Shown here: positions 1 through 64,000 of the stretch, piece by piece
Layout of the letters: the number at the start of each line of letters is the position of its first letter
Numbering within the stretch: position 1 is the stretch's first letter
Source of the DNA: an uncultured virus (IMG/VR IMGVR_UViG_3300011785_000001)
Taxonomy: Duplodnaviria > Heunggongvirae > Uroviricota > Caudoviricetes
Virus record (IMG/VR): IMGVR_UViG_3300011785_000001
Location: 1 to 64,000 of that record
Strand: one strand, 5' to 3'
DNA length: 64,000 nt
Notes under the pieces: model-generated
The model's database searches: none
Seen by the model: the letters and a program-made list of their open reading frames with translations, nothing else
Told to the model about the DNA's origin: nothing
Translations under genes and position numbers: made by a program

Positions 1-869
1 GTTCATTGCTACAGCTTCATCTAACACTTCACGAAGTTTAATTTCCACCATCGAGATACCAGCGTTAGTGTAGTTGATTTTGTTCTGAGCTTTGATTAAT
101 CCCCAGATACGTTCACCCATACGAACTTCAATCCATGTTGCTCCAAGCATTACATCAATGTATTCGCCACCAACTACTTTGTTCTCACCAAAAACAACAC
201 TTTCATCTTCTACAGTTGTGTAGTAATTAGCATTCTTAGATTGTAAGTAAGCTTCTTCTGTTGAGTCGTATTTGTCAGCAATAACACCATCAAGCTCTTT
301 ATAAATCCAGATAGCACTGCCAATCGGTTCAGCAGAGAATCGACCAACCCAGGCTGCTTCAATCATTGCATTACCTACACCATCTTTAGTGTAAATACCA
401 AATNNNNNNNNNNCTTACTGAAAATGTCGGTAGTAGCAGAGGTATATGTATCAGCATTACTATCACTAAATACATAGAACATGCGAGATTGTGTTTCTAC
501 ATAGTCGGCAATAGCTTCTTTCTCTGTGTCTGTAGCAGCATCAGTAATTACGTATAAGAACTTGTTGTAAGTACCTTGTTGACGAACTAAAGCTTCTACA
601 TAAGTCTCACCGTCTTTAACAACACCAACAACAACCTTACTAGGTCGAGGGTCTTGAGCAAAAACTCTTTGTGCTGCAATATAAGCTGCATCTGTTGTTA
701 GAAAACCATCTTCCAACATAGCTGTAGTTGATTCATAGATTCGATAGTCTTCATCTGCTGTGAATCGGGAGTGTTTTGTTAAAACTAGGATTGTTTCTAA
801 GTCACGAACAGTAACATTGTTACTTTGACGAACAACCTCAACCTTAACAACATTATCAATCGTTGCCAT
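1..869 (-). CDS. Tail sheath protein (DUF3383-like), runs off window start; apparent frameshift is at the N gap 404-413
   Basis: N-term MATIDNVVKVEV..DAAYIAAQRVFAQDPRPSKVVVG; after the gap another frame continues MIEAAWVGRF..GGEYIDVMLGATWIEVRM, typical of myophage sheath proteins. Confidence 0.85.
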
Positions 870-918
870 TTTGTTTCCTTTGTTTGTGGTGCGGTTTGTT
901 AATTAACATTTATTATTG

Positions 919-1944
919 TTAGGGGTACAGAGTCCCATTTACTGTAACAACACCAACAATGGCGTGTTCTCTTTCATAGGAAAAGTCGAATGATACTTTC
1001 CTTTGTTGTCTGTTTAATTGTGGGTTGTAAACTTTGTATGAGATAATTCCATTTTGTCTAAGATTAAACTCTAAGACTTCTTTGATCTTTATTTCGACTT
1101 GATCAACACCATTCCGTGTTGCAGAAACTTTAGGAGAGTCTTTTAAGAGTTTCCAAACATTTCTTCTTATAGCCCACTTGATCCAATCATCATTAACTTT
1201 GTGATCAATCCATTCTCCATCACAAGTCTTTCCACTACCCCATGTGTAGAAGTCAATACCATCAACACTGTTCATGAATGACGCTGAAGAAGGAATTGTT
1301 GGTGTGTCTATAGTATCAACGCCATTTAATGATTTACCTAACCATTGCATCTGAGATGGGAACACGTTAGCACAGTAGCTAATCCAAGCTGCTTCAGGGT
1401 ACTTTAAGGATGTTGCTGCAACATCTAAATAACTATCCCATAACACAACATCCCAACTACTCCACAACCAAGACTGTGCATCCCACCACCATACAAGGTT
1501 TGAAATCCCTTTAACTTGTACTGTAACATCTTCATACTTTGTAAAGAAGATTAACTTATCATCGCGTTCTGTCAGTAAGAATGAAGACAGCTCCAAGATG
1601 TCTGACAGTTCTTTACTTTCTAGTGTGATGTAGTAATAAAGAGTATTGTGAGAAGCTGTGTACGCCTCTACATACGTTTCTACACTACGCTTAGCTACTA
1701 ACACTACAGAATCAACTCTTTGTCTCTGAGAGAAAGCCATAGCGCAATACGCATATGCGTTAGAATCCTTACTGTAACCTTTATCAATAACTTCTTCCAA
1801 TGAGGTAACTTCTACTGTTCTTTCAACTTCATTGTTCTCAGATATAAAAGAAGGAGTATAAAAAGCATAGCGATTAACTTCTTGTTTATTGATGCTTACA
1901 TTAACAACAACAGGGATCGTGTTTCTTAGATTTTGCATTAACAC
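919..1944 (-). CDS. Second, divergent tail-sheath-like protein
   Basis: Shares motifs with the neighbour: AYAYCAMAFSQ / AYIAAQRVFAQ, PEAAW / IEAAW, DGEWID / GGEYID, VEIKIKEVL / VEIKLREVL. Confidence 0.7.
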   Translation of the reverse strand: MLMQNLRNTIPVVVNVSINKQEVNRYAFYTPSFISENNEVERTVEVTSLEEVIDKGYSKDSNAYAYCAMAFSQRQRVDSVVLVAKRSVETYVEAYTASHNTLYYYITLESKELSDILELSSFLLTERDDKLIFFTKYEDVTVQVKGISNLVWWWDAQSWLWSSWDVVLWDSYLDVAATSLKYPEAAWISYCANVFPSQMQWLGKSLNGVDTIDTPTIPSSASFMNSVDGIDFYTWGSGKTCDGEWIDHKVNDDWIKWAIRRNVWKLLKDSPKVSATRNGVDQVEIKIKEVLEFNLRQNGIISYKVYNPQLNRQQRKVSFDFSYEREHAIVGVVTVNGTLYP

Positions 1945-1957
1945 CTTCCTGTTATTA

Positions 1958-3022
1958 TTAGATTAATTTTGCTACTGTAACTTCAATGCTGTGGATAGAC
2001 ATAGCTCTACTATAAGTCTTAACTCTAATTGTTAATCCATTTGTCACTAATGGTGTATCACCATAAATAACTGTACTAAAATTCATATCTTGGATTAAAC
2101 CATCACCTCTTACTAAACGATCTTCGCTGTAAGGGTTTTCCGTAGTATCCTTACTCATTGATACATTAATGAAATCAGATTGAGAGCCAGCTTGAACTTT
2201 AAACCTAACTCGAACTGAGTAAAAACCGTTTACATCTTGTAATAAGTATTTCTGTGTTACTGGGTTATAGAATGTAGTAACTGCTGTAGGTAAGTTTGTT
2301 TCAAGTTTAACACCAGCACTGTTAGGTAAAACAACCTGAGTATTAGTGGCAATAACTAACGGAGAAGCGTCTGTATAAACACCATCTTTATAACTAGCCC
2401 AACCACACTGTTTAGGTGGTGTATCAGATGTCACTGTTGTTGTGTCTGTATAAGTAACTGTGACTGACATATCTGGATTGAAAGTGATGGAAGAAACTGT
2501 TCTACCGTCTTCACCATCCTCACCCTTATCACCTTTTTCACCCTGAATACCTTGTAAACCCTGAATACCACGAATATCGGTGGCTAGTGTAATATCTGAA
2601 ACCAATCCAGATGAACTTAAGTACAAACCACTTGCAGGAGGTGTTCCTGTACCACCAGTCCACGAATCAACTCTAATAACTCTACGATCACTATCAGAAA
2701 CAATTGATAAAATAGGCGACCAACCATTGAAACCTGTTGCACCTTGAGCACCTGTTGCTCCAGTAGCACCTCTAGCTCCCGTGTCACCTTTATCCCCTTT
2801 ATCACCCTTATCACCTTTAGCTCCAGTAGCGCCTGTTGCACCCACAGCACCAGCATCACCCTTATCACCTTTAAATAAAGGTTGTAAAGCTGTAGTAAAA
2901 TCTAAACGAGAAATCTTTTTAGCTTCTGTTCCATTATCAATGATGAATATAAAGTCGTTTGCTGTGAAGTCTAAATCTGACATTGTTGGTAAATCACCAA
3001 CTTTAATTTCACCCGTTTCCAT
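1958..3022 (-). CDS. Collagen-like (Gly-X-Y) repeat fibre protein
   Basis: Two Gly-X-Y runs (GDKGDAGAVGATGAT.., GIQGLQGIQGEKGDKG), located in the structural operon. Confidence 0.8.
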   Translation of the reverse strand: METGEIKVGDLPTMSDLDFTANDFIFIIDNGTEAKKISRLDFTTALQPLFKGDKGDAGAVGATGATGAKGDKGDKGDKGDTGARGATGATGAQGATGFNGWSPILSIVSDSDRRVIRVDSWTGGTGTPPASGLYLSSSGLVSDITLATDIRGIQGLQGIQGEKGDKGEDGEDGRTVSSITFNPDMSVTVTYTDTTTVTSDTPPKQCGWASYKDGVYTDASPLVIATNTQVVLPNSAGVKLETNLPTAVTTFYNPVTQKYLLQDVNGFYSVRVRFKVQAGSQSDFINVSMSKDTTENPYSEDRLVRGDGLIQDMNFSTVIYGDTPLVTNGLTIRVKTYSRAMSIHSIEVTVAKLI

Positions 3023-3569
3023 TTACATCCACCTTAATATCTGGGTTATTTCCTAAATCTAAATCCCCTGTAGTTTGAACACGATTAATATGTCCAATAG
3101 GGAAGTCTTCCATTCTTGTTGTTAAAATTGTCAAAGAGATTGTGTCATTGACGAATGCAGTATTACCATTAATGTTCAAGTTAATACGAGGGATTGCTTG
3201 GTAATCCATAAAACCCATACCATACTTATCTAACACTTCTTGACCAAAATCACTGTCTAAAGCAATTGCTAAATAATCGCACCACTCCTCACTTTTACTC
3301 TTGGCTTCACCCTCAAAAGTGATTGTGTAAGTAACAAGGTAATCAACTAAAACTGTCTGCCAACCATTGCCGTTGACATCAACTTTTGTTTTATGTGTTC
3401 TCTGAACAGACTGCTTATTTCTATTTAAAATACTGACAACACAGTAAGGATTCTTTGGAGGGCTACCAGCTCTACCAGCTAAAATGAATGTACAATCAGG
3501 AATAATCTCTTGTAACGCCCTTATAATATTCTTTTCATTGTCAGCGACAATTGGTGTCGTGATTGACAT
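3009..3569 (-). CDS. Putative tail terminator/neck protein
   Basis: Size and position between head-closure gene and sheath; PY-hydrophobic motif near N-term. Confidence 0.55.
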   Translation of the reverse strand: MSITTPIVADNEKNIIRALQEIIPDCTFILAGRAGSPPKNPYCVVSILNRNKQSVQRTHKTKVDVNGNGWQTVLVDYLVTYTITFEGEAKSKSEEWCDYLAIALDSDFGQEVLDKYGMGFMDYQAIPRINLNINGNTAFVNDTISLTILTTRMEDFPIGHINRVQTTGDLDLGNNPDIKVDVNGNG

Positions 3570-3586
3570 TCTAATTAATCCTTGTG

Positions 3587-4054
3587 TTAAGGTTGAGTTG
3601 GATCAGGTGGAACAGGAGTTTCTGGGTTAATACTTATTGTATTAGTCCTACCGAAAACATCACCCATAATACGCTCCTTTTCACTATCTAAAACTTTAAC
3701 AGCTACAGCTTCAACATGATAACCTAAGTTTTGATAAGGCATTGTGTAAGCAACTTTCCAGTAGCAATCGTTGTATAGGATTAAGTCAGCTTCCAATGGA
3801 TGTTCACTACCACTACGAGAGGTGAAAATGTATTGATTACTAGAAATAAAAATTGCTTCTTTCTCAGTAAATCCACGCTCCTTTAGCTTGGTATAATGTC
3901 CTTGAAAAGCTGGTTGAATATTTGCTTTAATATAGACAGTTTTCTTTTGTGGAGGAATCCACTCACCATCTTCGTAAACACCACTACCAACTGATTCATC
4001 ATCACGAATAACAGGATAGGTTTTCTTTCCTAGTTTTGCTCGTAGAATTTTCAC
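3587..4054 (-). CDS. Putative head-closure/head-tail joining protein
   Basis: GVYEDGEW..IKANIQP..ADLILYND..WKV pattern typical of head-closure proteins; synteny. Confidence 0.65.
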   Translation of the reverse strand: MKILRAKLGKKTYPVIRDDESVGSGVYEDGEWIPPQKKTVYIKANIQPAFQGHYTKLKERGFTEKEAIFISSNQYIFTSRSGSEHPLEADLILYNDCYWKVAYTMPYQNLGYHVEAVAVKVLDSEKERIMGDVFGRTNTISINPETPVPPDPTQP

Positions 4055-4056
4055 AA

Positions 4057-4617
4057 CTAACCACCCTTATTCTTTGCAATAGATTTAGCTTGTTCTTCTT
4101 GTTTGGTTAAAGATGACTTATAAACTTCATAATCAAAAGATTGAAGCATATGTCCCGTATCATCCCACTGGAAAGCATGACCTTTAAGATCAATTGTTAA
4201 TTCAGAAAGTTTCTTCATATTTTGCTTCATAACACTGTTATGGAAATCTTGTTTAGCGTTATAACCAATCTGATTTAATTCATCTGTGAAGTCTTGTCCA
4301 TGCAGAGCTTTTAAGAACAACATTTGAACCCGTTTGTGAGCTGTCTTTTTAGTTTCTTCTATAGCTTGTCTGAAGTAAGGTCGTGCTGGAATCTTCTGAT
4401 CACCACTTGTACCAAACTCTTGCATATAAGCTAATTGAGCAACATAGAAACCACTTTCATGTTTTTGCTTCTTCAGCCAACCCCACTTAACATGTCTATT
4501 ATTTAATATGTTAAGGTTTTTCTTTAACTCTTTAAGGTCTGTAAAGTCGTACTCAAGGGAGAATTGTATTCCATCACCTTTTGTGTACGTCTTATTATCT
4601 TTCCACTTTACAGCCAT
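4057..4617 (-). CDS. Neck/tail completion protein (HK97 gp10-like)
   Basis: AYMQEFGT..IPARPYFR and DTGHMLQS motifs. Confidence 0.75.
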   Translation of the reverse strand: MAVKWKDNKTYTKGDGIQFSLEYDFTDLKELKKNLNILNNRHVKWGWLKKQKHESGFYVAQLAYMQEFGTSGDQKIPARPYFRQAIEETKKTAHKRVQMLFLKALHGQDFTDELNQIGYNAKQDFHNSVMKQNMKKLSELTIDLKGHAFQWDDTGHMLQSFDYEVYKSSLTKQEEQAKSIAKNKGG

Positions 4618-4680
4618 AATAACCCTCTATGGAGTTGTAAGAACCTTGTAGCACAAGAAACCTTGTAACATACAAGAAAC

Positions 4681-5202
4681 TTACGGGGTTGATGAGTACG
4701 GATACAATGTTCTACGTTCTTCTGGTTCAACAACAGTTTCCCAAAATTCTAAACGCTTTCTGTCCCAATAAGGTGTGCGTGCTTTTTGCCCACGATAGAA
4801 AGGGCTATCAATAAATTCAGGATTTCGTGCGTAGAATGCTGTTGCTTCTCTTAGAACACCGCCAACATAAATCGTTGGACTACCACCACCTTGATATTTA
4901 CCTTTCTGTAGCATCTGTAAGAACTTAACCCAAGAGTCTACAAGTTCTTTTCCGTAGATTTCTTCTTGACCAACACGTTGTCTTGCACCTTGTCCAGCTA
5001 ATTGAGCTAGGATAGACATTCCAGCAGACATTAACGCTGATCTAAAATAATATGTTCCATCAGGTTTTGTATATTTGGTAATAAAGTATTGATAGGCTTC
5101 ATCACTAAGGAATTGATCTTCACCTTGTTCAATATCACCAAGATCACCTAAGTAAAGTCTAAGCTCCCAAATCTTATCTGGGTCAGTAACAATGATGTCC
5201 AT
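4681..5202 (-). CDS. Head-tail adaptor protein
   Basis: LRLYLGD..FLSDE motif, directly downstream of the major capsid gene. Confidence 0.7.
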   Translation of the reverse strand: MDIIVTDPDKIWELRLYLGDLGDIEQGEDQFLSDEAYQYFITKYTKPDGTYYFRSALMSAGMSILAQLAGQGARQRVGQEEIYGKELVDSWVKFLQMLQKGKYQGGGSPTIYVGGVLREATAFYARNPEFIDSPFYRGQKARTPYWDRKRLEFWETVVEPEERRTLYPYSSTP

Positions 5203-5280
5203 AATATTCCTTAATATTCTTTGTTATTGTAAAAGAATCGTTTGTTGTATATTAATATACACAATCCCTTTAGAATAACA

Positions 5281-5300
5281 GGGGAGGACTAGCTCCCCGT
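5281..5300 (-). terminator. Intrinsic terminator after major capsid gene
   Basis: Minus strand GGGGAG-CTAGTC-CTCCCC followed by TGTTATT. Confidence 0.65.
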
Positions 5301-5320
5301 ATTATCTTACTCTATATTGC

Positions 5321-6421
5321 TTACGGAGTAGGTAGGGTGAATGTGATGTCTAACGACAACTCTGGTTGAGACATGAAGTAGATTGCATGTTTCTCAAGAT
5401 AGAACTCGAAGTGAGTACGATCTTTAACAGGAGTTTGCCAAGCGTAAAGCTTCTGACCTTGAGTACCGATATAGTCTAGGTACGGAGCTGGAACATACTT
5501 AGCTTGGTCCAAACCATCAACACCACGTAGAACAGTGAAACCTTTGTTGTCAGCAATTGGAGTGATTGCAGTACGATCCCAACGAGTGAACTTCTGTGGG
5601 TATGTAGAGAAGGTTACACCGTGAATAGTGATAGAGCGAACAAAACCAAATACAGAGCGGTTAAGCTCATTCACACGACCATTGATGAACGGGTTGTTGA
5701 TATACTCAGAACCAGTTCCAGTGTAAGCTGCTTCGTACATAGCTACGATTTGTGGGTGAGCTACTAGAGCAGAGAATGCTGCTTCACCAATCATAACTTC
5801 AACACCAGTAAAACCAGAACCGTAAGTTTGAGCAGTCATTAACTGGTTAACAAGAGCTGTAATCTGACCTAGAACATCTGCTGTAGCAGTAAGATCGAAA
5901 GTCAGAGTTTTACGAGTCTTGTTCAGGTTAGCGAACATATCAATTTCAACAGAATCATCATACGGGTCAAGAGTACGACCTTGTAGAGCTGTTAAAAGAG
6001 AATACTCTTCCATTTGTTCCATTGATTGACGGATAGGAGGAAGTTTCTCAGCCATCAAGTCTGCAACTGTATAGTTACGAGCTTCTGTTGTTAAACTAGC
6101 CCAATCACGAACACGGTTAGCGATGTCTTCATACATGATAGCACCTTCTTGTTTGTAGGTGATACCAGATAAGTGAGCACGTTTTTGTTTACCAGTGTTA
6201 ACACGATCAGCTTCACGACCTAGACGAGATTTAGTACCAGTCATTACTGACACATCTTCATCGTTGTAGCGGAAAGCATAAGTATCAGTTACAATACCTT
6301 CTTCAGTGAAAAGACCACTTTCAGCGATACGACCATAACGCTTAGGGATTGAATTTAAGATCGCATCATCAATCGTTACGAGTGTAGATGGATCAAAGTC
6401 GATATTTTGAACTACTGCCAT
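5321..6421 (-). CDS. Major capsid protein (lambda gpE-like, HK97 fold)
   Basis: 366 aa; GLFTEEGIVT, EYSLLTALQG motifs; follows protease and decoration genes; followed by a terminator. Confidence 0.85.
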   Translation of the reverse strand: MAVVQNIDFDPSTLVTIDDAILNSIPKRYGRIAESGLFTEEGIVTDTYAFRYNDEDVSVMTGTKSRLGREADRVNTGKQKRAHLSGITYKQEGAIMYEDIANRVRDWASLTTEARNYTVADLMAEKLPPIRQSMEQMEEYSLLTALQGRTLDPYDDSVEIDMFANLNKTRKTLTFDLTATADVLGQITALVNQLMTAQTYGSGFTGVEVMIGEAAFSALVAHPQIVAMYEAAYTGTGSEYINNPFINGRVNELNRSVFGFVRSITIHGVTFSTYPQKFTRWDRTAITPIADNKGFTVLRGVDGLDQAKYVPAPYLDYIGTQGQKLYAWQTPVKDRTHFEFYLEKHAIYFMSQPELSLDITFTLPTP

Positions 6422-6443
6422 TTGTTGTTATATCCTTAAGTTA

Positions 6444-6962
6444 TTATACGATTGCTAAAAGAGGTTTTACTTGACGTTGCATTTTGAAACCATTCTCTAG
6501 TTTCAGTTTAGTGCGAAGAGCTTTTTGTACGTCAGCAGTTTGATTGTGGAAGAATGATGCTGGAACAGTTGCTTCACCTAAATGTAAGTAACCTTCTGCA
6601 ACTTGACCACTACCGTAACCACGATCAATTACAACTACGTCTAATTCAGCACCATCTTCAGCAAATGAAGCTTCTAGGTATGAACGATGACCAGCACCAT
6701 TAGTGTTGAGGTCACGACCTAAGAAGATACCTAGACGAGTAGTAGTTACAACTTCACCAGCAGCTTCAATATCAGCAGCTACAGCGAAACGTGCAGTCTT
6801 TTCAACATCGTCAATCACTAATAGACGACCAACATTTACAGTGTCACCAGAAGCTAGGGTTAGGGTAACAACTTCACGAGCATAACCAGCATCAGTTGAA
6901 GGTTCAGCACCAAATACATCTGTAGGGATGATTAGAGCATCTTGTTCTTGAAATACAGCCAT
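6444..6962 (-). CDS. Head decoration protein
   Basis: GYAREVVTL..VNVGRLL motif; lies between protease and capsid genes. Confidence 0.7.
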   Translation of the reverse strand: MAVFQEQDALIIPTDVFGAEPSTDAGYAREVVTLTLASGDTVNVGRLLVIDDVEKTARFAVAADIEAAGEVVTTTRLGIFLGRDLNTNGAGHRSYLEASFAEDGAELDVVVIDRGYGSGQVAEGYLHLGEATVPASFFHNQTADVQKALRTKLKLENGFKMQRQVKPLLAIV

Positions 6963-6979
6963 TTATATTTATCCTTTAA

Positions 6980-8389
6980 TTATTGGTTTTTAGCTTTCAT
7001 GCGTTCAGCAAGAATGTCATTGAATGATGGAGCTTCCGCTTTCTTAGTATTTGAATTACCAAGCTCTTCCATCTCTTTATCTTCTTTTTCAACTTTAGCT
7101 TCTAGTGCTGAAACAATCGCATCAAATGCTGTAGCTTCAAGACCTGCTGTAGTAGTTAATAGAGTAGCAACTTGATCATTTTCAGAACCAAGAACAGATT
7201 CCAACTTAGCTTTACGTTCTGCTTGCAGAGCATCAGCTTTAATAGTTGCTAACTCTGTTTCTAGTGCTTCTTTAGCGCCTTGAAGTTCTGTCAATTGCTT
7301 TTCTAGTTCAGAATACTTACCTTCAAGCTCTTCTTTCTGAGTGGTCAGTTCAGTAACTAAACCTTCTTTCTCAGTAACAATTTGTTGAGCATTAGTAAGT
7401 TGCTCTGTTAGCTGTGCAGTAACATCGTCATTGCCACCAGCGTTCTTTTTAACGTCTGTCATATTTTCCTCATATGAGATTGTGTTTTCTTTTGATTGAT
7501 TTATCATGCCCTTCATGTAAAGATCGAAATCTTCAATTTCCATGATCTTATCAATAAGACCAATTTCTAAAGCTTCATCTGCATCAAATACTTGAGCATT
7601 AGTTTCAACTACCGATTCAACCGTCATATTACGATTTGTGGCAATGAATTTTGTGAACTGTGTATAACTTTTATCTACACTCTTTTGCAAACCAGAAATA
7701 AAGTCCTCTGTGAAAGAACCATCCTTAGCAAAAGGAATTTTATTTTTACCAGCATAAACAAATGAACGTTCAATACCGATATTGTCTAACATCTTAGAAT
7801 CATTGTAGAGTTGAATAACAACACCAACACTACCAACACGACTTGCAGGGTTAGCAATGATTTCATGAGCGATAGAAGATAGTCCGTAACTTGCAGAAGC
7901 GGAAAGCCCATCAATGTAAGAAATGATTTTTACACCATTATCATCTGCCATTTTACGAATAGCTTTTGAAGTACCGAACAAACGATAAGCTTCTCCACCT
8001 CCGCTATCTTGCATAAACACTACAGTCTTAACACCTTCTGCAACTTGAGCTTCAAATGTAGACTTAATCTTCTCATAAGATGTTAACTCAACACATGCTT
8101 GTGTTTGTCCAGCTCTGTTAACAAGTGTTCCTTTAATATCAATAGTACCAACCATTGTTTCAGGATTTACACCAAGTTGTTTTAACTTATATTGACGGTA
8201 CGCTTCTTCATCTCCGAAGTCGCTACGCATCAATTGAGTTTCTTCAACATCCGTTTCAAACTGTGCTAACTTCATTGTTCGTTCAGGGTCAGCGAAATAT
8301 TCAGCAATTGGTGCTAAACTCTCCTGAGTAATAAACAATGGCGTATTAAACACCTTCTTTGAAAGATGAGCTAATGAGCGTTTAGCCAT
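6980..8389 (-). CDS. Prohead protease (S49/SppA-like) with C-terminal coiled-coil scaffold
   Basis: DSGGGE, SASASYGL, VGSVGV, AGKNK motifs; acidic coiled-coil C-terminus. Confidence 0.9.
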   Translation of the reverse strand: MAKRSLAHLSKKVFNTPLFITQESLAPIAEYFADPERTMKLAQFETDVEETQLMRSDFGDEEAYRQYKLKQLGVNPETMVGTIDIKGTLVNRAGQTQACVELTSYEKIKSTFEAQVAEGVKTVVFMQDSGGGEAYRLFGTSKAIRKMADDNGVKIISYIDGLSASASYGLSSIAHEIIANPASRVGSVGVVIQLYNDSKMLDNIGIERSFVYAGKNKIPFAKDGSFTEDFISGLQKSVDKSYTQFTKFIATNRNMTVESVVETNAQVFDADEALEIGLIDKIMEIEDFDLYMKGMINQSKENTISYEENMTDVKKNAGGNDDVTAQLTEQLTNAQQIVTEKEGLVTELTTQKEELEGKYSELEKQLTELQGAKEALETELATIKADALQAERKAKLESVLGSENDQVATLLTTTAGLEATAFDAIVSALEAKVEKEDKEMEELGNSNTKKAEAPSFNDILAERMKAKNQ

Positions 8390-8398
8390 TATTTCCCC

Positions 8399-9895
8399 TT
8401 ATTTCTTATTTAAATTATCAGCGTTGTTATCTGATTCTGAAACTGAATTACCTTGCCCGTTCAACCCACCTGTGTCTGACGAGTACCCTGAGCCTGACTT
8501 AGATTCGTCCTCCTGCTCCACACCCAACAATTCATCAAGTTCTTCTTTGGTCATATCATCAGGAACACGATAAGTGAATCCCATGATCTCAAGAACACGA
8601 TTGATAACATTAGGAGTAACAGGGATAAGTTTAGTTGCTTTAAGTTGCTGCATTGCTTTAGCAAATACTGCCATATCAACTTCTTCAAGCTCACCATAAC
8701 GTAATGTAGGTAGTTTAGAATCATCCCAACCATTACGTCTAAACAGCTCTGGAATCAAGTCATTGTTAAGAACACGTAATACTTCTTGAACTCTTGTTTC
8801 AACAAGCATATTCAACATACTTTTCTTGTTCTTAGAAACGTTGGTAACTTCATCACCAGAACGTAGAATGTCAGCAAACATTAGTTGTAAGATTTCATTC
8901 TGTAAGCGTTTAACAATATCTGAGATTGAAGTTACATGAGAACTAGATGACTGCAATGTTGTAACATCCCAATCTAAAGAACCATGAGCATCATCAGAAC
9001 GTGTAGATGGAAGAACAATAGCTGCTTGCTCATTAACCGCAAGCTTACTTAAACTTCCTTTAACAATGTCACCCGCCTTCTTCATGTCTTCATCAGCATC
9101 AGCAGCAAGGTACTCTTGTGGGATACGACCAACTAAGATACCATTCATGTTCTTAGATGCTGCAATGTTTTCCATATCCTTATGTCTTTGAAGCTCTCTC
9201 CATCCACCATAACAGGCATATAAAGGAGAAACACTTTCAGGAAGATCACTAGATAAATCAGCTTTGAAGTGTAAGTAGCGATTACGAGGAATGAATGTGT
9301 CATTCTCTGTCGGCTTAAACAGTAAAGGGTTCTTAATATTATTAGCGAAGTAGTTGTAATAAGATGGTGGTTTAGGTCTATTAGCCTGATACAACCCCTC
9401 TACTTTACGGAAGTTCTCATCCCACTTAAAACCACTAATACTGTGTTGGTTACGCATTGGAAGAGCTTTAATACCAATCTTCCCATCATCGTACTTACTA
9501 CCGTTTTTGTGTCTACGTCTACGAAAGACTTTCTCAAGAATGGAAAAACCATACTTATTTAACGTTAGAGCCTTTTGAACAATGTTCTCTAAACTCTCAC
9601 CATCTTCCATGTCGTTTAAACATTGCATGACAAAATCAGCACGTTTCTTATGAACATTAGATTGATCGTAAGATTCAACATAGATATGAACACGACTAGC
9701 AATAACGTTAACAGCATTCAATGCCGAAGCAATCGTTACATCCATTGCCATTTTATCGTATGTATCTAATGAATGTGGGAAGGTTAGGTCTTTAATACCC
9801 TCATCGAAATATGAACCGATGTTCTTTGAATAAACACCTGTAGTTCCAATTTCAGATGGTACTTTACCCTTCTCTTTCTCTTGTTGTGTTGCCAT
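8399..9895 (-). CDS. Portal protein (DUF935-like)
   Basis: EIGTTG, YGFSILEKVF, LIPELFRRNGW motifs; between terminase and protease. Confidence 0.85.
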   Translation of the reverse strand: MATQQEKEKGKVPSEIGTTGVYSKNIGSYFDEGIKDLTFPHSLDTYDKMAMDVTIASALNAVNVIASRVHIYVESYDQSNVHKKRADFVMQCLNDMEDGESLENIVQKALTLNKYGFSILEKVFRRRRHKNGSKYDDGKIGIKALPMRNQHSISGFKWDENFRKVEGLYQANRPKPPSYYNYFANNIKNPLLFKPTENDTFIPRNRYLHFKADLSSDLPESVSPLYACYGGWRELQRHKDMENIAASKNMNGILVGRIPQEYLAADADEDMKKAGDIVKGSLSKLAVNEQAAIVLPSTRSDDAHGSLDWDVTTLQSSSSHVTSISDIVKRLQNEILQLMFADILRSGDEVTNVSKNKKSMLNMLVETRVQEVLRVLNNDLIPELFRRNGWDDSKLPTLRYGELEEVDMAVFAKAMQQLKATKLIPVTPNVINRVLEIMGFTYRVPDDMTKEELDELLGVEQEDESKSGSGYSSDTGGLNGQGNSVSESDNNADNLNKK

Positions 9896-9904
9896 CTGTT
9901 ATCG

Positions 9905-11422
9905 TTATCCTATAAGGGCTAAGTTAAGTTTTTTATACTCTTTAGTTGTTGCTAAGACGTTGAAAGAATCAGATGTTCCGTCACACTGATCGTCATGATA
10001 GCGTCTACTTACACCATCAAATCTTTCTAACTCTGTAAAGTAGTCATCGTTCCAAACACCTTTAACAACTGAAACAATACCGTTTTCACAAGCTGCTGAG
10101 AAAGGGAGGAAGCGTACAAGTTTTCCACTCTTAGTGTTAGGTTTCATAAACTTGACAGGTAGACCAGCATTCGCAAACTCTTTAGCTCGTTGATGCTTGA
10201 TACTTTTACCAGCTTCACCGGGATCGGTTGGTAGATATGTCATTACGCTACCAAACTGTTTGTTGTCTTGCTTTGAGATTTTTATGATCTCATCAACAAC
10301 TTCACCTTCGCGTTTTCTAAATCTAACAACATCTTCGACAATGAATCTTCCATCTTTTGTCTTAGCTATTAACACCCCTGCTGTGTAATCGGGGTCTGGG
10401 TAAGCTTCGGATGGTATAGAACATGCCATATCCCAACAACGAACTCGTCTAACAACCTTTGATAGATAGGACATATCTTCTGGGATATGTGGATTTAACT
10501 GTGTAATCCACGATTTCTTAAAGTAACCACTCTCTTCCTCAGAAGCATACCAGTTACCTTTTAGTAATCTCTCCATTGTAACACGAGGTTGTGATGCCAA
10601 TTGAGCAACATAGTCTGGGTTCTTCTTAATCGCTTCTGGGTTGTCGAAACAATTAGCTCCAATGAAAACAAAGGATTTAGGCTTACAAAGGTTTTCACCA
10701 GTGATAGGGTTTGTTCCGAACTTAGTGTGATATTTATCATACAACTCTTCAAACGAGCTACCCCATTTAAGGTCATTACCTACACGTAAATAGTATCGAA
10801 CAACACCGTTCACATCTTCGTTAGGTCTACCTTCTACAAGCTCATCATCAATGTATGTTCCTTCTGGGTGAATGTAGAAATCATTAATCCACTTGAGAAT
10901 GTAAGACGATGGATCAGGGTTGCATGTTAACCAAATACAAGGTTTCATTCTAGCGTTAGTACGAAGACGAGAAACAATCCACCAAATATCTTCCTCGATA
11001 AAGTGAGTTGCTTCATCACACATTGCTGCTGAAATCTCAATACCTTGAATGGCATCTCGACCAGCCTTATCATCCATACCTAAGAATGAAACAGATGCTC
11101 CACTAGGGAATCGAATCACCATAGGTTGTTGTGTGTATGTTGTACCCTTTCTGAATGCTTGGAAAATCTTAACAGCAGTCCAGAATGCACCACCTTCTTT
11201 CTTCAAGTCAGTCGCATGTAAACGAAACACATAGCCTACAAAGTCTGGGTCATCACACCATTTTAAGAATTTTAATAATCCAGTGTAACTCTTCCCACTC
11301 ATTGCAGCTCCACCATATACAGTGAAGAAAGCATCAGTATTTAAGAAGAGTGCTTGCTTATAACTTGTAGCACCAAACTTGGGTTTTTCAACAACTTGTT
11401 TTCTTTGTTGTGTTCTTGCCAA
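9905..11422 (-). CDS. terL: Terminase large subunit
   Basis: Walker A GGAAMSGKS, Walker B CDEATHF, LTCNP coupling motif, nuclease WDMA..DYTAG..HDDQCDG. Confidence 0.95.
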   Translation of the reverse strand: MARTQQRKQVVEKPKFGATSYKQALFLNTDAFFTVYGGAAMSGKSYTGLLKFLKWCDDPDFVGYVFRLHATDLKKEGGAFWTAVKIFQAFRKGTTYTQQPMVIRFPSGASVSFLGMDDKAGRDAIQGIEISAAMCDEATHFIEEDIWWIVSRLRTNARMKPCIWLTCNPDPSSYILKWINDFYIHPEGTYIDDELVEGRPNEDVNGVVRYYLRVGNDLKWGSSFEELYDKYHTKFGTNPITGENLCKPKSFVFIGANCFDNPEAIKKNPDYVAQLASQPRVTMERLLKGNWYASEEESGYFKKSWITQLNPHIPEDMSYLSKVVRRVRCWDMACSIPSEAYPDPDYTAGVLIAKTKDGRFIVEDVVRFRKREGEVVDEIIKISKQDNKQFGSVMTYLPTDPGEAGKSIKHQRAKEFANAGLPVKFMKPNTKSGKLVRFLPFSAACENGIVSVVKGVWNDDYFTELERFDGVSRRYHDDQCDGTSDSFNVLATTKEYKKLNLALIG

Positions 11423-11436
11423 AATATTCCCCTAAA

Positions 11437-11832
11437 TTAATTTAAGGGTTTATCGCCCTGTTCTAAAAAGTGATAACCCATATCTAATGTTGGAGCATCA
11501 TCGTCTTCCAAATCAGTTAACTTCTTGTACCCCTCACCATGTTCAGCTTCAAGCTCTTGGCGAATCAACTGGTTATTCTTGAGCACAGCATTTTGTTTAT
11601 GAATCTTTTGAAAGTCAGCTTTCTCTTCCTTGTCTAAGATTACAATATGTGTCTTAACAATATTCATCCCCATAGCAGCTTTATCTTTGATGCTTACACT
11701 AGGGTCATCCATAAACTGCTCCATAACAGCTAATGCTTTAGCAACTAATGGGTTGGATTTAGCTTTGAGGGTTTTTAATGAGTAATCTTTAACAGGCTGC
11801 CCTGATTTAATCTTATCTAGTTCATCTGCCAT
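11437..11832 (-). CDS. Probable terminase small subunit
   Basis: 131 aa helical-looking protein directly upstream of terL; synteny only. Confidence 0.45.
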   Translation of the reverse strand: MADELDKIKSGQPVKDYSLKTLKAKSNPLVAKALAVMEQFMDDPSVSIKDKAAMGMNIVKTHIVILDKEEKADFQKIHKQNAVLKNNQLIRQELEAEHGEGYKKLTDLEDDDAPTLDMGYHFLEQGDKPLN

Positions 11833-11875
11833 TTTATTTATATCCTAAACAAACAAAAAGTTTTAATTCTAAACG

Positions 11876-11906
11876 AACATGAGGACACCAAAGGCATCCT
11901 CATGTT
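11876..11906 (-). terminator. Long hairpin, probable terminator or processing site
   Basis: Minus strand AACATGAGGATGCC-TTT-GGTGTCCTCATGTT. Confidence 0.6.
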
Positions 11907-11937
11907 TGAACAACTTATATCAAAATTTTCTTTTATA

Positions 11938-12303
11938 CTAAAAGAACACATGTTGTCCTATCTTAACTTTTAAAGTCCTGTTGAATCTCACCCCGATTTT
12001 AGCGTGGTTGAAGTAAAGGCTTCCTTTTGTGTAATTCGTTTTATTTGTATAAAAATTCCGAGCTACTTTAACGCTCTCATCCCAAGCTTCTTTTTCATAC
12101 TTAGGAGGTTTCAAAGAATTAGAACCTTTATACCAAGAAAACTGACCTTTCTGTTTAACTACACCACAATATGTATTAGGGTAGTCAGGGTGCTTACTAC
12201 GATTATGTACAACTTCTGCTATCGAGTATTGAGCCTTTATTGGTTCAGACCTTCCCTCTCGAAAAATCGTCATTGCTAAACATAATATACTTTCACTAAT
12301 CAA
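11938..12303 (-). CDS. Cell wall hydrolase (SleB/Hydrolase_2 family)
   Basis: CLAMTIFREGRSE, VVHNR, YPNTYCGVVKQKGQFSW, IGQHVF; probable TTG start at 12303 after GAGG. Confidence 0.9.
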   Translation of the reverse strand: MISESILCLAMTIFREGRSEPIKAQYSIAEVVHNRSKHPDYPNTYCGVVKQKGQFSWYKGSNSLKPPKYEKEAWDESVKVARNFYTNKTNYTKGSLYFNHAKIGVRFNRTLKVKIGQHVFF

Positions 12304-12420
12304 AACACTTATCCTCTTTATGTAAACATGATAGTCTACAGGAAAGTGTTCAATTCGTAAACCATCGTTGTGACAACATCCCCTGTCACCAATCGTATCC
12401 ATTCTAGTAAAGTGTACCGA

Positions 12421-12675
12421 TCAATAGATCGTACTCTTAAACACCAACATGTCCAAAACCTCTTTAGAGAAACCTACATGTCTCTCAACCTCTATTCCTT
12501 GAGATTCTAAACAGATTGTTGGAACATTCTTGACTTTGTTGTTCTTCCATTCTTCTGGAGATTCATCAACATCAACAACCAAATATTTCATGTAAGGGTA
12601 ATACTTATCAAGATACTTAATTGTTTGAATACAAGGATTACACCAATGAGAAACATATATCTTCATTTCAAACAC
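12421..12675 (-). CDS. Thioredoxin-like protein
   Basis: WCNPC motif, VDVDE, VPT. Confidence 0.85.
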   Translation of the reverse strand: MFEMKIYVSHWCNPCIQTIKYLDKYYPYMKYLVVDVDESPEEWKNNKVKNVPTICLESQGIEVERHVGFSKEVLDMLVFKSTIY

Positions 12676-12719
12676 TGTAATGTCCTTGTAGAGTAAATAA
12701 GCCCTAAATCGAGAGAAGA

Positions 12720-13715
12720 ACCTTTACTGTGGTGTGAGGTATCTCATCGTTTTCCTACCACATACTTTCTTACCAATGGGACTTAAACTAGGAATAAAAA
12801 CACAACACTCACAACACAGGAGAATCGTACACTGACTTACCTTTATAATCATTATTTAAGGTTTATTTTATTCGATGTGTGTACTATGTGTGAGGTTGCT
12901 AGGAGTAACTGGGACAGCTTCACCGACTGCTGTGCATAACCTCTGTGGTTATTTGCGGTCAGACTTTACGATCTTCTGAATCTTACCTAAACGGTTAACT
13001 TCTAAACTTACCTTACGGCTACTGATCGTCACTTCTGATAGTGTCTTTTATGGAGATTTCTCTCAGTGTATTTGTTTTTAGTCTTTCCTAAATGTCATAC
13101 CTTTACTTGTAATAGCTCCAGAACGTAAAAAAGTACCGTAAGGTATTACTATTCTCTGAACACTTTTCAAAACGATAAAGCTCGTCTTTAATAGCTGTAG
13201 TCGACTTACAGATCAGAACAGGAGATAAACCCTGTGAGTTGATTCCACTAGAACACACTAAGAGTGGGAAGTGTATCTCAACGCTAGAATAAGAAAATAT
13301 AGTCAGTCTTTCCTGAAAGTCAGCTTACCTATTGCGAATCCAATCACGTTATGGAGGGATAGGTCGAAAATGATTCTCATCAATATCGTTTAAAAGCAAC
13401 ACCTCCGTCAGTACGTGACAACCGATAGAGGGTTTTCAAACATTACCTAAATTACAACACGTTGCAACTAAGATTAGTAATGTATTTTTTCAGTCCACAT
13501 TTAAAGTAGCGGAACACTCACAATCCAAGCAGAGAATCAATTCTTGTGCAAGGTTGCTAATGACCTAATGGTAACTGCTGCTTACCCTATGTTATTCCAC
13601 TCTTATCGTGATGCCACACAGTTCGGCTGACACAGACTCAATTTATGTTTAAACTCAGCTTGAGCTAATTAGCGGAGTACCTGATTCAGAACGTCAATTT
13701 GATAAGCCCTGAATC
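12720..13715 (-). ncRNA. Candidate structured non-coding RNA(s), about 1 kb, downstream of the tRNAs
   Basis: No ORF of 60 aa or more; many nested helices readable by eye with G-U pairs on the minus strand; two copies of a UGAC-N2-stem-GAAAGA motif with a compensatory change. Confidence 0.6.
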
Positions 13716-13722
13716 TTGTTCT

Positions 13723-13821
13723 TTAAAATAAGAAAATGTAGTAAGGATAAATAGAGTAAAACAATACTGAGGCAATTAAAACCCAGACGATTACTTTCTC
13801 CCAAGTTGTTAATGTTCTCAT
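13723..13821 (-). CDS. Small hydrophobic peptide (32 aa)
   Basis: MRTLTTWEKVIVWVLIASVLFYSIYPYYIFLF*, one TM-like stretch, AGAGAG upstream. Confidence 0.5.
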   Translation of the reverse strand: MRTLTTWEKVIVWVLIASVLFYSIYPYYIFLF

Positions 13822-13852
13822 GTTATCTCTCTAAATTTATAATCACATTAAT

Positions 13853-13998
13853 CATAACATCACTGGAGAATCGAACTCCAATATTCGTAGTATTTTACAT
13901 GTAGGTGATCAGTCTAACGCCATAGTATCTTCATCTGGAGCTACCATTTTACTTTAACTATGAACTACGCCCATCTGCAACCTGAGCATGATGTTATG
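13853..13998 (-). ncRNA. tRNA-like RNA of about 145 nt with expanded anticodon arm, no encoded CCA
   Basis: CATAACATCA/TGATGTTATG closing stem, D-arm GCTCA..TGGGC, GTAGT/ACTAC stem enclosing about 70 nt, T-arm TGGAG-TTCGATT-CTCCA. Confidence 0.65.
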
Positions 13999-14025
13999 TC
14001 AATATAATTAAATATTTTATTAAAT

Positions 14026-14109
14026 TGGCAGAGGGTAAAGGAATCGAACCCTTATCCGTTAGAATAGCACGTGGTTCAAGCCCGCTTTGTCACCTTGACG
14101 CTACCCTCT
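14026..14109 (-). tRNA. tRNA-Ser (anticodon TGA)
   Basis: AGAGGGT..ACCCTCT-G-CCA acceptor, loop CTTGAAC, long variable arm, GGTTCGATTCC T-arm; one mismatch in the anticodon stem. Confidence 0.85.
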
Positions 14110-14112
14110 GTT

Positions 14113-14199
14113 TGGCGGAAAGCAATGTAATCGAAACATATACCCCTAAGATACACACTGTTTAGCAAACAGGTCTAGCTCCTCGCTAGTTTACTTTCC
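14113..14199 (-). tRNA. tRNA-Ser (anticodon GCT)
   Basis: GGAAAGT..GCTTTCC-G-CCA acceptor, CTGT-TTGCTAA-ACAG anticodon arm, long variable arm, TTCGATT T-loop. Confidence 0.9.
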
Positions 14200-14308
14200 T
14201 TAATTGCCACTTCACGTAGTAGCCACGTTATCCCATGTGGAAGTTAATCTCATGACAGGGAGTAATTGTTTATCTATTGCGACAGTGTTTGTCGTCTTGA
14301 TGTGAGTA

Positions 14309-14337
14309 ACTATACATGAGGTTGATCTCCCCGTCAA
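14309..14337 (-). promoter_or_regulatory. sigma70-type promoter for the tRNA/ncRNA cluster
   Basis: TTGACG-17 nt-TATAGT. Confidence 0.75.
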
Positions 14338-14390
14338 CTAATTTATTGTTACAAATTGTAAACAAGATTGATACTTAATTTAATTTTTTA

Positions 14391-16010
14391 TTAAATTATA
14401 AATGTATAACACATTCTTTTGTTAATACCCTCCGATATTTTAAGCATTATTAGCTCTTGAAGAACATCTGTTGGTATTAAATCTTCATCAATATCACTCC
14501 AATCAAAGTCCTCACAATAGATTCTATGAACACTGTGGATTTTGGTAATCTTATTGAAGTTAGAACGATACTTAGGTTTTATTTCTTTGTATTGTTTCTT
14601 AACTCCTGAAACTATTTCACAATATTTTACATCTACATATTCTCTTTTCATTCTAACAACCACCTTTCCTTTGTAATTAAATCAACACTAATCATATCTT
14701 TAACACATGATCGCACCAATAAATCTTCATCCTTGTGTTGTACACCCATTAGAGAATCTTCTAACACCATAAATTCAAACTCTACAGTGTAGTCAACTTC
14801 TAATTGCAACAATTTATCTAAGTTGTATTTATCAATCATTTGACTTCCTCTGAATCATATAACTTATCAGCATACTCTTGCAACGTACCATTAGTGTACT
14901 CATGAGTGATCAGTATATTGCCATCACTATTAGTGCAAAATAACACACCATCCTTCCAGAAATATGCTTTAAAGTTATCACCATCTTGCTCTACATGAAA
15001 CAAGTAGTAATCACCTTTAACTAATTCTGATACATCCTTAGTCATAAATTCATCATCAATTATTTCATTGATATTTTCATCAAATATAACATTCATTACC
15101 ACACCTTCTGCAATTCTAAAACTTTATACGGTAAACCTAAACTCTTCAGTAACTTAACACCACTCACACAAGGTTTATCTGGGTTATCATGACAACCCCA
15201 AGTTAACCCTTCTAAAGCTCTCATCTTAATGATTTGATAAGGGTCTGGCAGACAGCCATAGTTCTGAGAAATTTCTGTTGTTTCATTACCAAAGTTAATA
15301 GGGCAACCTTCACCCTTACAATCTCCTTGAGTACAATCTAAATCTAACATACTCCAGAATGACTCTTTAGATAACCTGTGTTTTAAGTAATCTTCTGAAA
15401 CAACATCTACATTCAAAACATCAATCTTTTTCATTCCACAACTCCTTTATTCAATAATAACACAAATGCCATCATACCATGCCTCTTTTATCTCATGTAT
15501 ATCATTCGCATAATCGCAATCATAAGTGTAAACTTCAACATCTCCATGTTTTGCTTTATGTTCTTCAAGAAGCTCTACTAATTCACTAATCTTCATATTA
15601 AACCTCCTTTATTAACCTGTGGAACATGTCTTTGGCAAAATTGTAGTTGTGTTCAAAGTATGGATTACACTTATTATCACTACAATAGTCAGCAATAAAA
15701 AACCAACATAGACTGTTGTGTCTTTCATTTAAGTAATCTTCTTGTGCTTGTAATACTCTTTTAAAACCGTATCTGTTGATTAAATCTACGGTAGTTACAT
15801 TGTGTTTGAATTTCACTATTAACTCCTACTTAGTATATTCCATGTATGTTTGCACTAAACAAAACACAAAGAATATAGCATACACAACACCAATAATAAT
15901 AGCTGATGTTAAATCTACACTAACAACATTGTTCTTTAGCAATACAAACAGAACAAACCCTGTTAACAACAGTAGCACATCAACAAACAAATAAAAATAT
16001 AAAAACATTA
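14391..16010 (-). CDS. Run of small hypothetical ORFs (14391-14663, 14648-14839, 14836-15102, 15096-15434, 15598-15816, membrane ORF ending 15826)
   Basis: Tightly packed or overlapping ORFs with AGGAG-type RBS; 15096-15434 is Cys-rich. Confidence 0.6.
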
Positions 16011-16119
16011 ACAACTCCTTTAAGTTAAATATGTAAACATTGTTATAGCACCAAACAAACAACAATACAATACCTATTTAATTAAATATTAAATTATTTA
16101 CATTGCTTAAGATTATTCT

Positions 16120-16460
16120 TATTGCTGTTAATGAACACAAACGATAGTGAAGTGTGAATGTTATAGCAATCATTAGAGACTGCTGTTGCAGACGATAATG
16201 CACTGTAGAGTATACTTAAAGTTATTCGATACAGAATATCCATTCTGTTAGCACCAAACAACAGTTACTTTATCCGATAGGATAACAATGTGTTGAATAT
16301 TCTAACTGTGTTCGACACTGTGAGAACTATTTTTGGTTATTCTTTAAGTATCCCTTTAGTTTTAGGGATTGTTGTTGCAATCAAACAAATCCCTTTTCCC
16401 TTTAGTGTTATTGTTAGTGTTGTCTGCACGATATTACTATCCGTAGGATGGTATTCTGTG
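16120..16460. repeat. Non-coding block related to 37740-37990 (candidate origin element A)
   Basis: 16126-16162 and 16357-16418 match 37744-37780 and 37929-37988 in the same order. Confidence 0.7.
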
Positions 16461-16610
16461 CTTATTAACTAACAGTGTTTCTCTTATAATAAAAATATTG
16501 TTCCTTAAGGATTTTTAGATTAAGTTGTTGTTTTTTAAGCTAATAAAATCAAGTCTTGTCAAGTTGAATATTAATTTCAAGAATGCTACACTTAAGTTGT
16601 AATAAATACA

Positions 16611-16640
16611 TTGACAAATTGACAGGTTTAATGCTACTAT
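16611..16640 (+). promoter_or_regulatory. sigma70-type promoter of helicase-like gene
   Basis: TTGACA-18 nt-TACTAT with TG extended -10. Confidence 0.6.
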
Positions 16641-16669
16641 GTTATTTTTAACAGTTACAGGAGGTTAAA

Positions 16670-18019
16670 GTGACAGAAGTTATAGTCTATGACGTACTTT
16701 GCGGTCAGGGTAAGAGCACTGAAATTATGAACTACATGTTAAACAACCCTTTTCAGAAGTATTGTTATATTGCACCATATTTAACAGAGTGTCATCGTTT
16801 TGCTGGTACTAAATTCGATGTTAAGGATTCTAGAAAGAAACCTTTATACGCTAACTATGATGAACGTATATATGACTATGTGGATAAAGAAGATGATATT
16901 CTAATTGAAAGGAAGAAAGTATTAAACTTTAGACACCCTGATAATAGAAATAAAGATGGTAGTAAGATAACTTCTTTGTGCAACCTTATGTCATCTGGTT
17001 GTAATGTGGTTTCAACTCATGCTCTTTTTACAGAGCTTGGTAGTAATGTGCTGTCTTGTGCTAAAGATTATACGTTGATAATTGACGAAACAGTAAACAT
17101 ATACGAGATTGATGCAAGTCTAAAAGATGTTTTGTGGTGCTTAAAACACAAGGTAATGTACTTGGATGAAGATGGTATGACACTTCGTTTTAATCGTGCT
17201 AATCTAGGTGCTGTTTCAGAGCAAGATGAAGATGCTGCTATTGGTAGTCGTTACGAAGATTTAGCATTCCAGTGTGATTTAGGGCAGTTGTTGTACATTG
17301 ACGGGAAGATTATTATTTGGGAGCTATCTGTTGAGTTAATTCGTGCATTTAAAAAAGTAATTATCTTAACCTACATGTTCAAAGGTAGTGAAATGTATAA
17401 CTACTTTCAGAAAAAAGGTATTGATTTTTCTTATGTAAAGCTTTCAAAAGAAAATGTTAAATCAGCAAAAGATGTTGCTCATTTGATAGAAGTTGTTGAT
17501 GATCATAAGTTAAATCTTGTTGGTGAACACCCTACAGCTTTGTCTGCTTCTGGGGTTAAGGGTTCTGAGAAATCCTCGAACAAACGTCCTCTTACTAAGG
17601 AGGCAACGAAAACAGCTCTAAAGAATAACTTGCATAACCTGTTTAATCAGAGATGGAAGGCGAAAGCTTCTGATCGTCTTTGGACTTGTTTTGACGATAC
17701 AAGAAAATTCATATCTAACGGTAAATACGATAAGCAATTTCTAGCTTTCAATTATAAGGCCACTAATGATTGGATTGATGTACATCATGTAGCATTCCTC
17801 TTGAATGTGTATATGAACCCTATGATTAAGAGAGCAGCATCGGATAGAGGATTGGATGCTTCAAAAGAAGTTGATGATCTACATGCAATCAGTACATTGA
17901 TACAGTTTTTATTCAGATCAGCAGTACGAAAAGGAGAACCTGTTAAACTGTACTTACCTAGTTCAAGGATGCGTGAATTACTGGAAAGATGGAAAAAGGG
18001 TGAGTTTGATAATGAGTAG
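16670..18019 (+). CDS. SF2 (DEAD-like) helicase / origin-binding-type protein
   Basis: CGQGKST Walker A, IAPYL, STHALF, LIIDE, motif VI-like QFLFRSAVRKG. Confidence 0.7.
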   Translation: MTEVIVYDVLCGQGKSTEIMNYMLNNPFQKYCYIAPYLTECHRFAGTKFDVKDSRKKPLYANYDERIYDYVDKEDDILIERKKVLNFRHPDNRNKDGSKITSLCNLMSSGCNVVSTHALFTELGSNVLSCAKDYTLIIDETVNIYEIDASLKDVLWCLKHKVMYLDEDGMTLRFNRANLGAVSEQDEDAAIGSRYEDLAFQCDLGQLLYIDGKIIIWELSVELIRAFKKVIILTYMFKGSEMYNYFQKKGIDFSYVKLSKENVKSAKDVAHLIEVVDDHKLNLVGEHPTALSASGVKGSEKSSNKRPLTKEATKTALKNNLHNLFNQRWKAKASDRLWTCFDDTRKFISNGKYDKQFLAFNYKATNDWIDVHHVAFLLNVYMNPMIKRAASDRGLDASKEVDDLHAISTLIQFLFRSAVRKGEPVKLYLPSSRMRELLERWKKGEFDNE

Positions 18020-18611
18020 AGTTTATGAGGTTTATGTTTGTAAGTATAACGGGGAAATAGTTTACATAGGTAAAGGTGTTAAAGGAAGACATAAACACTG
18101 TAAGAGTGGTACAAGTCATGTTTTTGATCTAAATAGGTTGTACTTTACTGGTTTATCAGATTTGCTTACGGTTGAGATTGTTGGTTATTTTGAAAAAGAT
18201 GAAGAAGCCTTGCGGTTAGAGAAGAGCTTAATTCTAAAACATCAACCAAAATTTAACGATGTTTTTGTAGCTAACAGTAGAAATAACACCAGTAGAGATT
18301 CTTTGCGTGTGAGAGGAAAACTTAAAAACAGAAGATTGAATCACAAGAGTTTGAAGAGTGCTGAACTTTACCAAAAACTTGTTGATGAGTTTTTTGATTT
18401 TTACAATTATAGAGATGTTCTCAGTTCTAACTTAACCATCTTATCTCGGAGTAGGTATGGAGAATTGGGTTTTAAGTCTCTAGAGAACTTGTCTAGGTTT
18501 CTTCTTAAAAGTGAGCGTTATTCTGAAAGACATTATTGTAGGTTGTTTGTGGAGGGTTTGAGGGATGAATTAGGTGTCGATCTTTTTGAAATAAAATTAA
18601 AAACCAAATAA
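18012..18611 (+). CDS. GIY-YIG family nuclease
   Basis: YEVY..IVYIGKG..R..H, ALRLEKSLI..PKFN; ATG overlaps the end of the upstream gene. Confidence 0.7.
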   Translation: MSRVYEVYVCKYNGEIVYIGKGVKGRHKHCKSGTSHVFDLNRLYFTGLSDLLTVEIVGYFEKDEEALRLEKSLILKHQPKFNDVFVANSRNNTSRDSLRVRGKLKNRRLNHKSLKSAELYQKLVDEFFDFYNYRDVLSSNLTILSRSRYGELGFKSLENLSRFLLKSERYSERHYCRLFVEGLRDELGVDLFEIKLKTK

Positions 18612-18617
18612 AACCCC

Positions 18618-18647
18618 TTGAGTGTATTCCTGTTTTGGTTTACACTC
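18618..18647 (+). promoter_or_regulatory. Promoter inside an inverted repeat
   Basis: TTGAGT-17-TACACT; GAGTGTA/TACACTC inverted repeat. Confidence 0.5.
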
Positions 18648-18673
18648 TATTTATCAAGTATTAGGAGAAATAA

Positions 18674-20103
18674 ATGAGAGTTTATGTTGCTGTATGCTTT
18701 ACTGAGAATGAAAATACAAACTATTTCGAAGATTTTGATGATGTAATTGGTGTGTATATCTTAAAGAATCATGCAGAGGAAGCTGCTAGGAATTATATGA
18801 ATAAATTACTTGAAGAGACTGGTGTTCATTCAACATATCAGATGTTTGTTAAGGAGATTTAAAATGAAGTTTAAGCGATACTGTGAAGAAGTTGTTCATG
18901 AGTTTATCCGAAGAGGGGTTATTAAGATTGAATACAAAAACAATCAACCTGTTTTCAATTTCGACTTGCTCAGAACACCTCGTATTTCATACTACAACGA
19001 ACCGTTTCGGATGTCTGTAGGTGATGGTGCTTTTATGGTTTATCTAGGTGTTAAGGATGTGGTTTCATTTAATAAAGATGGAAACATTATCACTTTTAAT
19101 GTTAAAGATATTTTGAAATCTTATAAGGAGTTTTAAAATGGTACATAAATTAACACCAGAGTATTTGTTGAAAAACGGTTATATAAAAGTTGGTAGTAAG
19201 TCATATTGTGAATACTGGAAGAGAGGTGATGAAATTATCACTTTAAACACAGGTGAAACTCTATCAGAATACAATCGTGGTTATGAGGATGCTCTTAGAG
19301 CAATTAAAGTTAACCTAGAGCATTTTAAGAAAGATGTCTATAGTATTGAGATGATCTACGAAGGTTGTGATATAGATCGTTACGAAGGTGAGAGTGAGTG
19401 TGAAAAACTCTTGTTTAGTGAGATTTTAGGGGTGAATAAATGATTTCAATATTAATAGCTATTGGTTTAGTTGTAGTTATTTGTGCAATTGTCGGTTTGG
19501 TAGCCTTCTTCCATAAGTTGTTAGATATAGAATTATCTTTAGCACCTTATTCTAAAATTGTGATATGGTCGTATTGGAAATACTTTGTTTTCTGGTGGTG
19601 TATAATCTCTCCTATAGCTTTCTTTATTTCCGGATGCAATACTGAGTTTTTATTTAAATAATTATAAGGAGTTTTAAATGTCTTACGGTAAAATTATACC
19701 AACAAACAAGGTTGTTGATGAGGTTTATGATAAACATGTTAAACACAGTGATAATGGGTTATTAACAAATAAGTTGCAATACAATGTTAAACTTACAGTA
19801 GAGCAAGTTGCAGATATTATCTGTTTGTATATCTATGGAGCACCTGTATTACGTCTTAAAGACGTTTACGATTATAATGTAGATGGTGTGATTCACAGAA
19901 ACAGTTATAGAAACATTAAGATTCCATTCCAAACATCACGTAAGAAGAAGCTTGGTAAGATGGTTTTTACGTATGATAAAGAATTAGTTGAGAATCACTT
20001 TAACTCTTTACCAGAACATCTTAAAGCATTATCTGATGGGGTTATTCGTGAAGATCGTTTGGTGAAAGCTACAAAGATTCTTAAAAGTGAAATGTGGATT
20101 TAA
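18674..20103 (+). CDS. Run of hypothetical ORFs (18674-18862, 18864-19136, 19138-19443, membrane 19440-19661, 19678-20103)
   Basis: Consecutive ORFs with AGGAG-type RBS. Confidence 0.65.
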
Positions 20104-20125
20104 TTAAATATTAAATAGGAGAGTT

Positions 20126-20836
20126 ATGATGGGTGTTAAGGATTATAAGTTTTTAGATGTTAATGATTATCGTGAGGTATTTGTTGTTGGTGACATTCAT
20201 GGTTGCTATTCACTTCTTAAAGAGAAACTTAAAGGGGGAGGTTTCAATGTAAATACAGACTTACTCATCTCTGTAGGGGATTTGGTCGATAGAGGAGGTG
20301 AAAATGAAAAGGTCTTTAACCTACTTAATCAACATTGGTTTACAGCAATTAAAGGGAATCATGAGGACTTTTGCTATAAAGGTTTATACGATTCAACTGT
20401 ACAGTTCTACCACAAGATGTCTAATAACGGCGGTAAGTGGTTTTATGAATTACCGGATGACATTCGAGAGGCTGTTGGTCGTAGAATGAACGATTTACCA
20501 ACTCTACTTGAAGTTGATTTCAAAGGTAAGCGATTTGGCTTTGTTCATGCAGATGTTCCTGTAGAAGATTGGAGTTTGTTGGTAGAGATGGTAATTAACG
20601 AAGACAATGATCTCAATATGGATAGAAGTATTGTTGAATCTTGTTTGTGGGGCCGTAAAGTTGTCTACCTTGATACTTATAACGTTGCAGACATTAAAAG
20701 GGTTTTCTTAGGTCATACAGTTCTACCAAGTATTAAGGATGTTGGAAATTGTACCTTTTTAGATACTGGAGGAGTATTTAAGCAAGAAGGACAACCTTAC
20801 GATTTAAGTATTGTTAAACTTTCGGATTATATTTAG
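20126..20836 (+). CDS. Ser/Thr protein phosphatase (lambda NinI-like metallophosphoesterase)
   Basis: GDIHG, GDLVDRG, GNHE, GHT, LDTG. Confidence 0.92.
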   Translation: MMGVKDYKFLDVNDYREVFVVGDIHGCYSLLKEKLKGGGFNVNTDLLISVGDLVDRGGENEKVFNLLNQHWFTAIKGNHEDFCYKGLYDSTVQFYHKMSNNGGKWFYELPDDIREAVGRRMNDLPTLLEVDFKGKRFGFVHADVPVEDWSLLVEMVINEDNDLNMDRSIVESCLWGRKVVYLDTYNVADIKRVFLGHTVLPSIKDVGNCTFLDTGGVFKQEGQPYDLSIVKLSDYI

Positions 20837-21033
20837 GGGAAATTAAATGTACAAAGTTGGTGATATAGTGATGTTGGTCAAGATACTGGATAGTGAAGAA
20901 CGAGGAAAATTGACAGGTAAAGTACCATTAAAAACTAAAGGTGTTGTTAGTTTTGTTTTTAAAGATAGTGTTGTCGTTGATGGTTATATCTGGTATTTTG
21001 ATGAGATTAAATTGGTTCTTCGTGGAGATTTGA

Positions 21034-21450
21034 ATGTTTGAGTTAGATGAAAATGAAGTTATTAAAGTGTTAACACGTAACAGTATTAAGTGTTTAGTAT
21101 GCAATACCGTTTTGGAGAGTAAGCATCAACATCACTTTGTTGAATGTGGTTGCAAGAACCAAACGTTCAATGACGGGGGTTTGTCGTACAGTCGCGTAGG
21201 AGCCGTTGATTTAGACTTAGTAGAGAATCTATACGAGTATGTTGAGATGACTCGTGGTGAGCATTACAAGCAGCTTGAACAGCAGAAATTAGCTGAACAA
21301 CTCAAGTTACAAGAGCGTATTGATAAAGGTGAAATGATTAACGTTGGGAGTGACATTAATCCTCATTGGGTGAGTAAAGCGGTGTGGGATATTGTTATGA
21401 AGGCTTCTTCTAAGTATTATCCTGAAGCTGATAAACGGAGTAAGAAATGA
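21034..21450 (+). CDS. Hypothetical protein with putative Zn-binding motif
   Basis: IKCLVC..ESKHQHHFVECGC..DGG. Confidence 0.65.
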   Translation: MFELDENEVIKVLTRNSIKCLVCNTVLESKHQHHFVECGCKNQTFNDGGLSYSRVGAVDLDLVENLYEYVEMTRGEHYKQLEQQKLAEQLKLQERIDKGEMINVGSDINPHWVSKAVWDIVMKASSKYYPEADKRSKK

Positions 21451-22019
21451 GAGAGTATTTAAATCCAAACAGACAATCAAAAGAGAAAGTAGAAGTTGAT
21501 AAAGAATTTCTAACAGAGGTTGCTGGATTCTTGTTAGCATCCTCTCGATACTCAGAGGAAGGTAAGTTGCCATACAGCTCCTTTCAACACACATCACACT
21601 ACTTAGCAACGGTGTTAAGTGATATTCTTAATGAACGTATTCGTGGTGTGAATTGTTATGATCTTTATGATAAAGCTGTGAAGCGTTATGAGAATGATCC
21701 TGTTGTGGTAGAGTTTCACAAAGAGCTTGACGATTTGTTTAAATCTTGGGAGGATTGAGTAATGAAAGAGTATTCAAAAGTTATATACGGTAAAAAGTAC
21801 ACAATAAGGAAAGGTATTGTGTATGATTTGCTTGTAGATGATGTATGGGCTAATTCTTCAAACAGTTTGGACAATATTCGCGGAGAGTTATTTGAATCTC
21901 TATTGAATAGGTTATATGAAGTCGGTCTTGGTCAAGTGGTCTTGAAGTTAGAGATCATTGAGTGTTATTATAAGATAGAATTGTTTATAGCTTGTTTTAA
22001 ACAAGAATTGGAGAATTAA
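21447..22019 (+). CDS. Two hypothetical ORFs (21447-21758, 21762-22019)
   Basis: Packed ORFs in the operon. Confidence 0.55.
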
Positions 22020-22490
22020 TTGAAAGTTTATCACAGTAGCAAAGATCATACTTGGGAAACACCTCAAGACTTATTTGACAAGTTGAATAGTGTGTTTAAT
22101 TTTAAAACAGATGTGCGTGCATTATCTGAAACAGCAAAGTGTGATAGATATTTCACACCTGAAGTAGATGGTCTGAAACAAGATTGGACTGATATTTGCT
22201 GGTGTAACCCTCCTTATGGTAGGATGCAAAAAGACTGGATTAAGAAAGCTCGTGATGAAGCATTGAAGAACAACTCAACAATTGTGATGTTGATTCCAGC
22301 TAAACCAGATACAAAGATTTGGCACGATGTAATCTTTGAGGATTCTTCAGCAGTTTGTTTTATTAAAGGTAGATTGCGTTTTGGTAGTGCTAAAGAAAAT
22401 GCACCCTTCCCATCTGCTATTATTGTTTTTGGGAATGTTACGAACAAGCAGATAGAAACATTAAGTAGTTTTGGTCATACAATTAGTTAA
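22020..22490 (+). CDS. Phage DNA N6-adenine methyltransferase (Dam-like)
   Basis: WETPQDLF, DGLKQDW, WCNPPY catalytic motif, GRLRFG..APFPSA. Confidence 0.9.
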   Translation: MKVYHSSKDHTWETPQDLFDKLNSVFNFKTDVRALSETAKCDRYFTPEVDGLKQDWTDICWCNPPYGRMQKDWIKKARDEALKNNSTIVMLIPAKPDTKIWHDVIFEDSSAVCFIKGRLRFGSAKENAPFPSAIIVFGNVTNKQIETLSSFGHTIS

Positions 22491-22502
22491 GGAGAAACAA
22501 TA

Positions 22503-23285
22503 ATGCGTATTCAGAAAGGGAAACTTCGCTTTAACAAGCGAGAGCTGTGGAACTTAGATAAACACCTTGCAAAAGTTATTGTTCAAGGGTTAGAGCAGTT
22601 TAAAACTCTTAATAAACACACCATCCCTCCAACACTAGAAGTTTCGTTTAAAGCACAAGATGGTAAAACAATCTACTACGATTACTCTGAGGAGTATTGT
22701 GAAGAACAATGGCAAGAGTTAATAGATAAGATGATCTTTGCGTTTACAGAGCATCCAACCTATTTTGATATTGAACCTTATGATTTCCACTATGACGACT
22801 TAACAAACCCTGATAAGTTTCCAGAACCAGAATGGGAAGATCACCCTATTTATGGTAAGATTACAGAGTGGAGACAGATTCTAAAAGAGGGTGTTACACA
22901 AGAAGAAGTGGATGCTTGGTGGGAACGTAGTCGAGCTTACGACACTGAGATTAAACGTAAAGTGAATGAGGGCCGAGAGTTATTCATTAAATACTTTGAT
23001 AATTTGTGGGATTAATATTTAACGAAACATTGGGATTAAGAAATGGAAATTAAAGTGCATGAAAAGAGTGGTGATTACTTCACGGTAATTGAGTTGGGGA
23101 AGGTTGATGATACAGATTGGGGAGCAATACACAGTATCTACACTTGTAGTTGTCACTGTACTCACCTTAACACAGATTTAGATAGTTTCATTGAGGTGTA
23201 TGGTGCAATTCCAGATTGTGTTGAAGAGGTTGCAAATAATATGATTGAAGTAATTAACTCTAGAAATTCACACAAAACATATTGA
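22503..23285 (+). CDS. Two hypothetical ORFs (22503-23015, 23043-23285)
   Basis: RBS present; WNLD..LA..W...DKMIFAF..GRELF.KYF.NLWD is a recurrent phage hypothetical pattern. Confidence 0.65.
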
Positions 23286-23320
23286 CACAGATTTAAAACT
23301 TATGTATATTTGTGTCTCTT
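23283..23320 (+). promoter_or_regulatory. Promoter inside a terminator-like hairpin
   Basis: TTGACA-17-TATATT; GACACAGAT/ATTTGTGTC then TCTTT. Confidence 0.7.
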
Positions 23321-23347
23321 TAATATTATCGAACAAAGGATTTAAAA

Positions 23348-23707
23348 ATGTCTAATGTAGTAACAAAAGTAATTGATGTACGTCATAAAGCACCAGATCA
23401 AGCTATTCATGAATTGATGCAAGCTGCTAAAGATGGATTTGCTGTAACAAAGATCGCAACACGATTTAATCACACTCATGTTTATCTTGAAGCAAGTTCT
23501 AAGCAAGTTAGCACCAAACAAGTGTCAACATCTGATGCTGTTGGGGAAATAAGCTCTAAGCAAGCATCTAAAACTGTTGATGAATCTGCTAAAGCAGTAG
23601 AAAAAGAGGAAGTTAAAGCTGAGACAGTAAAACCTGTCGCTAAGAAAACAACAGCTAAAAATACTGCTACCAAGAAAGTTGAACAGGGAGAAAAAGATGC
23701 TGAGTGA
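23348..23707 (+). CDS. Hypothetical protein with Lys/Ala/Thr-rich low-complexity tail
   Basis: SSKQVSTKQVS repeats, KKTTAKNTATKK. Confidence 0.7.
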   Translation: MSNVVTKVIDVRHKAPDQAIHELMQAAKDGFAVTKIATRFNHTHVYLEASSKQVSTKQVSTSDAVGEISSKQASKTVDESAKAVEKEEVKAETVKPVAKKTTAKNTATKKVEQGEKDAE

Positions 23708-23871
23708 TGGTTATGGTTTTGGTAAAGAAGGTTGGGATGGTAAAAAATCTGAAGGTTATAACATCTAAACGGATATAACCCTTTAACAATGGATTGACGT
23801 TAAACATGGAAGTTTATACATAAACAGTTTACTCATGAGTAGTTTAATTTAATATTTTATTTAATTGGAGA

Positions 23872-24171
23872 ATGAAATTGTATAAAGCAGTTGGTGATGG
23901 ATTGGTAGTTGAATACCAAGAACAAGAGAATATGTCTAGTGGTGGTATTGTATTGACAGGGACAGCAATGTCTACACCGCATGATATTGTTCAGAGTAAA
24001 GTGTTAAGTGTTGGTAGCGGTGTTCCACAAAATAGTTTAATTGAAGTTGGTGATATTGTATTGACTTCTAAAGAGGCTTTAGTTAAACTTGATGACAACA
24101 CTCGTAGTGTTAAGTGGACACGAGTTGTTGGGGTGTTAGAAACAAGTTCTAACGGGATTGTTACACAGTAA
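23872..24171 (+). CDS. groES: GroES-like co-chaperonin
   Basis: KAVGDGLVV, SSGGIVL mobile loop, KVLSVGSG, VGDIVL. Confidence 0.8.
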   Translation: MKLYKAVGDGLVVEYQEQENMSSGGIVLTGTAMSTPHDIVQSKVLSVGSGVPQNSLIEVGDIVLTSKEALVKLDDNTRSVKWTRVVGVLETSSNGIVTQ

Positions 24172-24596
24172 CAATTGTTAAATAAGTAGTTTTAAGTAAA
24201 GTCACATTCTGTGACACATATGTATATAGTGGAGAAGTAAAATGGTTTCAGTATTAAAAATTGGTAATTTAGAGTTGAATATGGGTAATGTGTCTCATAC
24301 ATTAGGTTTACCAAAAACATCTAAAGATTATGATGCTTATTTAAAGTATCTTACGTATCAACAAGTTTTTGAGAAACGTAAGTAAGTTTAAAATAGGAGA
24401 AATAAATGTTAAACGTAAATGATTTTAAAAACATAAAGAGTACAAAAGAAAATCGTCTTAAACTTCTATCTTTGTTGAATGATAAAGAAAAGCAAATGTT
24501 TAAGAACTTTGTTAAGAGTGTAGGTGTTTAATTAATATTGAGGTGTGATGCTGTGAAGTGTTGCACCTCTTTTTGTATGTGGTTAAGGAGAAATAA

Positions 24597-25319
24597 ATGA
24601 GTATTGGTTGGATTTGCACTTATGATTACTTTGATGGTATTCACAAGGTAAAACACAAAGAAACAGGCGTAGAAACTTTTGTTGAGCTTGACATTGCAAG
24701 TGTATTCGTTGATGAGATGTACTATATTATTGATTGTAAGACAGGGGAAACTATTCAAGTTGATGAATACGATCATATCACACACTATATAAACGGTAAC
24801 TACAGTGAGTGTAGTGAGCATGAAGGTGTCTGGTTGTTTGATNNNNNNNNNNAAAGTTGCTGAAGATGTTTACCAATACAATAGTAATGAAGAGTTTAAT
24901 TGTTTAAAGCAACTTCTTAACGCTGGTGAATACCGACAGTGGAAATTTAGTGATGATAATGAACCAAATCAAGGATTATTTATTCTGATCACAGAGTATG
25001 ATTCTGAATATGGTGACACTTACTATTACTATAAAACAATTGAAAGAGATTTTATTAAGAGTTTAAGTTGGAGTATTAAATGAATAGAAAACAAAAGAAG
25101 CTTAAAAGACTTAAAGCAACATTCCACAAGGTTCATTGCAATTGGTTGAAAGGTGGTAATCCAAGAAAGTTTAGAAAGAAAACTTTTAGAGGGGTTCTTT
25201 CATCAAAAGGTATTCGAGTTAGTCGAAGAAAGCTCAGAGAGTTGAGTGATCGTACAATGGATGCTTACAAAAGTGGAGAATATTTAAAGTGGAAGAAAGA
25301 AGATTTTGTTGAGCTGTAA
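24597..25319 (+). CDS. Hypothetical ORFs, first broken by N gap 24843-24852; basic ORF 25080-25319
   Basis: RBS present; assembly gap. Confidence 0.5.
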
Positions 25320-25592
25320 GGAGAAAACCTAATGGGTATGTTTGTATTTTTATTTAGTATGCTAATGTTTGTGTTATTAGCTGTTCTAGGGACATTGTGG
25401 TGTATTGTCCCTTTGTTAACAATGATCTTAGGGTGTTACCTTGTTGTCTATGTTGATGATAATTATATCCCATCTAAAGGTGAGAAATAATTGTGTTAAA
25501 TAGTTGTTAAACTGTCACTCAATGTATTGACAATGATTCACAATTCAAGTATGTTTAGTATTCATTTATTATAAAGTGTATGGAGATGTTTA

Positions 25593-26423
25593 GTGTCATC
25601 ATTAACAAATCGAGAGTTTAAAGAATACGAGAAGTTAAGTCGTAAAGCAAGTTTTTCTAAGTTGTCGGACACAGAGCAACGTAGGTTAGATAAGTTGGAA
25701 AGTATGCGTAATGTAGACCCTACCGATTACGTTGCTAAGAATCCGAATGAGAAATACCGTCTAGGTGATTTTAAACCTCGTGGTAAACAACAACTATTGG
25801 TCAATGAGATTGATCGTTATCAGGGTGTAGTAGTTCAAGGAAGCTCAGGCGTTGGGAAATCAAGTTGTGTCGTATGGAAGGCTTTAAGTTTACTAGGAAC
25901 TAAGTATCGTCACATTGTGTTCATTAAAAATCCAACTGAAGCGGGGGATGACTCCATCGGATTTCTAACGGGTGATAAAGATTCAAAATTGGAATCTCAC
26001 TTTGATTCTATGCGTGGTGTGTTCTTAAACTTTATGTCTAAGGAGAAATTAGTCTCAGACGAGAAGAATGGGAATATTAAATTTTCAATTCCGAATTTCA
26101 TGCTTGGATGCACCATATCTTCAAGTTTTGTAATTCTCGATGAAAGTCAAACTTACTCCCCTCAAACGATGAAACTTTTACTTGAGAGGATTGACGATAC
26201 TTGTTGCGTATGTATTCTTGGAGACAAATCGCAAGCCTATTCAGTTAAAAAACGTAAAGATGGTTTTACTGATTTTATCAACAGAATTACAGATGTTGAA
26301 GTGGTAGATGGTAAAGAAGTTAGGTACAGTGTAGAGCCTTTATTTACTTACATTGAATTAACATCATCGGAGAATCAGCGGGGTGAGTTGAGTAAGCGGA
26401 TTACTGAGCTTTATAATGGTTAA
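25593..26423 (+). CDS. phoH: PhoH-family ATPase
   Basis: GSSGVGKS, IGFLTGD, ILDESQ, LLERI, LGDKSQ, RGELS. Confidence 0.88.
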   Translation: MSSLTNREFKEYEKLSRKASFSKLSDTEQRRLDKLESMRNVDPTDYVAKNPNEKYRLGDFKPRGKQQLLVNEIDRYQGVVVQGSSGVGKSSCVVWKALSLLGTKYRHIVFIKNPTEAGDDSIGFLTGDKDSKLESHFDSMRGVFLNFMSKEKLVSDEKNGNIKFSIPNFMLGCTISSSFVILDESQTYSPQTMKLLLERIDDTCCVCILGDKSQAYSVKKRKDGFTDFINRITDVEVVDGKEVRYSVEPLFTYIELTSSENQRGELSKRITELYNG

Positions 26424-26461
26424 AATTTGAGGTCAAAAGACCTCCTTTTAGGAGTTTAACA

Positions 26462-26930
26462 ATGACACAAGACGAAAAAGACTTTAATGACTACTACAAC
26501 GCTGTTGTCGCATTAGCTGTAGAAGCTGGTTTTAATGCTAAGTTTATTGAATATTATAAACTCGATATTAAAGATTATTACTATGATGGTTTAACACCTC
26601 AAGATTGTTTTGAGAAAGAGTTTTATATTGATGATGATTTAGAGCTTAAATCAATTTTATATTAAGGAGAGTGTTTTGAAACTGTATAAGACATATTCAG
26701 ATGATGACGGTCATATATATTTGATCCCAAAAGACGAGTTCGATAAATTCCTTGAAGATTTAGAGGATTTGGAAAATGCTGTAGATTGTTCTAGTGATTA
26801 TGAAACTGATGAACAAGAAGATTATTACTGGAACAATGTTGCTCTACGAGATGACCATTTTAACAAGTATGAAAGACTTGAGGGTGAAGAACATTACATT
26901 ATTTTGGAATCAGATTTAGGAGAAATTTAA
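26462..26930 (+). CDS. Two small acidic hypothetical ORFs (26462-26665, 26676-26930)
   Basis: AGGAG RBS. Confidence 0.6.
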
Positions 26931-27670
26931 TGGAAAATGAAGAACAAAAGTACCCAAATATCATGACATCGCCTCTTGGTGGAACTCATTACATTGTAAA
27001 TATTTCACAAGTGTTTGGAGATGCTTACACATTTGATGAAGTGATATATGTTTTAGGTATTACAACACCAGATGATATTGTAACATTTAAAATTAATTCA
27101 GATGGTGGTAATCTATTCACCTTGATTGCATTGAAGAATGCTATTGGTATGTCACAAGCACGTATTCGTATGGAATTGCTAGGTATGGCTGCATCTGCTG
27201 GTAGTGCATTATTTCTTACAGAAGCTCATGAGTATGTTGTTGGTGAAGATAGTTGTATGATGATTCACAATATGATTTGTGGAGTCGGCTATGATGATAC
27301 CCATAAAATTGTAACTCGTGCAGAGCACAACAAGAAGATTAATGATCGTTTTGTTAGAAACACGTATTTGAATTTTTTAACTTCTGAGGAAGTGGATTCT
27401 GTCATCATGGGGAAAGAAATCTACTTAGAGGATTTTGAAATCAAAGAACGACTACAAAAACGTGAAGAAATGAAAGCACAACAGATGCAACAAGATTTTG
27501 AAAACAGTGTTAATTCTGAACCAGACCTCTCACAATTCTCTGTAGAAGAACTTGAAGAAGAGATTCAGTTGTGTAAGGAAGATATTAAAGCTTATCAAAA
27601 GGAAGTTAAATCTCGTACCTCGATTCATTCACGTAAGTCTAAAGGAGATGCTGTTGGTGTGGGAAATTGA
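26930..27670 (+). CDS. ClpP-like protease subunit
   Basis: INSDGG, GMAASAGS catalytic Ser, MMIH. Confidence 0.85.
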   Translation: MENEEQKYPNIMTSPLGGTHYIVNISQVFGDAYTFDEVIYVLGITTPDDIVTFKINSDGGNLFTLIALKNAIGMSQARIRMELLGMAASAGSALFLTEAHEYVVGEDSCMMIHNMICGVGYDDTHKIVTRAEHNKKINDRFVRNTYLNFLTSEEVDSVIMGKEIYLEDFEIKERLQKREEMKAQQMQQDFENSVNSEPDLSQFSVEELEEEIQLCKEDIKAYQKEVKSRTSIHSRKSKGDAVGVGN

Positions 27671-27986
27671 TAGATTATTACTTGCTGAAATTATTAGACT
27701 GAAGAACATGAACAAATCTTTAGGTCAGAAGGTTAAATATTATGATGAGATGCTATCGTTAAAAGTTAGATTAACTATGGAGCAACAGAAATATTTATCA
27801 TCAACTGGTGGAGTAACTAACAAGGAGATGTTTAACAGTTGTTCTAAAGATTTATTGGATCACCTAGAATACTTAAGAGATTATGAAAGTCGTTCAAATG
27901 TTCTGAATCTGCCTAAAATTATTAAATTGAATGGTAGAAAGATAATGACGTTGCGAAATACGATTCAGGTTATTAAGGAGAAATAA
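27648..27986 (+). CDS. Hypothetical protein
   Basis: ATG at 27648 after AAAGGAG. Confidence 0.5.
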   Translation: MLLVWEIDRLLLAEIIRLKNMNKSLGQKVKYYDEMLSLKVRLTMEQQKYLSSTGGVTNKEMFNSCSKDLLDHLEYLRDYESRSNVLNLPKIIKLNGRKIMTLRNTIQVIKEK

Positions 27987-28582
27987 TGTTCACAGCACTA
28001 GCAATTAAAAACTTTGCTGGTAGTGTGTTATCTTTTCTATGGGAATATAAATGGAGCATCCTTGTTGGTGCTCTGTTAACATTCCTATGGATTAGAGGTA
28101 ATAACTACAAACAAGATTACGAAGCTGAAGCTACTGCACACGTAAAAACTGTGCTAGAATACAATCAACAGATTAACAACATTCGTGTAGCTAATGAGCA
28201 AGCTCTACGTGTTGCACAGGAAGAATCAGCAGCTAACTACAAAGAGCTTGTTGAGAAAACCCAATCTATTCAGGAGAAATACAATGAACGTAACAAAGAC
28301 ATTGATGCTACTATTACTAAGCTTAACTCTAGTAACAACAGCTTGCAGCAAACAATCGCAGAATACACCAAACGTAATTCCAATTCCGGTGAAAGTAGCT
28401 TGCGAGATTCCACCAATGCCACAAGTTTATTCATCATCAGTGGACTACTTGGAGAGTGTATTGAAAGAAAACAATACTATGGAACAGAAGCTGACAAGCT
28501 CAACAACAGTGTCAACACCCTAATAGAATGGGGGAACCTTGTTATTGAAAGTAATAAAACTAGGACAAAAGAAGGTAGGTAG
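27986..28582 (+). CDS. Inner-membrane spanin (Rz-like)
   Basis: N-terminal TM segment then coiled coil; contains an embedded lipoprotein ORF. Confidence 0.8.
   Translation: MFTALAIKNFAGSVLSFLWEYKWSILVGALLTFLWIRGNNYKQDYEAEATAHVKTVLEYNQQINNIRVANEQALRVAQEESAANYKELVEKTQSIQEKYNERNKDIDATITKLNSSNNSLQQTIAEYTKRNSNSGESSLRDSTNATSLFIISGLLGECIERKQYYGTEADKLNNSVNTLIEWGNLVIESNKTRTKEGR
28284..28523 (+). CDS. Outer-membrane lipoprotein spanin (Rz1-like), embedded in +1 frame
   Basis: AGGAG RBS, MNVTKTLMLLLLSLTLVTTAC lipobox, Pro-rich segment. Confidence 0.8.
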   Translation: MNVTKTLMLLLLSLTLVTTACSKQSQNTPNVIPIPVKVACEIPPMPQVYSSSVDYLESVLKENNTMEQKLTSSTTVSTP

Positions 28583-29371
28583 TTGATGAAACACATCGTA
28601 AATAAGCACATACTTAATAAAAGAGATGAGGTGTTGGGCAAAGAGTTTGAAACAAATAACTCTGGAAGGTGTTTTGTTATAGATTACGCAGGTACAAATA
28701 ATGTTGCCGTAGCCTTTTACCAACCATTTTGCATTGTAAAATGTAGTATGACAAATTTGACAAAAGGTTGTGTTTCTAACCCAATGAAGCGAAATGTGTG
28801 TGGTAAGGGTTATCTTGGTGTCGGTAAATACAGTCCAAGTTTTAACACAAGGGAGTATAAGCTTTGGAAAAACATGTTGGAAAGAGTTTATTGTTTAAAT
28901 GTAAGGTACACAAGAATGAGTTATGAGGATGTTGAAGTCTGCGAAGAATGGCACAATTTCCAAAACTTCGCTGAGTGGTGTGAAACACAGAAATTCCTTA
29001 ATGCTAAAGATGATAAAGGTAATAAATATCAGCTAGATAAAGATATTTTAGTTAAAGGTAATAAAGTATATTCTCCTGAAACTTGTTGTTTTGTACCTCA
29101 TGAAATTAACAGTTTATTTATATTTGGAAAATCCAAAAGAGGAGAATTTGCTATTGGTGTTGGAAAGGTGAACAGTAAGTACCCAGCTTGTGTAAGTAAA
29201 AACGGAGAGACTGTTTATTTAGGTTTGTTTGAAACACCAAAGAAGGCTTTTGAAAACTATAAAAAGGTAAAAGAAAGTCATATTAAAGAGGTTTCCGAAA
29301 TATGGGAAGACCGTATTGATGGAAGAGTTTACAAAGCACTATTAGCTTGGGAAATAGAAGAAAATGATTAG
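28583..29371 (+). CDS. HNH-type homing endonuclease
   Basis: WKNMLER, VCEEWHNFQNFAEW, LDKDIL..GNKVYSPETCCFVP, C-terminal YLGLF AP2-like segment. Confidence 0.8.
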   Translation: MMKHIVNKHILNKRDEVLGKEFETNNSGRCFVIDYAGTNNVAVAFYQPFCIVKCSMTNLTKGCVSNPMKRNVCGKGYLGVGKYSPSFNTREYKLWKNMLERVYCLNVRYTRMSYEDVEVCEEWHNFQNFAEWCETQKFLNAKDDKGNKYQLDKDILVKGNKVYSPETCCFVPHEINSLFIFGKSKRGEFAIGVGKVNSKYPACVSKNGETVYLGLFETPKKAFENYKKVKESHIKEVSEIWEDRIDGRVYKALLAWEIEEND

Positions 29372-29372
29372 T

Positions 29373-29456
29373 GAAGCTGTCAAATTAAACAACAGTATAC
29401 TGACGTTGTAAGAGGGAGTATTCTCTGATGCAAATGAAACAGTAGAATTTAAATAA
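29373..29456 (+). pseudogene. Orphan duplicate of the i-spanin 3' end
   Basis: Translates EAVKLNNSILTL*EG.. versus spanin EADKLNNSVNTLIEWG. Confidence 0.7.
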
Positions 29457-29463
29457 TATTCAT

Positions 29464-29501
29464 AAGGAGTGTTGACACAACGTTAGTACTCCTTTATTAT
29501 G
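29464..29501 (+). promoter_or_regulatory. Promoter overlapping a terminator-like hairpin
   Basis: AAGGAGT..ACTCCTT encloses TTGACA; TTGACA-17-TATTAT. Confidence 0.7.
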
Positions 29502-29542
29502 TCTAATATAAAGTGAAACACAGATTAACTAGGAAGAAACAA

Positions 29543-31820
29543 ATGTCTTTAGCATTAGCACTCAAAACAGCATTAGCGTTAAATGAATATGAAACAGAGC
29601 AGCAACACAAGAAAGAACTTAAAGAGAAAGCATGGAATCCTGAAGTGTTGGTATTGGGAGGGGTTTGTTGGTGGAATCGTAAAGTTGTTAAACAAGTTGT
29701 AGATAAAAAGACAAATGTTGTTAAAGATAAAGAAACAATTCAGAAGATTAAAATCACCGTATTAACACAAGATCAAGACCCTACAGAAGTGAGTAACAAA
29801 GGTAAGTTTTCATTCCGCAATGCTTGTGGGAATAGAATCTACATCTCAGTTAAATCCTACAAGGAAGCTGATGAGTTTGTTGCAGAGTTTTATGGTAAAG
29901 GGACATATCGTGTTTCGAGTGTTCATAATTAATTTAGGAGTGTACCTGTGGTACTAGGAGAAAGAAATGAGTGAAGTTAAAGTGTGGGCGGTATTCTTAG
30001 GTTGGATAAGTTTATTAGCATTAATCCCAACAGTGATGTGGTTTGTTATTTTAAGTGTTGTTGCTTGGGGTTTAAACCAATCAGGGTTGACAGGTGATTG
30101 GTTGCATTACTGGAAGTATTGGTGGTGTTTAGGTGTATTTATTTTAGCGTTTATTGGACAAGTGTTAGTTGCTATTGGAGGTAGTAAATGGAAGAGTTAA
30201 ACAATTTTAAGAAATTCAAGTTTCAAAGTGTTATTCCACAGGATATTCTACAAGCTGTAGGGTTGTTAGATAAACTTGGGTATGGAGCAGAGTGTGATTT
30301 TAGTGCTGATGATGCTGCAAAACATAATGGAGTATGTGCATGGGATGATGGAGAAATTACAGAGGGTTGGTTAGATGACGATAGATTTGAACAAGTAACT
30401 TTAGAGGATTTAAAAAAGATGGTTGGTTATGAGGAAGAAGTCTTGTGGTTAAATAAGAATACCCTTGAAGAAAAGTATTTGAGAGCTAGAGTTTTCCTTA
30501 AAGGTATTGATTGGGTGAAAGTTCCAGAGGGCGCAACATTCGCTACAGGGGATAAAGATAACTTCTTATTTCGAAAGGATGGGTGGTATTATGAACATGG
30601 TGAGTGGGTTGAAACTAATGTTTTATTGAAACATTTTCCAGAGTATAAAAATATAAAACTATTCTGGGTTAATAGTGGTATTTTTACATTAGAACGAGTA
30701 CTAGGGTGTGAGGTGAAGATAAACTACTCTGGTATCGCAGGCTATGTTACAGACATTACTAATAATGGGTATTTCTTGCATATTTGTTGTGGTAGTAATT
30801 TTGATGTGGTAAGTAAACATAACTTAACATTCTTCACAGAAGATGGTAATGAGTTAACATTTGATGAGTATGTAGATATGTATTATGGAGATTGACATGA
30901 ATATTCAAAAAGAAAGAGACATGTTTGAAGAAACTATGCTACGGATGACGGATGGATCTTTTAATACAACAAAAAACCACTTAACCGGTCAGTATACATT
31001 TGGCGTTAATCAAACTTTATGGGCGGTATGGCAAGCAGCCAAAGCCCAATCAGTACCAGAAGGGTTCGTTTTGGTTGAAAAGAGCTTAATTAAAACCTTA
31101 CATGAAGAATTGCTAGACCATGAGCCAGATTCTTTCGTAGTGAATCGTGATATTTGCGAATTGTGGAAGCAAGCCAATGACTGAGATGAATTTAATTGAA
31201 CAATATGGTGGGTATGAAGTTGTAAAGCAAGCTATAGCAAACTACAAGAAATCTGGAGATATGGTTACAGCAGCAGGGTTGGAATTGCAATGTTTGGAGT
31301 ATCGTAGGAAGAACAAGTTTTATGAAGCAGGAGATAAGGTTGTCTCTAGGTATGAAAACCTACACCTATTCGGGGATGTTGTTCTGGAAATTGCATATTT
31401 TCGTGATGACTTAAAAGAAATAGGAGGTTTTGTCAGATTTACCAATGGGAATGATTTTGAATTGGATGCCCTAAGACACGCGACAGATGCAGAAATAAAA
31501 ACAGGGAGACGATTGTGAGAAACGTATTAGTTGTATTTGAACACCAAAAACATGTTGATTCTAGTGCCTACAAGTTTATAGAATCTCTTGATAATGTTGT
31601 TAGTGTTAATAAATACAGTCAAACAATCCTCACAGATGATACACAGTATAAACTTATTGGAGCAGGGTTTCCTTATGTTAGTAGTTTAGGGGATAGACTA
31701 AATGGAATGAAATTTGATGATGTTATGATTCATGGAGATGTTGTCTTAACGAAAAACGTTGAGTTGTATATTAAGACTAGGATGAAAGAATCAAAAGATT
31801 TTATTGAGTTTGAGTATTAA
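29543..31820 (+). CDS. Run of hypothetical ORFs (29543-29932, membrane 29967-30200, 30188-30895, 30897-31184, 31177-31518, 31515-31820)
   Basis: Overlapping stop/start codons, RBS; WQAAKAQSVPEGFVLV and LRHATDAEI motifs recall Acinetobacter prophage ORFs. Confidence 0.7.
29935..29961 (+). promoter_or_regulatory. GTACC/GGTAC hairpin next to RBS (copy 1)
   Basis: TAGGAGTGTACC-TGT-GGTACTAGGAGA, ATG at 29967. Confidence 0.7.
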
Positions 31821-31948
31821 CAATGTTGTTAAGACTCCTTTCATGAATCTGTAAAATTAGTTTCAGAAAAATTTTAGCATCATGTTTTAGGAATGTGGTG
31901 CTATTTCCTGATTTGGAAAATATCTTATATAGTAACTAAGGAGTTAAT

Positions 31949-32920
31949 GTGGTTAAGAAGTTAGAGAGTATTAAAGTTAAAGCAGCGAACGGTAAAGGTG
32001 AAGTTTGGGTGTACGATGGTGATGTTGATTATCAAGTTGGATACAGCAGAAATCCTTCTTACTATTATAACGATGAGGGAGTTAGACGTAAGACAAGACC
32101 AAGAGTTCAACATGATGGTTTACTACAAAGAACTAAAGCTGTAAAGGGTGCTTATGCTGGTTCTACCTTATCTGCCAGTTTTAAAAACTTCGATAGGTGG
32201 GTAAGTTGGGCACAATCTCAGTTAGGGTTCATGTGTGAAGATAATGACGGTATATTATTTCACTTAGATAAGGATTTGCTTGGAAACGGAGATAAACACT
32301 ATAGTGAAGACACTTGTTGTTTCCTTCCTAATGTGGTTAATGGTTTGGTCAAAGTGTTGAATAACCCACATATTGAAAACGTTTATTGCATAAACACTGT
32401 TACCAAAACTTATATGGTTTCTGTGAATGGTAAGGATTTTACTTTTAATAGTTTAGACGAAGCCGTTGAACACAGTAAACGATCATTCTTGAATCGTTGT
32501 GAAGAAGTTTTAAAAGAAAAGATGGTTACACATTTAAGTAAAACTTACTGCGAGGATTTTGATAAAGCACGAGCAGAGTATGACTCAGCTAGAGTTAAGA
32601 ATGTGAGAAACAAGCTGGTAAATTTTGTTGCTGATGGGAAAACAAAAGGTCTGCCTAGAGGGATTGCGAGAAGTGGTAGTAAATATAGAATACAAATTTT
32701 GTTTGAAGGGAAGCGTGTTGCAGCTCGAACAGGTTCTTTTGATAAATTGAAAGATGCTGAAATTGAAGCTAATAGTATTTACCTAAACATTTGTAACAAT
32801 CTGGTTGATAAATACAAAGGTGATTCACTGGTTTCTAAAACTGTAGAATTTAAAAAATTAGTTAAGATGCAGGATAGTTTAACAAAAAATAGGGAGCTTC
32901 TAATGAGTATGTATTTTTAG
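31949..32920 (+). CDS. HNH-type homing endonuclease, flanked by ~70-bp imperfect direct repeats
   Basis: FKNFDRWVSW, FHLDKDLL..HYSEDTCCFLP, GLPRGI; repeats at 31857-31927 and 32917-32988. Confidence 0.75.
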   Translation: MVKKLESIKVKAANGKGEVWVYDGDVDYQVGYSRNPSYYYNDEGVRRKTRPRVQHDGLLQRTKAVKGAYAGSTLSASFKNFDRWVSWAQSQLGFMCEDNDGILFHLDKDLLGNGDKHYSEDTCCFLPNVVNGLVKVLNNPHIENVYCINTVTKTYMVSVNGKDFTFNSLDEAVEHSKRSFLNRCEEVLKEKMVTHLSKTYCEDFDKARAEYDSARVKNVRNKLVNFVADGKTKGLPRGIARSGSKYRIQILFEGKRVAARTGSFDKLKDAEIEANSIYLNICNNLVDKYKGDSLVSKTVEFKKLVKMQDSLTKNRELLMSMYF

Positions 32921-33715
32921 TTTTAGAAAAAATTTTCATACTTCACTTTTAGAGAACAAGGATGTTTTCTAATTCGTAAAATATCTTAAAGGGTTTGGGT
33001 ACATTAATGTTTTCGATATTGGTTTTATGAATACTGTCATCTATCTATTTCTTGTTTTAACATGGCGCATGGTCGTCAATAGTAATCAAAAGGGAGAATG
33101 GAAGTATCTATGCCCGCATATCTTCATATAAGCCCCGTAGCGGCATTTTAAGAGCCTGATATATACCTACGTACCGTTATATCCTAAAGTCGCTGTAATG
33201 AGCTTAAAACAGCGTTTAACGTGATGCTATAAAGTTGAATTGACAGATACCCGACAAGGTCGATATTTTGAAGTCACTTAACACAGACTTAAGTTAAAAA
33301 CAATAGATAATAATAAATAATAACAAAAAAAGTTTTAATTAGTTTATTATAAGATTAATTGATAGTGATATTAGTTATAATGATTAGTAAATGATAGGCA
33401 CAAAAAAGGTTTTGTTTAGGCAACAAAAAATATTTAATTATTTTATCGTTAGATTTTCCCTAGCATATTCATATTTAAAAGTAAATAGTTTTAAGCTTTA
33501 AAAAGTGAAATTGTTCTATTTGCTCGATTTCGCTGTGTGCCTTTATGATTGTATGCGCCAGCGCTATCGTTCAAAATACGCGATTATATGAGCATTTAGA
33601 CCCTATTGACTTTATAATTCAATTGTGCATATAGCAAAAAACACGAAAATAGCTACTATATTACAATAATAACTAATAATCGTGTTTATATTCTAAATTT
33701 GTTATATAGGGCGTA

Positions 33716-36393
33716 TTAATAAAACTTTTGTTGTTTATTAAAATACTTTGTTTCATCACCACAAAAGAACTTTATACTATCATTTTCCTTGTGATAACTT
33801 TTAGCAACGTGACATTCAAATATAGAGGTGTATTTCGCTTCATTAACACGCTTCATCGTTTCATAGCCTTCATCGTCAATAAACACAACAAATAGTAAGT
33901 AAATAGCCTTCATTGGTTATTCTCCTTTCTCTAGCTTTTCGCTTTTATGTAATTCTACAAAATAACCTATTCCAAACAATACAAATAGCCCTATAACCAT
34001 TGCTAGGATGTGATCTACAGATGTCCCTTCAGCAGCCAGTTTAGCTTGTATTGCGTATATTATGTTTAACATGATAGACTCCCTTTATAGCTTAACTTCT
34101 TGCGGTATTAAATAAACATTTTCACAAAATAAACTATTATTCTGCTTTATGATCTTCAAACACGCAGGATGTGCTTTAAAAGCCAATGTATATTTTCCTG
34201 TACTTTTTAATACAAGATAGATATTTAAAAAACCTTCATCGTCAAAATCGTACTTAGAATTTTCTGTTAACTTTTTCATATTACATTACTCTTGATTAAA
34301 TTAATCTAACTGTTATCGCATTCTTAAGAGCATTTAATAGCATGTCTTCACTATGCAACTTAACATTGTATAACTCAGTTTGTTTAAATCCGATAACGAC
34401 CACTGTACTACCATTATTAAAGCAATTTAATACTAAAGCTACTTTTTCAACTGGAGACATGTTAAACATCCTATTTGAGTTTACGAAAATAAAAATTATT
34501 AAGCAAAGTTAAAAGCTGATAACGTGATCATACCTAACATTGCCACCTTAGCAATTGAAGCTTGCATTTGTACCTTAGCTTTTTCCATTAATGAGCTATT
34601 GATAGCTTTGTTAACATTCTCAGTTGCCCAGTCTTGATTTAATGCTTTAAAATGTTCTGTGCTACGTTTTTTAGTTTGTGTAATAAATACATCATAAGCA
34701 TGAGGCTCAGCACGTGCTTTTAATTCTGCATCCAATTCAACCTGAGCAATAGCACGTTTAACAAAGCGACCAGTAGTACGGCATTTAGCAGACACGATTA
34801 CATTGTCTTTTAAGAATACGTTGAATGATTTAGTTGTAAATTGAGATAACATGTTGAAATTTCCTTTTGTTTGTTTAAGGTATGGCGCAAGTATAACATT
34901 AGTTCTTTAAAGGTGTAAACAATAATACACCTTTATTTAATAAATAATTAACCTTTGTTGGCCACTGCATTGGATAACCTTTCAAATACTACGTTACCAT
35001 CTTGATCTATGATTTGAGCTGATACAGTATGCCAATTCAATTGGTTGTCTTCAGCATACATAATAACATAAGATTCCAAATCCTTCTTTAGTGCTTCAAT
35101 TGATCGCATTTTAACTGACAATTTTCTATATACTCTTTGCTTATCTGCTTTAACTTGTACTTGGTATAACATGACTTAATTCCCTTTAATTCTTCACAAT
35201 ATTAATTTTAGACAACAAACTATAACTAGGCACCTCACACAATAAAAATTGTTTATACCCTTGTGTTAGCAATTGAACAAATGATTCATCACATGGTTTA
35301 TATGATTTAATTACTTTCATATTGTTAACCTTATGAGCACATATTGATGTTTTACCTGATATAGGGCATTTATAACGGTTAATGATTAGCATGGCTTATA
35401 TCTCCAGTTATAGATCACTGTCTTAATTCCAATTCTCTGTATAACTAAATTCAATTTCTTGTGTATCTTCATTATCATAAATTTCTAAGAATACGCTATT
35501 AAAGAATAATTGATAAATTACGTCCTTGTCTTCATCACTTAAATCGAGTTCATCTGAAGAAAAACCCTCGTACCCTTGTATTTCATAATATATGTGATTA
35601 CCAATACGATCTAAAGTTAAATCATAAATAGAATCTGGAAGTTTGGGTATGATTGTTTCAATTAACAAATTAATGTTAATTCTAGCTTGGTTGGACAAAT
35701 CATACTGACTATTAAATTTACCATCCAGATAAAAACCATCCTCATCTTTAAAGTCTGCACCTTCCATAAAATACATAGCTTCAACAAAGCCGTTAAAGAT
35801 TTGCTGCATTGATAAATAGTTCATAGTGTATATACCTTTTTAAATTAATATTTAATATTGTGCATTGTATTAAGAGACTGTTAGTTATCAAATACAACAC
35901 AATGCACGTTGTTTAAATCTTACTCAATAATGCGAATGCGTTGTCCTAGTTTGTAAGCTTGCTCATGAGCTTCACCTACACTTTTAACATATATCACTTG
36001 GTAGTTTTCTAATGTTACTTTTAACATGTTTTTAATCCATCATACTGCTTGTAAAAAACGATATTCACCGTACTTATTAAAACGATCAAAATCATGATTA
36101 ACAAATTTTAAAGCTTCGATAAAATCACGATCATTCTTAAATGTTAGATCAGTTGTGTACGCTTCAGCAGCCTTTTGTACTGCAACACTAAGCTTATCAA
36201 AACCCCAACCACTAACGCTAACCTGTACCATTTGTGATCCGTGTAAGTGTAAATATAAGTATAATTTACCCATACCATCTTTAGGATACTTAACAGACAT
36301 AGTGCCTTTTTGATTACCTTCATTATCAATGATCACATAAGCTGATACTTGGGCAAAGTGTTTAGAATGTTTGTCGTATACTGAAGTTGTCAT
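33716..36393 (-). CDS. Cluster of small hypothetical ORFs (33716-33913, 33917-34072, 34085-34279, 34499-34852, 34948-35172, 35186-35392, 35423-35824, 36040-36393); putative pre-early module
   Basis: Inverted relative to flanking operons, own sigma70-like promoters, RBSs, long non-coding flanks. Confidence 0.65.
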
Positions 36394-36441
36394 AGTGTCT
36401 TTCCTTTAAGTTAATGAAGCTTGTTTGCTTCCGATGAGTTC

Positions 36442-36469
36442 ATAATAGCAAATTTAAGAATCATTGCAA
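36442..36469 (-). promoter_or_regulatory. sigma70-type promoter
   Basis: TTGCAA-16-TATTAT with TG extended -10. Confidence 0.55.
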
Positions 36470-37005
36470 GCACTTTGATCAAACAATTTTAAAATAATAC
36501 TAAAAATATTGATAAATACATGAAATAACAGTGAATTTAATTGTTTATTTTATTAAATCTTTTATGAATAGCTTACTAAATAAGTTTATTTAGGCGTATT
36601 TCTGCATCTCTTTTATCATTAAACACAAGCTTTGCAGCAGTGAGACACAACAAAACAAGCTATTCACCAGTGAATGAAGCTATTTAGAGATTTATAGCTA
36701 TGTTTTTAGTACCTATAAATAGAACGTGTGTGTGAATAGCATAGAAACGGATATAAAAACAAGAGGGTTTTAATCTAAAAACAAGGATTTTTGTTATTTT
36801 TTAGTAAAAATCGAGGGATAAACGGTAAGCTTTGACCAAAATGGAATGACTGGTGAGTTTCTACCGAGAAGTCATTTTAGGGTAGGGGGTACTCCTCGGA
36901 ATCTGGATTTCACATATATAATTTTAAAATAATTCCTCATTCCCTAAAAATTTTTTATAAGGCTGGGAAGTTTTAGCAATAAACAAAAGAAAACACCTAA
37001 CACCA

Positions 37006-37650
37006 TTAAGATATTAAGTGTCTAATAAAGTCTACAAGTAATGATATAACTGTTAGTAAGAATATGGTTAACATCAAGCAAACACCAACAAATATCTTAG
37101 TATCAAACTTACTATAATCTATATCTTTATCTGCCACTATAGAATAGCAGTGAGCACTAATAATATAAAGTATTAAACATATTCCTACTACTACAAACGC
37201 CGTAGCTAAAATTACGGCTATGTTAATAACCACCTCCTATACAAAATAGCCCCCTACGACCTCAAAACTTTTCGATTTTATGGGTAAGCGTGGATATATC
37301 TGGAATATCTATAACAACATGTAACCACAGTAGAGAAACAAAACAAACACTATAACACTTAGCACCATAATACTATAACTATTCTTAGTCTTATAATCTG
37401 CATCTGATAAGATCAAGAATAGTACACTAATAAAAGATAAGCAGCATATAAAAGATATTACAGCTATTGTTAAGACTGTAGTTGTTATCATAATAATCTA
37501 CCCATAAATATTAACAAAAGAATGACCTAACATTGTAACAAAATAACCTAACCACAAAGCAATCAAAGCTGTTGCTAATACGCTATTTTTTAACATTGCA
37601 ATAAGTAAAACACAAACAAGAATAGCAACAACAAAACAAAGTAAAATCAT
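37006..37650 (-). CDS. Three small membrane-protein ORFs (37006-37233, 37309-37491, 37498-37650)
   Basis: Each has about two hydrophobic stretches. Confidence 0.55.
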
Positions 37651-37739
37651 TTTAAGCACCGGTACAATTTAATATTTAATTAAATATACTTTAGCAATAA
37701 AAAGAAGTCAACACATAAAACAATAATTAATTCTAGGGT

Positions 37740-38620
37740 CTGTTGTTAATGAAAACGAATGCAATGAAGTTTGAATGTTACAACACAATATACAACAAGG
37801 CGGATAACGCCGTAGTTGGAGATTAACTAAAGGGAACCCTCTTAAGAATACTATACTGCGCATAACACTGTTTAGAATACTGTCCTACGGACATTTAGTA
37901 CAAACAAGAATACAGCACAACAATACTATAGTTTTAGGGATTTTGTCTGCTGCAAACAATCCCTCTCCCTTTAGGGTTATTTTTAGTGCTCTTTTAGATA
38001 AAAGGTAAGGTGTCCCCTGTTGGTGAATTTTATAGAATTACGTTACAGAGAATTTGTAACAGAGTAGTATTTATTTTTGTGTCATGTTTAACATCACAAT
38101 ACTTTATAGGTGGGGTAATAGAAATCTAATAGAACGTCAATAGCACCCTACAAGGGTTATGAAGAATAACGTTAGAAAGTCTCAAAGGTAATACTATTAA
38201 GGGTTACAGGGATATTGTAAAGAATTATAAGGTGTTAATAACAAGAATACTCTTACACTACTTCTAATAATATTCTTATATCACTATTATTGCTAAAACA
38301 ACATCTCTTTATTCATATCTTTAATATAATAACATATTCCATTATTGTCTTTATCACTATCAACACTAACTATAACAATAACATACTCTTATTATTTCTA
38401 TTACCATATAATAGGAGGATTTTTATAGTGCTATTCTTCTAGTTACAATATAGTTACATATTAGGATAAATAAAAGTTACTCATAAAACCTCTTTAACAC
38501 TCTATTTGTTTTGGGGTGTTGAGAGGCGACAGCCGACCATCCCACCACTCTTTAAGATAAACCTAAAAGGTAAGTGATACATTTTTTATAACATAGGTAT
38601 ATGTATATAATACCCAATAA
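37740..38620. other. About 0.9-kb non-coding region, candidate replication origin B
   Basis: No ORF of 60 aa or more, shares blocks with 16120-16460, several hairpins, G-poor AT-rich tract, upstream of a helicase-like gene. Confidence 0.5.
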
Positions 38621-38633
38621 TGCCAATTTTTTG

Positions 38634-38662
38634 TTGCAATGCAAATCTAATACTGCTAGAAT
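38634..38662 (+). promoter_or_regulatory. sigma70-type promoter
   Basis: TTGCAA-17-TAGAAT with TG extended -10. Confidence 0.65.
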
Positions 38663-38702
38663 ACGTTTAGACGGGATTTTCGTAAATTACAGGAAAGATT
38701 AA

Positions 38703-40589
38703 ATGAGAGATTTAGAAGCCTTAAGTAAACAGTTAGGGTTTAGTGTTGTAGAACCACCTAGCGTTTTGAACAAAACAGTTCATGTCATAAGAGAAGGGTT
38801 ATACTACTTATCAGATATTGGTTGGAAGGATTTACCTGATAATTGCTACCTTAACAAACAAACATGTGGTTGTGGTGCGACCCATTTAGCCATTACTAAT
38901 GATGTAAACTATGTAATAGCATCACCCTATGTTCGATTGATTAACAACAAGGTTGAGCAACACAGTAATATTATACCAGTGTATTCTGATATTACAGATG
39001 GTGCAATTAAGAAGAAATACCTCAGTCAAAAGTCAGAGGGTTTGCCTATTAAGTTTATGACAACTTATGAGGGTGTTTCCAGACTGTTATCGTTTGAGTG
39101 GTTTAATCCAAAAGACTTTAAACTTATGGTAGATGAAAGTCATGATATAGTGAACTTCGGCTTATTTAGAAAAGAGGCTGTTAGTAATATTCTAACTAAC
39201 TTTTACCTGTTTTACTCTTATGTTTTTGTTACTGCAACACCTAATAAAGAGCACTTCCTACCTAAGCAATTGGTTGAAGTTCCTCACATAGAGTTGAATT
39301 GGAAGAGTGCTAAAACTGTTAAAATAAACATACAGAAAGCAAGTAAGAATGGTAATGACTTTATTGTAGAAAAGTGTCGTCAATTCCTTTATGGTGAGGT
39401 AGATGGCAATGCTCACATATTTTATAATAGTGTCAAAGAGATTGTTTCTGTTATCAAAGCTCTCAAGAAGCTACCAAACTACGATTCAAGTCAAGTGAAA
39501 GTTGTGTGTGCTGATAATGACTACAACAATCGTGCCGTTAAAAAAGAGGGATTAGATTTACTGTCTAAATCACTCCTAAATAGTAGAAAGATTAACTTTT
39601 ACACTAGCTGTGTTTTTGAAGGAGCTGATATTTACGATAAAGAGGGTAAGACATTCATTGTTGTTAATAACAAACGTAACAGTACGAAACTATGTATGAC
39701 TACCCTTGTACCTCAGATTTGTGGGAGGATTCGTGACAGTATTTATAACAGTGAAATCAACATGCTTGTTTGTGGTAATATTGATTGTGTTAAATACTCA
39801 AGAACACAGTGGTTTGAGATTGTTCTAGATAATATGATTGCTGCAAAAAGTGCTGTTGATAGTTTTATGTACACAAAGACTTTACCTAACAGTACGGCAA
39901 TCCTTAACCGTATGCGTAATAACGCCCTCTATGATCCATATTTGTTGGTGGATTACAATACTGGTGATATTTGCTTAAACGAGAGTGCCTTACATGCTGA
40001 GATGCAACGATATGATATTATTCACTCTCAGTATCAAATTCTATCAAAGAATGAGGATGAGTTTAAGAAGGAAGTGAGTAGTCTTTATGAAACCAACATT
40101 GTTGATGATGCTTTTGAAGGTTTGACTGGCTCATTTAAAAGTGTTGTTGATAAGGTTGTTGATTTTAGAGTGCTAATGCAAGAGTACATCACCTCAGTTA
40201 AGGATTTAGACTTGCAGAAATCATCTTTTATTGAAAATAACCACCCTTACTTAAAGTTGTATTATGAAGCTCTTGGTGAAGATAAAATTAAGGCTTTAAA
40301 GTATCGAAAGAAAGACGTTGAAAGAGAGTATTCTGTATTCAAACTGAAAGAGAGTAGATTCTTTGATGTTATCAAAAACATAAAAGTTGTTTCTGGTGAT
40401 ATTATTACTGTTAAAGAAGCCAAAGAGCTTGTTGACACTGCATACAAAACACTAGGAATTAAAACAAAGGTTACAGGAAAGACTTTTGAGGATTACTACA
40501 TTGTTGAGCCTAAGTTGGTTACAATTCAAGGCAAAAGACATAGAAGTTATAAAGTTCTCAGTGTTAAGAATGTGAATTTGCTTTACTAA
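38703..40589 (+). CDS. SF2 helicase-like / replication origin-binding-type protein
   Basis: Degenerate Walker A TCGCGAT, MVDESH, VTATP, IFYNSV, YTSCVFEGADI, QICGRIR. Confidence 0.8.
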   Translation: MRDLEALSKQLGFSVVEPPSVLNKTVHVIREGLYYLSDIGWKDLPDNCYLNKQTCGCGATHLAITNDVNYVIASPYVRLINNKVEQHSNIIPVYSDITDGAIKKKYLSQKSEGLPIKFMTTYEGVSRLLSFEWFNPKDFKLMVDESHDIVNFGLFRKEAVSNILTNFYLFYSYVFVTATPNKEHFLPKQLVEVPHIELNWKSAKTVKINIQKASKNGNDFIVEKCRQFLYGEVDGNAHIFYNSVKEIVSVIKALKKLPNYDSSQVKVVCADNDYNNRAVKKEGLDLLSKSLLNSRKINFYTSCVFEGADIYDKEGKTFIVVNNKRNSTKLCMTTLVPQICGRIRDSIYNSEINMLVCGNIDCVKYSRTQWFEIVLDNMIAAKSAVDSFMYTKTLPNSTAILNRMRNNALYDPYLLVDYNTGDICLNESALHAEMQRYDIIHSQYQILSKNEDEFKKEVSSLYETNIVDDAFEGLTGSFKSVVDKVVDFRVLMQEYITSVKDLDLQKSSFIENNHPYLKLYYEALGEDKIKALKYRKKDVEREYSVFKLKESRFFDVIKNIKVVSGDIITVKEAKELVDTAYKTLGIKTKVTGKTFEDYYIVEPKLVTIQGKRHRSYKVLSVKNVNLLY

Positions 40590-40595
40590 TACTTA

Positions 40596-40624
40596 TTGCA
40601 ACAACACACAACTTAATATATAAT
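40596..40624 (+). promoter_or_regulatory. sigma70-type promoter of the RNA ligase/PNK pair
   Basis: TTGCAA-17-TATAAT. Confidence 0.7.
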
Positions 40625-40656
40625 CAATTTTCAATCAAAAAGATAAAGGTGCCTAA

Positions 40657-41748
40657 ATGTCAAACCTAGTAGAAGATTTAAAGAGTGGTGTTATCAACCT
40701 TGATCACCTTGAGAATACACTACACATCAAAGTTAAAGAGTATGCTGACCGTATTGTATTAAACTACAATCAAATTGAAAGCCCTAAGAGTGATCCTTAT
40801 GTTATGCAATGTCGTGGGATTATTCTAGACAAGCATACATTTGATGTTATGTGTCTACCATTTGATAGATTCTTCAATTTAGATGAAGTTTACAACCACT
40901 CAAATATGATTGATTGGAGTAAAGCTAAATGCTATGAAAAAGTAGATGGTAGTTTGATTAAGATTTATCATGATGGTATGAAATGGTGTATTGCCACTCG
41001 TGGCACAGCCTTTGCTGAGAGTGACGTAAATGGTTTTCCTATTACATTTAAAGAGCTTGTATTGAAGTCTTTAGGTTGCTCTACAGATGAAGACTTCCAA
41101 GAGATCGCTAACGATTGTTTAGATTATGAAAACACATACTTAATGGAAGTCACAGCTAGAGAGAATCGTGTTGTAACAGCTTATGATGGATACAGTTTGT
41201 GGTGGTTAGCTACTCGAAATAAGTACACTGGTGAGTATTTAGATACAACGTCTAGCATCACCAACTTAGGGGCTAAGATTATTAAAAGCTATTCTTTTGG
41301 TAGTGTTTCTGATTGCGTCAAAACTGCCAGTGAATTACCAGACTTACAAGAAGGATATGTTTTGTATCAAGATGGTGTCCCGATGTGTAAGATTAAATCC
41401 CCAGCATATGTTGCTGTACATCACATCAAAGGGGAGGGTTTAAGTCCTAAACGTATTGCAGAACTTGTTTTAACTAACGAACAAGATGAATACTTAAAAT
41501 ACTTCCCAGAAGATCATCAGTATATCAACCCTGTAGTTTGTTCTTTGGAGCATCTTCTTCGTGCTATGCAGTATGTATTAGATGAAGTTTACGAAATTGA
41601 AGATCAAAAGACATTTGCTTTAGAGGTAAAAGATTATCCATTTAGTGCTGTGCTGTTTCAATGGAAAAAGAAAGGTGGTGATGTTGTTGACTTATTCCAC
41701 CAACAACCACTAAACTACAAGGTAAAGTTATTACTTGATTGTGTTTAA
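40657..41748 (+). CDS. rnlA: RNA ligase 1 (T4 RnlA-like)
   Basis: CRGIIL, PFDRFFN, EKVDGSLI adenylation motif, EGYVL, KIKS..Y. Confidence 0.9.
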   Translation: MSNLVEDLKSGVINLDHLENTLHIKVKEYADRIVLNYNQIESPKSDPYVMQCRGIILDKHTFDVMCLPFDRFFNLDEVYNHSNMIDWSKAKCYEKVDGSLIKIYHDGMKWCIATRGTAFAESDVNGFPITFKELVLKSLGCSTDEDFQEIANDCLDYENTYLMEVTARENRVVTAYDGYSLWWLATRNKYTGEYLDTTSSITNLGAKIIKSYSFGSVSDCVKTASELPDLQEGYVLYQDGVPMCKIKSPAYVAVHHIKGEGLSPKRIAELVLTNEQDEYLKYFPEDHQYINPVVCSLEHLLRAMQYVLDEVYEIEDQKTFALEVKDYPFSAVLFQWKKKGGDVVDLFHQQPLNYKVKLLLDCV

Positions 41749-41758
41749 GGAGACTGAT

Positions 41759-42670
41759 TTGAGTAAGTTAAAATTAATTATCACTGTTGGAATCAGTGCT
41801 AGTGGTAAAACAACTTGGGTGGATGATTTTCTTTACGGTAAAGACAGCTCTTCTTGGGTTAATATTAATCGCGATGACATTCGTTTTAATTTTTTGAGTT
41901 ATGCTGATGGGTGGGACACTTATAAATTCACCAAAGCAAAGGAAAATGAAGTTTCCAATGTTGAAATGCAACAGTTTAATGAAGCTGTAGAATATGGTAA
42001 GAATATTATCATATCTAACACAAATTTAAATCCAAAGATTCGCAATAAGTGGGTTAAGCTTGGTGAAGATAATGGCTATGTTGTTGAAATTAAATCATTT
42101 GACATTTCATTAGAAGCAGCTTATAAGCGTGATCAATTTCGAGGTAAGTTTAGTGTTGGGCGAGATGTCTTAAACCGACAATGGAAACAGTGGTTGGAAT
42201 TTAGTGGAAGTTACAAGTATGTACGAAACACTAAGTTACCAAAAGCTATTGTTGTAGATGTTGATGGGACTGTTGCTATTAAAGGAGATAGAAGCCCTTT
42301 TGATTGGAGTAAAGTAGGTCAAGACACCCCAAGAGGGTTTATTACCCTCTTGCTGTTGTCTTATTTGAAACAGTGGGAATCAGATAGTGTTATCTTCTTG
42401 TCTGGTCGAGATAGTGCTTGTCGTCACCAAACTTTAACTTGGTTGTCTAAGCACTTACACATCCCAATCTACAACATTAACTTGTTTATGCGAAAAGAGG
42501 GTGACATGAGGAAAGATAGTATTATTAAGTTGGAGTTATTTAAAGATCACATCGCTAATAATTACGATGTTTTAGCAGTGTTTGATGATCGACCTCAAGT
42601 TGTGGATATGTGGTATGATATTGGAATAGAAAATGTTATTTGTGTAGCAGATCAACGTATCAAGTTCTGA
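41759..42670 (+). CDS. pseT: Polynucleotide 5'-kinase/3'-phosphatase (T4 PseT-like)
   Basis: GISASGKTT, NRDDIR, DVDGT, SGR, FDDRPQVV; probable TTG start after AAGGAG. Confidence 0.92.
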   Translation: MSKLKLIITVGISASGKTTWVDDFLYGKDSSSWVNINRDDIRFNFLSYADGWDTYKFTKAKENEVSNVEMQQFNEAVEYGKNIIISNTNLNPKIRNKWVKLGEDNGYVVEIKSFDISLEAAYKRDQFRGKFSVGRDVLNRQWKQWLEFSGSYKYVRNTKLPKAIVVDVDGTVAIKGDRSPFDWSKVGQDTPRGFITLLLLSYLKQWESDSVIFLSGRDSACRHQTLTWLSKHLHIPIYNINLFMRKEGDMRKDSIIKLELFKDHIANNYDVLAVFDDRPQVVDMWYDIGIENVICVADQRIKF

Positions 42671-42757
42671 TTAAACATTTTCTGTTAAGTTAGTGATTTG
42701 ACAGTGTAGATTACCCCTCTTTATGGGTGGTTTTGTTTAATACTTCTCTAACACCCC

Positions 42758-42786
42758 TTGCACACTTCAATAATTCTTGATATATT
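42758..42786 (+). promoter_or_regulatory. sigma70-type promoter
   Basis: TTGCAC-17-TATATT. Confidence 0.65.
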
Positions 42787-42809
42787 GTGTTCATACAAAC
42801 GCAAATGTG

Positions 42810-42930
42810 CGAGCGGTGTCCCTCTCAAGTTACACTAGGAGAGTACCTATCGGTACGAGAGACACCCCTCAGTGTGAGAGGAATTCCTCTCGAATTAAAT
42901 TAGGAGTGTACCTAACGGTACTAGGAGAAA
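42810..42930 (+). promoter_or_regulatory. Structured leader with two GTACC/GGTAC hairpins (copies 2 and 3)
   Basis: GGTGTC..GACACC stem enclosing GTACC-TATC-GGTAC; GAGAGGAATTCCTCTC palindrome; TAGGAGTGTACC-TAAC-GGTACTAGGAGA before ATG 42935. Confidence 0.7.
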
Positions 42931-42934
42931 CAAA

Positions 42935-45900
42935 ATGGTTTTAATTGATAATAATGGCAATAAATGGGTGACTCGTGGTGGTTACGAAGTTGATGAGTCG
43001 GATAACATTACATGTTATTGGTGTATTCCACTGGAGGATTGTTCATATTTTGATGTTGAATGCGGTTCTTATACTAAGTTGAAACCAGAAGACATCGTTA
43101 GCACTGAATCTGAGTTTTAATACTATAATAGGAGAAACAAGATGAATAAGAAGCATTTAGAATTTAATCGGGTTGTTGGTATCGATTTCACGACTGAGCT
43201 TGCAGACTTATTACATGATAAGTTAAAATGTATTGGTGTTAATTCTGATCCAGAAGCTTTGTTCTGTAAGCTGTATGATGAAACATATTCAGACAAGTTG
43301 GATGAATTGATTCAAATGATTATTGAGGATTTGACTTAGGAGAGTGTAATGAACATCAATAAAGATTTAGAGATATTCTTCAAGCAAAACTCTTGGGAGA
43401 TTAATAAACTAAAAGGTGGTGATGTATTCTACTACATTGAAGATAATTTTAAGCCAAGTTTACCAAGTTATGTTGCTTGGCATATTGAGAACCAAGAGCT
43501 TGATGGTATTAAAAATGAATATGATCAAGGTTGGTATGATTGCTTAAAGATGATTGAAAGATATTTTAATGGAGAGTGATATGAGGAACCTATTAATTAA
43601 ACTATATGAATATCTTGTTGTGCTCTTACACCCTTCTTTCTGGATGCAGCTTTATGAGGATTACCCATACTCAGAATCTTTTGATCAATGGTGTAGAGAG
43701 AGCTTAAAACATGGCTTTGAGTTTAAAGATAAGGATGAATGGGTAGTAGTATTTAATGGAAGAGAGCTTTGGATAGCTAATGATAAACTGTGTTGTTTTA
43801 GACTAAATGAACGTAACAAACCCAAAGTTCAACCATCCCGATACACCAAGATTTTACTGTGGAAGAAGTTTGAGAGATATAAACGAAATAAACAACTATC
43901 TGAAATGGAGAATTGGAAATGAACAGAAACTTAAGAAGCATTCCGTCAATGCAGTTTGTAGTAAAGTACAAAAGCACTCTCCATCCTGAAATTAAACATC
44001 TAAGTGAAAATGAGATTATTGATTTTATATCAGACAGACTCTGTGATGAGGTTATGAAAAAACTTGGTGAATTCAACCAAGATAACTTAGAAGATATTAC
44101 CAATATTGCATTCAACATCACACAGAAGTATTTGAATTGTGGTTATGAAATAGATTCTGTGGAGGTCATAGATGAAATACCAAGTGACAATTAAACATAA
44201 TGTCTACGGAACAACTAAAACTTTCTCAATAACTGATGTAAACACATTAGATGTTAAAATCTTGTTGAATACTGTGACTTTTACCGTAACAGATAAATAC
44301 CCTGATCATCATGTTATTGCTTTAATTCGTGTAGAGTGATATAGTTAATTAAATTTTGTTAGGAGCTTTGAAAAATGAAACATTTATACTTAGAAGATTT
44401 ATCTGGACTTACTCAAGATGAAGTTAAACAACACATTGTATGTAGTTATGAGTACCCTTTGGAGCAATTAGAGAATTACGATATTCTAGTTGCTTATGAG
44501 AGTGTTGGTAGTTGGGGTTGTGATAGTAGCTCTTGGTTTTTAATCAAGGATAAAACAACTGGTGAGTTGTATGAAACACATGGTAGTCATTGCTCTTGTT
44601 ATGGATTTGAAGGACAATTTGAACCTGAACATACAACTGTAAAATACTTACAATCTGATAAGTTCTATTTCTGCTGTGGTGGATATGATTATAATGAGAA
44701 AAGTAATTCTCAAGCTGTTAAAGACTATTTGATGAGTTTAGGAGATTGATAAATGTTAATTCGATGTGAGATGAAATATAACGAAGCTTTCGTATCAGCA
44801 TTTGAAGATTGGTTGCAAGACTCTTATCCCGATGATCATTGGATGTTGGATAAAGTTTTCAATAATCCTAAACTGGCAAATTATTGGGAGTATGATAGTG
44901 ATCGTGTTGAAGAAATGTTTGATATTTGGTTAAATGTTATTTATCAACAGAAAGTTAATCCTGAAAGGTTTAAGGATGTTGATGTTGATTATAAGTATTA
45001 GGAGATATAGATGGGTTTAAATATTTACTTTCTAGATGATCAAGGTGAAGATATTCAGATGGATTCACACTTGCAGATTACTCACAATCTTAATACTATT
45101 CTGCTAGAACTGGATAAGATTAAGGGTGGTGAAACTTGTTACTATAAATTAATCTGGAGACCTGATGAGATTTACAATTGTGAAAACGGCAGGGTAACTG
45201 TAAAAAATGTTTTGTGTCATCTACCAGATTTACTTCAAGATTTAATGTATCATCAGGAAAAATTAGAACAACACCTACCTGAAAATGGTTATGGTAGTTT
45301 TGACTGGTTATACTCTTTCTTATGTGATTACATGAAAGAATGTTTGTTGCACCAAGATAGCTTTATCTACTGTTGTCGATAAGTATTAGGAGATGGTAAT
45401 CAAAAACAGTTTCATTAGAACACACTTAATACACCTAGAAACTCTTACACAGATTGTTCTAGGTAACATCATTGCATTAGTTATTTTGTATTGGTTCGGA
45501 ATGTCCCTAGAGCAGTCCTTACAACTACAAATAATCTTCTTTGTGACAAGTTATATTCGTAGTTACTGTGTGAGGAAGTTTTTCAGTACGATTGGGAGTA
45601 GTTAAATGCGTAAGATTAAAGTTGTTTCAGTAGAACATCTTGGTAGCAGATGGAGAGGTTTGTATATTTCTTTGGATGATATGAATAGCTACCTAGATGG
45701 TCATTTTTATTCAGAACAAGAAGGGTATGATTTCATATTTAACATTTGTGAGGCTGGATTCTACTACGACCCAGAAAAGCATGAGATTGTAGAAGATTAT
45801 TAATATTTAATTTGATTATTAATATCTAATTTGATTAGGGGAGTTGACATTGAGTTACCTCCCTTTTATTATGTCTGTATGTTTTATAGGAGAAACACAT

Positions 45901-46213
45901 GTTAAAAAGAATTGAGCAAGTTTATATACAAATATTGCGAATGGAAGAAAGCTCAGGAAACATTCAAATATTTGTAAGGCTTAAACGTAAAGACGGTGTT
46001 GGGTTGTTTGGGGAAACGCTGGAGTATAATTGTTTTCAAACAAAACACCTAGATTATAAAGAGTGTTTAGAACGTGCTTGGTTTTCAGCAACGAGCGTTT
46101 GTAATTTCATTGGGTGTACACCAGAAGATATTGTTATTACAGGGTTGTCTAACGAAGATCAAGAGGTAATGAAGCAGGGGTTATCTATGTTTCGTGGGAG
46201 AAAGTTTAAATGA
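42935..46213 (+). CDS. Run of small hypothetical ORFs (42935, 43142, 43349, ~43581, 43913, 44375, 44753, 45011, membrane 45393, 45606, 45899)
   Basis: Consecutive ORFs with GGAG RBS; 44375-44749 has a GSHCSCYG motif. Confidence 0.7.
45838..45874 (+). promoter_or_regulatory. Terminator hairpin containing a promoter -35
   Basis: GGGGAG-TTGACA..-CTCCCC-TTTT then TATTAT. Confidence 0.65.
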
Positions 46214-46914
46214 AATACTTACGTGATTATATCAAACCAAATAACATTAAAGAAACTAAAGTTTTATCACGCTTAAACTACGATATTACTAAGTTTATCA
46301 AAGATTCTAAAGTTGTTAATACAAACACTCTTGTTACAGATGCTTTTGTTTCTGACTACAACAAACTACTTAATGAGTTATACATGCAAGGGTATTTAAC
46401 CTTAGCTGATCATGGTGCTAACGGTATTCGTATTGTTGAATCTTATTGCGATGAATGGGTTAATCAATTGAGTGACTGTGATAAATCTTATGTTGAACGT
46501 AAACGTAAAGATATTGCTCCGTTATTTACATTTGATACAGAGTTCCATGAAACAGAGATTGTTAATAGTGGTGGTATGGAGTTTGATACTCTAGTAGCTT
46601 TGAAATACTTAGGTAAGAAACGTAATGCTCTATCTCGTGGTATTGAGTTTAAATTAACCCTAGCTGACATGGCTCGTATAATGCGTTCTAAGCGATGTTA
46701 TTACTCTAATGTGCCTCTTACCATAGATGGGGTGAATAAGCTCACTATAGACCGTATAGACGCATCTATCGGGTATACAAAGGAGAACTCCTGTGCTTGC
46801 AGTAAACAAGTGAATGATTTGAAGAATAAACTTCTGGAGAATCAAGAATTGATTAAAGATATGAGTGGTAAGGAAATTAAGAAGATGCTATTGTCTTTAG
46901 CAGGGTTAATTTAA
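46210..46914 (+). CDS. HNH-like endonuclease domain protein
   Basis: RGIEFKLT..CYYS..LTIDRID..GYTKEN..C..VNDLK. Confidence 0.7.
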   Translation: MKYLRDYIKPNNIKETKVLSRLNYDITKFIKDSKVVNTNTLVTDAFVSDYNKLLNELYMQGYLTLADHGANGIRIVESYCDEWVNQLSDCDKSYVERKRKDIAPLFTFDTEFHETEIVNSGGMEFDTLVALKYLGKKRNALSRGIEFKLTLADMARIMRSKRCYYSNVPLTIDGVNKLTIDRIDASIGYTKENSCACSKQVNDLKNKLLENQELIKDMSGKEIKKMLLSLAGLI

Positions 46915-46940
46915 CCCTATCTGATTTAGTTTAACATTAT

Positions 46941-46965
46941 GAGTGTACCTCTCGGTACTTGGAGA
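46941..46965 (+). promoter_or_regulatory. GTACC/GGTAC hairpin next to RBS (copy 4)
   Basis: GAGTGTACC-TCTC-GGTACTTGGAGA, ATG at 46971. Confidence 0.7.
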
Positions 46966-46970
46966 TTAAA

Positions 46971-48097
46971 ATGAAAACATTAACACGAATTGAAGCATGT
47001 CAGGTATTGTTATACGGAGGTAAACTTGAATATTCTCAGATTAATTCAGATTATTGGTCTGATGTAACCAATAGGGATTTAGTATTCACTTTAGATGATA
47101 ACTACATCTTTCGTGAAACACCAGAATATGAGTTTATTCAATATACACTTGATGAACTTGCTGCCCATTTAAAAACATTTGGTCGCACAGATGTTTGGGT
47201 GTTTGATGGAGAGTACTATGAAAAAGATAGCGTAATAGAATCAAGCAAGGATAATATCGCAATTAGAGCTTTTAGAGGTGATAAATTTTATAAACGTGTG
47301 GAAGCTGAATGATATACTATTTTAGCAGTATTTAAAAAATTAACATTGACACCTTATACAGAAATGTGTAGGGTGTATTTGTTTTAATTTAGGAGAAATA
47401 AATGAAAGAGTTTAATAAAGTTGGTGTATATAAAAACCTTCGTTTTGAACGTAAATTTGAAGATTTAAAACTAGAAGTGTGTAAGATCAATCCAAAATAC
47501 ATTCATACACTAACAAGAAAGAGTTTTAATACGTTAGATGAAATCAATAATTACATTGACGAGCTTATCTCTAAGCGTCCTAGATTCTTGGTATTATCAA
47601 AAACCCTTGAAGACAAAGAGTTGAAAGCTATTTATGGAGAGGATGTTGATGTTTTAAACAACAAACCGTCAGAGATTAAAAAGTTTACAGTAGAGTCTCA
47701 GTATGATTATACTTTGAGTGATGAATATTTTGACACCTACAAAACATTTAACTCAGTGAACGAGGTCAGAGCTTATCTTGCTGAAGACTTTGGTATGTTT
47801 GTTTATTGGTAACTATGACCTTGTTGGAGATTTTGAAGAATGAAAATTTATCTAAGCAATGAGTTAGTTATTCAAAGTTGTATTGCAGAGATTAACAAAT
47901 ACAACAGGAAAATTGGAGAGCTACATATTAAGTGGTATCAGCAAGGAAACCCCTTCTCACTTAAAGCCATGGATAGTTGTAAGTATGAGAATAGGATTTC
48001 AGAGTTAGAAACCTTAAAAGCTATGGCTGAAAGTAATACTGATATAAATTGTGAAGTTACAAATCATGAGTTTTTGTTGTTGAGAGGTGAGGTTTAA
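46971..48097 (+). CDS. Hypothetical ORFs (46971-47312, 47402-47812, 47840-48097)
   Basis: RBS, operon context. Confidence 0.65.
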
Positions 48098-48460
48098 ATG
48101 AGAGTCATTATAGCTGGTGGTCGTGATTTTAACGACTATGAAAGATTGTGCAAGATCATGAAGAAAGCTCAACAGAAGATTGACATTGAGTGCATTGTTT
48201 GTGGTAAAGCAAGAGGTGCTGATTCATTAGGTGAAAAATGGGCGTTAGAGAATGCTGTTAGGGTTGAGTATTTCATTCCAGACTGGGGACTTTTGGGTAA
48301 GAAAGCTGGTTTTGTTAGAAACTCTCAAATGAAAGATTATGCTAATGAAAACGGTGATGGATGTTTGATCGCTTTTTGGGATGAAGTTAGTAAAGGAACA
48401 AAGTCTATGATTAAACTAGCAGAATATGTTGGAATGCTGGTTAAGGTCTATAAGTATTAA
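48098..48460 (+). CDS. SLOG-family (DUF2493/YspA-like) protein
   Basis: VIIAGGRDF, GKARGAD, AGFVRNSQM, IAFWD..SKGT. Confidence 0.85.
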   Translation: MRVIIAGGRDFNDYERLCKIMKKAQQKIDIECIVCGKARGADSLGEKWALENAVRVEYFIPDWGLLGKKAGFVRNSQMKDYANENGDGCLIAFWDEVSKGTKSMIKLAEYVGMLVKVYKY

Positions 48461-48611
48461 TTGTGAAGGGTTTAAAACAATTATCATACTTGTAATTACA
48501 ATATAATTACTGTAGTAACAGTATCCCTATTGAAGTTTTATTTAAAGCTCTTGTATTATAATTTTAATATTGTCTAAATGACTGTTAAGAATATAATATA
48601 GGAGCTTTCTT

Positions 48612-49004
48612 ATGCCTACAAGAACATATCAAAAAAGAAATAACAACAGTGCAGCAAGCAGTAGAAGAACAACTAATAACAATACCAACTCATCCAACCT
48701 ATCCTCTTACGAATTTGAATACAGAGAGAATAAACACCCTGAATATCAATACATCAGTGATGACTCTAGAACAAAAATAACAACTCGTAAAGAGCGTAGT
48801 GAGATGCGTATAGAAAGACACCGTGAGGAAGATGATAAGTTCCATATAGGGCTTCTATTTGGGTGTCTGGTACTATCCTACCTGTTAAACTTTGCTTACG
48901 GATTTCAAGCTGGTACAACGATGTACGGGGTTGTATTTACTATAGGGTTAGTAGTTTGGTTAGTTGTAGCTTTGATGGATTATTTTAGAGAGGATAAGGA
49001 GTGA
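48612..49004 (+). CDS. Membrane protein with low-complexity N-terminus
   Basis: Asn/Arg/Thr-rich N-term, two C-terminal TM segments. Confidence 0.6.
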   Translation: MPTRTYQKRNNNSAASSRRTTNNNTNSSNLSSYEFEYRENKHPEYQYISDDSRTKITTRKERSEMRIERHREEDDKFHIGLLFGCLVLSYLLNFAYGFQAGTTMYGVVFTIGLVVWLVVALMDYFREDKE

Positions 49005-49030
49005 TTATGATAGGGATTAGTCGTTATAAG

Positions 49031-49056
49031 AAAGACCCATTACAGGGTCTTGTTTA
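49031..49056. terminator. Hairpin where plus and minus operons converge
   Basis: AAGACCC-ATTACA-GGGTCTT with A-rich and T-rich flanks. Confidence 0.5.
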
Positions 49057-49576
49057 ATTTTTCTAGCTTATGCAACTCCCACCTAATATCCATGAGCCAC
49101 AAGTCACCTTTACTATATTCGCGCAAACTGTAATACATACCATTATGTATATTCACAGCTACAGCCCATTCAGGTGCATTATCCAAAATCTTTTGCATTT
49201 GTTCAGGTGTCATCTAAAATACCCTCCAGCTCACTAAGTAAATCCGCAACAGTCCCTCGCATTGGTTGTCGTAATAGTTCTAAAGCCTTGTTTATTTGCT
49301 CCTGCTTGCTTTGCTGTCCAGCTTCAAATCCAATTTCAAAACCACATAACTCACTGTCATTGAAACCATATTCTTCATCATACTTTTTAAAATAATAATC
49401 AAAATCCATCAATCAACACTCCTGTATAAATAATAAATAATGCAAACGGTAATAAAAATAACAATGCAATGATGTCTCGTTTGTTCACTTAAATGTCTCA
49501 CACAATGAAAACCCAAAGTAAACTCCCAATACAAAACCTATGATGTAGAAAAATACCCAAGAAAAAGGATTACTCA

Positions 49577-49843
49577 TTATAAACTCTCCTCAAACAAAAC
49601 TTCACCACATTTAATTGATTGTACAGTTTCAAGGTTAATGCTTCGCCATTGACCAATGCTTAGATCATAGGCGCGTAAAATGTTCTCTTTAGTGTTTGGT
49701 AAACCATGACCCTTAACGCCCTTCTTAATGCCTGTTCTAGTCAACATTCTACGTACAGTTCCATCAAGTTTTACAAAATTAATAACATAGAAGCGACCTT
49801 TAGTTGAGTCGATTAAGGTTTTCACCAGTTGAATCTTGTTCAT
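49577..49843 (-). CDS. Small SH3/WYL-like beta-barrel protein
   Basis: FVKLDGTVRRM..YDL...WRSI pattern. Confidence 0.6.
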   Translation of the reverse strand: MNKIQLVKTLIDSTKGRFYVINFVKLDGTVRRMLTRTGIKKGVKGHGLPNTKENILRAYDLSIGQWRSINLETVQSIKCGEVLFEESL

Positions 49844-50000
49844 TTCATATTACTCCAATTTTTGCATAATAGTTATGCTTTGTATTTAATTAAATATTAA
49901 ATTAATTTGAATTGATAGTCAATACTTTATTTTAAGATTTCTTACAGACGTTAAAAGGGAGCTTAAAGCTCCATGTGTTGTTTACTTAATTCTCCACAAT

Positions 50001-52111
50001 TTACATACAACTTTCTACGTCTTGAATAGCTAAGGATAACTCTTCATGACCTTTTGGTATTGGGTAGATACTTCCTTTATAAGCATCACAAATAATACGA
50101 TTTGCTTCTTCTAATCCACCATAAGACTCAACTAATTTGTGACTTTTAACAAGACGTTTTAAGTCTTTGGTATCAATCTGTATATTTTTATAAAACACTG
50201 TACCACACAGTGTACTTTTACAATACATTAATGCAATTTTTGCTTCACGTATTCCAAACTGCTTAACAAACTTATTCGCTTTCATTGTACATCTCCACAA
50301 CTTCTGCTAACGCTTCATAACTACCAAGATTATGATCACCATTAATCATTAGACGACCTAGAGGTGTGTAATAAACTCCAGACATGTTACGGAAGTGAGA
50401 TTTAGAAATCTTAGATAAATCTTCTAGCAGCATATCTAAACCATCACAGTTTACATTCTCATCAATGTAGAAAGTAACAGTTTCATAATCTGGTACATTA
50501 TTAAATTTGTATTCAAACAACTCTGTACCCTCTACAGCGTTAACGTCTACAACGTTAATTTCAAATGTAATTTCATTGATGTTCATTATGTTTCTCCAAA
50601 CGTGTTATGTATGAGTTAAAGATAACAGAATTGTTTTAAATGGTCAACAGTTTTATTTATCTAATTTATCCATTCTAAACTTTAAGTTATCATACTTGCG
50701 CTGCAATGAATCTAGTTTACTTTTCAAAGTCTTATTCTCTAACTCTAAAGATTGAATCTTATCTTGCTCACTAGACCATTCAGAGACACCCTTAGAAACA
50801 CTACCGATAAGCTCGTTGTAAGCTTGTTCTAGCTCGATAAAGCTCTCAGCACTACTATCCCTAATACCAAACTTTAAGTACCCTAAAACAGCGTTAAATG
50901 GGGTTGTATAATACCCTACATTTTGAATGTGTTCTTCCATCTCTCCAAGTTTGTTCTTACGCTTAGTAATTTTACCAAGAATAATATTATTAGGGTTCTT
51001 CGTTAGCACCCAATTGTCTTTCAATTTAATGTTCATTCATCATACTCCTCTAGTGTATAACATTTAGGTAACTCTTCTTCAGAACCTCTAAATCCAAAAT
51101 CCCAATCAATATCATCCAGTGATGGTTCAATATAATAATCTGCATTGTTGATTTTCTCTAAAGCTTCCTCATAAGATTCAGCAACTACACTAAAAAGCTC
51201 CTCACCACGAACAGGAACGGTGAAGTTGTAAATCATTTTCTTACTCATCTTAATTCTCCAGTAAACATTTCAAGTCTTTAATAATTGTTTCACACCAATA
51301 TTTGTCATATTTCTCATAACAAGTGGATAAAGACTCCTCATAATCTCTAATAAGACACTTAATCTTATCTTGTAAGATTAGTAGTTCAATATCAACAGTC
51401 TTATTATCTTGTTTCTGTTTAGCCATGTACTGTTACTCCAATACTATTTAAAACCTCAATAAAACCTTTCAAATCTCCGTTAGACACCACACGGTCTATT
51501 TTCCCACCAGAAAGGTAAACCACAACCTTATCACCTTCTTCTGATATTGTTACAATCTTATCTGTGTTAATCACAAAATCACCAATCTTAACTAACATCT
51601 TATTCTCCAACATTAAACGTAATATAATCTTCACTAAAGTATGTCCCTAGTGATTCTAAGTAAAACATACTTCCAATAATATCGCAATCAATTTTGTATG
51701 AACACCAACATTTATGATTACGATAAAAACCTTTAGTTACTCGACACCAAGCACCAACTTCAAATACTCGTTGTTTCTTTGGTTTATCATCAGACATAGT
51801 TCTTCCTAAATTTCCAGCAAGGGTTTAACAAAAACTAGAACCTCTCGATACAACCCTTCATATTCAACATTGTAATTCTTTGAATTAAACACATCCTCAA
51901 TATCAAACACCGTGAAGTTACAAACATCGTTACTAGAAATACAAGCTGTAAAACCATCGCCAATGACAGAAATAGTGGTAATTAGGGTAGCTTTAGATGA
52001 GATAAAAGGGTAATGATTGATCATCCGAGTGATACCCACACTGCTCTTTGTCTTATCTATATTCTCTAGGATGTTGAATAACACTTCTTTTTGGTTCATT
52101 TCAATTCTCAA
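50001..52111 (-). CDS. Run of small hypothetical ORFs (50001-50285, 50272-50586, 50653-51036, 51033-51248, 51419-~51600, 51600-51797, 51806-52111)
   Basis: Packed ORFs with RBS. Confidence 0.65.
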
Positions 52112-52379
52112 CTTTTCTTAATTCAACTTCTATTTTACAATTTGAGGTTTTAGATTTAAGAGCATCTTCAACGTTATCAAACTCTCCAATAGTTCTCTCC
52201 TTATACATGCCATAAGAGTATTCTGAAACAACGTAAACGATTTTAAAATCGCCATTTTGGTAATACTGAGCCATTTAGTTTTCTCCTGTTAGGTTAGCAT
52301 GTATTTAATTATACACATAACAAAAAAGAGTGCAATACCTTTGATGAAGAATCACCTTAGTATTACACTCTTAGTTTAT

Positions 52380-53405
52380 TTATTCAAACATCTTTATACG
52401 GTCTTCAAAATCAAATGACCAACAGGTATTGTTTTTCAATGTGTGACGATGTTGAATCCAGCCTCGAAAGTTAGCACTGCACAACTCACCGTAACGATTG
52501 ACATGAGTAATACCATCCTCCCAAGAATCGGGATGTAGTGGTAAATTTACTTCATACCCTGTATCCAAATCATCTTTATCAAAATATTCAAATTTCTCAA
52601 CAATAGGTGTAGCCTGATGTTCAGCAGGACTACTGTGCAACACATCAGCCTCCAACAAACGACCAAAGATTTCTTCAGCCTTCTCAAATGTCATTTCCTC
52701 TGTACGGTAAGAAACACTAGCACAACGAGAAGCTGAATACTTCAATGCTTGCTCTAGAGTTAAATCCTGTTCAGTAGCATCATCAGTAGCTAACCATGCG
52801 GTGTAACCATCATACAATCGCTTTACATAGGGTAAATGCCATTCTCCACTTTTCAAAAGTTTAGGTTTACTCTCTTCAATAGCTTTGTAAATCTTATAAG
52901 CCAACATCAAGATTTCGGGTTGAGCATCTGGATGAATCCGTAGGTTAAAGAAGTTATCCCAATCAGTAGCAGTTAAAACTTGCTTAACCATTTGAAATGG
53001 CTCTAGTAAACGACCACTGATTTGTTTATGTAATTGACACTCATCATCCAAGCGTTCAACAATGTGAATCATTTCATCTTTTGCTTCACCCCATAGGTAC
53101 AGAGCGTGTAATTTACTATCACCACTGATTTCAACTTCAGCAGACATGCCACTTTGCTTCTTACCCAAGTATAATGGTTCAAAACCATTATCTCGAATCT
53201 GCTGGACAGCCTTTTTCAATGTGATTGCTCGTGTGCTAGAACAATTCTTACTAATAGCATTATGAGTGTTGATCTCAGCAAGAATAATTCGAGGTGCTTC
53301 AACCTCTAGGGTTGTAATACGAATACCCTGCTCACTAATACTGTCAGCAATAACTTTAGCTGAAATATTTGTCTTACGATTAAAAAAATCTTTAGTTAAA
53401 CTCAC
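52380..53405 (-). CDS. thyX: Flavin-dependent thymidylate synthase-like protein
   Basis: ISAKVIADS, PRIILAEINTH..S.N.SSTRAI, HKQ..RLLEPF, FFNLR.HPDAQPEI, HSSPAEH. Confidence 0.8.
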   Translation of the reverse strand: MSLTKDFFNRKTNISAKVIADSISEQGIRITTLEVEAPRIILAEINTHNAISKNCSSTRAITLKKAVQQIRDNGFEPLYLGKKQSGMSAEVEISGDSKLHALYLWGEAKDEMIHIVERLDDECQLHKQISGRLLEPFQMVKQVLTATDWDNFFNLRIHPDAQPEILMLAYKIYKAIEESKPKLLKSGEWHLPYVKRLYDGYTAWLATDDATEQDLTLEQALKYSASRCASVSYRTEEMTFEKAEEIFGRLLEADVLHSSPAEHQATPIVEKFEYFDKDDLDTGYEVNLPLHPDSWEDGITHVNRYGELCSANFRGWIQHRHTLKNNTCWSFDFEDRIKMFE

Positions 53406-54599
53406 TTATTTACTCTCCTTAAATTCTACACTAAATGTAATCCAATTTTTGCTAACCCAACTATCAACATCAACTAACTCTAAGAAGTATTCTTCTACAC
53501 TAGAGTAATCTACAGACACATCAGACCAAGTATCTTCAATCTTCTGTAAACATTCATCAATGTGTTTGTTGATACTATACTCATCTGTTTCAATATTAGC
53601 AACTAACTTACCAAATATTTTATTCGTATTCATTCTACAAACTCATCTTCAATAACATAAGGAGTTCCCATACCTAGCGTAAAAACTTCCTCTGTTTCTC
53701 CCAAATAAACCAACTTGTTGTTCACTGAGGAATATTGCTTAGTAACTTTATACCAAACACCATCCTTTAGAATTAAATAAGTTCCTAAGTATTTCTTAGC
53801 TATTTTATATAGGTAGGATTTATTAGCACCTCTTGGAATGCTTATATACATTTATAACTCCCAATAATACTTCTGTTCAGCATCAACATTAGTCTTTTGC
53901 TTTAAGAATCTCTCAACACTACGAGTTAAACGTTTAACTTCTCGCATATCTTTCTGACGTTTACGATGTTGACGTTTATATTTCTCTAAATCTTCGTAGT
54001 ACATATCTGAATTATCGTTTAGCATTTATTTCTTCCCCATAAAGATACAGCACCATCTTCAGTGTTGTGGATTGATAATAAAACCCAACTACTTCCATCT
54101 GGCACAATAGGATTCCAACTTGTTAATACGTCACAATCACCATCGAAGTATTGATCTATAACTTCCTCTGATGCCATAGGATCATTTTCAAACCAAATAA
54201 GTTTAAGCTCGACACCAAAAGAATCTAGAAACTTCTTAATCTTGCGGATTTCACACTCGTCCTGAATCATGTCTAGTAATAGTTTCCAAGAACTATGCTC
54301 CCAAAATGGATTACTACGACCAACGTATGAATTATCTTTCTTAAACTCTAGTTTCATTTAATAACTCCTTTAACAACACCAAGTAAATATTTAACATTAA
54401 CCTTATTACCACTACCCAAACCACTTAGATAAACAGTTGCAATATTTCCATCTAAGTGTTCAATTACACCTGTTAACACCTCACCATCATATTGCAATCC
54501 AACCTTTTGTCCAACAAAACAATCTTTAAGTTTCAATTTATCACCTATCAATTTCTCTTGAATAATTAAAGTATACAGATAACAATAAAGGACTGTCAA
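53406..54599 (-). CDS. Small hypothetical ORFs (53406-53633, 53630-53851, 54019-54357, 54354-~54540)
   Basis: Packed ORFs. Confidence 0.55.
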
Positions 54600-54624
54600 G
54601 ATTTTATCTTAACAGTCCTTGTTT

Positions 54625-54843
54625 TTATTTTAAATATTCTTTTAGTTGCTCTAGGCCACCAAGATGTTTACCATCTACATAGATTAAAGGAAATTCCTTC
54701 TGACCATTAGAAAGCTCTACAGCCTTATCGTAGTCATAGTCAACACTAAGTTTTAACACTTCATGTTCAACACCTTTCATCTTTAAAAGCATAATTGCTT
54801 GGCTACATTTAACACAAGCATCTTTAGAATATACAGTAATCAT
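54625..54843 (-). CDS. Glutaredoxin
   Basis: VYSKDACVKC, FPLIYVDGKHLGG; adjacent to nrdB. Confidence 0.9.
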   Translation of the reverse strand: MITVYSKDACVKCSQAIMLLKMKGVEHEVLKLSVDYDYDKAVELSNGQKEFPLIYVDGKHLGGLEQLKEYLK

Positions 54844-54852
54844 TTCTTCTCC

Positions 54853-55935
54853 TTAAAAATTAAAATCTAAATCCAAATCATCGTCCAAATCATCTACAAC
54901 ACTACCTTGACGATAGCTAGTGTGTTGAATCTCTTGTGATGCGAATTGCAACAAAGAGCGATCAATGTATTTATCCATAAACTTACATGGGTGATCCTTA
55001 ACAACCTCGAAATTGTTTTTAATACCAACAAGGTTACAAACAAAGTTGTGGAAGTATAAATTTAACTGGTCTAAATTATCTTTTGTCAGGTTTGGTAAAC
55101 TACGCCCTTCTGAGAACAAGTAATCATTCCAAGCAAACTCCCCTTTCGTAATTGAGTGGGTAATCTCAGAACACTCATCTAAAACTTCATCATAAATATC
55201 GCTCCAACCATCCACATAACGAGTAGCCTTGATCAACTCATAACTCATGCGTCCATGATATAACTCATCTCGCGCAATCGTTGAGACTGTTTCAGCAATA
55301 CCTTGAAAGTAACCTAATTCAGCGATAGCAAACGTGACACCAAAAGAGGACATAAAGCTAATACATTCCATAGCCATGATTGTTACAAGAGCTTTTGCCA
55401 TGATCTTTTTCTTTTCACGTAGCGGTAGATCATGCGACATATTATACAAAGAGTTAAATACATCAATAATCTTTTTACTACGAGCTAAAACTCGAATGTT
55501 CTTATAAGTATCAATTAACGCTTGATCAGGGTTCATTCGAGTTTGTTTTACAATATGGACATAAGCTTCTCCATGAATAAACTCAATACAACTCCACTCT
55601 CCAATCATCCCTTCAGCTTCAGTGTTAGTAACATGAGGTAGTAACATTGCACCAATAGATCGACCAGCAACGCTATCTGTTGTATGTTGCCAAGAGATAG
55701 CTAAATTCATAATGTCAACAATCTCTTTCGGAGCTTTAATCATATCTTGCTTATCTTGAGATAAACTAATCTCTGTAGGATACCAACGACCTCCTCGTTG
55801 TTTCTCCTTTAACATCTCAATATCTTTGTTAACTACGTTAACTGTATCAACCAAACCCAAACTATCACCAAAAAACATAGGGTATGTTTTAGTAATGTGA
55901 CCTGTGTTTGATTCATTAAAAACTGTACGTGTCAT
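54853..55935 (-). CDS. nrdB: Ribonucleotide reductase class Ia beta subunit
   Basis: EFIHGEAY, MECISFMSSF, IARDELYH. Confidence 0.93.
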   Translation of the reverse strand: MTRTVFNESNTGHITKTYPMFFGDSLGLVDTVNVVNKDIEMLKEKQRGGRWYPTEISLSQDKQDMIKAPKEIVDIMNLAISWQHTTDSVAGRSIGAMLLPHVTNTEAEGMIGEWSCIEFIHGEAYVHIVKQTRMNPDQALIDTYKNIRVLARSKKIIDVFNSLYNMSHDLPLREKKKIMAKALVTIMAMECISFMSSFGVTFAIAELGYFQGIAETVSTIARDELYHGRMSYELIKATRYVDGWSDIYDEVLDECSEITHSITKGEFAWNDYLFSEGRSLPNLTKDNLDQLNLYFHNFVCNLVGIKNNFEVVKDHPCKFMDKYIDRSLLQFASQEIQHTSYRQGSVVDDLDDDLDLDFNF

Positions 55936-55945
55936 TTTATTTCCT

Positions 55946-55972
55946 ATAAAAGCACCCCGAAACGAGGTGCAA
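55946..55972 (-). terminator. Hairpin plus T-tract between nrdA and nrdB
   Basis: Minus strand GCACCTCG-TTT-CGGGGTGC-TTTT. Confidence 0.6.
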
Positions 55973-55982
55973 ATTTAAATCA

Positions 55983-58175
55983 TTAGAGTGTACAAGACCC
56001 GCAATTTTCTTCGACAGGTTCACTCATTTGCATCATGTCAAAGATACTAACCTCGTCATCATCATAAGTATTCACATAGTACATACTCTTATTACCAAGC
56101 TTGAAGTGGGCAACCCATTCTTTCAATAAGACAGATAGAGGCTTCTTACCGTTTTCAAACTTACGAGGATCAAAGTATGTATCAGCACTAATACCTTGAT
56201 CTGACCAATCTTGTACAGCACTATAATAACGACTTAGTGTTACGTTGTCTACATCCCAAGCTAAGAGATTAACACCTTCTTTAAACCCTTTACAAATGAA
56301 CTGCACAACACCTTTACGTGACTTCTTGTTAATAATAACCTTTCTAGGTGGATACAACCCATTAGTTACCCCAGAAGCTAATGCACTACTCTCTGTTGGC
56401 ATGTGAGCAACGAGTACAGAGTTAACACGAGGTTTACCACGAATACTCTCCCAGTCCATCTTAGGTTCAAAGTTACCAACCTTAGTGTCAACAGGAAGCC
56501 AGTTTAGATCAACACCCTTAACCTCAACACCTGTTTCTTCTGACAACTTCTGACTAGCCTTGTAAAGATAGAAGCAATGTTTCTCAGACAGATCAGAAAC
56601 AAATTCTAAACTTTCTTGAGAACCATCGTAATCATACCCTTGCTTGTAAAGGTACTCAGCCAATCCAGTAATACCAACTCCTAAAGACATGCGTTCAAGC
56701 ATTGTACGCTCGTGGTTCTTAGTCATCTTAGGGCACTTAACAATCAGATTATTAATTGTCTTAACCAGAGTATAAGCAACACGTTCATATTCAATATTGT
56801 CTTTAATATTCACAGGAACTATAGCCCCTAGAGAACAGAACGCTGTCTCACCTACACCATTGTCTAAGTATAAACCCTCCATGTTCTCGTAAGGTGTTGT
56901 TTCTAAACAAATTTCCTGGCACAAATTGGAAAGTCTAATAACACCGTTAAAAGGTGTATGTGTATTAGCTCGACTTACGTTGAAGCAATACATGCGTCCT
57001 GTCTCTTGTCGAATCATCAAGATATGTTTAATTAAATCTAACGCTTGCACTTTTTCATGCTTAACACCAGAAGCGATATGATTAGCAACAATTGAATTAT
57101 ATTCATCAACAGAAGCAGTGTAAAAAGCATCATGTACTTCTTTAGCATCTTGATAGTCGAATAAGTACCAGTCTTTACGATTGATAACTGCATCTAAGAA
57201 AGCATCATTAAAAATAAAACTATAATCTAAGCGGTCTAAACGCTGCTCAATGTCGATTCTTTGCGACTTCCATAGTGCAATATTGTAGACCTCCGGATCA
57301 ATGCACGTAGAGCCTACTGTAGCACTGCCACCACGAGTTTCTTGCGTGAACTGCTTAACCCCTGAGTCAACATGCTTATAGATTGGATGTTTCCCAAGAT
57401 GCTCAATTCGACCACCTTTAACACCAGAACCCTTAGAACGAGTAGTAAACTCAATGCCAATACCAGCTTTCTTAGCAGTCATTCGTACAGCTAAATGCTG
57501 AGCAACCTCGATACTTTCAACACTATCTCCAGCACTGATAACACAACAAGAAACACCATTAAAGTCACCGTTACGAATACCATTTAAAACAGGCGTTGGT
57601 AGGTTTGTTCGTGAGTAGACAATATCCCTAGCTAAGTCATAAGCATCTTGATTATCACCATGTAAACCTAAACCGATACCGATAGCTGCAACAGATGGAA
57701 TTTCCACAGTCACGCCATTCATCTTCAACAAGTATTTATCTACCCACTGACTAACTTGCCAAGATTCTAACTCTACATTACGAAGCTCTTCAAACAATTC
57801 TTCTTGTTCTAGTGAGTATTCAGGGATAGTCTCACTGCACCAAACACCGGACCCAATCAACTTATCTCGAATTTCTTTAAAAGAACATTTGTTTACTTTT
57901 ATACCAAAAACTCTCTCAATGTTCTTTCGTAATTGTGCTGTTTCTAAACGAGAAGCAACTCGACTATACACCAAATCTTGTTTAGTGTAGCAAACATCAA
58001 TCATTGCTTGATGAATGTCTTTACTATGACATAACTCTGGCAGTTTTGTAAAAGTTTCAATTGCTAACGTAGACCAATCACCACCAACTTTAGCAGCGTA
58101 TTTAGCCCATTTCGACAACTTATCTAAATCAAAACTCTCAATACTTCCATCAGCTTTAATTACATCTTTAATCAA
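55983..58175 (-). CDS. nrdA: Ribonucleotide reductase class Ia alpha subunit
   Basis: ATP-cone N-term, LPTPVL, SCC, SNLCQEI, MPTESS, KSMYY, C-terminal CGSC. Confidence 0.95.
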   Translation of the reverse strand: MIKDVIKADGSIESFDLDKLSKWAKYAAKVGGDWSTLAIETFTKLPELCHSKDIHQAMIDVCYTKQDLVYSRVASRLETAQLRKNIERVFGIKVNKCSFKEIRDKLIGSGVWCSETIPEYSLEQEELFEELRNVELESWQVSQWVDKYLLKMNGVTVEIPSVAAIGIGLGLHGDNQDAYDLARDIVYSRTNLPTPVLNGIRNGDFNGVSCCVISAGDSVESIEVAQHLAVRMTAKKAGIGIEFTTRSKGSGVKGGRIEHLGKHPIYKHVDSGVKQFTQETRGGSATVGSTCIDPEVYNIALWKSQRIDIEQRLDRLDYSFIFNDAFLDAVINRKDWYLFDYQDAKEVHDAFYTASVDEYNSIVANHIASGVKHEKVQALDLIKHILMIRQETGRMYCFNVSRANTHTPFNGVIRLSNLCQEICLETTPYENMEGLYLDNGVGETAFCSLGAIVPVNIKDNIEYERVAYTLVKTINNLIVKCPKMTKNHERTMLERMSLGVGITGLAEYLYKQGYDYDGSQESLEFVSDLSEKHCFYLYKASQKLSEETGVEVKGVDLNWLPVDTKVGNFEPKMDWESIRGKPRVNSVLVAHMPTESSALASGVTNGLYPPRKVIINKKSRKGVVQFICKGFKEGVNLLAWDVDNVTLSRYYSAVQDWSDQGISADTYFDPRKFENGKKPLSVLLKEWVAHFKLGNKSMYYVNTYDDDEVSIFDMMQMSEPVEENCGSCTL

Positions 58176-58176
58176 C

Positions 58177-58930
58177 TCACTTCTTCCCTTTTAAAACTTT
58201 AACAATATTACTAATCAAATCAATAGCTCCAAATACAACAGTCTTCATAACCCAGAAGAATAGCTGCCACAAGTGAACTACAGGAGCAATGATAGCTGCA
58301 ATCAAATTAAAAATCAAATGATATTTTAAATAATCTTTAATAACTTCTGAATCTGCAATTTCTTTTAGCTGCTCTGGATGATTCTTCACAGTATCATTTA
58401 AAATATAAAACCAGAACCCACTATACAACAACCACAACATACCAATAATATAAATCATATTTATCCTTTTAAAATAAGAAAAGGGTGCTGTTAACACCCT
58501 GTATAATAAATGACGAACAACGCGAGGAATGTTATTATACCCCTTTATACAACCCCCACGTCTCTGTAGACATCATTCCCGTGTCGTACCAGCCCTTATC
58601 AATACGTTCTGCACCAATGTACCTATCCATCCGTACAACCTCACCAGTGAGCTTAGAACGATGCGTACAGTGATGTGCTGAGTACCAATGGAAGATTTTA
58701 TTACCCTCATCATCATAGTTTTCAAACATTACTACATCTTTATCAAAACCGAAGTATGTATGTAGAATATACTCTAACAACTCAATACTATCTTTACGGA
58801 AAGGTAGATCACCTTTAGGTAAGAGCTTACCTTCTTTTTCTAACTCATTAGCAATCATCATCACATCATGTAAACTTGCCACAGCATCGAAGTATTTACG
58901 AAACCCTTTGTATTTACCATTATTGCTCAT
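58177..58930 (-). CDS. Membrane ORF (ending 58177) and hypothetical ORF 58535-58930
   Basis: Hydrophobic stretches; MSNNGKY start overlaps the upstream stop. Confidence 0.55.
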
Positions 58931-59627
58931 TATCTTCCAAAACCTCCTTGTCATCGTATACCGTATCACTGTGTGATACATCACGGATATTTTGTTCTTC
59001 AACCAAACCTGACAAGTCCATTACCTTGAAGCCTTTACGCTTACGAACCTTTCCATTCTCATTAACTAAACAGTAGTAAGTTACACCATCAACTGTCTGC
59101 TCACTTGGAGTTAGGTTTTCTTTAGCTGGAGATTTCCACTTATCAAAATCTTCTTTGTCAGTTGTAAACTTCAACATATTATTCTCTACAACTAAATCTG
59201 TAGCTTTAATAATAATATCTAAGTCGAAGTGTGTGTACATGCTATCAAAGAACAATCCAATCTGTGACATCAAGAATTGTAAACGATCATGGTTAATATC
59301 CAATTCTGTTAAGAATTGCTCATCACACACTTTAAGTTGATATTGTAAATAAGACACCGTAAACAAAACATCTGCAATAGCATCTAATTCTTCAATCTGA
59401 TCTTTAGCAAAGAATACAGCATACTCTTTAATAAGCTCTTCAGATACAATATCAATCTGTAAATCAATACGTGCAGCTTTATCTTCTTCACTTAAGGTTT
59501 TAAAGTCACCACCAACTAAGGTGTTAAACAATACAACTTTTGGTGTTAAAACTTCGTAGTAATAATCTCTGAACGTGTCATTGATAACGATTTCTTCATC
59601 TTTCTCTGTATTCAAAATATTCTCCAT
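58920..59627 (-). CDS. MazG-like/all-alpha NTP pyrophosphohydrolase
   Basis: IVSEELIKE, EELDAIADVLF, NMLKF, NGKVRK. Confidence 0.7.
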   Translation of the reverse strand: MENILNTEKDEEIVINDTFRDYYYEVLTPKVVLFNTLVGGDFKTLSEEDKAARIDLQIDIVSEELIKEYAVFFAKDQIEELDAIADVLFTVSYLQYQLKVCDEQFLTELDINHDRLQFLMSQIGLFFDSMYTHFDLDIIIKATDLVVENNMLKFTTDKEDFDKWKSPAKENLTPSEQTVDGVTYYCLVNENGKVRKRKGFKVMDLSGLVEEQNIRDVSHSDTVYDDKEVLEDNEQ

Positions 59628-60535
59628 TAAATTAAACTGAAACCTTGTTTTGTCTGCTTACACAAAGCACCGCACTCACAACGGAAAACACTATAACCTT
59701 TAGCACTTGTATATACAAAGTTATTAGTGTCTGTAAGCTTATCAGAAGCACAAGAAGGGCACTTACTACGATCACCTAGTAATGTACCAAAGTTCACACT
59801 ACTGTTATCCCAGACTCTTAAACGCTTGTACAGAGCACGTAATGTAGGAATGTCACCAATATTGTAGTGTTTCATAGTTGTCAGTGCTTCAACATCACCC
59901 TCCATACACTTCATCCACAAACCCATACCTTCATGTTTAACTTTCTGGTAAGGTAGGTTTAAATACTGACACAAGAAGTCTAAATTCTTAAATGGCAGGT
60001 TAAACTTCTTACGAGCAATCGCCAAAGTGTCAATCATCTTGTATGGTGATGGGGGTTTCATCCCATATTTTAAGAACGAAGCATTAGCTTTAGCAATGTC
60101 AAATTTCTTAACGTTGTGCCCGATAACTACGTCTGCCTTATCAAACAAACTCCACATCTCTAACACTAAACGCTCATCATCAGCTTCTTTAGCTTCTGAG
60201 TGTGTTAATACACTAGCATTTACTTCACCATCGTTCCAAGCCCAAGCATGAGATAGCATGTGACCATCACGAATCTTAGCAACATAGGGAATGTTCTGTT
60301 GCCATTGCCCCCAATGAGCTGACACTGTAGGACTGGTCTCAATGTCCCAATACAAAATATTCAGTTGATTTTCTTCACCTTCAACAACTTCGTTCAAAGC
60401 ATCATATCGCTGTAGAAAACTGTTGATTGAACTCTTCTTTGTTTCCTCCCAACCAAACTCTCTACAAATAGCACGAGAGCTAAGACCTTGAGATCGTAGC
60501 TCCAATGTTTGCTTCTGCCACTCTTTCAATTCCAA
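59627..60535 (-). CDS. RNase H-like 3'-5' exonuclease with N-terminal HTH and C-terminal Zn ribbon
   Basis: WDIETSP, GHNVKKFD, IDTL, YNIGD, CPSC..CEC. Confidence 0.82.
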   Translation of the reverse strand: MELKEWQKQTLELRSQGLSSRAICREFGWEETKKSSINSFLQRYDALNEVVEGEENQLNILYWDIETSPTVSAHWGQWQQNIPYVAKIRDGHMLSHAWAWNDGEVNASVLTHSEAKEADDERLVLEMWSLFDKADVVIGHNVKKFDIAKANASFLKYGMKPPSPYKMIDTLAIARKKFNLPFKNLDFLCQYLNLPYQKVKHEGMGLWMKCMEGDVEALTTMKHYNIGDIPTLRALYKRLRVWDNSSVNFGTLLGDRSKCPSCASDKLTDTNNFVYTSAKGYSVFRCECGALCKQTKQGFSLI

Positions 60536-60538
60536 AGT

Positions 60539-60766
60539 TTATTCTCCACGTAATTTTGCATCAACAGCAAGTAACTCTTTATGATACTCACCTAACACAT
60601 GCAGTTGAATTCTATAAAGACCACCTAAAGGGCGGTTCATTAACTTCATAATAGATACAGACTTCTCATAAATATGGTAAGCACTTTCTGAATTACCTAG
60701 AACAAGTTGCCCCTTTACGCACTCCATTAGATATTGCCAAAGAAAATCTTTATTCACCACACCCAT
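60539..60766 (-). CDS. Hypothetical protein
   Basis: GGAG RBS. Confidence 0.55.
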   Translation of the reverse strand: MGVVNKDFLWQYLMECVKGQLVLGNSESAYHIYEKSVSIMKLMNRPLGGLYRIQLHVLGEYHKELLAVDAKLRGE

Positions 60767-60863
60767 TCTTACTCTCCAACAATAACTTATACAATAGATC
60801 TTCCTGACCTTTTTTGGTCTTAGGTATAGATTCTACCTGAAGATTAATGCTAATGTCAACCAT
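60750..60863 (-). pseudogene. Orphan duplicate of the 3' end of gene 61608-62192, still an open 37-aa frame
   Basis: VESIPKTKKGQEDLLYKLLLESKNG versus VNEIPRTKIGRKNLLKELMFKEVNG. Confidence 0.75.
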
Positions 60864-61618
60864 TAATCATCCATTTCAATTGAAAAATTGCACAAGGCAT
60901 TATATACTTTTTCATCTATTTCTTCCTTGTACAATTCGGCAACAACTTTGATGTAAGACTCTTTAACCTCTTTATACTTTAAAAACGCCTCCTTGTAATC
61001 CTTATAGAAACCTACGTACCTTTTCTCACCAATTTTAGGGCGACAAACTTTAACCGTGTAACCACCGTCTTGCTCACTAACACCAAGAGGCAACTCACCT
61101 CTATTTGCCTTTGTTGATATTGTAAGAGTATTTATGTATTTTGGAACAAAGCAGCAGAAATCTGCCGTGTAAGTCCTGTTACCCTTCTTAAGTATATCCT
61201 TATCAAGCTCGTAACCCTTCCTCCTAAACCCCACCTGTTTGTCGCACCAATTAGCGAAATTAACAAACTTTAAGAAATCCGCACCACAAACAACATCTTC
61301 GTAACAAGGGAGGACTTTATTGTTTTCAACATTTGAACTTCTCGCTAAAACACCGCACCATAATCTGTAAGCCTTCTTTATATCAGACTTAGACATATTC
61401 AATGTGCTTATATCACCAATAAAAGCTTTAGTCATCTTAAACCTGTCTCGAAAACCCTTACCACTCTTCACATTATAATAGCTAGTGGTGTTTATATAAC
61501 CACTCTCAAATTCAACAGTAACTTTCTTAGCTCCCTGGTAATCAATAATCTTGTACTCTCCATAGATCGGGTGTATGAATTTCTCCCCAACTCTGTGCTT
61601 TTTAAGATTAGCCACCAT
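60863..61618 (-). CDS. HNH-type homing endonuclease (same family as 28583 and 31949)
   Basis: NFANWC, YELDKDIL..GNRTYTADFCCFVP, GELPLGV. Confidence 0.8.
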   Translation of the reverse strand: MVANLKKHRVGEKFIHPIYGEYKIIDYQGAKKVTVEFESGYINTTSYYNVKSGKGFRDRFKMTKAFIGDISTLNMSKSDIKKAYRLWCGVLARSSNVENNKVLPCYEDVVCGADFLKFVNFANWCDKQVGFRRKGYELDKDILKKGNRTYTADFCCFVPKYINTLTISTKANRGELPLGVSEQDGGYTVKVCRPKIGEKRYVGFYKDYKEAFLKYKEVKESYIKVVAELYKEEIDEKVYNALCNFSIEMDD

Positions 61619-62192
61619 TAACCTCCTTAAACATTAACTCTTTTAACAGATTTTTTCTTCCAATTTTTGTTCTTGGTATTTCGTTGACAACCACCCCAAA
61701 AGACAATAATACCTCAAGAACTTTTTCATCAGATTTAGAAGTTAAAATGTAATCTTTCATCTTCTTAGCTTCTTCAAAAGAGATATTGTTTCTTGCAGCG
61801 TAAGTTAATGCACCATGACAAGATTTACACACAACACGCAAGTCATCTTCTGAAACAATGCAAATACTCTCAAAGAAACCTTGTATATCAGAAACCTGTT
61901 TCAGTGAATATGTACCACCATTTTTGTGATCAACTTCAATCTCTTTCATTGGAAAGTCTTTATTACAAATCTCACACTCAGCGCCCATCACAGTAGGCTT
62001 AGTGTTTCGTGGCTTACCGTAGTTAGGGTTTGGAATCTGCTTCTTAACCTTCTTTAATAGCTTAAGTTTCACAGGGTTTTTAGACCAAGCCAATCGAATA
62101 CAACCTCGAATGTATGAAAAGTACGCACTTTCTGTTTTCCATATTTCAGGGTTTTCTTCAAGAATCTTCTTAATCTTGTTATCAATACTCAT
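61608..62192 (-). CDS. HNH endonuclease
   Basis: CEIC..IEVDH..LRVVCKSCH. Confidence 0.8.
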   Translation of the reverse strand: MSIDNKIKKILEENPEIWKTESAYFSYIRGCIRLAWSKNPVKLKLLKKVKKQIPNPNYGKPRNTKPTVMGAECEICNKDFPMKEIEVDHKNGGTYSLKQVSDIQGFFESICIVSEDDLRVVCKSCHGALTYAARNNISFEEAKKMKDYILTSKSDEKVLEVLLSFGVVVNEIPRTKIGRKNLLKELMFKEVNGG

Positions 62193-62626
62193 AACTCATC
62201 CTCTGGAACAAGTCTTCCACCACCACACTTACAAACCATACTCCAGAACTTACTACATGTACAATCCTTCCAAACCATGACAGGAGGAGCTGGAACAAAA
62301 GGTGGTCGTGGTTCACCATCACTAACACCATCAAGATGTCTTGGTTGGTAAGGTGGAATGTTTATAAAAGATTTACGGTTTAACTCTGCCAAGTCTTTTT
62401 CCAAGTATTCTTTGAAATCCCTCATCCTATCTTCAATAGACTTCTTCGATGTGTGTTTCTCGTGTTCTGGAACTTTACCGATAAACCCATTGTTATAAAC
62501 TACAGGGTATTTAACATTCTGGATCAAAGTTAGCTGTTCACGTAACAGTTGTAAATCTTCTTCACTTAATGTCTCTGCATATCGCAACACATCGTATTTA
62601 TCAATATTCAACACTGCACTCTCCAT
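62189..62626 (-). CDS. Hypothetical protein (true start probably ~62611-62614)
   Basis: ORF with C-terminal Cys cluster. Confidence 0.55.
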   Translation of the reverse strand: MESAVLNIDKYDVLRYAETLSEEDLQLLREQLTLIQNVKYPVVYNNGFIGKVPEHEKHTSKKSIEDRMRDFKEYLEKDLAELNRKSFINIPPYQPRHLDGVSDGEPRPPFVPAPPVMVWKDCTCSKFWSMVCKCGGGRLVPEDEL

Positions 62627-63605
62627 CTCTAAAGTCTTTAAACCTACGATCTTTTTCCGTATTCAAACCGTATCTTTTAAAATATCTAATCATGTTAGCA
62701 GATTCAACACCAAATGACTTACAAAAATCTTTAAAACCGCGTTTTCTCTGACGGTAAAAATCATACACAGCTACTAAATCTTCTTTTGAGTAGTTTGTCA
62801 ACGCCTTGTTATACTTACAAGCAACCTCTCCTAAGTACACAATTTCGTATTGTTTCGGAAATCTTTTAACAAATCCAACTGCTTCTTCCCTAGTCATACC
62901 ATATTTACTAAGTCGCTTCTCGGCTGTTTTTACATTAACACCTGTCTCATGACAAGCTTCCAATTTAGACCACCATCTGTTGTTAAAGAAAACCCACTTA
63001 CTGTGGTCTGAGTTCGAGCTGATAGGTTCTATATAGAAGTTCCCTAGCGTGAACCCAAGCTCCTCGTCAATAATCCTTAAAACCTTACTCGAAACATCCA
63101 AACCAATACACCTGTCTTCCAAGTGTATAGCAAACAACTTAAACCCGTAGTCCGTTAGAAAATTGAAGTCTATAGGTAAATTACGCTGTTTACACGAATC
63201 CAAAAGTTTCGCAAACTTGTTATAAAGAGTTTGATTAACAATACCACCGTGTTTGTAGTTTGATTTTATACCGCTAAAATAACCACCCACTGCAATGTTC
63301 CAACCAACCCTTTCAACAGGTCTTAGTAAAAACTCCTTGTTTTGTATATAATCTGTACTACCACAGTCTATCACTGAAAACAACAAGTCTTCGCTGTTGA
63401 AAGACTTTAAAAAGTCTCTTGTATAATAAGCTCGTTTAGGTTTGTAATTTTTCAATGCACTATTGTGAGCCATTAACCTTCTACTTGGGTTGTTTGTTAT
63501 CCCAACATAACCCTCAGTAAACATGTCTTTATGAGTCTTCTTTCTAATCCAATAGAGGTAGCATTCATGTGAATACTTAATGTCTTTTGTATCATTAATA
63601 ATCAA
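62601..63605 (-). CDS. GIY-YIG-type homing endonuclease
   Basis: YLYWI..GYVGIT..RR..H, EFLLRP..GWNIAVGG. Confidence 0.7.
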   Translation of the reverse strand: MIINDTKDIKYSHECYLYWIRKKTHKDMFTEGYVGITNNPSRRLMAHNSALKNYKPKRAYYTRDFLKSFNSEDLLFSVIDCGSTDYIQNKEFLLRPVERVGWNIAVGGYFSGIKSNYKHGGIVNQTLYNKFAKLLDSCKQRNLPIDFNFLTDYGFKLFAIHLEDRCIGLDVSSKVLRIIDEELGFTLGNFYIEPISSNSDHSKWVFFNNRWWSKLEACHETGVNVKTAEKRLSKYGMTREEAVGFVKRFPKQYEIVYLGEVACKYNKALTNYSKEDLVAVYDFYRQRKRGFKDFCKSFGVESANMIRYFKRYGLNTEKDRRFKDFRDGECSVEY

Positions 63606-64000
63606 TACAATACTCCTTTAGTAAACTCTCAAATGTCACAGAATCATTGTCCTTGATTCTCATATATGCACAAGAGAAATAAAGCTCTGTTAGCGACAAC
63701 CAATTGTGTTTCTGATGACTACCATCCCAAGCAGTATACTCAATAACTTCTGGAAGCTTTGTTTTAAGGTTTTCAACAGTTTTAGTAAGAACTTCTTCTA
63801 TGGTTTTTAAATCCTTAAAATCCTTATAAAAACTCTTTTCACCATACTGTTTCTGATAAAACTGATTCAAGCAGTAGTTGTCAATTTTATCATACAAAGT
63901 TGTTTGGAACATTAACCACTTCATTCCACAACCCTTGATACCAGCAGAGGTTTCCCACAACTTCCCAACACCACCTTTGTAATCTGTGGTTGATTTATCG
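63595..64000 (-). CDS. C-terminal part of a probable 5'-3' exonuclease (runs off window end)
   Basis: FQ.TLYDKIDNY motif, position in the DNA metabolism operon. Confidence 0.55.
   Translation of the reverse strand, partial: DKSTTDYKGGVGKLWETSAGIKGCGMKWLMFQTTLYDKIDNYCLNQFYQKQYGEKSFYKDFKDLKTIEEVLTKTVENLKTKLPEVIEYTAWDGSHQKHNWLSLTELYFSCAYMRIKDNDSVTFESLLKEYCIDY

Follow-up and report, generated by a model that had tools for sequence, protein, structure and literature searches.

Ever since T4, phage tRNA clusters have been known to encode stable non-tRNA RNAs as well, and we know of no role for any of these. Phages also carry the structured RNAs GOLLD and ROOL, which are of unknown function and often lie near tRNA genes. 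In T4, RNAC and RNAD come after tRNA-Arg on the tRNA strand, and two papers give their roles as unknown (PMC3014915, PMC9697503). For IMG/VR, covariation-based prediction yielded 8,495 candidate structured RNAs; the motifs measure 29 to 151 bases and come from the intergenic regions of phages, and some resemble tRNAs (PMC10690425). Words from the RNA motif described below had no match in six of the supplement files of that study.

We analyzed a window of 64,000 bases (positions 1 to 64,000 of IMG/VR record IMGVR_UViG_3300011785_000001) from a 95-kb Acinetobacter myophage. On the minus strand, a region of about 1.7 kb (12676-14390) lies between a 90-amino-acid ORF (14391-14663), for whose protein viral contigs yielded no relative, and a thioredoxin-like gene (12421-12675). 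Pfam searches identified a cell-wall hydrolase and the large terminase downstream. The original prediction had described this stretch as a noncoding unit, which agrees with the lack of any ORF longer than 51 amino acids between the flanking genes but not with a conserved 32-amino-acid gene inside it. Judged by sequence comparison, the region is a mosaic of small modules that are carried, absent, or swapped among relatives at fixed boundaries. The parts include a leader, tRNA-Ser(UGA), a doubtful tRNA-Ser(GCU), a tRNA-like element, the gene for the 32-amino-acid membrane protein, a folded RNA, and a terminator-like rod (Table 1). Modules were independently present, missing, or reordered in two relatives (L007 and L008), in phages Ab3-TPeters and BS46, and in metagenome contigs. 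Joins in the metagenome contigs fell at 12908-12911, 13065, 13287-13294, 13515-13518, and 13563-13568, and further joins at 13678-13680, 13839-13840, 14024-14028, and 14198-14205. By synteny, the gap that precedes the endolysin and terminase genes has zero to three tRNAs in relatives (ARAGORN default) and eight in a Saclayvirus. Our best explanation is that the region is an accessory RNA island, at the site where relatives have a tRNA cluster and upstream of the endolysin and terminase genes, and that stable RNAs would be processed from its tRNA operon. We give this explanation as a whole a probability of about 0.58.

Table 1. Features of the region, listed in minus-strand order
Position	Strand	Feature	Basis
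14309-14337	-	Sigma-70-type promoter, TTGACG-17-TATAGT (putative)	10/12; top-scoring site in 12400-14700
14199-14272	-	Leader block, ahead of the first tRNA	74 bases identical in L007 and L008, with differing flanks
14113-14199	-	Doubtful tRNA-Ser(GCU), encoded CCA	ARAGORN at -ps80 only
14026-14109	-	tRNA-Ser(UGA), encoded CCA	ARAGORN -ps90, absent at default
13991-14025	-	A+T-rich spacer, TTGACA at its end	Also present at borders of modules in L007 and, in both orientations, in L008
13856-13995	-	tRNA-like element (candidate): long insert flanked by a 7-bp acceptor-like stem and a T arm, without CCA	Read from sequence
13723-13821	-	Gene for a 32-amino-acid hydrophobic protein	Frame open and of equal length in 4/4 phages
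13683-13715	-	Hairpin GATTCAG/CTGAATC, directly after the stop codon	Kept in 4/4 phages
13565-13680	-	Module	96.6% identical in L007
13438-13568	-	Variable 5' part upstream of the motif	Common 50-base block, hairpin CCGC.../...GTGG, inserted hairpin CATTAC/GTAATG
13290-13437	-	Core of the structured RNA motif	22 distinct homologues, covariation
13065-13237	-	Possible divergent second copy of the motif (cassette 13066-13287)	R1, 23.4 bits over the full model
12911-13065	-	Cassette with several small putative GNRA-type hairpins	Join in a metagenome contig; 31-base piece in MD-2021a
12792-12908	-	Long imperfect hairpin (rod), then TGTTTTTATT	97-98% identical in L007 and L008
12709-12766	-	Piece in the leader of the next gene	91-93% identical to L027 337-394 and L020

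Covariation demonstrates that the core motif, of about 150 bases, is conserved as a folded RNA encoded on the minus strand. Its helices are a hairpin (P1), a 4-bp junction helix that encloses a GNRA hairpin (P2) and a P3-P4 arm, and a 3' hairpin (P5) with the loop GGAAAGAC. In an alignment of the 22 homologues, 95.0% of 726 cells were paired, compared with 27 to 38% when the partners were slid. Compensatory double changes occurred in 13 of the 33 pairs, although few of the lineages behind this covariation are independent (a single tight cluster takes in 15 of the 22 rows, and the effective number of sequences is 1.54). The first version of the structure had given 93.2% paired cells and such changes in 11 of 29 pairs. 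None of 500 shuffles reached the score, a control that does not amount to a probability. RNAalifold independently recovered P1 to P5, and model R1 scored 131.5 bits on the motif in the window (model positions 1-147). When this sequence was folded singly, all helices were recovered with an unremarkable folding z of -1.22; its row in the alignment has two unpaired cells, at the base of P5. Among the stems listed in the original prediction, CCTCT.../...GGAGG (13402-13431) belongs to this motif and is real and covarying. The claim that G-U pairs favor the minus strand likewise held in the one motif where it could be tested, with 79 G-U cells among the 726 that would be A-C on the other strand. Since ORFs on the opposite strand run over the motif in different frames in the two phage groups, the motif is not coding.

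Some parts are optional among the homologues, with whole hairpins gained or lost (e.g., a UUCG hairpin of 15 to 17 bases) and GNRA loops interchanged (GAAA, GUGA, and GAGA). P4 and both candidate kissing loops were invariant in the alignment. There is 6-base complementarity between the two invariant loops, UCACGU and ACGUGA. Homologues in viral contigs were recovered with short words, where a first scan with exact words had given none. In two pattern scans, no copy of the motif turned up among 185,579 bacterial and archaeal genomes, and our literature search found no published description of it. Searched against Rfam 15, the window and five homologous loci gave no match over the motif, only tRNAs and chance-level matches. 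The region does contain structured RNA that has no Rfam family, with strong covariation in 13290-13437 and weaker support in 13065-13237. Two other kinds of resemblance were considered and rejected. For mimicry of CRISPR repeats, the sole weak CRISPR-DR match lay in a coding region (12482-12507), and short conserved words that by chance resemble ribosomal RNA, RNase P RNA, and group II intron domain V had no corresponding Rfam match.

Like the motif, RNAC and RNAD are small non-tRNA RNAs whose genes lie within a phage tRNA cluster and on the same strand as the tRNAs, and the T4 RNAs are stable. By our own reading, RNAC ends in a T-arm-like part, as does the tRNA-like element in the window. The analogy to the stable RNAs of T4, which the original prediction had drawn, is apt in terms of position. 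The systems differ in host and phage family, and the motif described here is a three-way junction rather than a tRNA-like fold. When model R1 was run with filters off over T4 positions 69000-74000, the best score (5.8 bits) was elsewhere, and neither RNAC nor RNAD was hit. The motif may be a second, unrelated example of such an RNA, with a well-defined fold.

The original prediction had also left room for one large RNA, in which case the whole region would be a single ornate RNA like GOLLD or ROOL. The region is long, lacks large ORFs, lies beside tRNAs, and has many small hairpins with GNRA loops, all of which would suit such an RNA. However, GOLLD and ROOL measure 500 bases or more, whereas the unit described here is about 150 bases with independent neighboring modules. 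The models of these two families matched neither 12300-14800 at E ≤ 10 nor any part of the window at gathering scores. Moreover, pieces of the region come, go, or reorder independently in relatives and metagenome contigs, a protein gene sits in the middle of it, and it shows no excess folding. Already contradicted on these points, a single large RNA is extremely improbable.

The absence of excess folding also speaks to another claim, namely, that about 1 kb of the region is almost continuously paired, which was not confirmed. In 120-nucleotide windows on the minus strand, the mean z was -0.47 inside the region (25 windows) versus -0.60 in flanking genes (34 windows), and values of -2 or lower occurred in 2 of 25 windows inside versus 5 of 34 outside. 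Because folding energy failed to exceed that of shuffled controls or flanking genes, most of the many stems listed in the original prediction are indistinguishable from chance. As a whole, its observations were partly confirmed and its interpretation was partly supported.

The motif always has the same orientation as the tRNAs. On the same strand, tRNAs were found upstream of it in 7 of the 22 loci, and two loci also have a downstream tRNA; many of the 22 are too short to show neighboring tRNAs. A zinc-ribbon gene follows 3' of the motif on the same strand in 17 of the 22, an arrangement that fits a role in cis equally well. It is thus conceivable, if unlikely, that the motif is not a free RNA but acts in cis as the leader of late genes behind it, for instance, in antitermination or ligand sensing. 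It always faces the next gene, which is the endolysin gene in BS46, Ab3-TPeters, and MD-2021a, and some members have U-rich tails after P5. Many riboswitch aptamers combine a three-way junction, complementary loops, and a 3' hairpin, and the motif resembles them in having all three. Yet the downstream genes differ across phage groups, and the gap to the next gene ranges from about 130 to more than 1,000 bases, with tRNAs or endonuclease-like ORFs intervening. In the window, 620 bases separate the motif from the next gene, and two cassettes and the terminator-like rod lie in between. P5 is short (5 or 6 pairs), and BS46, L012, and L021 lack a U-rich tail.

Returning to the RNA island, comparison of genomes demonstrates that the motif is dispensable and that modules are traded between phages at fixed borders; a 96%-complete relative behind L008 had no motif match. 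The conserved blocks could instead function at the DNA level, where they would mark cassette borders, for example, as sites of recombination or protein binding. Border positions are identical in different phages, 3' hairpins terminate exactly at the borders 13287-13294 and 13065, and many conserved stretches are invariant. We consider this reading quite improbable for the conserved blocks, given that pairing is strand specific (as the G-U cells indicate), that GNRA and UUCG tetraloops are features of RNA, that compensatory changes preserve helices rather than sequence, and that the motif keeps the orientation of the tRNAs.

Several neighbors of the motif behave as exchangeable units. The cassette immediately 3' of it may hold a divergent second copy of the motif, an assignment for which the R1 score comes mostly from the 3' hairpin and the E-value is rough. 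This element shares with the motif TGAC plus a P5-type hairpin (loop AGGAAAGACT) and a UUUU(G)AAA junction, and it lacks the invariant loops. In a 90%-identical metagenome variant, two pairs of the 3' hairpin changed on both sides (U-A to G-C at 13092/13077 and U-A to C-G at 13090/13079); however, five neighboring changes (13177-13181) disrupt two of the five pairs that the model alignment gives for P1 of this copy. A 51-amino-acid ORF in this copy showed no third-position bias, the 15 listed changes being divided 5, 4, and 6 by codon position. In phage Herod, two weak motif matches stand in tandem ahead of the tRNAs. The GNRA-hairpin cassette is represented in MD-2021a by a 31-base piece, and one metagenome contig fuses 12919-13065 straight to 13563. 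On the 5' side, block 13515-13569 was 93% identical in MD-2021a and 80% in Ab3-TPeters. The small hairpin upstream takes the forms CCGC/GCGG, CCGC/GTGG, and CCAC/GTGG in relatives, as judged by eye, and the CATTAC hairpin is limited to the window, Ab3-TPeters, and L007. Metagenome contigs excise the next module, 13565-13680, at 13563-13567 and 13678-13680.

Two tRNA-Ser genes had been predicted, of which one is credible and the other doubtful. At default settings ARAGORN called no tRNA in the window, and Rfam gave no match there at gathering scores. The candidate tRNA-Ser(UGA) was 94% identical to the tRNA-Ser of L033, which is a default ARAGORN call, and its identity was 87% to Ab3-TPeters and 78% to the tRNA-Ser(UGA) genes of Aci05 and Herod. 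It scored 27.1 bits on the Rfam tRNA-Sec model, under the gathering cutoff of 47; its D stem is weak, and its anticodon stem includes one G-A. The tRNA-Ser(GCU) candidate had no Rfam tRNA match at E ≤ 10 and no homologue in the phage collection, is missing from L007 and L008, and was called under a setting (-ps80) that is unspecific, with 47 calls genome-wide. In the drawings made at that setting, both candidates have a 7-bp acceptor stem, a T arm, a 7-base anticodon loop, and a long variable arm. One 170-base metagenome contig spans both. The A+T-rich spacer on the 3' side of tRNA-Ser(UGA) is present in the window as a single copy, not as a repeat, and its TTGACA did not score as a promoter in the promoter scan.

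Could most of the region then be a wrecked former tRNA array, an outcome that the original prediction had listed as refuting it? Relatives have up to 11 tRNAs at such loci, Herod has what by eye is a tRNA-Tyr-like remnant without a T arm, and the tRNAs in the window score under the usual thresholds. On the other hand, when 40 distinct tRNAs from the fetched loci of relatives were compared with the region, they matched only tRNA-Ser(UGA) (E = 3e-28), the remaining matches being T loops over 11 to 14 bases at E > 0.01. No profile search aligned the modules to cloverleaves with a significant score, and the motif is conserved far beyond the level of a wreck, its covariation marking out a shape other than the cloverleaf. 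Decay of a tRNA array is thus a very improbable account of the region.

The original prediction had reported a tRNA-like RNA as well. An element with a perfect acceptor stem and a T arm is present, and its tRNA-like identity is tentatively suggested by 92% conservation in L008, where three stem changes stay paired as wobble pairs (by eye). Its folding z was -0.30, and a search for further homologues found none beyond L008. The adjacent frame, in view of its conservation, is a real gene for a 32-amino-acid membrane protein. Synonymous and nonsynonymous differing codons numbered 6 and 2 in L008, 4 and 3 in L007, and 2 and 8 in Ab3-TPeters, respectively. The GATTCAG/CTGAATC stem that had been singled out in this stretch was indeed kept, though it never varies among the four aligned phages, and no T run is associated with the hairpin.

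Under the RNA-island reading, a single promoter at 14337 would produce one long transcript. This transcript would contain, in order, the leader, tRNA-Ser(UGA) with the doubtful tRNA-Ser(GCU), the tRNA-like element, the message for the 32-amino-acid membrane protein, and two related folded RNAs, and it would end at a long hairpin and U run near 12800. Host tRNA-trimming enzymes would cleave this precursor, and the folded pieces would survive as stable small RNAs, like RNAC and RNAD of the T4 tRNA region. Cotranscription, processing, stability, action in trans, and any target are all our inferences. The near-consensus promoter that had been predicted is the best promoter-like site of its surroundings and probably active; L007 has TTGACA-17-TATGAT at the aligned position. 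The promoter scan overall was not enriched (12 sites versus 8.8 ± 2.8 expected). Downstream of the promoter, the leader block had a folding z of -0.79 and contains a 13-codon ORF, and a search for more homologues returned only L007 and L008, the two relatives already known. At the other end, the rod predicted at 12803-12898 was borne out by its conservation in two relatives, where it adjoins the thioredoxin-like gene, and by its z of -1.57, although 17 of 200 shuffles folded equally well. It is probably a terminator, which the terminator scan did not call, a miss that we attribute to its long loop.

The largest share of sampled words found in any sequencing run was 0.22. In two RNA-library runs (X15 and X20), contigs partly covered the leader, the tRNA-like element, 13565-13677, and the motif. 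These data are assembled contigs that may derive from DNA and carry neither ends nor strand, so we draw no inference from them about expression.

More speculatively, the motif and its divergent copies might be exchangeable RNA cassettes, each ending in a hairpin with the GGAAAGAC loop and traded among Acinetobacter phages together with tRNAs. The three-way junction could be locked by a 6-bp loop-loop contact and bind a host factor or small molecule. Rather than being a mere by-product of processing, the RNA would then serve in counter-defense or host takeover, for example, by acting as a decoy to a tRNA-attacking host enzyme. We regard this more elaborate scenario as having only a small chance of being correct. 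Given that the motif occurs in the cultured, tractable phages BS46 and Ab3-TPeters, with close relatives that lack it as natural controls, the role of such RNAs is directly testable. The fixed cassette borders further suggest that tRNA islands may be exchange sites for RNA genes generally, beyond tRNAs. The piece in the leader of the next gene is missing from L007 and L008, and its counterparts in L027 and L020 sit between the motif and the next ORF.

The stretch at positions 12676-14390 combines small RNA genes with a single tiny protein gene in an exchangeable island, and the evidence that it holds a new structured RNA (here, the motif) is convincing. A block at 13305-13434 is 92 to 93% identical in phages Ab3-TPeters and BS46, above the level of the adjoining terminase gene, and has sharp edges. 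Further copies were obtained from IMG/VR and metagenomes by exact-word scans, giving an alignment of 22 distinct sequences with one identical and one truncated copy left out. Helices were read from the alignment by eye, and pairs were then counted. A first version of the structure was 93.2% paired, with both-side changes in 11 of 29 pairs. The final structure had standard pairs in 95.0% of its 726 cells, versus 27 to 38% when the 3' partners were slid by 1 to 3 columns, and 13 of 33 pairs had changed on both sides. None of 500 column shuffles, which ignore kinship, reached the covariation score. RNAalifold recovered helices P1 to P5 without a supplied structure, and the minimum-energy fold of the window sequence had matching helices plus a junction helix, which was then counted in the final structure. 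The motif's folding energy was weak on its own (z = -1.22). Because a single tight cluster accounts for 15 of the 22 rows and the model built from the alignment (R1) has an effective sequence number of 1.54, the compensatory changes represent perhaps six lineages.

The 5' hairpin, P1, carries the invariant loop UGUCACGU, and an optional UUCG hairpin is present in 3 of the 22 sequences. A three-way junction is closed by a 4-bp helix (AU 15, GC 4, GU 1 at one pair; UA 21, CG 1 at another). Hairpin P2 is capped by GAAA, GUGA, or GAGA, arm P3-P4 by the invariant loop UAACGUGAU, and the word UGAC followed by the 3' hairpin P5 with loop GGAAAGAC ends the motif. As read by eye from the alignment, the P1 loop contains UCACGU and the P4 loop ACGUGA; these two invariant words are complementary over 6 bases, a candidate loop-loop contact. 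G-U pairs fill 79 of the 726 cells, which assigns the fold to the minus strand, that of the tRNAs. We rejected opposite-strand ORFs over the motif as genes because their frames differ between the two phage groups; they are by-products of conservation.

The motif matched no Rfam 15 family, whether in the window or at five homologous loci, and no published description was found in the literature searched. A survey published in 2023 put forward 8,495 candidate structured RNAs from IMG/VR (PMC10690425); words from the motif had no match in its searchable supplements. The RNAs RNAC and RNAD of phage T4, whose roles are called unknown in two papers (PMC3014915, PMC9697503), occupy the same kind of place, a phage tRNA region, but R1 matched neither.

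Within the phage collection, matches to the motif or its flanks came from Acinetobacter phages only, and pattern scans turned up no copy in 185,579 genomes of bacteria and archaea. The RNA is accessory, as Aci05, Ab5, and the 96%-complete relative behind L008 have none. By ARAGORN, tRNAs lie upstream on the motif's strand in 7 of 22 loci, many of them too short to judge; Rfam places tRNAs downstream in two loci. The gene after the motif is an endolysin in the BS46 group, thioredoxin-like in the window, and a zinc-ribbon gene in 17 of 22 loci, at distances of 130 to over 1,000 bases. We favor stable RNAs processed from a tRNA operon (probability about 0.58) over a leader acting in cis, which we regard as unlikely. 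The zinc-ribbon protein is conserved, about 75 aa long, with two CxxC pairs, and tRNAs or endonuclease-like ORFs sometimes intervene between its gene and the motif. In phage TaPaz, a weak R1 match (19.5 bits; L048, record 58185-58283) lies far from the tRNA locus.

The original prediction, of one noncoding transcription unit filled with structured RNAs, was partly confirmed as an observation and partly supported as an interpretation. L007 and L008, two closer relatives from IMG/VR, share some blocks with the window at 85 to 100% identity and miss others (see the table), and DNA-metagenome contigs aligned to the stretch change over at the same module borders. From these comparisons, the stretch reads as a mosaic rather than a single unit. 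Decayed tRNAs were rejected as its origin because 40 distinct tRNAs from all fetched loci matched only tRNA-Ser(UGA) and, over 11 to 14 bases, T loops. Such decay does happen at these loci: phage Herod has, by eye, a probable tRNA-Tyr remnant (L044 ~2085-2160), like the BS46 tRNA-Tyr through the anticodon arm and without a T arm. For the leader, the tRNA-like element, block 13565-13680, the cassette, and the rod, homologues were few or closely alike.

Features of the stretch and of related loci (window positions unless a locus is named)
Feature	Position	Strand	Remark
Large terminase	9905-11422	minus	downstream of stretch
Cell-wall hydrolase	11938-12402	minus	downstream of stretch
Thioredoxin-like gene	12421-12675	minus	next gene after stretch
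Rod (long imperfect hairpin)	12792-12908		in L007 and L008
Block	12908-13302		absent from L007 and L008
Cassette	12911-13065		
Possible second copy	13065-13237		
Motif	13290-13437	minus	
Block	13302-13568		in L007, not L008
Block	13674-14028		in L008, not L007
32-codon ORF	13723-13821		
tRNA-like element	13856-13995		
tRNA-Ser(UGA)	14026-14109		tRNA pair absent from L007; tRNA-Thr instead in L008
tRNA-Ser(GCU), doubtful	14113-14199		as above
Leader	14199-14272		identical in L007 and L008
13-codon leader ORF	14233-14274	minus	
Promoter	14337-14309		
Joins of DNA-metagenome run contigs	12908-12911, 13065, 13287-13294, 13515-13518, 13563-13568, 13678-13680, 13839-13840, 14024-14028, 14198-14205		
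tRNA-like element, BS46 group	L006 ~2736-2823 and ~3363-3450; L002 ~3200-3290; L001 ~3400-3485		
Zinc-ribbon loci	L014, L012, L020, L025-L038	motif's strand	

The stretch is gene-poor as predicted, its longest ORF being at most 51 aa, but the noncoding label fails for one module. Its 32-codon ORF is open in each of the four phages that carry it, and differing codons are 6 synonymous to 2 not versus L008, 4 to 3 versus L007, and 2 to 8 versus the distant Ab3-TPeters; it is a protein-coding gene with a hydrophobic product. The hairpin GATTCAG/CTGAATC directly 3' of its stop codon shows zero variation. The product of the ORF in the invariant leader, 400 bases upstream, resembles the N terminus of the 32-aa protein (MRLTSTWDNV versus MRTLTTWEKV), which may be chance or a remnant.

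The proposed near-consensus promoter (TTGACG-17-TATAGT) was the top site of 2.3 kb scanned, and the aligned position in L007 holds a site of equal quality. Nearly continuous pairing was contradicted: on 120-base minus-strand windows, mean z was -0.47 inside (25 windows) versus -0.60 in flanking genes (34 windows). Neither ARAGORN at default nor Rfam at gathering scores called any tRNA in the window. Of the two tRNA-Ser genes claimed, Ser(UGA) appears at relaxed ARAGORN settings and is 94% identical to a tRNA-Ser accepted at default in L033, another motif locus. Ser(GCU) can be drawn as a full cloverleaf, CCA included, but is doubtful as a genuine gene; it surfaced only at a setting yielding 47 calls across the genome and had no Rfam match at E <= 10. 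In the tRNA-like element, an acceptor-like stem of 7 bp accompanies a standard T arm, and three stem changes in L008 all remain paired (by eye); the element folds no better than shuffles. BS46-group phages carry another such element immediately before the endolysin start, uncalled by ARAGORN and Rfam, with an acceptor stem, T arm, encoded CCA, and 9-base anticodon-like loop GACUAGUUA. The two copies in MD-2021a have anticodon-like stems TAAGT/ACTTA and CAAAC/GTTTG, each paired.

A weak full-length R1 match (23.4 bits) hints at a paralogous second copy of the motif RNA. Clearly common to both are UGAC and a hairpin with loop AGGAAAGACU, which occurs at these two places only in the genome, a third occurrence of the word being without a hairpin (by eye). 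A metagenome contig matches 12905-13287 at 90% identity; its version of the shared hairpin has G-C and C-G in place of two U-A pairs, and other changes in the contig misfit the P1 pairing of the second copy's model alignment. Herod has two weak R1 matches in tandem, ahead of 11 tRNAs. Together with the second copy, these lend modest support to the predicted array.

BLAST against the phage collection matched the region to Acinetobacter myophages of about 95 to 105 kb; the record itself is a 95,415-base virus genome. In BS46, Ab3-TPeters, TaPaz, Ab5, and MD-2021a, the gap directly before the endolysin and terminase spans 400 to 1,583 bases with 0 to 3 tRNAs (ARAGORN default), and the locus of a Saclayvirus has 8 (ARAGORN); the stretch thus occupies the family's variable tRNA locus. 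The genome's only ARAGORN-default tRNAs, tRNA-Met and tRNA-Arg(UCU) at 66478-66628 of the record, form a second locus outside the window, 52 kb from the stretch. Gene strand and GC skew both flip at ~16000, marking a point of divergent transcription that lies about 1.7 kb upstream of the locus promoter. The large terminase of TaPaz (L004 4217-6763) is annotated as intein containing; that of MD-2021a (L006 4238-6784) equals it at 848 aa, and the window's has 505 aa.

What the first reader, a model, noticed from the sequence alone, without database searches (positions are those of the whole stretch)
13853..13998. tRNA mimic with 10-bp acceptor-like stem and a ~70-nt domain replacing the anticodon loop
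Seen (minus): 10-bp closing stem, D-like arm, GTAGT/ACTAC anticodon-like stem, short variable region and a canonical TTCGATT T-arm. The anticodon loop is replaced by about 70 nt with its own CATAGT/ACTATG helix. There is no CCA, unlike the two neighbouring tRNAs. It is too short for tmRNA or a group I intron and is not permuted like bacterial Y RNAs. Known precedent: T4 species I RNA (~140 nt, function unknown). Inference: a decoy for anticodon nucleases or tRNA-sensing defences, or a substrate for the phage Rnl/PNK pair.
Basis: partly seen in the sequence, partly recalled or inferred. Interest (0 to 1): 0.8.

Follow-up and report, generated by a model that had tools for sequence, protein, structure and literature searches.

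The report
Conserved tRNA-shaped RNA in Acinetobacter phages
The flagged 146 bases are a real tRNA-shaped gene whose anticodon loop carries a conserved 67-base folded domain, and it belongs to an apparently undescribed RNA family found in dozens of Acinetobacter phages, whose job (tRNA look-alike or unusually split tRNA) is still open.

Summary
Window 13853-13998 (minus strand) is the third gene of a phage tRNA operon. It has a 10-bp closing stem, a canonical T-arm and a 67-nt insert exactly between tRNA positions 37 and 38. If the insert is removed in silico, ARAGORN at default settings calls tRNA-Met(CAU).

It is not a recent random insertion. The same element, insert included, occurs in a second IMG/VR phage and in contigs of 4 of 4 sequencing runs laid. 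A distant version lies in 66 GenBank Acinetobacter phage records, and none of the 34 listed near-full-length matches is annotated as RNA. A covariance model built only from six of those distant copies finds the window element over its full length (E 1.8e-8) and hits no true tRNA searched.

The shared fold is not a cloverleaf. It has a 10-bp closing stem, a 3-bp D-like hairpin, an 11-bp rod topped by two hairpins, and a T-arm; 15 of 40 pair positions change on both sides yet stay paired.

No spliced form was seen. Rnl1 ligase is absent from 5 of 5 other carrier genomes, and RtcB and the splicing endonuclease from all 5 carrier genomes searched. My best reading is a non-decoding tRNA mimic (0.48); an intron-split tRNA remains possible (0.22).

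The parts
13853..13998 (-). The tRNA-shaped element (146 nt). ARAGORN with intron mode and a relaxed threshold reads 13855-13995 as tRNA-Met(cat) with a 67-nt intron at 37/38.
13989..13998 (-). Closing stem, 5' strand (CAUAACAUCA). It pairs with 13853-13862.
   Evidence: 10/10 paired in 8 of 8 sequences, and 6 of 10 positions changed on both sides between the two types
13853..13862 (-). Closing stem, 3' strand (UGAUGUUAUG). No CCA follows.
13976..13988 (-). D-like mini hairpin: UGC/GCA, 3 bp, with loop UCAGGUU holding the conserved AGGU.
   Evidence: 3/3 paired in 8 of 8; the X3 contig has C>A with G>U at the paired positions, and the X1 contigs have only G>U, which gives a mismatch
13964..13974 (-). 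Rod, 5' strand.
   Evidence: 9/11 paired here, 9-10/11 in the other 7; 4 of 11 positions changed on both sides
13881..13891 (-). Rod, 3' strand (ACUACGAAUAU). It includes what would be the variable loop of a tRNA.
13960..13962 (-). Anticodon-like triplet CAU (CAC in the Obolenskvirus type). It is base-paired in helix A.
13892..13958 (-). The 67-nt insert, lying exactly between tRNA positions 37 and 38.
   Evidence: 66 nt in L007 and in 6 of 6 fetched Obolenskvirus-type copies
13921..13924 (-). 3' strand of helix A (UAUG). It pairs with CAUA at 13959-13962.
   Evidence: 4/4 paired in 8 of 8; U-A here against C-G in the other type
13897..13920 (-). Second hairpin of the insert: 7 bp, with a loop holding the palindrome UGAUCA.
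   Evidence: 7/7 paired in 8 of 8; 2 positions changed on both sides
13864..13880 (-). T-arm UGGAG-UUCGAUU-CUCCA.
13840..13852 (-). Conserved 3' tail (AUUAAUGUGAUUA) that travels with the element. Homology of the two RNA-library contigs stops at 13839/13840.
   Evidence: tables 7, 8
13999..14025 (-). AT-rich spacer between tRNA-Ser(UGA) and the element. It is conserved in L007 and also in L004, which lacks the element.
14026..14109 (-). tRNA-Ser(tga), called only at the relaxed threshold. This copy has a private G.A mismatch in the anticodon stem; relatives have C there.
   Evidence: 14072 T>G
14113..14199 (-). tRNA-Ser(gct), called only at ARAGORN -ps80.
14309..14337 (-). Sigma-70-like promoter TTGACG-17-TATAGT ahead of a conserved leader and the tRNA operon.
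   Evidence: leader conserved in L004 and L007
13723..13821 (-). 32-codon ORF (membrane-like peptide) directly downstream. Its start region GAUAACAUG repeats the 5' strand of the closing stem.
40657..42670 (+). Rnl1-type RNA ligase (40657-41748) and Pnkp (41735-42670). This is an accessory island private to this genome and not part of the family.

Best explanation
The element is a member of a conserved, apparently undescribed family of ~145-nt tRNA-shaped RNAs of Acinetobacter phages. It most likely works unspliced, as a non-decoding tRNA look-alike.

Shown: it is built on a tRNA(CAU) body, but the fold shared by the family is not a cloverleaf. It consists of:
- a 10-bp closing stem;
- a 3-bp D-like hairpin with an AGGU loop;
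- a canonical T-arm;
- an 11-bp rod in place of the 5-bp anticodon stem. The rod absorbs the D-stem 3' strand and the variable loop. It ends in a three-way junction, where the anticodon triplet is locked in a helix beside a second hairpin with a palindromic UGAUCA loop.

Inferred: it is transcribed with the neighbouring tRNAs from the promoter at 14337-14309. The acceptor/T-arm/elbow platform lets host tRNA enzymes (RNase P, T-loop modifiers, possibly the CCA-adding enzyme) recognise, cut out and stabilise it. The stable RNA then occupies a host tRNA-binding factor, for example a tRNA-directed defence or processing protein, while the rod-and-hairpin domain gives it specificity.

Shown: it is an accessory, swappable cassette. 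Close relatives lack it, or carry other cargo in the same slot.
For: 1. Homology over the whole length, insert included. Model R1 was built only from 6 Obolenskvirus-type copies. It hits the window at 13855-13996 (45.5 bits, E 1.8e-8) and the G002 copy (49.1 bits, E 2.3e-9), both covering model positions 1-145. In 319,539 bases there is no other hit at E<=10 except BS46, which is a training member. That stretch holds the tRNAs of CP14, T4 and this window.

2. Structure-preserving change across 8 sequences:
- closing stem 10/10 paired, with 6 positions changed on both sides;
- rod 9-10/11, with 4;
- helix A 4/4, with 1;
- insert hairpin 7/7, with 2;
- D-like hairpin 3/3, with 1;
- T-stem 4-5/5, with 1.
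On the model-fitted alignment, 98.8% of cells are paired and 19 of 43 pairs change on both sides, against 0-4 when the partners are slid. The fitting and two registers inflate that figure.

3. The cloverleaf D-stem is not kept: 4/4 paired in the window, 1/4 in the other 7. In contigs of X15, X1 and X3 the GG>UU change breaks that D-stem and completes the rod.

4. After in-silico excision, the Obolenskvirus type is never a default-grade tRNA: tRNA-Val(cac) at -ps90 in 4 of 6 and at -ps80 in 2 of 6.

5. In the Obolenskvirus type, leader and trailer pair beyond the closing stem (AACUUAG/CUAAGUU). That leaves no free acceptor end.

6. Contigs from two RNA libraries hold the insert unspliced, and none of the 4 runs shows a joint that skips it.

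7. No splicing enzymes are shared. Rnl1 is found in 0 of 5 other carriers, and RtcB and the tRNA-intron endonuclease in 0 of 5 carriers, with the controls ringing.

8. Turnover is typical of accessory or arms-race loci. L004, Ab3-TPeters, CP14 and AP22 lack the element. Five different cargoes sit in the same frame.
Against: - The exons of the window type join into a tRNA that ARAGORN accepts at default settings, in 2 of 2 copies. The same settings call only 2 genes in the whole 95-kb genome.
- The insert sits exactly at 37/38, the canonical site of protein-spliced introns. Excision would leave textbook anticodon loops (UUCAUAA, UUCACAA) with U33 and A37.
- The anticodon differs between the types (CAU against CAC) with a matching change in the insert, as in the anticodon-intron pairing of true pre-tRNAs.
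- An alternative bulge-helix fold (3-nt bulge plus 5 bp next to the 3' junction) is 4-5/5 paired in all 8 sequences and has one both-sided change.
- In G002 the element would be the only CAU tRNA.
- There is no direct evidence of a stable RNA, of its ends, or of any binding partner.
- The RNA-library contigs are shallow (depth 2.4 and 2.9) and may be DNA carry-over. Contigs also cannot show rare spliced forms.
- The sequences fall into only two clades, so the many both-sided changes reflect few independent events.
Confidence: 0.48

Rival explanations
1. It is an intron-split tRNA gene. The 66-67-nt insert is a true intron of a kind not described in bacteria. It is cut out at 37/38 by an unknown host or phage nuclease that recognises the rod, the 3-nt bulge and the anticodon-intron helix. 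The halves are then sealed, here perhaps by Pnkp/Rnl1 and elsewhere by a host ligase. The product is tRNA-Met/Ile2(CAU) in this phage and tRNA-Val(CAC) in Obolenskvirus phages.
For: - ARAGORN at default settings calls tRNA-Met(cat) after excision in 2 of 2 window-type copies.
- The position is exactly 37/38.
- The insert length is conserved: 67 nt, 66 nt, and 66 nt in 6 of 6 fetched Obolenskvirus-type copies.
- The anticodon triplet covaries with the insert.
- The bulge-helix alternative is 4-5/5 paired. In L007 it is the MFE fold and it carries a both-sided change at one pair: A-U in the window, G-C in L007.
- The G at element position 103 completes that helix in L007 and in 4 of 4 runs.
- G002 has no other CAU tRNA.
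- There is a precedent: short unexplained introns in Lak megaphage tRNAs (PMC6784885, passages read).
- This genome has Rnl1 and Pnkp.
Against: - No spliced joint was seen in 4 of 4 runs; contigs in RNA libraries are unspliced (weak evidence).
- Rnl1 is absent from 5 of 5 other carriers. RtcB and the splicing endonuclease are absent from 5 of 5 carriers.
- The outer rod pairs, which a cloverleaf would have to break, are kept by both-sided changes. The D-stem is not kept.
- The Obolenskvirus type passes ARAGORN only at relaxed thresholds and has a C.C or U.C mismatch in its T-stem.
- In the Obolenskvirus type the acceptor end is buried in a longer duplex.
- L007 has G, not A, at position 37.
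- No second 3-nt bulge or flanking helix of a true BHB motif is present (and the sequence itself).
Confidence: 0.22
2. It acts in cis on its own transcript. The tRNA-shaped fold is a processing signal (RNase P/Z here; RNase III on the long framed duplex in Obolenskvirus phages). The signal separates and stabilises the neighbouring RNAs or sets the expression of the small downstream ORF, and the excised piece has no role of its own.
For: - It is the last unit of the tRNA operon and lies directly before a 32-codon ORF.
- The start region of that ORF (GAUAACAUG) repeats the closing stem's 5' strand. It can therefore pair with the element's 3' strand instead (by inspection).
- In the Obolenskvirus type the element tops a ~17-bp interrupted duplex. 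It lies at the 3' end of a non-coding transcript, with a terminator 18 nt downstream in C62.
- Different cargoes share the same frame.
Against: - A mere cutting signal would not need a conserved 66-67-nt two-hairpin domain with both-sided changes.
- It would also not need a palindromic loop conserved between types.
- In the X15 and X16 contigs the element has a different downstream neighbour, so it is not tied to the small ORF.
Confidence: 0.17
3. It is a decaying tRNA pseudogene with no function, carried along by linkage.
For: - It is dispensable in close relatives. L004, with 99% terminase identity, lost it by a deletion between GA[C/G]AUAACAU repeats.
- This copy has private mismatches: C.A in the bulge-helix alternative, two G.A in the rod, and a G.A in the neighbouring tRNA-Ser.
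- The fold z-scores are weak: -0.97, -1.6 and -1.64.
Against: - It is kept in two very different phage groups: ~45-kb Obolenskvirus and ~94-97-kb phages. It occurs in 66 GenBank records plus metagenomes.
- 15 of 40 pair positions changed on both sides and stayed paired.
- The insert is no more variable than the exons within the window type: 6 variable sites in 67 nt against 10 in 79 nt.
Confidence: 0.07

Closest known systems
'Enigmatic' short introns in tRNA genes of Lak megaphages (Devoto et al. 2019, PMC6784885; passages read)
   Same: Both are short, non-group-I inserts in the anticodon loop of a phage tRNA gene. In both, the insert sequence is highly conserved wherever the insert is present, close relatives differ by presence or absence, and no removal mechanism is known.
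   Different: The Lak cases are in ~540-kb Prevotella phages with many tRNAs, and one insert itself looks like a tRNA. Here the host group is Acinetobacter and the genomes are 45-97 kb. The comparative data favour a rod fold that is incompatible with a cloverleaf. No sequence comparison with the Lak inserts was made, because none was fetched.
Phage T4 species 1 RNA (rnaC, 139 nt; NC_000866 annotation)
   Same: It is of similar size and is the last unit of a phage tRNA cluster. It has a T-arm (CCGGG-UUCGAAU-CCCGG) closed by an acceptor-like stem and no known function ('function unknown' is recalled).
   Different: In T4 the extra ~65-nt hairpin sits at the D-arm position, and a 10-bp anticodon-like hairpin remains. 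Model R1 gives no hit on the T4 tRNA region at E<=10. Its fold is strongly stable (z -4.57), unlike this element (z -0.97).
YrlA-type bacterial and phage Y RNAs (Chen et al. 2014, PMC4201824; abstract and section 6 read)
   Same: Both are non-coding RNAs with a tRNA-like T-arm, D-loop and elbow. YrlA is a substrate of tRNA enzymes and carries a long helix where the anticodon arm would be.
   Different: YrlA is circularly permuted: its ends lie in the Ro-binding stem and its acceptor stem is capped by a loop. It carries a GNCGAA motif and is encoded next to Ro60. Here the ends are at the acceptor-like stem. No Rfam match was found, and no Ro60 (TROVE) gene appeared among the 106 ORFs scanned. 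I did not see the motif by eye.
Archaeal/eukaryal pre-tRNA introns (bulge-helix-bulge, position 37/38)
   Same: The insert is at 37/38, the anticodon is paired to the insert, and a 3-nt bulge can form at the 3' junction.
   Different: There is no second bulge and no 4-bp spacing. No splicing endonuclease or RtcB was found in 5 of 5 carrier phages. The hosts are bacteria, which as a rule lack that endonuclease (established knowledge).

Membership tests
Canonical tRNA (ARAGORN / Rfam RF00005) | Detected as a tRNA by standard tools on the genomic sequence | tested here: not met
   ARAGORN at default settings finds 0 genes in the window. Rfam at gathering thresholds finds 0. No tRNA-clan hit on 13853-13998 at E<=10.
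Canonical tRNA (ARAGORN / Rfam RF00005) | The exons alone form a cloverleaf with a 7-nt anticodon loop | tested here: met
   After in-silico removal of the 67- or 66-nt insert, ARAGORN at default settings calls tRNA-Met(cat) in 2 of 2 window-type copies. Obolenskvirus-type copies pass only at -ps90 (4 of 6) or -ps80 (2 of 6).
Canonical tRNA (ARAGORN / Rfam RF00005) | D-stem and free variable loop conserved among homologues | tested here: not met
   The D-stem is 4/4 paired in the window and 1/4 in the other 7. The would-be variable loop pairs in the 11-bp rod (variants).
Group I intron in a tRNA anticodon loop | Ribozyme core of roughly 200 nt or more, matching Rfam Intron_gpI; 5' exon ends in U and the intron ends in G | tested here: not met
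   The insert is 67 nt. No Rfam match. The 5' exon ends in A and the insert ends in U. The size and end rules are recalled knowledge.
BHB (protein-spliced) tRNA intron | Insert at the canonical position 37/38 | tested here: met
   ARAGORN places the intron at 37-38. The analogous place holds in 6 of 6 Obolenskvirus-type copies.
BHB (protein-spliced) tRNA intron | Two 3-nt bulges separated by a 4-bp helix | tested here: not met
   Only one 3-nt bulge plus a 5-bp helix can form at the 3' junction. No helix flanks the 5' junction (by inspection).
BHB (protein-spliced) tRNA intron | Splicing endonuclease and ligase available | tested here: not met
   PF01974 is found in 0 of 5 carrier phages (control: 4 archaea ring) and RtcB in 0 of 5 (control: 10 ring). 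Rfam-independent check for Rnl1: present only in G000. Host genomes were not searched.
YrlA / Y RNA | Match to the Rfam Y RNA models; permuted tRNA-like domain; Ro60 gene nearby | tested here: not met
   No Rfam hit. The ends lie at the acceptor-like stem. No TROVE/Ro60 domain in the 72 + 34 ORFs scanned.
tmRNA | tRNA-Ala-like domain with G3.U70 plus a tag reading frame; found by ARAGORN | tested here: not met
   ARAGORN finds no tmRNA. The third pair is C-G here and A-U in the Obolenskvirus type. The 12-codon frame in the insert is not kept in the other type, because of a 1-nt indel (by inspection).
T4 species 1 RNA (rnaC) | Sequence or structure homology to T4 rnaC | tested here: not met
   Model R1 finds nothing in the T4 tRNA region (L013) at E<=10. 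The domain order differs. The reverse search, an rnaC model against the window, was not done.
Acinetobacter-phage ~145-nt tRNA-shaped RNA (family defined here) | Full-length match to model R1: closing stem, D-like hairpin, 11-bp rod, helix A, second hairpin and T-arm | tested here: met
   45.5 bits, E 1.8e-8, model positions 1-145. All helices are paired.

The most novel reading that the evidence does not exclude
The 66-67-nt insert is a genuine intron of a new, non-ribozyme class in bacterial viruses. A conserved switch would drive it. In the 'locked' fold the anticodon is paired in helix A beside the UGAUCA hairpin. In the bulge-helix fold the two junctions are presented to an unknown nuclease. 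Exon sealing is then done by whatever RNA-repair ligase the cell or phage has. That would make production of a phage tRNA conditional on an RNA-cleavage and repair event, for example one triggered by a host anticodon-nuclease defence.
Probability: 0.12. Interest if true: 0.9.

Novelty: new variant of a known kind. Interest (0 to 1): 0.68.

Why it matters
tRNA look-alikes and phage tRNAs are now known to take part in the contest between phages and bacterial tRNA-targeting defences. Very few non-decoding tRNA mimics are known in phages, and none is understood.

This finding turns a single odd sequence into a family. The fold is supported by covariation. The family is present in many cultured, therapy-relevant Acinetobacter baumannii phages, where none of the 34 listed near-full-length matches is annotated as an RNA: 28 have no annotation and 6 are read as tiny 'hypothetical proteins'. 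Because cultured carriers exist, and natural variants with other cargo in the same slot exist too, the question can be tested directly at the bench: is this a spliced tRNA or a mimic, and what does it bind?

If it is spliced, it would be the first tractable case of the unexplained short tRNA introns of phages. There is also a practical point: genome annotations of these phages that report 'no tRNA genes' miss this RNA.

Tried and rejected
- **Standard detectors.** ARAGORN at default settings and Rfam (gathering thresholds, and E<=10) on the window find nothing for the element. The snoRNA-type Rfam hits at E 2-8 are chance.
- **ARAGORN intron mode alone is not evidence.** At -ps90 it gives 8 calls in the 95-kb genome, of which I take 4 (in otherwise coding stretches) for false, and 52 calls at -ps85.
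- **Exact-pattern scans.** Four IMG/VR patterns from the element returned only one other contig. A leader pattern returned two contigs. JGI metagenome contigs gave 0 for two patterns and GTDB genome contigs gave 0.
- **Terminase-anchored locus search.** It gave only 3 loci.
- **Ancestry of the exons.** No specific relative was found among 17 phage tRNAs: best identity 0.64 against a background mean of 0.59.
- **Group I, tmRNA and Y RNA readings.** All rejected; see the membership tests.
- **Rnl1/Pnkp link.** Rejected as a family feature.
- **The 628-aa ORF next to Rnl1.** No Pfam, PHROG, NCBIfam or PDB-sequence match, so it stays unexplained.
- **Sequencing runs.** Only contigs, not raw reads, were on offer. 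They cannot show RNA ends, strand or rare spliced forms. Parts of the stretch without cover in X15 and X16 say nothing.
- **Small reading frame in the insert (MVAPDEDTMALD).** Rejected, because the frame is not kept in the other type.
- **Extended pairing outside the closing stem in the window type.** None convincing was found by eye.
- **Papers.** I found nothing on this RNA in Acinetobacter phages, no phage BHB-type intron, and nothing beyond Devoto 2019 for short phage tRNA introns. T4 species 1 papers are not in the searchable library.
Full report
**1. Setting**

The window is the first 64 kb of a 95,415-base IMG/VR virus record. Its nearest GenBank relatives are all Acinetobacter phages; the best is Ab3-TPeters.

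On the minus strand, a sigma-70-like promoter (TTGACG-17-TATAGT, 14337-14309) precedes a ~100-nt leader that is conserved in two related contigs. Three tandem units follow:
- 14113-14199, tRNA-Ser(gct);
- 14026-14109, tRNA-Ser(tga);
- the flagged element, after a 27-nt AT-rich spacer.

ARAGORN calls both tRNA-Ser genes only at relaxed thresholds. Downstream lie a 32-codon ORF, about 1 kb of non-coding DNA, and then the thioredoxin-like, cell-wall hydrolase, terminase and portal genes.

**2. The observation**

- the perfect 10-bp stem;
- GUAGU/ACUAC;
- CAUAGU/ACUAUG;
- the T-arm UGGAG-UUCGAUU-CUCCA;
- no CCA, while both neighbours encode one.

The phage's canonical tRNA-Met at 66478-66552 also lacks an encoded CCA, so that point carries little weight.

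On its own the copy is not statistically remarkable:
- 10-nt inverted repeats at this spacing occur 10 times in the window, against 8.2 expected;
- the fold z-score is -0.97;
- standard detectors see nothing.

With intron mode, ARAGORN reads 13855-13995 as tRNA-Met(cat) with a 67-nt insert exactly between positions 37 and 38. That mode is unspecific, with 4 likely false calls in 95 kb at the same threshold. However, when the insert is removed in silico, ARAGORN at default stringency calls tRNA-Met(cat) in both known copies. The same default settings call only two genes in the whole genome.

**3. Close relatives**

A second IMG/VR phage (G002, locus L007) carries the element behind a tRNA-Thr. 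It differs at 11 of 146 columns.

Contigs of 4 of 4 public runs laid hold the element with the insert. One of them is a 93-kb phage contig. In these contigs the upstream tRNAs are swapped: joints at 14028 to 14201 or 14205, with 73-76 other letters between. In X15 and X16 the downstream homology stops at 13839/13840. The element plus a 13-nt tail therefore behaves as a self-contained cassette.

A phage with 99% terminase identity (L004) lacks it. The junctions carry the repeat GA[C/G]ATAACAT. Ab3-TPeters, which also lacks the element, still has the 'aaatttagag' segment that L004 has lost, so L004 is a secondary deletion.

No intron-less allele was found anywhere.

**4. A distant family**

A weak BLAST hit (54 nt, E = 2) led to Obolenskvirus phage fThrA. 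There a 145-nt element has the same layout but a completely different closing stem, GAAGUGAAUA/UGUUCACUUC.

Using it as a query finds 66 Acinetobacter phage records, 37 of them with at least 80% coverage. Of the 34 listed rows with at least 89% coverage:
- 28 have no annotation;
- 6 carry tiny 'hypothetical protein' CDSs;
- none is annotated as an RNA.

One carrier is the 94-kb phage BS46. There the element lies beside the DUF3310 and DNA polymerase genes, which is the slot where this genome has tRNA-Arg and tRNA-Met.

Rfam has no match to these loci at E<=1.

A covariance model built only from six Obolenskvirus-type copies finds:
- the window element, 45.5 bits, E 1.8e-8;
- the G002 copy, 49.1 bits, E 2.3e-9.

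Both hits cover model positions 1-145. Across 319,539 bases there is no other hit at E<=10 apart from BS46, a training member. That search space includes 8 tRNAs of CP14, the T4 tRNA cluster with rnaC and rnaD, and this window's own tRNAs.

There is one copy per genome in fThrA and BS46, and none in Ab3-TPeters, CP14 or AP22.

**5. The shared fold**

I used explicit coordinates for 8 sequences: 2 of the window type and 6 of the Obolenskvirus type.

| Helix | Paired | Positions changed on both sides |
|---|---|---|
| Closing stem | 10/10 in all | 6 of 10 |
| D-like hairpin | 3/3 | 1 |
| Rod | 9-10/11 | 4 |
| Helix A (holds the anticodon triplet) | 4/4 | 1 (U-A against C-G, i.e. CAU against CAC) |
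| Second insert hairpin | 7/7 | 2 |
| T-stem | 4-5/5 | 1 |

The run contigs agree. The GG>UU change in X15, X1 and X3 breaks that D-stem and completes the rod with A114 and A115. X3 has a both-sided change in the D-like hairpin (C13-G21 to A13-U21), although the X1 contigs have the one-sided mismatch.

On the model-fitted alignment, 98.8% of cells pair and 19 of 43 pairs change on both sides, against 0-4 when the partners are slid. This figure is inflated, because the alignment is fitted to the model and the two window-type rows were placed in different registers.

All this rests on two clades, so the number of independent events is small.

**6. An alternative fold**

In L007 the minimum-energy fold puts a 3-nt bulge (the last three insert bases) next to the anticodon stem. 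A 5-bp helix between tRNA positions 33-37 and the 3' end of the insert follows it.

This helix is 4-5/5 paired in all 8 sequences and has one both-sided change, at a single pair that is A-U in the window and G-C in L007. The G that completes it is present in L007 and in 4 of 4 runs, while this window has A.

It competes with helix A and the second hairpin. It resembles half of a bulge-helix-bulge motif, but there is no second bulge.

**7. Splicing machinery and RNA evidence**

This genome has an Rnl1-type ligase and Pnkp. The island that holds them, together with an unexplained 628-aa ORF, is replaced by other DNA in G001 and G002 and is absent from Ab3-TPeters.

| Family searched | Result | Control |
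|---|---|---|
| Rnl1 | 0 of 5 other carriers | rings in G000 |
| RtcB | 0 of 5 carriers | 10 control genomes ring |
| tRNA-intron endonuclease | 0 of 5 carriers | 4 archaea ring |

Two RNA-library contigs (depth 2.4 and 2.9) contain the insert unspliced, and no run shows a joint that skips it. This is weak evidence. Contigs drop rare forms, and DNA may be present in such libraries.

**8. Context in Obolenskvirus-like phages**

The element sits in a 'frame' made of:
- an upstream hairpin;
- AACUUAGA;
- GAAGUGAAU, then the cargo, then GUUCACUUC;
- AUCUAAGUUUA.

The outer parts of the frame also pair, giving a ~17-bp interrupted duplex. The same frame holds quite different cargo in AP22, WCHABP12, BUCT628, AB1 and Mithridates. 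In Mithridates it lies inside a tRNA cluster and occurs twice. In C62 a terminator follows 18 nt after the element.

The locus is therefore a swappable non-coding cassette site, and the acceptor end of this cargo is buried in the duplex.

**9. Reading**

The family-wide rod, the loss of the D-stem, the buried ends, the marginal tRNA quality of the Obolenskvirus type and the lack of any shared splicing enzyme all point one way. I favour a stable, non-decoding tRNA look-alike that uses the acceptor/T-arm/elbow platform to be handled by tRNA enzymes and to engage a host tRNA-binding factor (0.48). That last step is inference; no partner is known.

The intron reading stays alive (0.22). The exact 37/38 site, the default-grade tRNA after excision, the anticodon-insert covariation and the bulge-helix alternative all support it.

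A purely cis-acting processing or regulatory role gets 0.17, and a functionless relic 0.07.

**10. Comparison and novelty**

The closest published parallels are:
- the unexplained short introns of Lak megaphage tRNAs (PMC6784885; passages read);
- T4 species 1 RNA (annotation and fold), which is an analogue and not a detectable homologue;
- YrlA Y RNAs (PMC4201824; abstract and section 6 read), which have a different topology and context.

I found no description of this family in Rfam 15. The paper searches also found none. Subscription journals are outside that library, and I did not open the supplements of the Lak paper.

I rate it a new variant of a known kind (phage tRNA-like RNA or enigmatic tRNA insert), with interest 0.68.

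Noticed in passing
window 14026-14109 and 14113-14199 (-): Both neighbouring tRNA-Ser genes fall below ARAGORN's default threshold. The UGA one has a G.A mismatch in its anticodon stem that relatives lack (14072 T>G in X15 and X1; Ab3-TPeters has C). This genome also has private mismatches in the flagged element. The cause could be mild decay of the cluster in this lineage or assembly errors.
   Followed up: partly
window 14200-14308 (-); L004 2640-2750; L007 1210-1290: A ~70-nt leader core (aacaattactccctgtcatgag...gaagtggca) sits between the promoter and the first tRNA. It is nearly identical in three phages whose downstream cargo differs: two tRNA-Ser genes here, a tRNA-Thr in L007, and only a terminator-like hairpin in L004. 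It may be a conserved non-coding RNA or a processing signal.
   Followed up: no
window 38703-40589 (+): A 628-aa ORF lies directly upstream of Rnl1 and Pnkp in the same accessory island. It has no Pfam, PHROG, NCBIfam or PDB-sequence match, and the island is replaced by ~2.5-2.7 kb of other DNA in G001 and G002.
   Followed up: partly
window about 12676-13720 (-): About 1 kb between the 32-codon ORF and the thioredoxin-like gene has no ORF over 51 codons. It holds blocks conserved in L004 and Ab3-TPeters, including a conserved hairpin GAUUCAG...CUGAAUC just after the small ORF. In the X15 contig one of these blocks directly follows the tRNA-shaped element.
   Followed up: no
window 13821-13862 (-): The start region of the small ORF (GAUAACAUG) repeats the closing stem's 5' strand, so the element's 3' strand (AUGUUAU) could pair with it instead and hide the start codon. 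The same repeat is the deletion junction in L004.
   Followed up: no
L043 (Acinetobacter phage AB1) 507-614; L042 (BUCT628) about 109-125: The Obolenskvirus non-coding locus holds further tRNA-shaped pieces. One is a 108-nt unit in AB1 with closing stem AAGUUAAU/AUUAACUU, a D-like arm, the T-arm AUAGG-UUCGAAU-CCUAU and extra bases in the anticodon region (ARAGORN -i -ps95). Another is a perfect T-arm-like hairpin in BUCT628.
   Followed up: partly
L036 (YMC-13-01-C62) about 150-250; L032 (BS46) about 1295-1420: Upstream of the Obolenskvirus-type element is another conserved non-coding block (uugaucgaaucugugggcgaca ... gcaacuauucgcacguugccgaucaa). Its ends are complementary, which suggests a second structured RNA in the same transcript.
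   Followed up: no
L040 (Acinetobacter phage Mithridates) 385-470 and 600-710: Two tandem 'framed' modules (UUAGAGA-GUGAAU...cargo...AUUCAC-UCUACUAAAGUUU) lie between annotated tRNA-Tyr and tRNA-Ile. The long interrupted duplexes look like RNase III-type processing sites with variable apical cargo.
   Followed up: no

Follow-up and report, generated by a model that had tools for sequence, protein, structure and literature searches.

The genome of this phage (95,415 bases, 95.4 kb) carries two related non-coding blocks, b1 and b2, and the question raised by this locus is what such a pair may do at the head of two early gene blocks. Both lie in the window, the whole stretch of 64,000 nucleotides that was analysed. 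Block b1 (16121-16479, + strand) heads the first rightward early gene block (16.7-33 kb) and b2 (37741 to about 38035, + strand) heads the second (38.7-49 kb). The preliminary description had reported related blocks in the same order upstream of two helicase-like genes, at loci where transcription diverges, and both observations were confirmed. The coding strand switches from - to + at b1 and again at b2, each of which is within a divergent control region. The 5′ hairpin and the 3′ block are common to the two, with their order kept, far above chance. The stretch of the first hairpin, H1 (16123-16169 versus 37741-37786), was identical in 36 of 47 aligned columns, and the 3′ block (16357-16420 versus 37929-37988) in 54 of 65; when the two intergenic regions were compared by local BLAST, the E values were 2e-4 and 7e-10, respectively. 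With up to three mismatches allowed, a 22-base pattern taken from the 3′ block matched only b1 and b2 in 64 kb (expected 0.02), and two or more matches were obtained in 0 of 100 shuffled sequences. Occurrence of the blocks elsewhere in the genome had been named beforehand as speaking against the pairing; the covariance model of H1 (R1) found exactly two strong copies in 95,415 bases, b2 with 78.7 bits and b1 with 76.0 bits, the third-best match in the whole genome being 13 bits.

The same b1/b2 pair was present in two other IMG/VR phages, G001 and G002. The spacing between the blocks was 21,618 bases here, 21,449 bases in G001 and about 20.0 kb in G002. Two copies only were found by the H1 covariance model in G001, and the G002 pair was located by pattern and BLAST, not by the covariance model. 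When viral, metagenome and genome contigs were scanned with exact and degenerate patterns, no true relatives beyond these two phages appeared. Fourteen candidate stretches (four metagenome, two genome and eight further viral) were rejected: the outer stem and any related gene context were absent, and they scored below significance or 14-32 bits, compared with 76-80 bits for true copies. With R1, no credible match was obtained in Edwardsiella phage ET-ABTNL-9, Acinetobacter phage Phab24, Psychrobacter phage D'Alembert and Vibrio phage VH-8 (best E = 0.11), and a 15-bit match in a Phab24 gap showed no likeness by eye. Queries with P0001 alone or P0002 alone, the products of the first genes behind b1 and b2, returned no related loci.

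H1 is an irregular hairpin of about 50 nt, rich in G-A/A-G oppositions, which is nearly invariant across the three phages. In b1 (16121..16170, + strand; MFE fold z = -2.9) it consists of an outer stem, G/A-rich internal loops, a middle stem ACAC/GUGU, an apical stem AC/GU and a GAUA loop. Its paralogue in b2 (37741..37786, + strand) has a middle stem AAAC/GUUU, an apical stem AU/AU and a GCA loop. The GCA loop of b2 and the GAUA loop of b1, both apical in H1, are those pointed out in the preliminary description as GCA and GATA. The 14 canonical pairs were paired in 84 of 84 cells over six sequences, compared with 15-59% in slid controls. Three pairs were altered on both sides (compensatory) and one changed between G-U and G-C, a covariation that comes from six sequences, in effect one b1/b2 split, and to which the kinship caveat of the covariation tool applies. 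All differences between the b1 and b2 copies of H1 fell at compensating pairs, in loops, or at one A-A to G-A opposition. The second hairpin, H2, follows directly. In b1 (16171..16200, + strand; MFE z = -2.6) it has an outer stem CAUUA/UAAUG, a G/A internal loop and an inner stem CUGC/GCAG, and in b2 (37793..37818, + strand; z = -3.5) an outer stem CAAC/GUUG and an inner stem GGCG/CGCC. This two-tier shape was kept in all six copies with four different inner stems (CUGC/GCAG, GUAGAU/AUCUAC, GGCG/CGCC and CUAC/GUAG), and z was -2.6 or lower in five of them. In every copy, H1 and H2 lie side by side as irregular hairpins with a joint length of about 80-88 nt.

Behind this pair of hairpins, b1 has a central variable domain (16201..16356, + strand; consensus fold of three b1 orthologues), in which a hairpin UAUCC-GAUA-GGAUA shows one A-U to G-C compensatory change in G002. 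The conserved 3′ block of b1 (16357..16420, + strand) contains the hairpin AGGGAUU (16364-16370)/AAUCCCU (16388-16394), followed by the tail UCCCUUUAG.GUUAUU.UUAGUG. The stem of this hairpin is without informative variation and therefore contributes no covariation evidence. A terminal long hairpin (16409..16477, + strand) was obtained from the consensus fold; its one-sided changes are kept as G-U or A-U on the + strand and broken on the - strand. Conservation of b1 with G001 and G002 ends sharply at 16479, the end of this hairpin. The central domain of b2 (37827..37974, + strand), delineated by reading of the sequence, k-mer positions and a deletion in the alignments, is closed by CUAAAGGGA (37827-37835)/UCCCUUUAG (37966-37974) and includes three AGAAUAC repeats and the 3′-block hairpin AGGGAUU (37936-37942)/AAUCCCU (37958-37964). 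One point of an earlier note is corrected: in b2, the TCCCTTTAG tail has CTAAAGGGA (37827-37835) as its partner. A deletion of 163 bases was observed in G001 and, as the joint 37833>37997 in metagenome run X3, in a metagenome variant; it removes this closed domain except its 5′ arm and leaves H1 and H2 in place. A weak hairpin with a U-run (38004..38036, + strand) is a possible 3′ end of a b2 RNA; its site is conserved in all three phages, and the homologous G002 site was flagged by the scan. Further conserved non-coding DNA extends after b2 (38037..38556, + strand); it includes an AT-rich block that hardly varies (about 38270-38470) and, at 38508-38555, a GC-rich hairpin, and has no counterpart at b1. 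Just left of b1 lies the AT-only, palindrome-containing motif TATTTAATTAAATATTAAAT (16075..16095), which also occurs at 37666-37686 (inverted), 49883 and 20097. The inverted motif that had been described between the two blocks is real, the reverse complement of 16441-16458 matching 37874-37891 at 16 of 18 bases, in part because the core of the motif is a palindromic hairpin stem.

The folding strength of the elements was compared between the strands. The z value was -5.2 for the whole b1 fold and +0.27, no better than shuffles, for the whole b2 fold. For the three b1 orthologues, the consensus fold of the + strand had 91 pairs and an energy of -60.5 kcal/mol, and that of the - strand had 80 pairs and -49.7 kcal/mol. 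Where only one side of a b1 pair had changed, the + strand still formed G-U, and the pairing was lost in the - strand. Folded as RNA, the H1+H2 region gave -22.0 and -18.1 for the + strand and -15.1 and -11.4 for the - strand. When DNA energy parameters were used, folding was weak and hardly differed between the strands (-9.6 and -10.7 versus -9.0 and -8.1). The Rfam 15 families had no match in the 64 kb at the gathering threshold. At E values up to 5, four sub-threshold matches of chance level appeared around b1, none appeared around b2 and none were on the + strand.

A convincing + strand sigma-70 promoter upstream of H1 was found at none of the six loci. A leftward sigma-70-like promoter, TTGACT-17-TATATT (37683..37711, - strand), serves small membrane-protein genes and is conserved in G001 and G002. 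Downstream of b1, the YonV-like gene has a TG-extended sigma-70-like promoter, TTGACA-18-TACTAT (16611..16640, + strand), and the same hexamers precede the YonV-like gene of G001. The gene for P0002 is preceded by TTGCAA-17-TAGAAT (38634..38662, + strand), also sigma-70-like and TG-extended, which is between b2 and the gene. Candidates for an intrinsic terminator at the 3′ block were weak and non-conserved and were rejected. A possible resemblance of two short motifs of the blocks to promoters of single-subunit (T7/T3-type) polymerases was considered and rejected; no RNA polymerase was found among 113 ORFs scanned against PHROGs.

The first gene of the first rightward early block (16670..18019, + strand) encodes P0001, a YonV-family SF2 ATPase with a YonV_C domain, which matched phrog_2467 with E = 6e-65 and YonV of Bacillus phage SPbeta with 26% identity over 98% of its length (tblastn). 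The PF27199 domain was precomputed on 119 of the 120 P0001 homologues listed, and the link of P0001 itself to this domain is via these homologues. PF27199 is also carried by the nearest Atlas clusters, whose name is YonV C-terminal Rossmann-like domain proteins. The first gene of the second block (38703..40589, + strand) encodes P0002, a DEAD/DEAH-family SF2 helicase-like protein. The translations of both ATPases show Walker A and DExx/DExH motifs. The structure model of P0001 (pLDDT 88) gave XPD/DinG as top Foldseek folds (E = 3e-8), and that of P0002 (pLDDT 87) gave Lhr, BLM/RecQ and DEAD-box (E = 1e-9). Thus, the earlier recognition of both genes as SF2 helicase-like was borne out by motifs and predicted fold; the models place both proteins in the SF2 helicase fold with two RecA domains, and helicase activity is predicted. 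No UL9-like match was seen for either protein among the Foldseek matches listed, PDB sequence searches with the two ATPases gave nothing useful, and PADLOC assigned neither to a defence family. The two ATPases are very divergent from each other (BLASTP E = 0.32; profile-profile probability 1.8%, over the P-loop to DExx region only). Metagenomic homologues were found at 52-84% identity.

A helicase-superfamily gene was the first or second gene after all six elements, and its family changes. The gene after b1 is YonV-like in all three phages, and the gene after b2 is DEAD-like, YonV-like or UvrD-like across them, the G002 helicase having generic UvrD/GajB likeness only (PADLOC). Behind the nearly invariant H1, these genes are 24-31% identical or belong to another helicase family. 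Judged by sequence comparison, the downstream ATPases are hypervariable and have been replaced non-orthologously. An RNA ligase is present at two of the three b2 loci. Here, a T4 Rnl1-like RNA ligase gene (40657-41748, + strand) lies downstream of P0002 and its end is overlapped by a polynucleotide kinase-phosphatase (PNK) gene (41735-42670, + strand), and in G001 the ligase is of Rnl2 type. The excerpted account of SPbeta places yonV in a yonS-T-U-V operon together with the yonT/SR6 type I toxin-antitoxin pair (PMC5848175), whereas the P0001 gene heads an early block of a lytic-type myovirus genome.

The twin copies are conserved in three phages, they share a strand-specific fold with compensatory changes, and they are independent of any particular downstream ATPase. 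A functional RNA structure of the + strand is, taken in total, the probable explanation. Within this total, a cis-acting leader or antitermination role is possible although somewhat unlikely by itself, a stand-alone RNA working with the helicase and RNA-repair genes is rather unlikely, and an RNA of some other role is quite unlikely. Our best explanation, which we put forward tentatively and with a little less than even confidence, is that b1 and b2 are paralogous copies of a previously undescribed structured RNA element of the + strand that acts as a put-like cis-acting leader. Its core would be the two adjacent irregular 5′ hairpins H1 and H2, then the conserved 3′ hairpin and tail, with a middle that may vary or be deleted. 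Placed at the head of one rightward early block in a divergent control region, each leader RNA would act in cis on the transcribing RNA polymerase, like the HK022 putL/putR pair, and would allow transcription to continue across the long early blocks. That the element is transcribed, where its RNA starts and ends, and by which mechanism it works, we infer. The strong sigma-70-like promoters of the first downstream genes are evidence against a leader, since these genes do not therefore need one from upstream. The 18-base motif shared in inverted orientation is evidence against the RNA reading in general and suits a DNA site better.

In the excerpted account (PMC9378689), each HK022 genome has two put sites, which lie behind the early promoters, measure about 70 nt, fold into two stem-loops with bulges and non-canonical pairs, and act over at least 10 kb. 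As far as that excerpt goes, the likeness lies in two related copies per genome, each after an early control region and with long operons downstream, in a core whose two neighbouring stem-loops contain bulges and non-canonical pairs, and in copies that differ in sequence and keep the fold. Rfam was without a match and no sequence likeness was detected, and therefore the likeness to put is architectural only. Unlike the put sites as excerpted, the core here is about 85 nt rather than about 70, and 200-270 further conserved nt lie behind it. Both copies here run in the same direction, and the upstream sigma-70 promoter was not found. To judge by the relatives, the host here is probably Acinetobacter or another member of the Moraxellaceae, not E. 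coli, and antitermination activity is putative. Twin RNA signals heading two early operons are also known as nutL and nutR of lambda, with boxA/boxB sites bound by N. The elements here resemble them as twin signals heading early blocks; however, nut is a 15-nt boxB hairpin plus boxA and depends on N, whereas H1 is a 50-nt irregular hairpin. To our knowledge, HK022 put is the main example for which the reprogramming of RNA polymerase by a cis-acting RNA, with no protein factor, has been described in detail. If b1 and b2 are put-like, such RNAs would be more general than HK022 put, and the pair would offer a second, unrelated two-hairpin element with the same twin layout in a different phage group, as a compact RNA to test.

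The preliminary description had instead preferred two replication origins, each with its own initiator, or, alternatively, a conserved ncRNA beside the ATPases. The latter fits the data, the former is not supported, and the earlier interpretation as a whole is partly supported. The elements could be origins or single-strand initiation signals, in which the folded + strand would serve as an R-loop primer RNA or ssDNA hairpin for priming or for loading the adjacent helicase, a reading we regard as quite unlikely. At the oriF/oriG origins of T4, which has more than one origin per genome, and at those of ColE1, a promoter is followed by a structured or R-loop primer RNA, and the SF2 protein UvsW of T4 acts on R-loops. 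The elements here are likewise non-coding and in intergenic control regions, at strand-switch points and always with a helicase gene downstream. G-A pairs and GNA/GNNA loops, moreover, are also stable in single-stranded DNA, and the YonV-like gene of D'Alembert is immediately preceded by one whose annotation is replication initiation protein. Unlike the T4 and ColE1 origins, however, initiator and primase-helicase are encoded elsewhere and the neighbouring helicases lack conservation. Initiator and primase-helicase form part of a separate, - strand replication module at 71-80 kb, 40 kb away, in which an 18-bp palindromic motif occurs three times within and next to the gene of the lambda-O/DnaD-like initiator (79212-80111). 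The location of b1 at the global minimum of cumulative GC skew would suit an origin, but the skew merely follows the coding strand and therefore cannot decide for or against it. The near-invariant AT-rich, repeat-bearing block at about 38270-38470 would also suit an origin, but it has no counterpart after b1. No regular iteron array was found in the blocks common to b1 and b2; AGAATAC occurs five times, irregularly spaced, in b2 only, and 51 times in the genome. The elements and the ATPases behind H1 do not co-vary and stay together as a cognate origin-initiator pair would, the ATPases being too divergent or of another family, and the ATPase genes carry their own sigma-70-like promoters between block and gene. 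Conservation follows the strand-specific fold including G-U pairs, and the DNA-parameter folds are weak with hardly any strand asymmetry. The separate module, the non-cognate ATPases, their own promoters, the lack of iterons and the strand-specific fold thus argue together against origins. Should the elements prove to be origins after all, a large lytic phage would provide an example of origins based on structured RNA or single-strand signals. A duplicated dsDNA control region is improbable; in it, the divergent early and leftward units would have their promoters and operators, and the hairpins would be incidental or protein-binding palindromes. Such a region would account for the inverted motif, for the leftward sigma-70-like promoters and common AT palindrome adjoining both blocks, and for TGTTAA of H1, which reads as a -35-like TTAACA on the - strand at several loci, although the promoter scan did not flag that match at b1. 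On the other hand, three compensatory pairs and a G-U/G-C change in H1, the swaps of the H2 inner stem and strand-asymmetric folding are not expected of duplex protein sites, and the elements, at 300-360 bases, are far longer than a promoter.

The remaining alternatives concern the product of the blocks. An ORF in b1 (16290-16472, 60 aa) has an open frame, a Shine-Dalgarno-like AGGA before a GTG start and a b1/b2 hairpin-loop indel of 3 bases, so that the 3′ block might encode a small hydrophobic peptide, a type I toxin like that of the yonT/SR6 pair in the operon of SPbeta yonV, as far as the excerpt goes (PMC5848175). This is highly improbable. A 2-base indel in G001 breaks the frame, G002 has a different stop, no canonical start in b2 gives more than 21 codons, and the b1/b2 differences in the 3′ block, read from the sequence, are one synonymous to four non-synonymous. 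The peptide was rejected on the broken frame and the non-synonymous changes. A type I toxin-antitoxin pair was likewise rejected; small membrane ORFs are present, but the 13-base complementarities to neighbour genes are absent from G001 and G002, and the b1 ORF is not conserved. A trans-acting phage ncRNA that works with the interchangeable adjacent helicase and RNA-repair genes, serving as substrate, cofactor or decoy when phage and host are in conflict at the RNA level, has a modest chance. It is favoured by the helicase-superfamily gene of changing family after all six elements, by the ligases (Rnl1 with PNK here, Rnl2-type in G001), by the sharp stop of b1 conservation at the terminal hairpin, by the hairpin and U-run behind the b2 core and by the downstream genes having their own promoters. 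However, no promoter was found upstream of H1 at the six loci, there is no conserved complementarity to neighbouring small-protein mRNAs, specific recognition of a near-invariant H1 by helicases of no common specific family is hard to picture, and synteny alone could explain the constant helicase neighbour. A near-invariant folded element beside a slot that swaps three helicase families and two kinds of RNA ligase suggests a function needing 'a helicase here'. It may represent a new phage RNA class tied to the helicase slot, being processed, remodelled or protected by the adjacent cassette or acting as decoy or sensor, or it may be the R-loop primer of auxiliary origins that need the helicase to fire or to be cleared; these two variants, taken jointly, are a minority possibility.

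No tRNA or tmRNA was found in the 64-kb window, and tRNA-Met and tRNA-Arg are encoded at 66.5 kb of the genome. Among the sequencing runs listed for 36400-40600, none was of RNA. Relatives of the phage at 80-99% likeness were detected in four DNA metagenome runs, in which the non-coding region 37574-38041 was heavily covered. The phage group is common in fresh water, wastewater and animal faeces.

The two related non-coding blocks, b1 (16121-16479, + strand) and b2 (37741 to ~38035, + strand), were aligned. As the preliminary description had it, the shared blocks stood in the same order at both loci, with identities of 36/47 columns in H1, the hairpin that opens each block, and 54/65 columns in the 3′ block. 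BLAST between the loci, within ~3.5 kb of intergenic sequence, gave E=2e-4 for H1 and E=7e-10 for the 3′ block. A 22-base pattern of the 3′ block matched only two sites, b1 and b2 (expected, 0.02). R1, a covariance model of H1 built from alignment A6, gave the two sites 78.7 and 76.0 bits; because the next best match in the whole genome reached 13 bits, the elements were taken to be limited to these two loci, with no copy at unrelated places. The motif said to be shared in inverted orientation was present (16/18 bases match), its core being a palindromic hairpin stem. At both loci the coding strand switches from - to +, as the proposed divergence of transcription would require.

Pattern scans showed the same element pair in two more IMG/VR phages. 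G001, a genome of 97.8 kb with direct terminal repeats, has its copies 21,449 apart (50515 and 71964), and G002, of 93.4 kb, has them ~20.0 kb apart. The spacing in the window is 21,618. Alignments of b1 and b2 (A2, A3) gave one b1-type and one b2-type copy per genome in all three. No further true member was detected in the viral, metagenome or genome collections scanned, and no true copy in the closest named relatives, Acinetobacter phage Phab24, 'Edwardsiella' phage ET-ABTNL-9, 'Vibrio' phage VH-8 and Psychrobacter phage D'Alembert. In four DNA metagenome runs, contigs with 80-99% likeness to the b2 region were numerous, and the summed depth peaks over the non-coding 37574-38041. Since these runs are rich in b2-like contigs, the element is widespread in uncultured relatives. 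Neither block matched an Rfam family, and literature searches on Phab24, YonV and HK022 put, topics other than the element itself, brought up no account of it. The blocks are best filed as a phage structured non-coding element of early control regions.

H1 is a ~50-nt hairpin. An outer stem of 6-8 pairs is followed by an internal loop, UAAUGA versus GAAUGUU, for which the oppositions A-G, A-U, U-A, G-A, A-G can be drawn. The middle stem above it has 4 pairs and leads through another G/A-rich loop to an apical stem of 2 pairs, whose loop is GAUA in b1 and GCA in b2. The 14 canonical pairs were formed in 84/84 cells of six sequences. Three pairs changed on both sides from b1 to b2 (C-G to U-A, C-G to A-U, C-G to U-A), a covariation that rests on six sequences and in essence on one ancient duplication. 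At one further pair b1 has G-U where b2 has G-C, and the remaining differences lie in the apical loop or turn an A-A opposition into G-A. When the 3′ partners were slid by 1-3 columns as a control, pairing fell to 15-59%, with zero compensatory pairs. The second hairpin, H2, starts 0-6 nt after H1. The same two-tier H2 was the minimum-energy fold in all six copies, with z <= -2.6 in five of them. Its outer stem pairs CAUUA with UAAUG in b1 and CAAC with GUUG in b2, and its inner stems are CUGC/GCAG, GUAGAU/AUCUAC, GGCG/CGCC and CUAC/GUAG.

Downstream of H2, the variable middle of b2 is closed by CUAAAGGGA (37827-37835) pairing with UCCCUUUAG (37966-37974). In G001 and in a variant from the freshwater metagenome run X3, this central domain is missing except for the 5′ arm (163 bases, window 37833-37997), and H1, H2 and the downstream hairpin are retained. 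The deleted form was seen in X3 as joined sequence. Because the deletion was found in both G001 and X3, long and short forms of the element are both in circulation. In the shared 3′ block, AGGGAUU and AAUCCCU form a 7-pair hairpin, the loop of which varies in length and sequence, and a conserved tail follows; the stem lacks informative variation and therefore provides no covariation evidence. b1 ends with a long hairpin (16409-16477), and its likeness to G001 and G002 ends at 16479. The b2 core is followed by 520 further conserved non-coding bases that have no counterpart in b1. A GC-rich two-tier hairpin within them (38508-38555; GGGGUG..GGC-GACA-GCC..CAUCCC), amid AT-rich DNA and ~80 bases upstream of the promoter of the gene for P0002, the helicase-like protein behind b2, is kept in G001 and missing from G002. 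An AT-rich block of ~200 bases (~38270-38470) is nearly identical in the three phages, with flanks just 75-80% alike. It is non-coding, with repeats of AATAACATAYTC and TATATCACTATT type and no ORF conserved among the three phages; it may be a promoter array or an unwinding element, or give rise to a second RNA.

The fold is a property of the + strand. The consensus fold of three b1 orthologues had 91 pairs on the + strand (-60.5 kcal/mol) and 80 on the - strand (-49.7), and a one-sided substitution among them becomes G-U when read on the + strand but breaks the pair on the - strand. H1 plus H2 folded as RNA gave -22.0 and -18.1 on the + strand and -15.1 and -11.4 on the - strand; DNA parameters gave weak folds that hardly differed between the strands. 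Read on the opposite strand, the G/A-rich loops become pyrimidine mismatches. Whole b1 folds far better than shuffles (z = -5.2), and whole b2 no better (z = +0.27). A coding reading of the b1 3′ block (a 60-codon frame) was rejected: a 2-base indel breaks the frame in G001, G002 has a different stop, b2 has no usable start, and substitutions are mostly non-synonymous.

The genes behind the elements had been called SF2 helicase/origin-binding-like. P0001, behind b1 (16670-18019), belongs to phrog_2467 and, judged from its relatives, to the YonV family (26% identity to SPbeta YonV; homologues carry PF27199 YonV_C), and P0002 (38703-40589) to a family called DEAD/DEAH-box helicase by sources. 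Their predicted models were confident (pLDDT 88 and 87) and matched SF2 helicases: P0001 resembled XPD/DinG, and P0002 resembled Lhr, RecQ/BLM and DEAD-box proteins. Thus the SF2 helicase-like part of the label is right, and the origin-binding part found no support. Homology between P0001 and P0002 was undetected outside the P-loop to DExx region. The weightiest evidence came from the genes that follow the elements in the relatives. The gene behind b1 is also YonV-like in G001 (31% identical) and G002 (24%); behind b2, G001 has an Rnl2-type RNA ligase gene followed by a YonV-like one, and G002 has a UvrD-type SF1 helicase. From these genes, all six elements have a helicase-superfamily gene downstream, its family varying and H1 nearly invariant. 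A sigma-70-like promoter was predicted between element and ATPase gene for P0001, P0002 and the G001 YonV-like gene.

Gene content indicates a myovirus-type genome (PHROG scans, 113 ORFs); the IMG/VR record of 95,415 bases is 98% complete by CheckV, the window being its first 64 kb. Structural genes (83-95 kb and 1-12.6 kb) and a replication and nucleotide-metabolism module (49.5 to 80 kb) are on the - strand. The latter includes DNA polymerase I pieces, ribonucleotide reductase, thymidylate synthase, a primase-helicase (71493-73394) and a lambda-O/DnaD-like initiator (79212-80111). Two rightward blocks (16.7-33 kb and 38.7-49 kb) carry typical early/host-takeover genes, namely those for NinI-like phosphatase, methyltransferase, PhoH, ClpP-like protease, HNH endonucleases, a protein with an Srd-like anti-sigma domain, Rnl1-type RNA ligase and polynucleotide kinase-phosphatase.

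The evidence fits a + strand structured RNA, present as a paralogous pair heading both rightward early blocks, and in the wider sense b1 and b2 probably form a functional + strand RNA structure, judging from sequence comparison and folding. The single most likely mechanism, proposed tentatively and by analogy, is a cis-acting early leader RNA of the putL/putR kind, which would act on RNA polymerase read-through. It was chosen because HK022 putL/putR is the closest known layout. Passages of PMC9378689 describe two related ~70-nt RNAs downstream of two early promoters, each folded into a pair of stem-loops that contain bulges and non-canonical pairs; these RNAs let RNA polymerase read through terminators >=10 kb away without a protein factor. 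The element in the window is likewise paired, each copy heading an early block. The leader reading has weak points: no + strand sigma-70 promoter was recognisable upstream of H1 in the six loci, the first downstream genes have promoters of their own, and one motif common to b1 and b2 stands inverted. A stand-alone RNA working with interchangeable helicase and RNA-repair genes is rather unlikely; the helicase neighbour in 6/6 cases, the RNA ligase in two of the three b2 loci and the sharp end of conservation past the b1 terminal hairpin speak for it.

That the blocks are origins or single-strand initiation signals is unlikely. Their position at strand switches, and that of b1 at the minimum of cumulative GC skew, speaks for this reading, as do the adjoining helicase genes, the invariant AT-rich block after b2 and, in D'Alembert, a gene annotated as initiator directly upstream of the YonV-like gene. 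However, the skew merely mirrors gene orientation, the shared blocks contain no iteron array, the neighbouring ATPases are not cognate, and the phage initiator has three 18-bp palindromic repeats of its own (79.7-80.1 kb). A duplicated duplex control region is improbable. A small peptide or type I toxin-antitoxin, an idea prompted by the place of yonV in the SPbeta yonT/SR6 operon (passages of PMC5848175), is very improbable, as neither ORF nor complementarity is conserved.

Several other features were observed. The slot behind b2 (window 38703-42670; L007 3924-6034 and L006 553-2073, - strand, in the relatives' b2 loci) has non-orthologous genes in the three phages, namely a DEAD-like SF2 helicase with Rnl1 and PNK, an Rnl2-type ligase with a YonV-like ATPase, and a UvrD-like SF1 helicase, and looks like a cassette-exchange hot spot for helicase and RNA-repair genes. 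A 36-base motif, palindrome TCCTTAAGGA and then a T-run, lies ~150 bases upstream of the YonV-like gene (16480-16515). It is 89% alike in ET-ABTNL-9 (stretch L002, ~2825-2860), where the YonV-like protein is 60% identical, and is part of that gene's module, not of b1. In Phab24 (stretch L004), the 900-base gap upstream of the helicase gene homologous to that of P0002 carries a hairpin motif of another kind twice, as TATATTGTTC-GCTAA-GAACAATGGATA (2100-2130) and TATATTGTTG-GTGA-CAACAATGGATA (2226-2252), with a compensated stem change; relatives may have non-homologous structured elements at the same place.

Four sites in the genome (16075-16095, 37666-37686 inverted, 49883-49903 and 20097-20115) carry an AT-only motif of 19-20 bases, whose core TATTTAATTAAATA is a perfect 14-base palindrome and is extended by TTAAAT. 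At 37.7 and 49.9 kb it lies directly past the -10 of a predicted leftward TTGACT-17 promoter, and at 20.1 kb a ribosome-binding site follows 8 bases further on; the motif could mark an operator or a class of promoter specific to the phage. An 18-base motif with palindromic core TGGTAAATTTACCAC has three copies inside and just upstream of the initiator gene (genome 79703, 79746 and 80137; 16204-16221, 16247-16264 and 16638-16655 in L037, a later stretch of this genome), a candidate for the phage's real origin or for an operator. Opposite both control regions, the leftward genes begin with runs of ORFs of just 53-75 aa that are strongly hydrophobic (15826-16013 and 37006-37659, - strand) and partly kept in G001 and G002. 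The genome has at least six HNH-type homing endonuclease genes (window 28583-29371, 31949-32920, 46210-46914 and 60863-62192; L037 7355-7951), some between the DNA polymerase I gene pieces (exonuclease part 59627-60535; polymerase part, genome 68451-70835).

Follow-up and report, generated by a model that had tools for sequence, protein, structure and literature searches.

A probable footprint of a homing endonuclease gene of the HNH-AP2 kind at the 3' end of an embedded phage spanin pair

Background

Endonuclease genes accompanied by a replacement end for the gene behind which they stand are known from fungal mitochondria and from yeast. In the mORF 'gene hybrids' of fungal mitochondria, which include atp6 of Allomyces macrogynus and atp6, atp9, cox2 and nad3 of Glomus (Beaudet et al. 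2013, PMC3630166), an endonuclease ORF stands behind an intact gene, a foreign C-terminus precedes this ORF, and the native C-terminus has been pushed further downstream. It is this native copy that resembles relatives lacking the endonuclease; the inserted one is divergent in DNA but conservative in protein. In the WHO elements of yeast FBA1 (Coughlan et al. 2020, PMC7282813), the unit is formed by an endonuclease gene and, upstream of it, a 3' end of the target that confers resistance; the former 3' end, displaced downstream, decays, and the target's 3' part has a chimeric evolution. The WHO proteins are intein-like with zinc fingers, their genes form clusters by repeated homing, and their allele-specific cleavage was demonstrated experimentally.

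Among phages, one-sided homing with microhomology junctions is established in T4 (Edgell 2010, PMC2988022, citing Parker 1999). The free-standing endonuclease genes segF, segG and mobE of T-even phages adjoin their presumed targets, donor sequence on the flanks is co-converted, and microhomologies mark the ends of one-sided events. The T4 enzymes are of other subfamilies than the one considered here, and the parts of that review devoted to these cases mention no displaced duplicates of the target end. Barth et al. (2023, PMC10055350) described the IPA-HNH class of phage enzymes, in which an atypical HNH domain missed by Pfam HNH_3 is followed by a C-terminal AP2 domain, and the 'HEG-islands' of ICP1-like phages, in which fragments of essential genes lie beside endonuclease genes and are proposed to be recombination substrates. 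Among the phage papers considered here, this anatomy comes up in passing, as those fragments, in the account of Barth et al., the relevant parts of which describe neither a succession of live tail, nuclease and dead tail nor a spanin case. Finally, Kongari et al. (2018, PMC6139136) reported a homing endonuclease gene at the 3' end of an i-spanin gene, with an i-spanin that differs only at its extreme C-terminus.

Here we analyze a locus in a 64,000-nt stretch of DNA from an uncultured virus of the Caudoviricetes (henceforth the window), in which an HNH-like gene is found between a live and a decayed spanin 3' end. The locus is a clear new example of a layout already known from fungal mitochondria and yeast, and not a new principle. 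It shares its order of parts with the mORFs, but its nuclease is a phage protein of the HNH-AP2 kind and not an organellar LAGLIDADG or GIY-YIG enzyme, and the replaced end encodes two overlapping genes, the second of which is altered by the recoding. It is an analogue of the WHO elements and not a member of their family: there is one HNH-like nuclease gene with an AP2 domain and a single fragment, and the locus is known from sequence alone. It resembles the T-even cases in the free-standing gene adjoining its presumed target, and the IPA-HNH class in its C-terminal AP2 domain and its putative atypical HNH region. The case of Kongari et al. differs from it in having another nuclease family, overlapped instead of embedded genes, and an insert that separates the i- and o-spanin genes; the part of their paper that treats it reports no displaced remnant. 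Word searches of open-access texts for a spanin locus with live tail, HNH gene and dead tail found none, which is not proof of absence; they turned up the GIY-YIG case of Shivani and the fragments of the HEG-islands.

Such a locus would be of interest in several respects: 1) It would provide a clean phage example of a homing endonuclease gene that travels with a replacement end for the invaded gene. 2) The invaded end codes for two proteins in overlapping frames, so that a recoding which is 'silent' in one alters the other. 3) Selfish nucleases can thereby be linked, in a way open to testing, to the fast and mosaic evolution of spanin ends. 4) Remnants and odd gene ends of this type can mislead gene callers and pangenome clustering.

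Results and discussion

An embedded spanin pair with an altered 3' end

The left part of the locus comprises the following features:

27986..28582, plus strand: i-spanin gene, an intact ORF of 198 aa; phrog_312 'Rz-like spanin', E 3e-10
28284..28523, plus strand: o-spanin gene of 79 aa, wholly embedded in the i-spanin gene in the +1 frame; phrog_456 'Rz-like spanin', E 2.6e-4
28487..28582, plus strand: live i-spanin tail of the type 'VNTLI..NLVIESNKT', reading EADKLNNSVNTLIEWGNLVIESNKTRTKEGR and a stop
28496..28501, plus strand: AAG CTC, K L in the i-spanin frame and S-S in the o-spanin frame, there replacing a conserved N/D-stop

The pair displays the features of an embedded two-component spanin of the Rz/Rz1-like type, namely an i-spanin with an N-terminal membrane segment and, inside its gene in another frame, the gene for an o-spanin lipoprotein; the same embedded arrangement is seen in six relatives. 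The i-spanin has 382 homologues at E<=1e-5 and a sub-threshold match to Pfam DUF2514. The o-spanin has the signal MNVTKTLMLLLLSLTLVTTAC, with a lipobox read by eye as ..LVTTAC. Going by family membership, the two proteins would act in the disruption of the outer membrane at lysis.

The frame comparison with the six relatives places the o-spanin stop of the window 7 codons beyond theirs. At the AAG CTC site, a stop is present in all six relatives and in the decayed tail copy described below; it has been lost from the live allele, and this loss of the ancestral stop extends the embedded o-spanin by 7 residues. An earlier note on this DNA correctly gave AAA TTA in the decayed copy against AAG CTC in the live one, but took the difference to be synonymous and the doubly coding gene to be kept intact. 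The recoding is not silent, as it removes the o-spanin stop, and the doubly coding gene is therefore altered. Calling the gene essential was likewise too strong for spanins, the extreme C-termini of which tolerate change according to the pertinent part of Kongari et al. (2018, PMC6139136). The final codons of the live tail (GAAGGTAGG) resemble a ribosome-binding site, putatively that of the HNH gene. The spanin is mosaic over its full length, with the allele of the window turning unusual near codon 136; therefore ordinary recombination, and not homing alone, shapes the locus.

The endonuclease gene behind the spanin

The stop of the intact i-spanin gene at 28582 is directly followed by the nuclease gene, starting at 28583 or 28586:

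28586..29371, plus strand: free-standing endonuclease gene, 261 aa, alternative TTG start at 28583, TAG at 29369-29371; phrog_953 'HNH endonuclease', E 1.1e-63

The predicted structure (pLDDT 92.9) comprises a small N-terminal beta-barrel, a central nuclease-like domain and a C-terminal domain that, as modeled, is an AP2 DNA-binding domain. The last aligns with 2gcc_A at Z 6.7 (56 aligned, rmsd 2.0), the best Foldseek matches to the model are AP2 domains (1gcc_A, rmsd 1.1 over 46 columns), and a profile search of the PDB recovered WRI1 by its AP2 domain (E 7.4e-5); Foldseek with the whole model returned nothing beyond this domain. Folded alone (pLDDT 88.2), the central domain has PacI (3m7k_A), which we take to be an HNH enzyme, as its top match, a weak one (Z 5.2, rmsd 3.7, 88 aligned), and 8 chains only reached Z>=2. 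There was no match to any Pfam family, including Pfam HNH, and single-sequence searches of the PDB and NCBIfam gave nothing meaningful. The invariant columns of the family are N124, F125, D151, K152, D153, Y162 and N175, with H123 nearly invariant; D-K-D presumably occupies the position of the histidine in canonical HNH motifs.

The ORF is full-length with all 7 invariant columns, and three paralogues are encoded in the same 95-kb genome (4 family members in total), features that are typical of homing endonuclease genes. The family has matches in 735 phage records, and its occurrence behind spanins is sporadic: of the 7 spanin loci with DNA context, the only one besides the window with a nuclease in this position is L002, the product of which is 47% identical to that of the window.

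A decayed spanin end after the nuclease

Two features follow the nuclease gene:

29373..29420, plus strand: decayed 'VLTLQ'-type spanin 3' end, with CAA>TAA at the Q codon, the W codon lost and the o-spanin stop kept (KLSN, then stop)
29421..29456, plus strand: stretch after the remnant, up to a TAA once taken as the remnant's stop; no similarity above shuffles

The order of live tail, HNH gene and dead tail is as first described: the HNH-like ORF ends at 29371, and the tail-like frame that starts at 29373, one base past the nuclease stop, reads EAVKLNNSILTL, a stop, EGVFSDANETVEFK and a second stop. Compared directly with the live tail, the remnant gives a weak self-match, with 20 of 24 nt identical and a blastn E of 0.063 against the window (third-best non-self match); the best of 200 shuffles scored higher (z 3.8), and 5 of 300 reached its score in a second trial. 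Figures of this kind would suit ordinary intergenic DNA that resembles a spanin tail by chance, as would the chance-level match of its distal half and the finding that a look-alike flank repeat at a second HNH gene of the window is a recurrent intergenic element. Such a coincidence is nevertheless very improbable in the light of the relatives. An nhmmer profile of the tails of six relatives, excluding the window, ranked 29372-29414 second in the 64 kb on both strands (E 6.4e-5, the next match having E 0.27), and the match begins precisely at the profile position that aligns with 28487. Protein tail profiles likewise found the remnant as their sole extra match (i-E 5.9e-4), and it was again the sole extra match in the window when a protein tail profile was run against the window and six loci (i-E 0.015). 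Furthermore, the two reading frames, with the o-spanin stop, are both in the correct register, and L002 has an independent remnant at the equivalent place. Once the relatives' profile is added to the weak self-match, the resemblance is convincing.

The duplicated tail was originally proposed to span 84 nt, of which the proximal part, 29373-29420, stands. The supposed distal correspondence of 'EG..ANET' to 'EWG..SNKT' in 29415-29456 does not (z -1.4; 291 of 300 shuffles as good), and this segment showed no similarity above shuffles to the tails of L009 and L010 either; since the distal match is at chance level, only about 48 nt, or some 16 codons, are demonstrably spanin-derived. A derivation of 29415-29456 from the end of a 137-aa ORF of L003 and L004 was considered and rejected (z about 0).

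In L002, a tail remnant, MIEANKGEKDVK followed by a stop, stands immediately after the nuclease stop, with 36 nt of homology. Five of 119 homologues end in exactly its last 11 residues, 'IEANKGEKDVK', and the string 'ANKGEKDVK' is found at one place only (L002 and L066, on the same contig) in 844,130 translated residues. At the junction, the 3' end of the HNH gene and the remnant of L002 have ATTGAG in common. A remnant is thus present in both nuclease carriers versus none of the 5 non-carriers: a profile search for a second tail copy in the five nuclease-free loci (L001, L003, L004, L009, L010) found none. The live 'VNTLI...NLVIESNKT' tail is found in no nuclease-free locus with DNA context.

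Two types of tail and a shared block

We typed the tails of 119 i-spanin homologues, and the result supports the assignment of remnant and live tail to different allele types. The 'VLTLQ' type, to which the remnant would belong, is the commonest (43/119), and the 'VNTLI' type of the live allele is rare (10/119, all ten known from their protein sequences). The discriminating residues are L and Q (the latter now a stop) in the remnant, found in 45 and 102 of the 119 homologues, and N and I in the live tail, found in 13 and 10. As the earlier note had predicted for HNH-less relatives, L009 and L010 end in 'VLTLQ' like the remnant. At the nucleotide level, the remnant is identical to the live tail at 29 of 48 positions versus 35 for the nuclease-free L010 and 33 for L009; the two tail copies have diverged as far as the tails of different phages. 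Raw identity over 14 residues puts none of the 119 homologues nearer the remnant, 106 nearer the live tail and 13 at a tie, and therefore the allele-type argument rests on the two residues, the 48 nt and the stop codon.

A near-identical block formed by the 3' half of the spanin and the HNH gene exists in another context with a different right flank. The metagenome contig X1-4 has 14 differences from the window over 28262-29378 (about 99% identity) and beyond this continues with 581 nt of dissimilar sequence, the break falling at 29378; the contig itself ends at 28262, so that the shared block reaches leftward at least to that position. The proposal of a mobile unit consisting of a target 3' end and the HNH gene is supported in this respect, but its left edge does not lie at 28487. 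The block also bears on a local origin of both copies, in which the spanin tail was duplicated in tandem, the nuclease landed between the copies, and these diverged in place with no foreign tail. The layout is formally that of a direct repeat flanking an insert, as such a history would produce, but we consider it unlikely by a wide measure: the copies differ at 19 of 48 nt, yet the live tail and HNH gene recur elsewhere at 99% identity; the dead copy has the ancestral o-spanin stop and the common 'LTLQ', and the copy under selection has the rare state. Divergence in place would require more change in the constrained copy than in the free one.

Among the nuclease-free relatives with DNA, the best has a spanin 71% identical to that of the window. 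GenBank phages gave no match in a near-identity DNA search, and in a distant DNA search matched the conserved HNH core and nothing else. In IMG/VR, a degenerate target-site pattern had 0 matches and a profile-based locus search found nothing beyond two contigs already in the comparison, and the same search of genome_contigs found none; hence no close empty-site relative was obtained. None of the sequencing runs contained more than 0.29 of the sampled words. Joints in the runs that skip 28113-29624 and 28297-29482 have unknown letters between them, do not represent a clean empty site, and were not counted as evidence. Among four runs, X19 and X3 show lower depth over the HNH bins than over the flanks.

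A proposed history of the locus

We interpret the locus as the footprint of a free-standing homing endonuclease gene of the HNH-AP2 kind whose entry into the 3' end of an embedded spanin pair brought the donor's spanin 3' region along and stranded the tail of the recipient. We would put the probability of this interpretation at about three in four. It connects the anatomy of the locus, the two allele types, the recurrence of the layout in a second genome and the near-identical block in another context. The following course of events may be envisaged: 1) In a mixed infection, a spanin allele with no nuclease gene behind it would be cut by the enzyme within or close to the conserved segment around GAAGCTGACAAATTRAACAAC that codes in two frames. 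2) The left-hand end would then invade the homologous donor spanin, with the crossover possible anywhere upstream, at least to 28262. 3) Repair synthesis would copy the tail of the donor along with its nuclease gene. 4) Resolution on the right would take place at or just past the break, probably via short homology or microhomology, and the recipient tail would therefore stay behind the nuclease gene as a decaying, non-functional fragment. At the presumed target, the live allele is unlike the common one and, on this ground, is most likely immune to the nuclease; the cost of this putative immunity would be an o-spanin that is 7 residues longer.

The fragment itself might have a more active part, as in a strict WHO-type cassette, where it would be the right-hand homology arm needed for homing, and each event would make a new fragment from the tail of the recipient. 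Under the WHO model (Coughlan et al. 2020, PMC7282813, in the part on this model), two carriers should cease to be identical where the fragment starts, which is what is seen at 29378; both carriers have a fragment, and Barth et al. (2023, PMC10055350) propose, where they treat such fragments, a role of this kind for those beside phage homing endonuclease genes. However, homologous recombination would have a poor substrate here: the homology that can be demonstrated amounts to about 48 nt in the window, at about 70% identity, and to 36 nt in L002, and the fragment already has a stop and a codon deletion. Nor does the locus have the series of nuclease genes and fragments that make up the clusters of the WHO loci. 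We regard this stricter version as a doubtful though serious possibility.

Still more speculative, and in our estimate rather unlikely, is an extension of the preferred homing interpretation to spanin evolution at large. The recognition site of the nuclease would then lie in the part of the doubly coding region that contains the o-spanin stop, and immunity could be had only via mutations that leave the i-spanin as it is and alter the end of the o-spanin. Homing endonucleases would thus be a direct force in diversifying the C-termini of the two overlapping spanins, and in producing the mosaic, hypervariable 3' third that the 119 homologues display, the C-terminal modules of o-spanin and i-spanin being swapped whole from a recombination boundary near 28291.

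The right flank and a second HNH gene

To the right of the remnant, conserved sequence resumes with two features:

29464..29500, plus strand: hairpin (13-pair stem) with an embedded promoter-like site, TTGACA-17-TATTAT (11/12 promoter match)
29543..29932, plus strand: conserved gene of 129 aa forming the right flank of the locus; phrog_3948, function unknown

The alignment to L003 and L004 resumes from about 29443-29451, and the hairpin, which is kept 5' of the 129-aa gene in nuclease-free relatives, marks where the conserved sequence begins again. An 86-nt repeat (z 7.4) lies on both sides of the second HNH gene of the window (31949-32920). Its interpretation as another case of target duplication was rejected, because both repeat copies also flank an unrelated small gene in L003.

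Organization of the spanin locus

The virus record spans 95,415 bp, is estimated to be 98% complete, and contributes its first 64 kb as the window. The locus comprises the following genes:

27986-28582, plus strand: i-spanin gene, 198 aa (phrog_312, E 3e-10)
28284-28523, plus strand: lipoprotein o-spanin gene, wholly inside the i-spanin gene in the +1 frame (phrog_456, E 2.6e-4)
28586-29371, plus strand: nuclease ORF, 261 aa, directly after the i-spanin stop (phrog_953 "HNH endonuclease", E 1.1e-63)
29543 onward, plus strand: conserved 129-aa gene, downstream of the nuclease gene and behind a hairpin

The 13-pair hairpin (29464-29500) encloses a near-consensus, promoter-like TTGACA-17-TATTAT site and is kept almost base for base in two related loci, L003 and L004, where it likewise precedes the 129-aa gene; sequence common to the window and its nuclease-free relatives restarts at ~29443-29451. 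The spanin of L004 is split in two frames (4001-4336 and 4379-4636), by a frameshift in the gene or else by faulty assembly. A 144-aa ORF just upstream of the window's spanin (27552-27986) is probably a variable insert, because across 27597-27985 contigs of all four public sequencing runs join ~27597-27642 to ~27972-27985, some with other letters between, and in L003 a protease-like gene abuts the spanin start.

The nuclease ORF matched no Pfam family, and carries all the invariant columns of its own family, which has matches in 735 phage records and four members in the window's genome. In its structural model (pLDDT 92.9), the C-terminal ~75 residues form an AP2 domain and residues 6-62 a predicted small β-barrel. 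When modelled by itself (pLDDT 88.2), the central domain best matched the restriction enzyme PacI (Z 5.2), an HNH-type enzyme, which hints at an HNH fold. An atypical HNH + AP2 class missed by the Pfam HNH_3 model has been described (Barth et al. 2023, PMC10055350), and the window nuclease fits this class as outlined there.

A spanin-like remnant behind the nuclease gene

The earlier note had read this region as a nuclease gene followed by a tail-like stretch from 29373, a reading borne out in the window. Taken alone, the match between this remnant (29373-29420) and the live tail, the 3' end of the intact i-spanin gene (28487-28582), is weak: 20 of 24 nucleotides are identical, the top of 200 shuffles scored higher, 5 of 300 shuffles in a separate trial reached its score, and blastn against the window ranked it after two chance matches (E 0.063). 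Once relatives are brought in, its spanin-like nature is convincing. A DNA profile built from the tails of six related spanins, excluding the window, retrieved 29372-29414 as its second-best match (E 6.4e-5; the following match 0.27), starting at the profile column equivalent to 28487, and the remnant was the only additional match of protein profiles. The proposed match was too long: of its 84 nt, ~48 can be shown to derive from a spanin, because its distal half (29415-29456), pairing 'ANET' with 'SNKT', is at chance (equalled by 291 of 300 shuffles).

The remnant and the live tail appear to be different alleles, because the two copies (29/48 nt identical) are no more alike than the tails of different phages among themselves (25-38/48); the closest tails to the remnant are those of nuclease-free L010 (35/48) and then L009 (33/48). 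Among 119 homologues, 'VLTLQ' (43) and 'VTTLQ' (40) are the commonest tail types, the live type 'VNTLI' occurring in 10. The remnant reads ILTL-stop-E, its TAA being a single change away from CAA, the Q codon in L009 and L010. The codon for W, next after the Q position, is missing. By raw identity over 14 residues, 106 of the 119 homologues are nearer the live tail, 13 are equally near both copies and none is nearer the remnant. The remnant is decayed.

A codon-by-codon comparison of the tails with six relatives placed the end of the o-spanin frame at the same position in all six (KLTN*, KLQN*, KLRN*, TLQD*), the stop being made by AAA/AGA plus TTA/CTA/TTG, and the remnant keeps it (KLSN*); the earlier note had overlooked this stop. 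The AAG CTC of the live allele, previously considered synonymous with AAA TTA, is indeed silent in the i-spanin, but in the o-spanin it changes N-stop to S-S, the stop being lost and 7 residues added (ending KLTSSTTVSTP*). A stop present in six of six relatives and the remnant, and lost from the live allele, marks the state of the live copy as derived and that of the dead copy as ancestral. The new point here is that recoding in one frame rewrites the end of the overlapping gene.

A second genome with a stranded tail

Among the seven spanin loci with DNA context (the window, L001, L002, L003, L004, L009 and L010), a nuclease of the phrog_953 family lies directly behind the spanin only in the window and L002, the two nucleases being 47% identical. 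A nucleotide repeat test of the L002 flanks gave no repeat. The translated sequence after the L002 nuclease stop reads 'MIEANKGEKDVK*', a spanin tail remnant (5363-5401) overlapping the start of the next gene (MLSDYDKG..). The closing 11 residues, 'IEANKGEKDVK', match the C-terminus of 5/119 homologues exactly, and 'ANKGEKDVK' occurs at this one place only within the 844,130 residues translated from all collected DNA. The L002 live tail is of another, longer type that runs into the 5' end of the nuclease gene, the i-spanin frame extending 32-50 nt inside it before the stop (4563-4612). ATTGAG is common to the last nuclease codons and the remnant, compatible with a junction formed via microhomology. 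The five nuclease-free loci (L001, L003, L004, L009, L010) yielded no second tail-like match.

Probable movement of the cassette and its possible mechanism

Comparison of the window with contigs from the four runs showed that a nearly identical block of spanin 3' half plus nuclease exists with a different right flank, because a 1698-nt contig from run X1 matches 28262-29378 with 14 differences and then departs for 581 nt, diverging 6 nt into the remnant. The moved tract would extend leftward at least to 28262, well upstream of 28487, a minimum set by the end of this contig. In three independent runs many contigs break off at 28291, close to where the o-spanin gene starts (28284), suggesting an assembly-graph branch point and recombination boundary. 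The spanin protein is a mosaic: codons 1-135 have 96-100% identical relatives, in different proteins, and for codons 136-198 the best relatives are at most 77-78% identical. Variability peaks at codons 133-154 and 188-198, the N-terminal membrane part being variable too.

Intronless homing with co-conversion of the donor spanin 3' part is the best-supported explanation. The donor's spanin 3' part and nuclease gene would have been co-converted into a recipient after putative cleavage at a presumed cut site, and resolution of the right side without long homology would have left the recipient's own tail stranded downstream of the inserted gene; the live allele would presumably be immune to the nuclease. 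One-sided homing ending at microhomologies is reported for T4 (reviewed in Edgell 2010, PMC2988022). The remnant might now also act as a right homology arm: this role has been proposed for the fragments of WHO elements, the yeast FBA1 homing systems (Coughlan 2020, PMC7282813), and for gene fragments in phage HEG-islands (Barth 2023, PMC10055350), but the short length and decay of the remnant speak against an efficient arm.

The spanin 3' end would be a safe landing place for a nuclease gene, because extreme spanin C-termini tolerate variation (Kongari 2018, PMC6139136). The layout is already known in kind, the window locus adding another instance. It shares its anatomy, as described for those systems, with the mobile endonuclease ORF (mORF) 'gene hybrids' of fungal mitochondria (PMC3630166) and with WHO elements (PMC7282813), but belongs to neither family, because it has a different sort of nuclease and forms no clusters. 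Two phage precedents have been published: gene fragments adjoining homing endonuclease genes (Barth 2023, PMC10055350) and a GIY-YIG gene sited at the C-terminal end of an i-spanin (Kongari 2018, PMC6139136).

Other loci of the nuclease family

Flank repeats were sought around 59 members of the family (55 from IMG/VR, 3 window copies and L002), of which 2 were too short to test. Four had a score reached by 0/300 shuffles: L022, L054, L060 and the second HNH gene of the window. L022, in which a 22-nt intergenic direct repeat (94-115 and 965-986, 21/22 identical) flanks a family member beside a long (TA)n run, was not counted as a further example, the repeat being intergenic. The window's second HNH gene (31949-32920) was rejected as a further target duplication: the two copies of a ~86-nt intergenic element flanking it (31843-31928 and 32905-32989) also occur in L003 (7456-7515, 7809-7876), around an unrelated 114-aa ORF, and resemble recurrent regulatory repeats with gene cassettes exchanged in between. 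L054 and L060 present the mirror image, with the downstream gene's old start before the nuclease gene and its live start after, and probably represent a 5'-end version of the layout. In L054 the stranded start (2418-2452) reads ATG AGA AAT ATT GCG GTA ATT TGT.., and the live one (3266-3310), overlapping the nuclease stop, GTG AGA AAT ATT GCA GTT TTG TGT...
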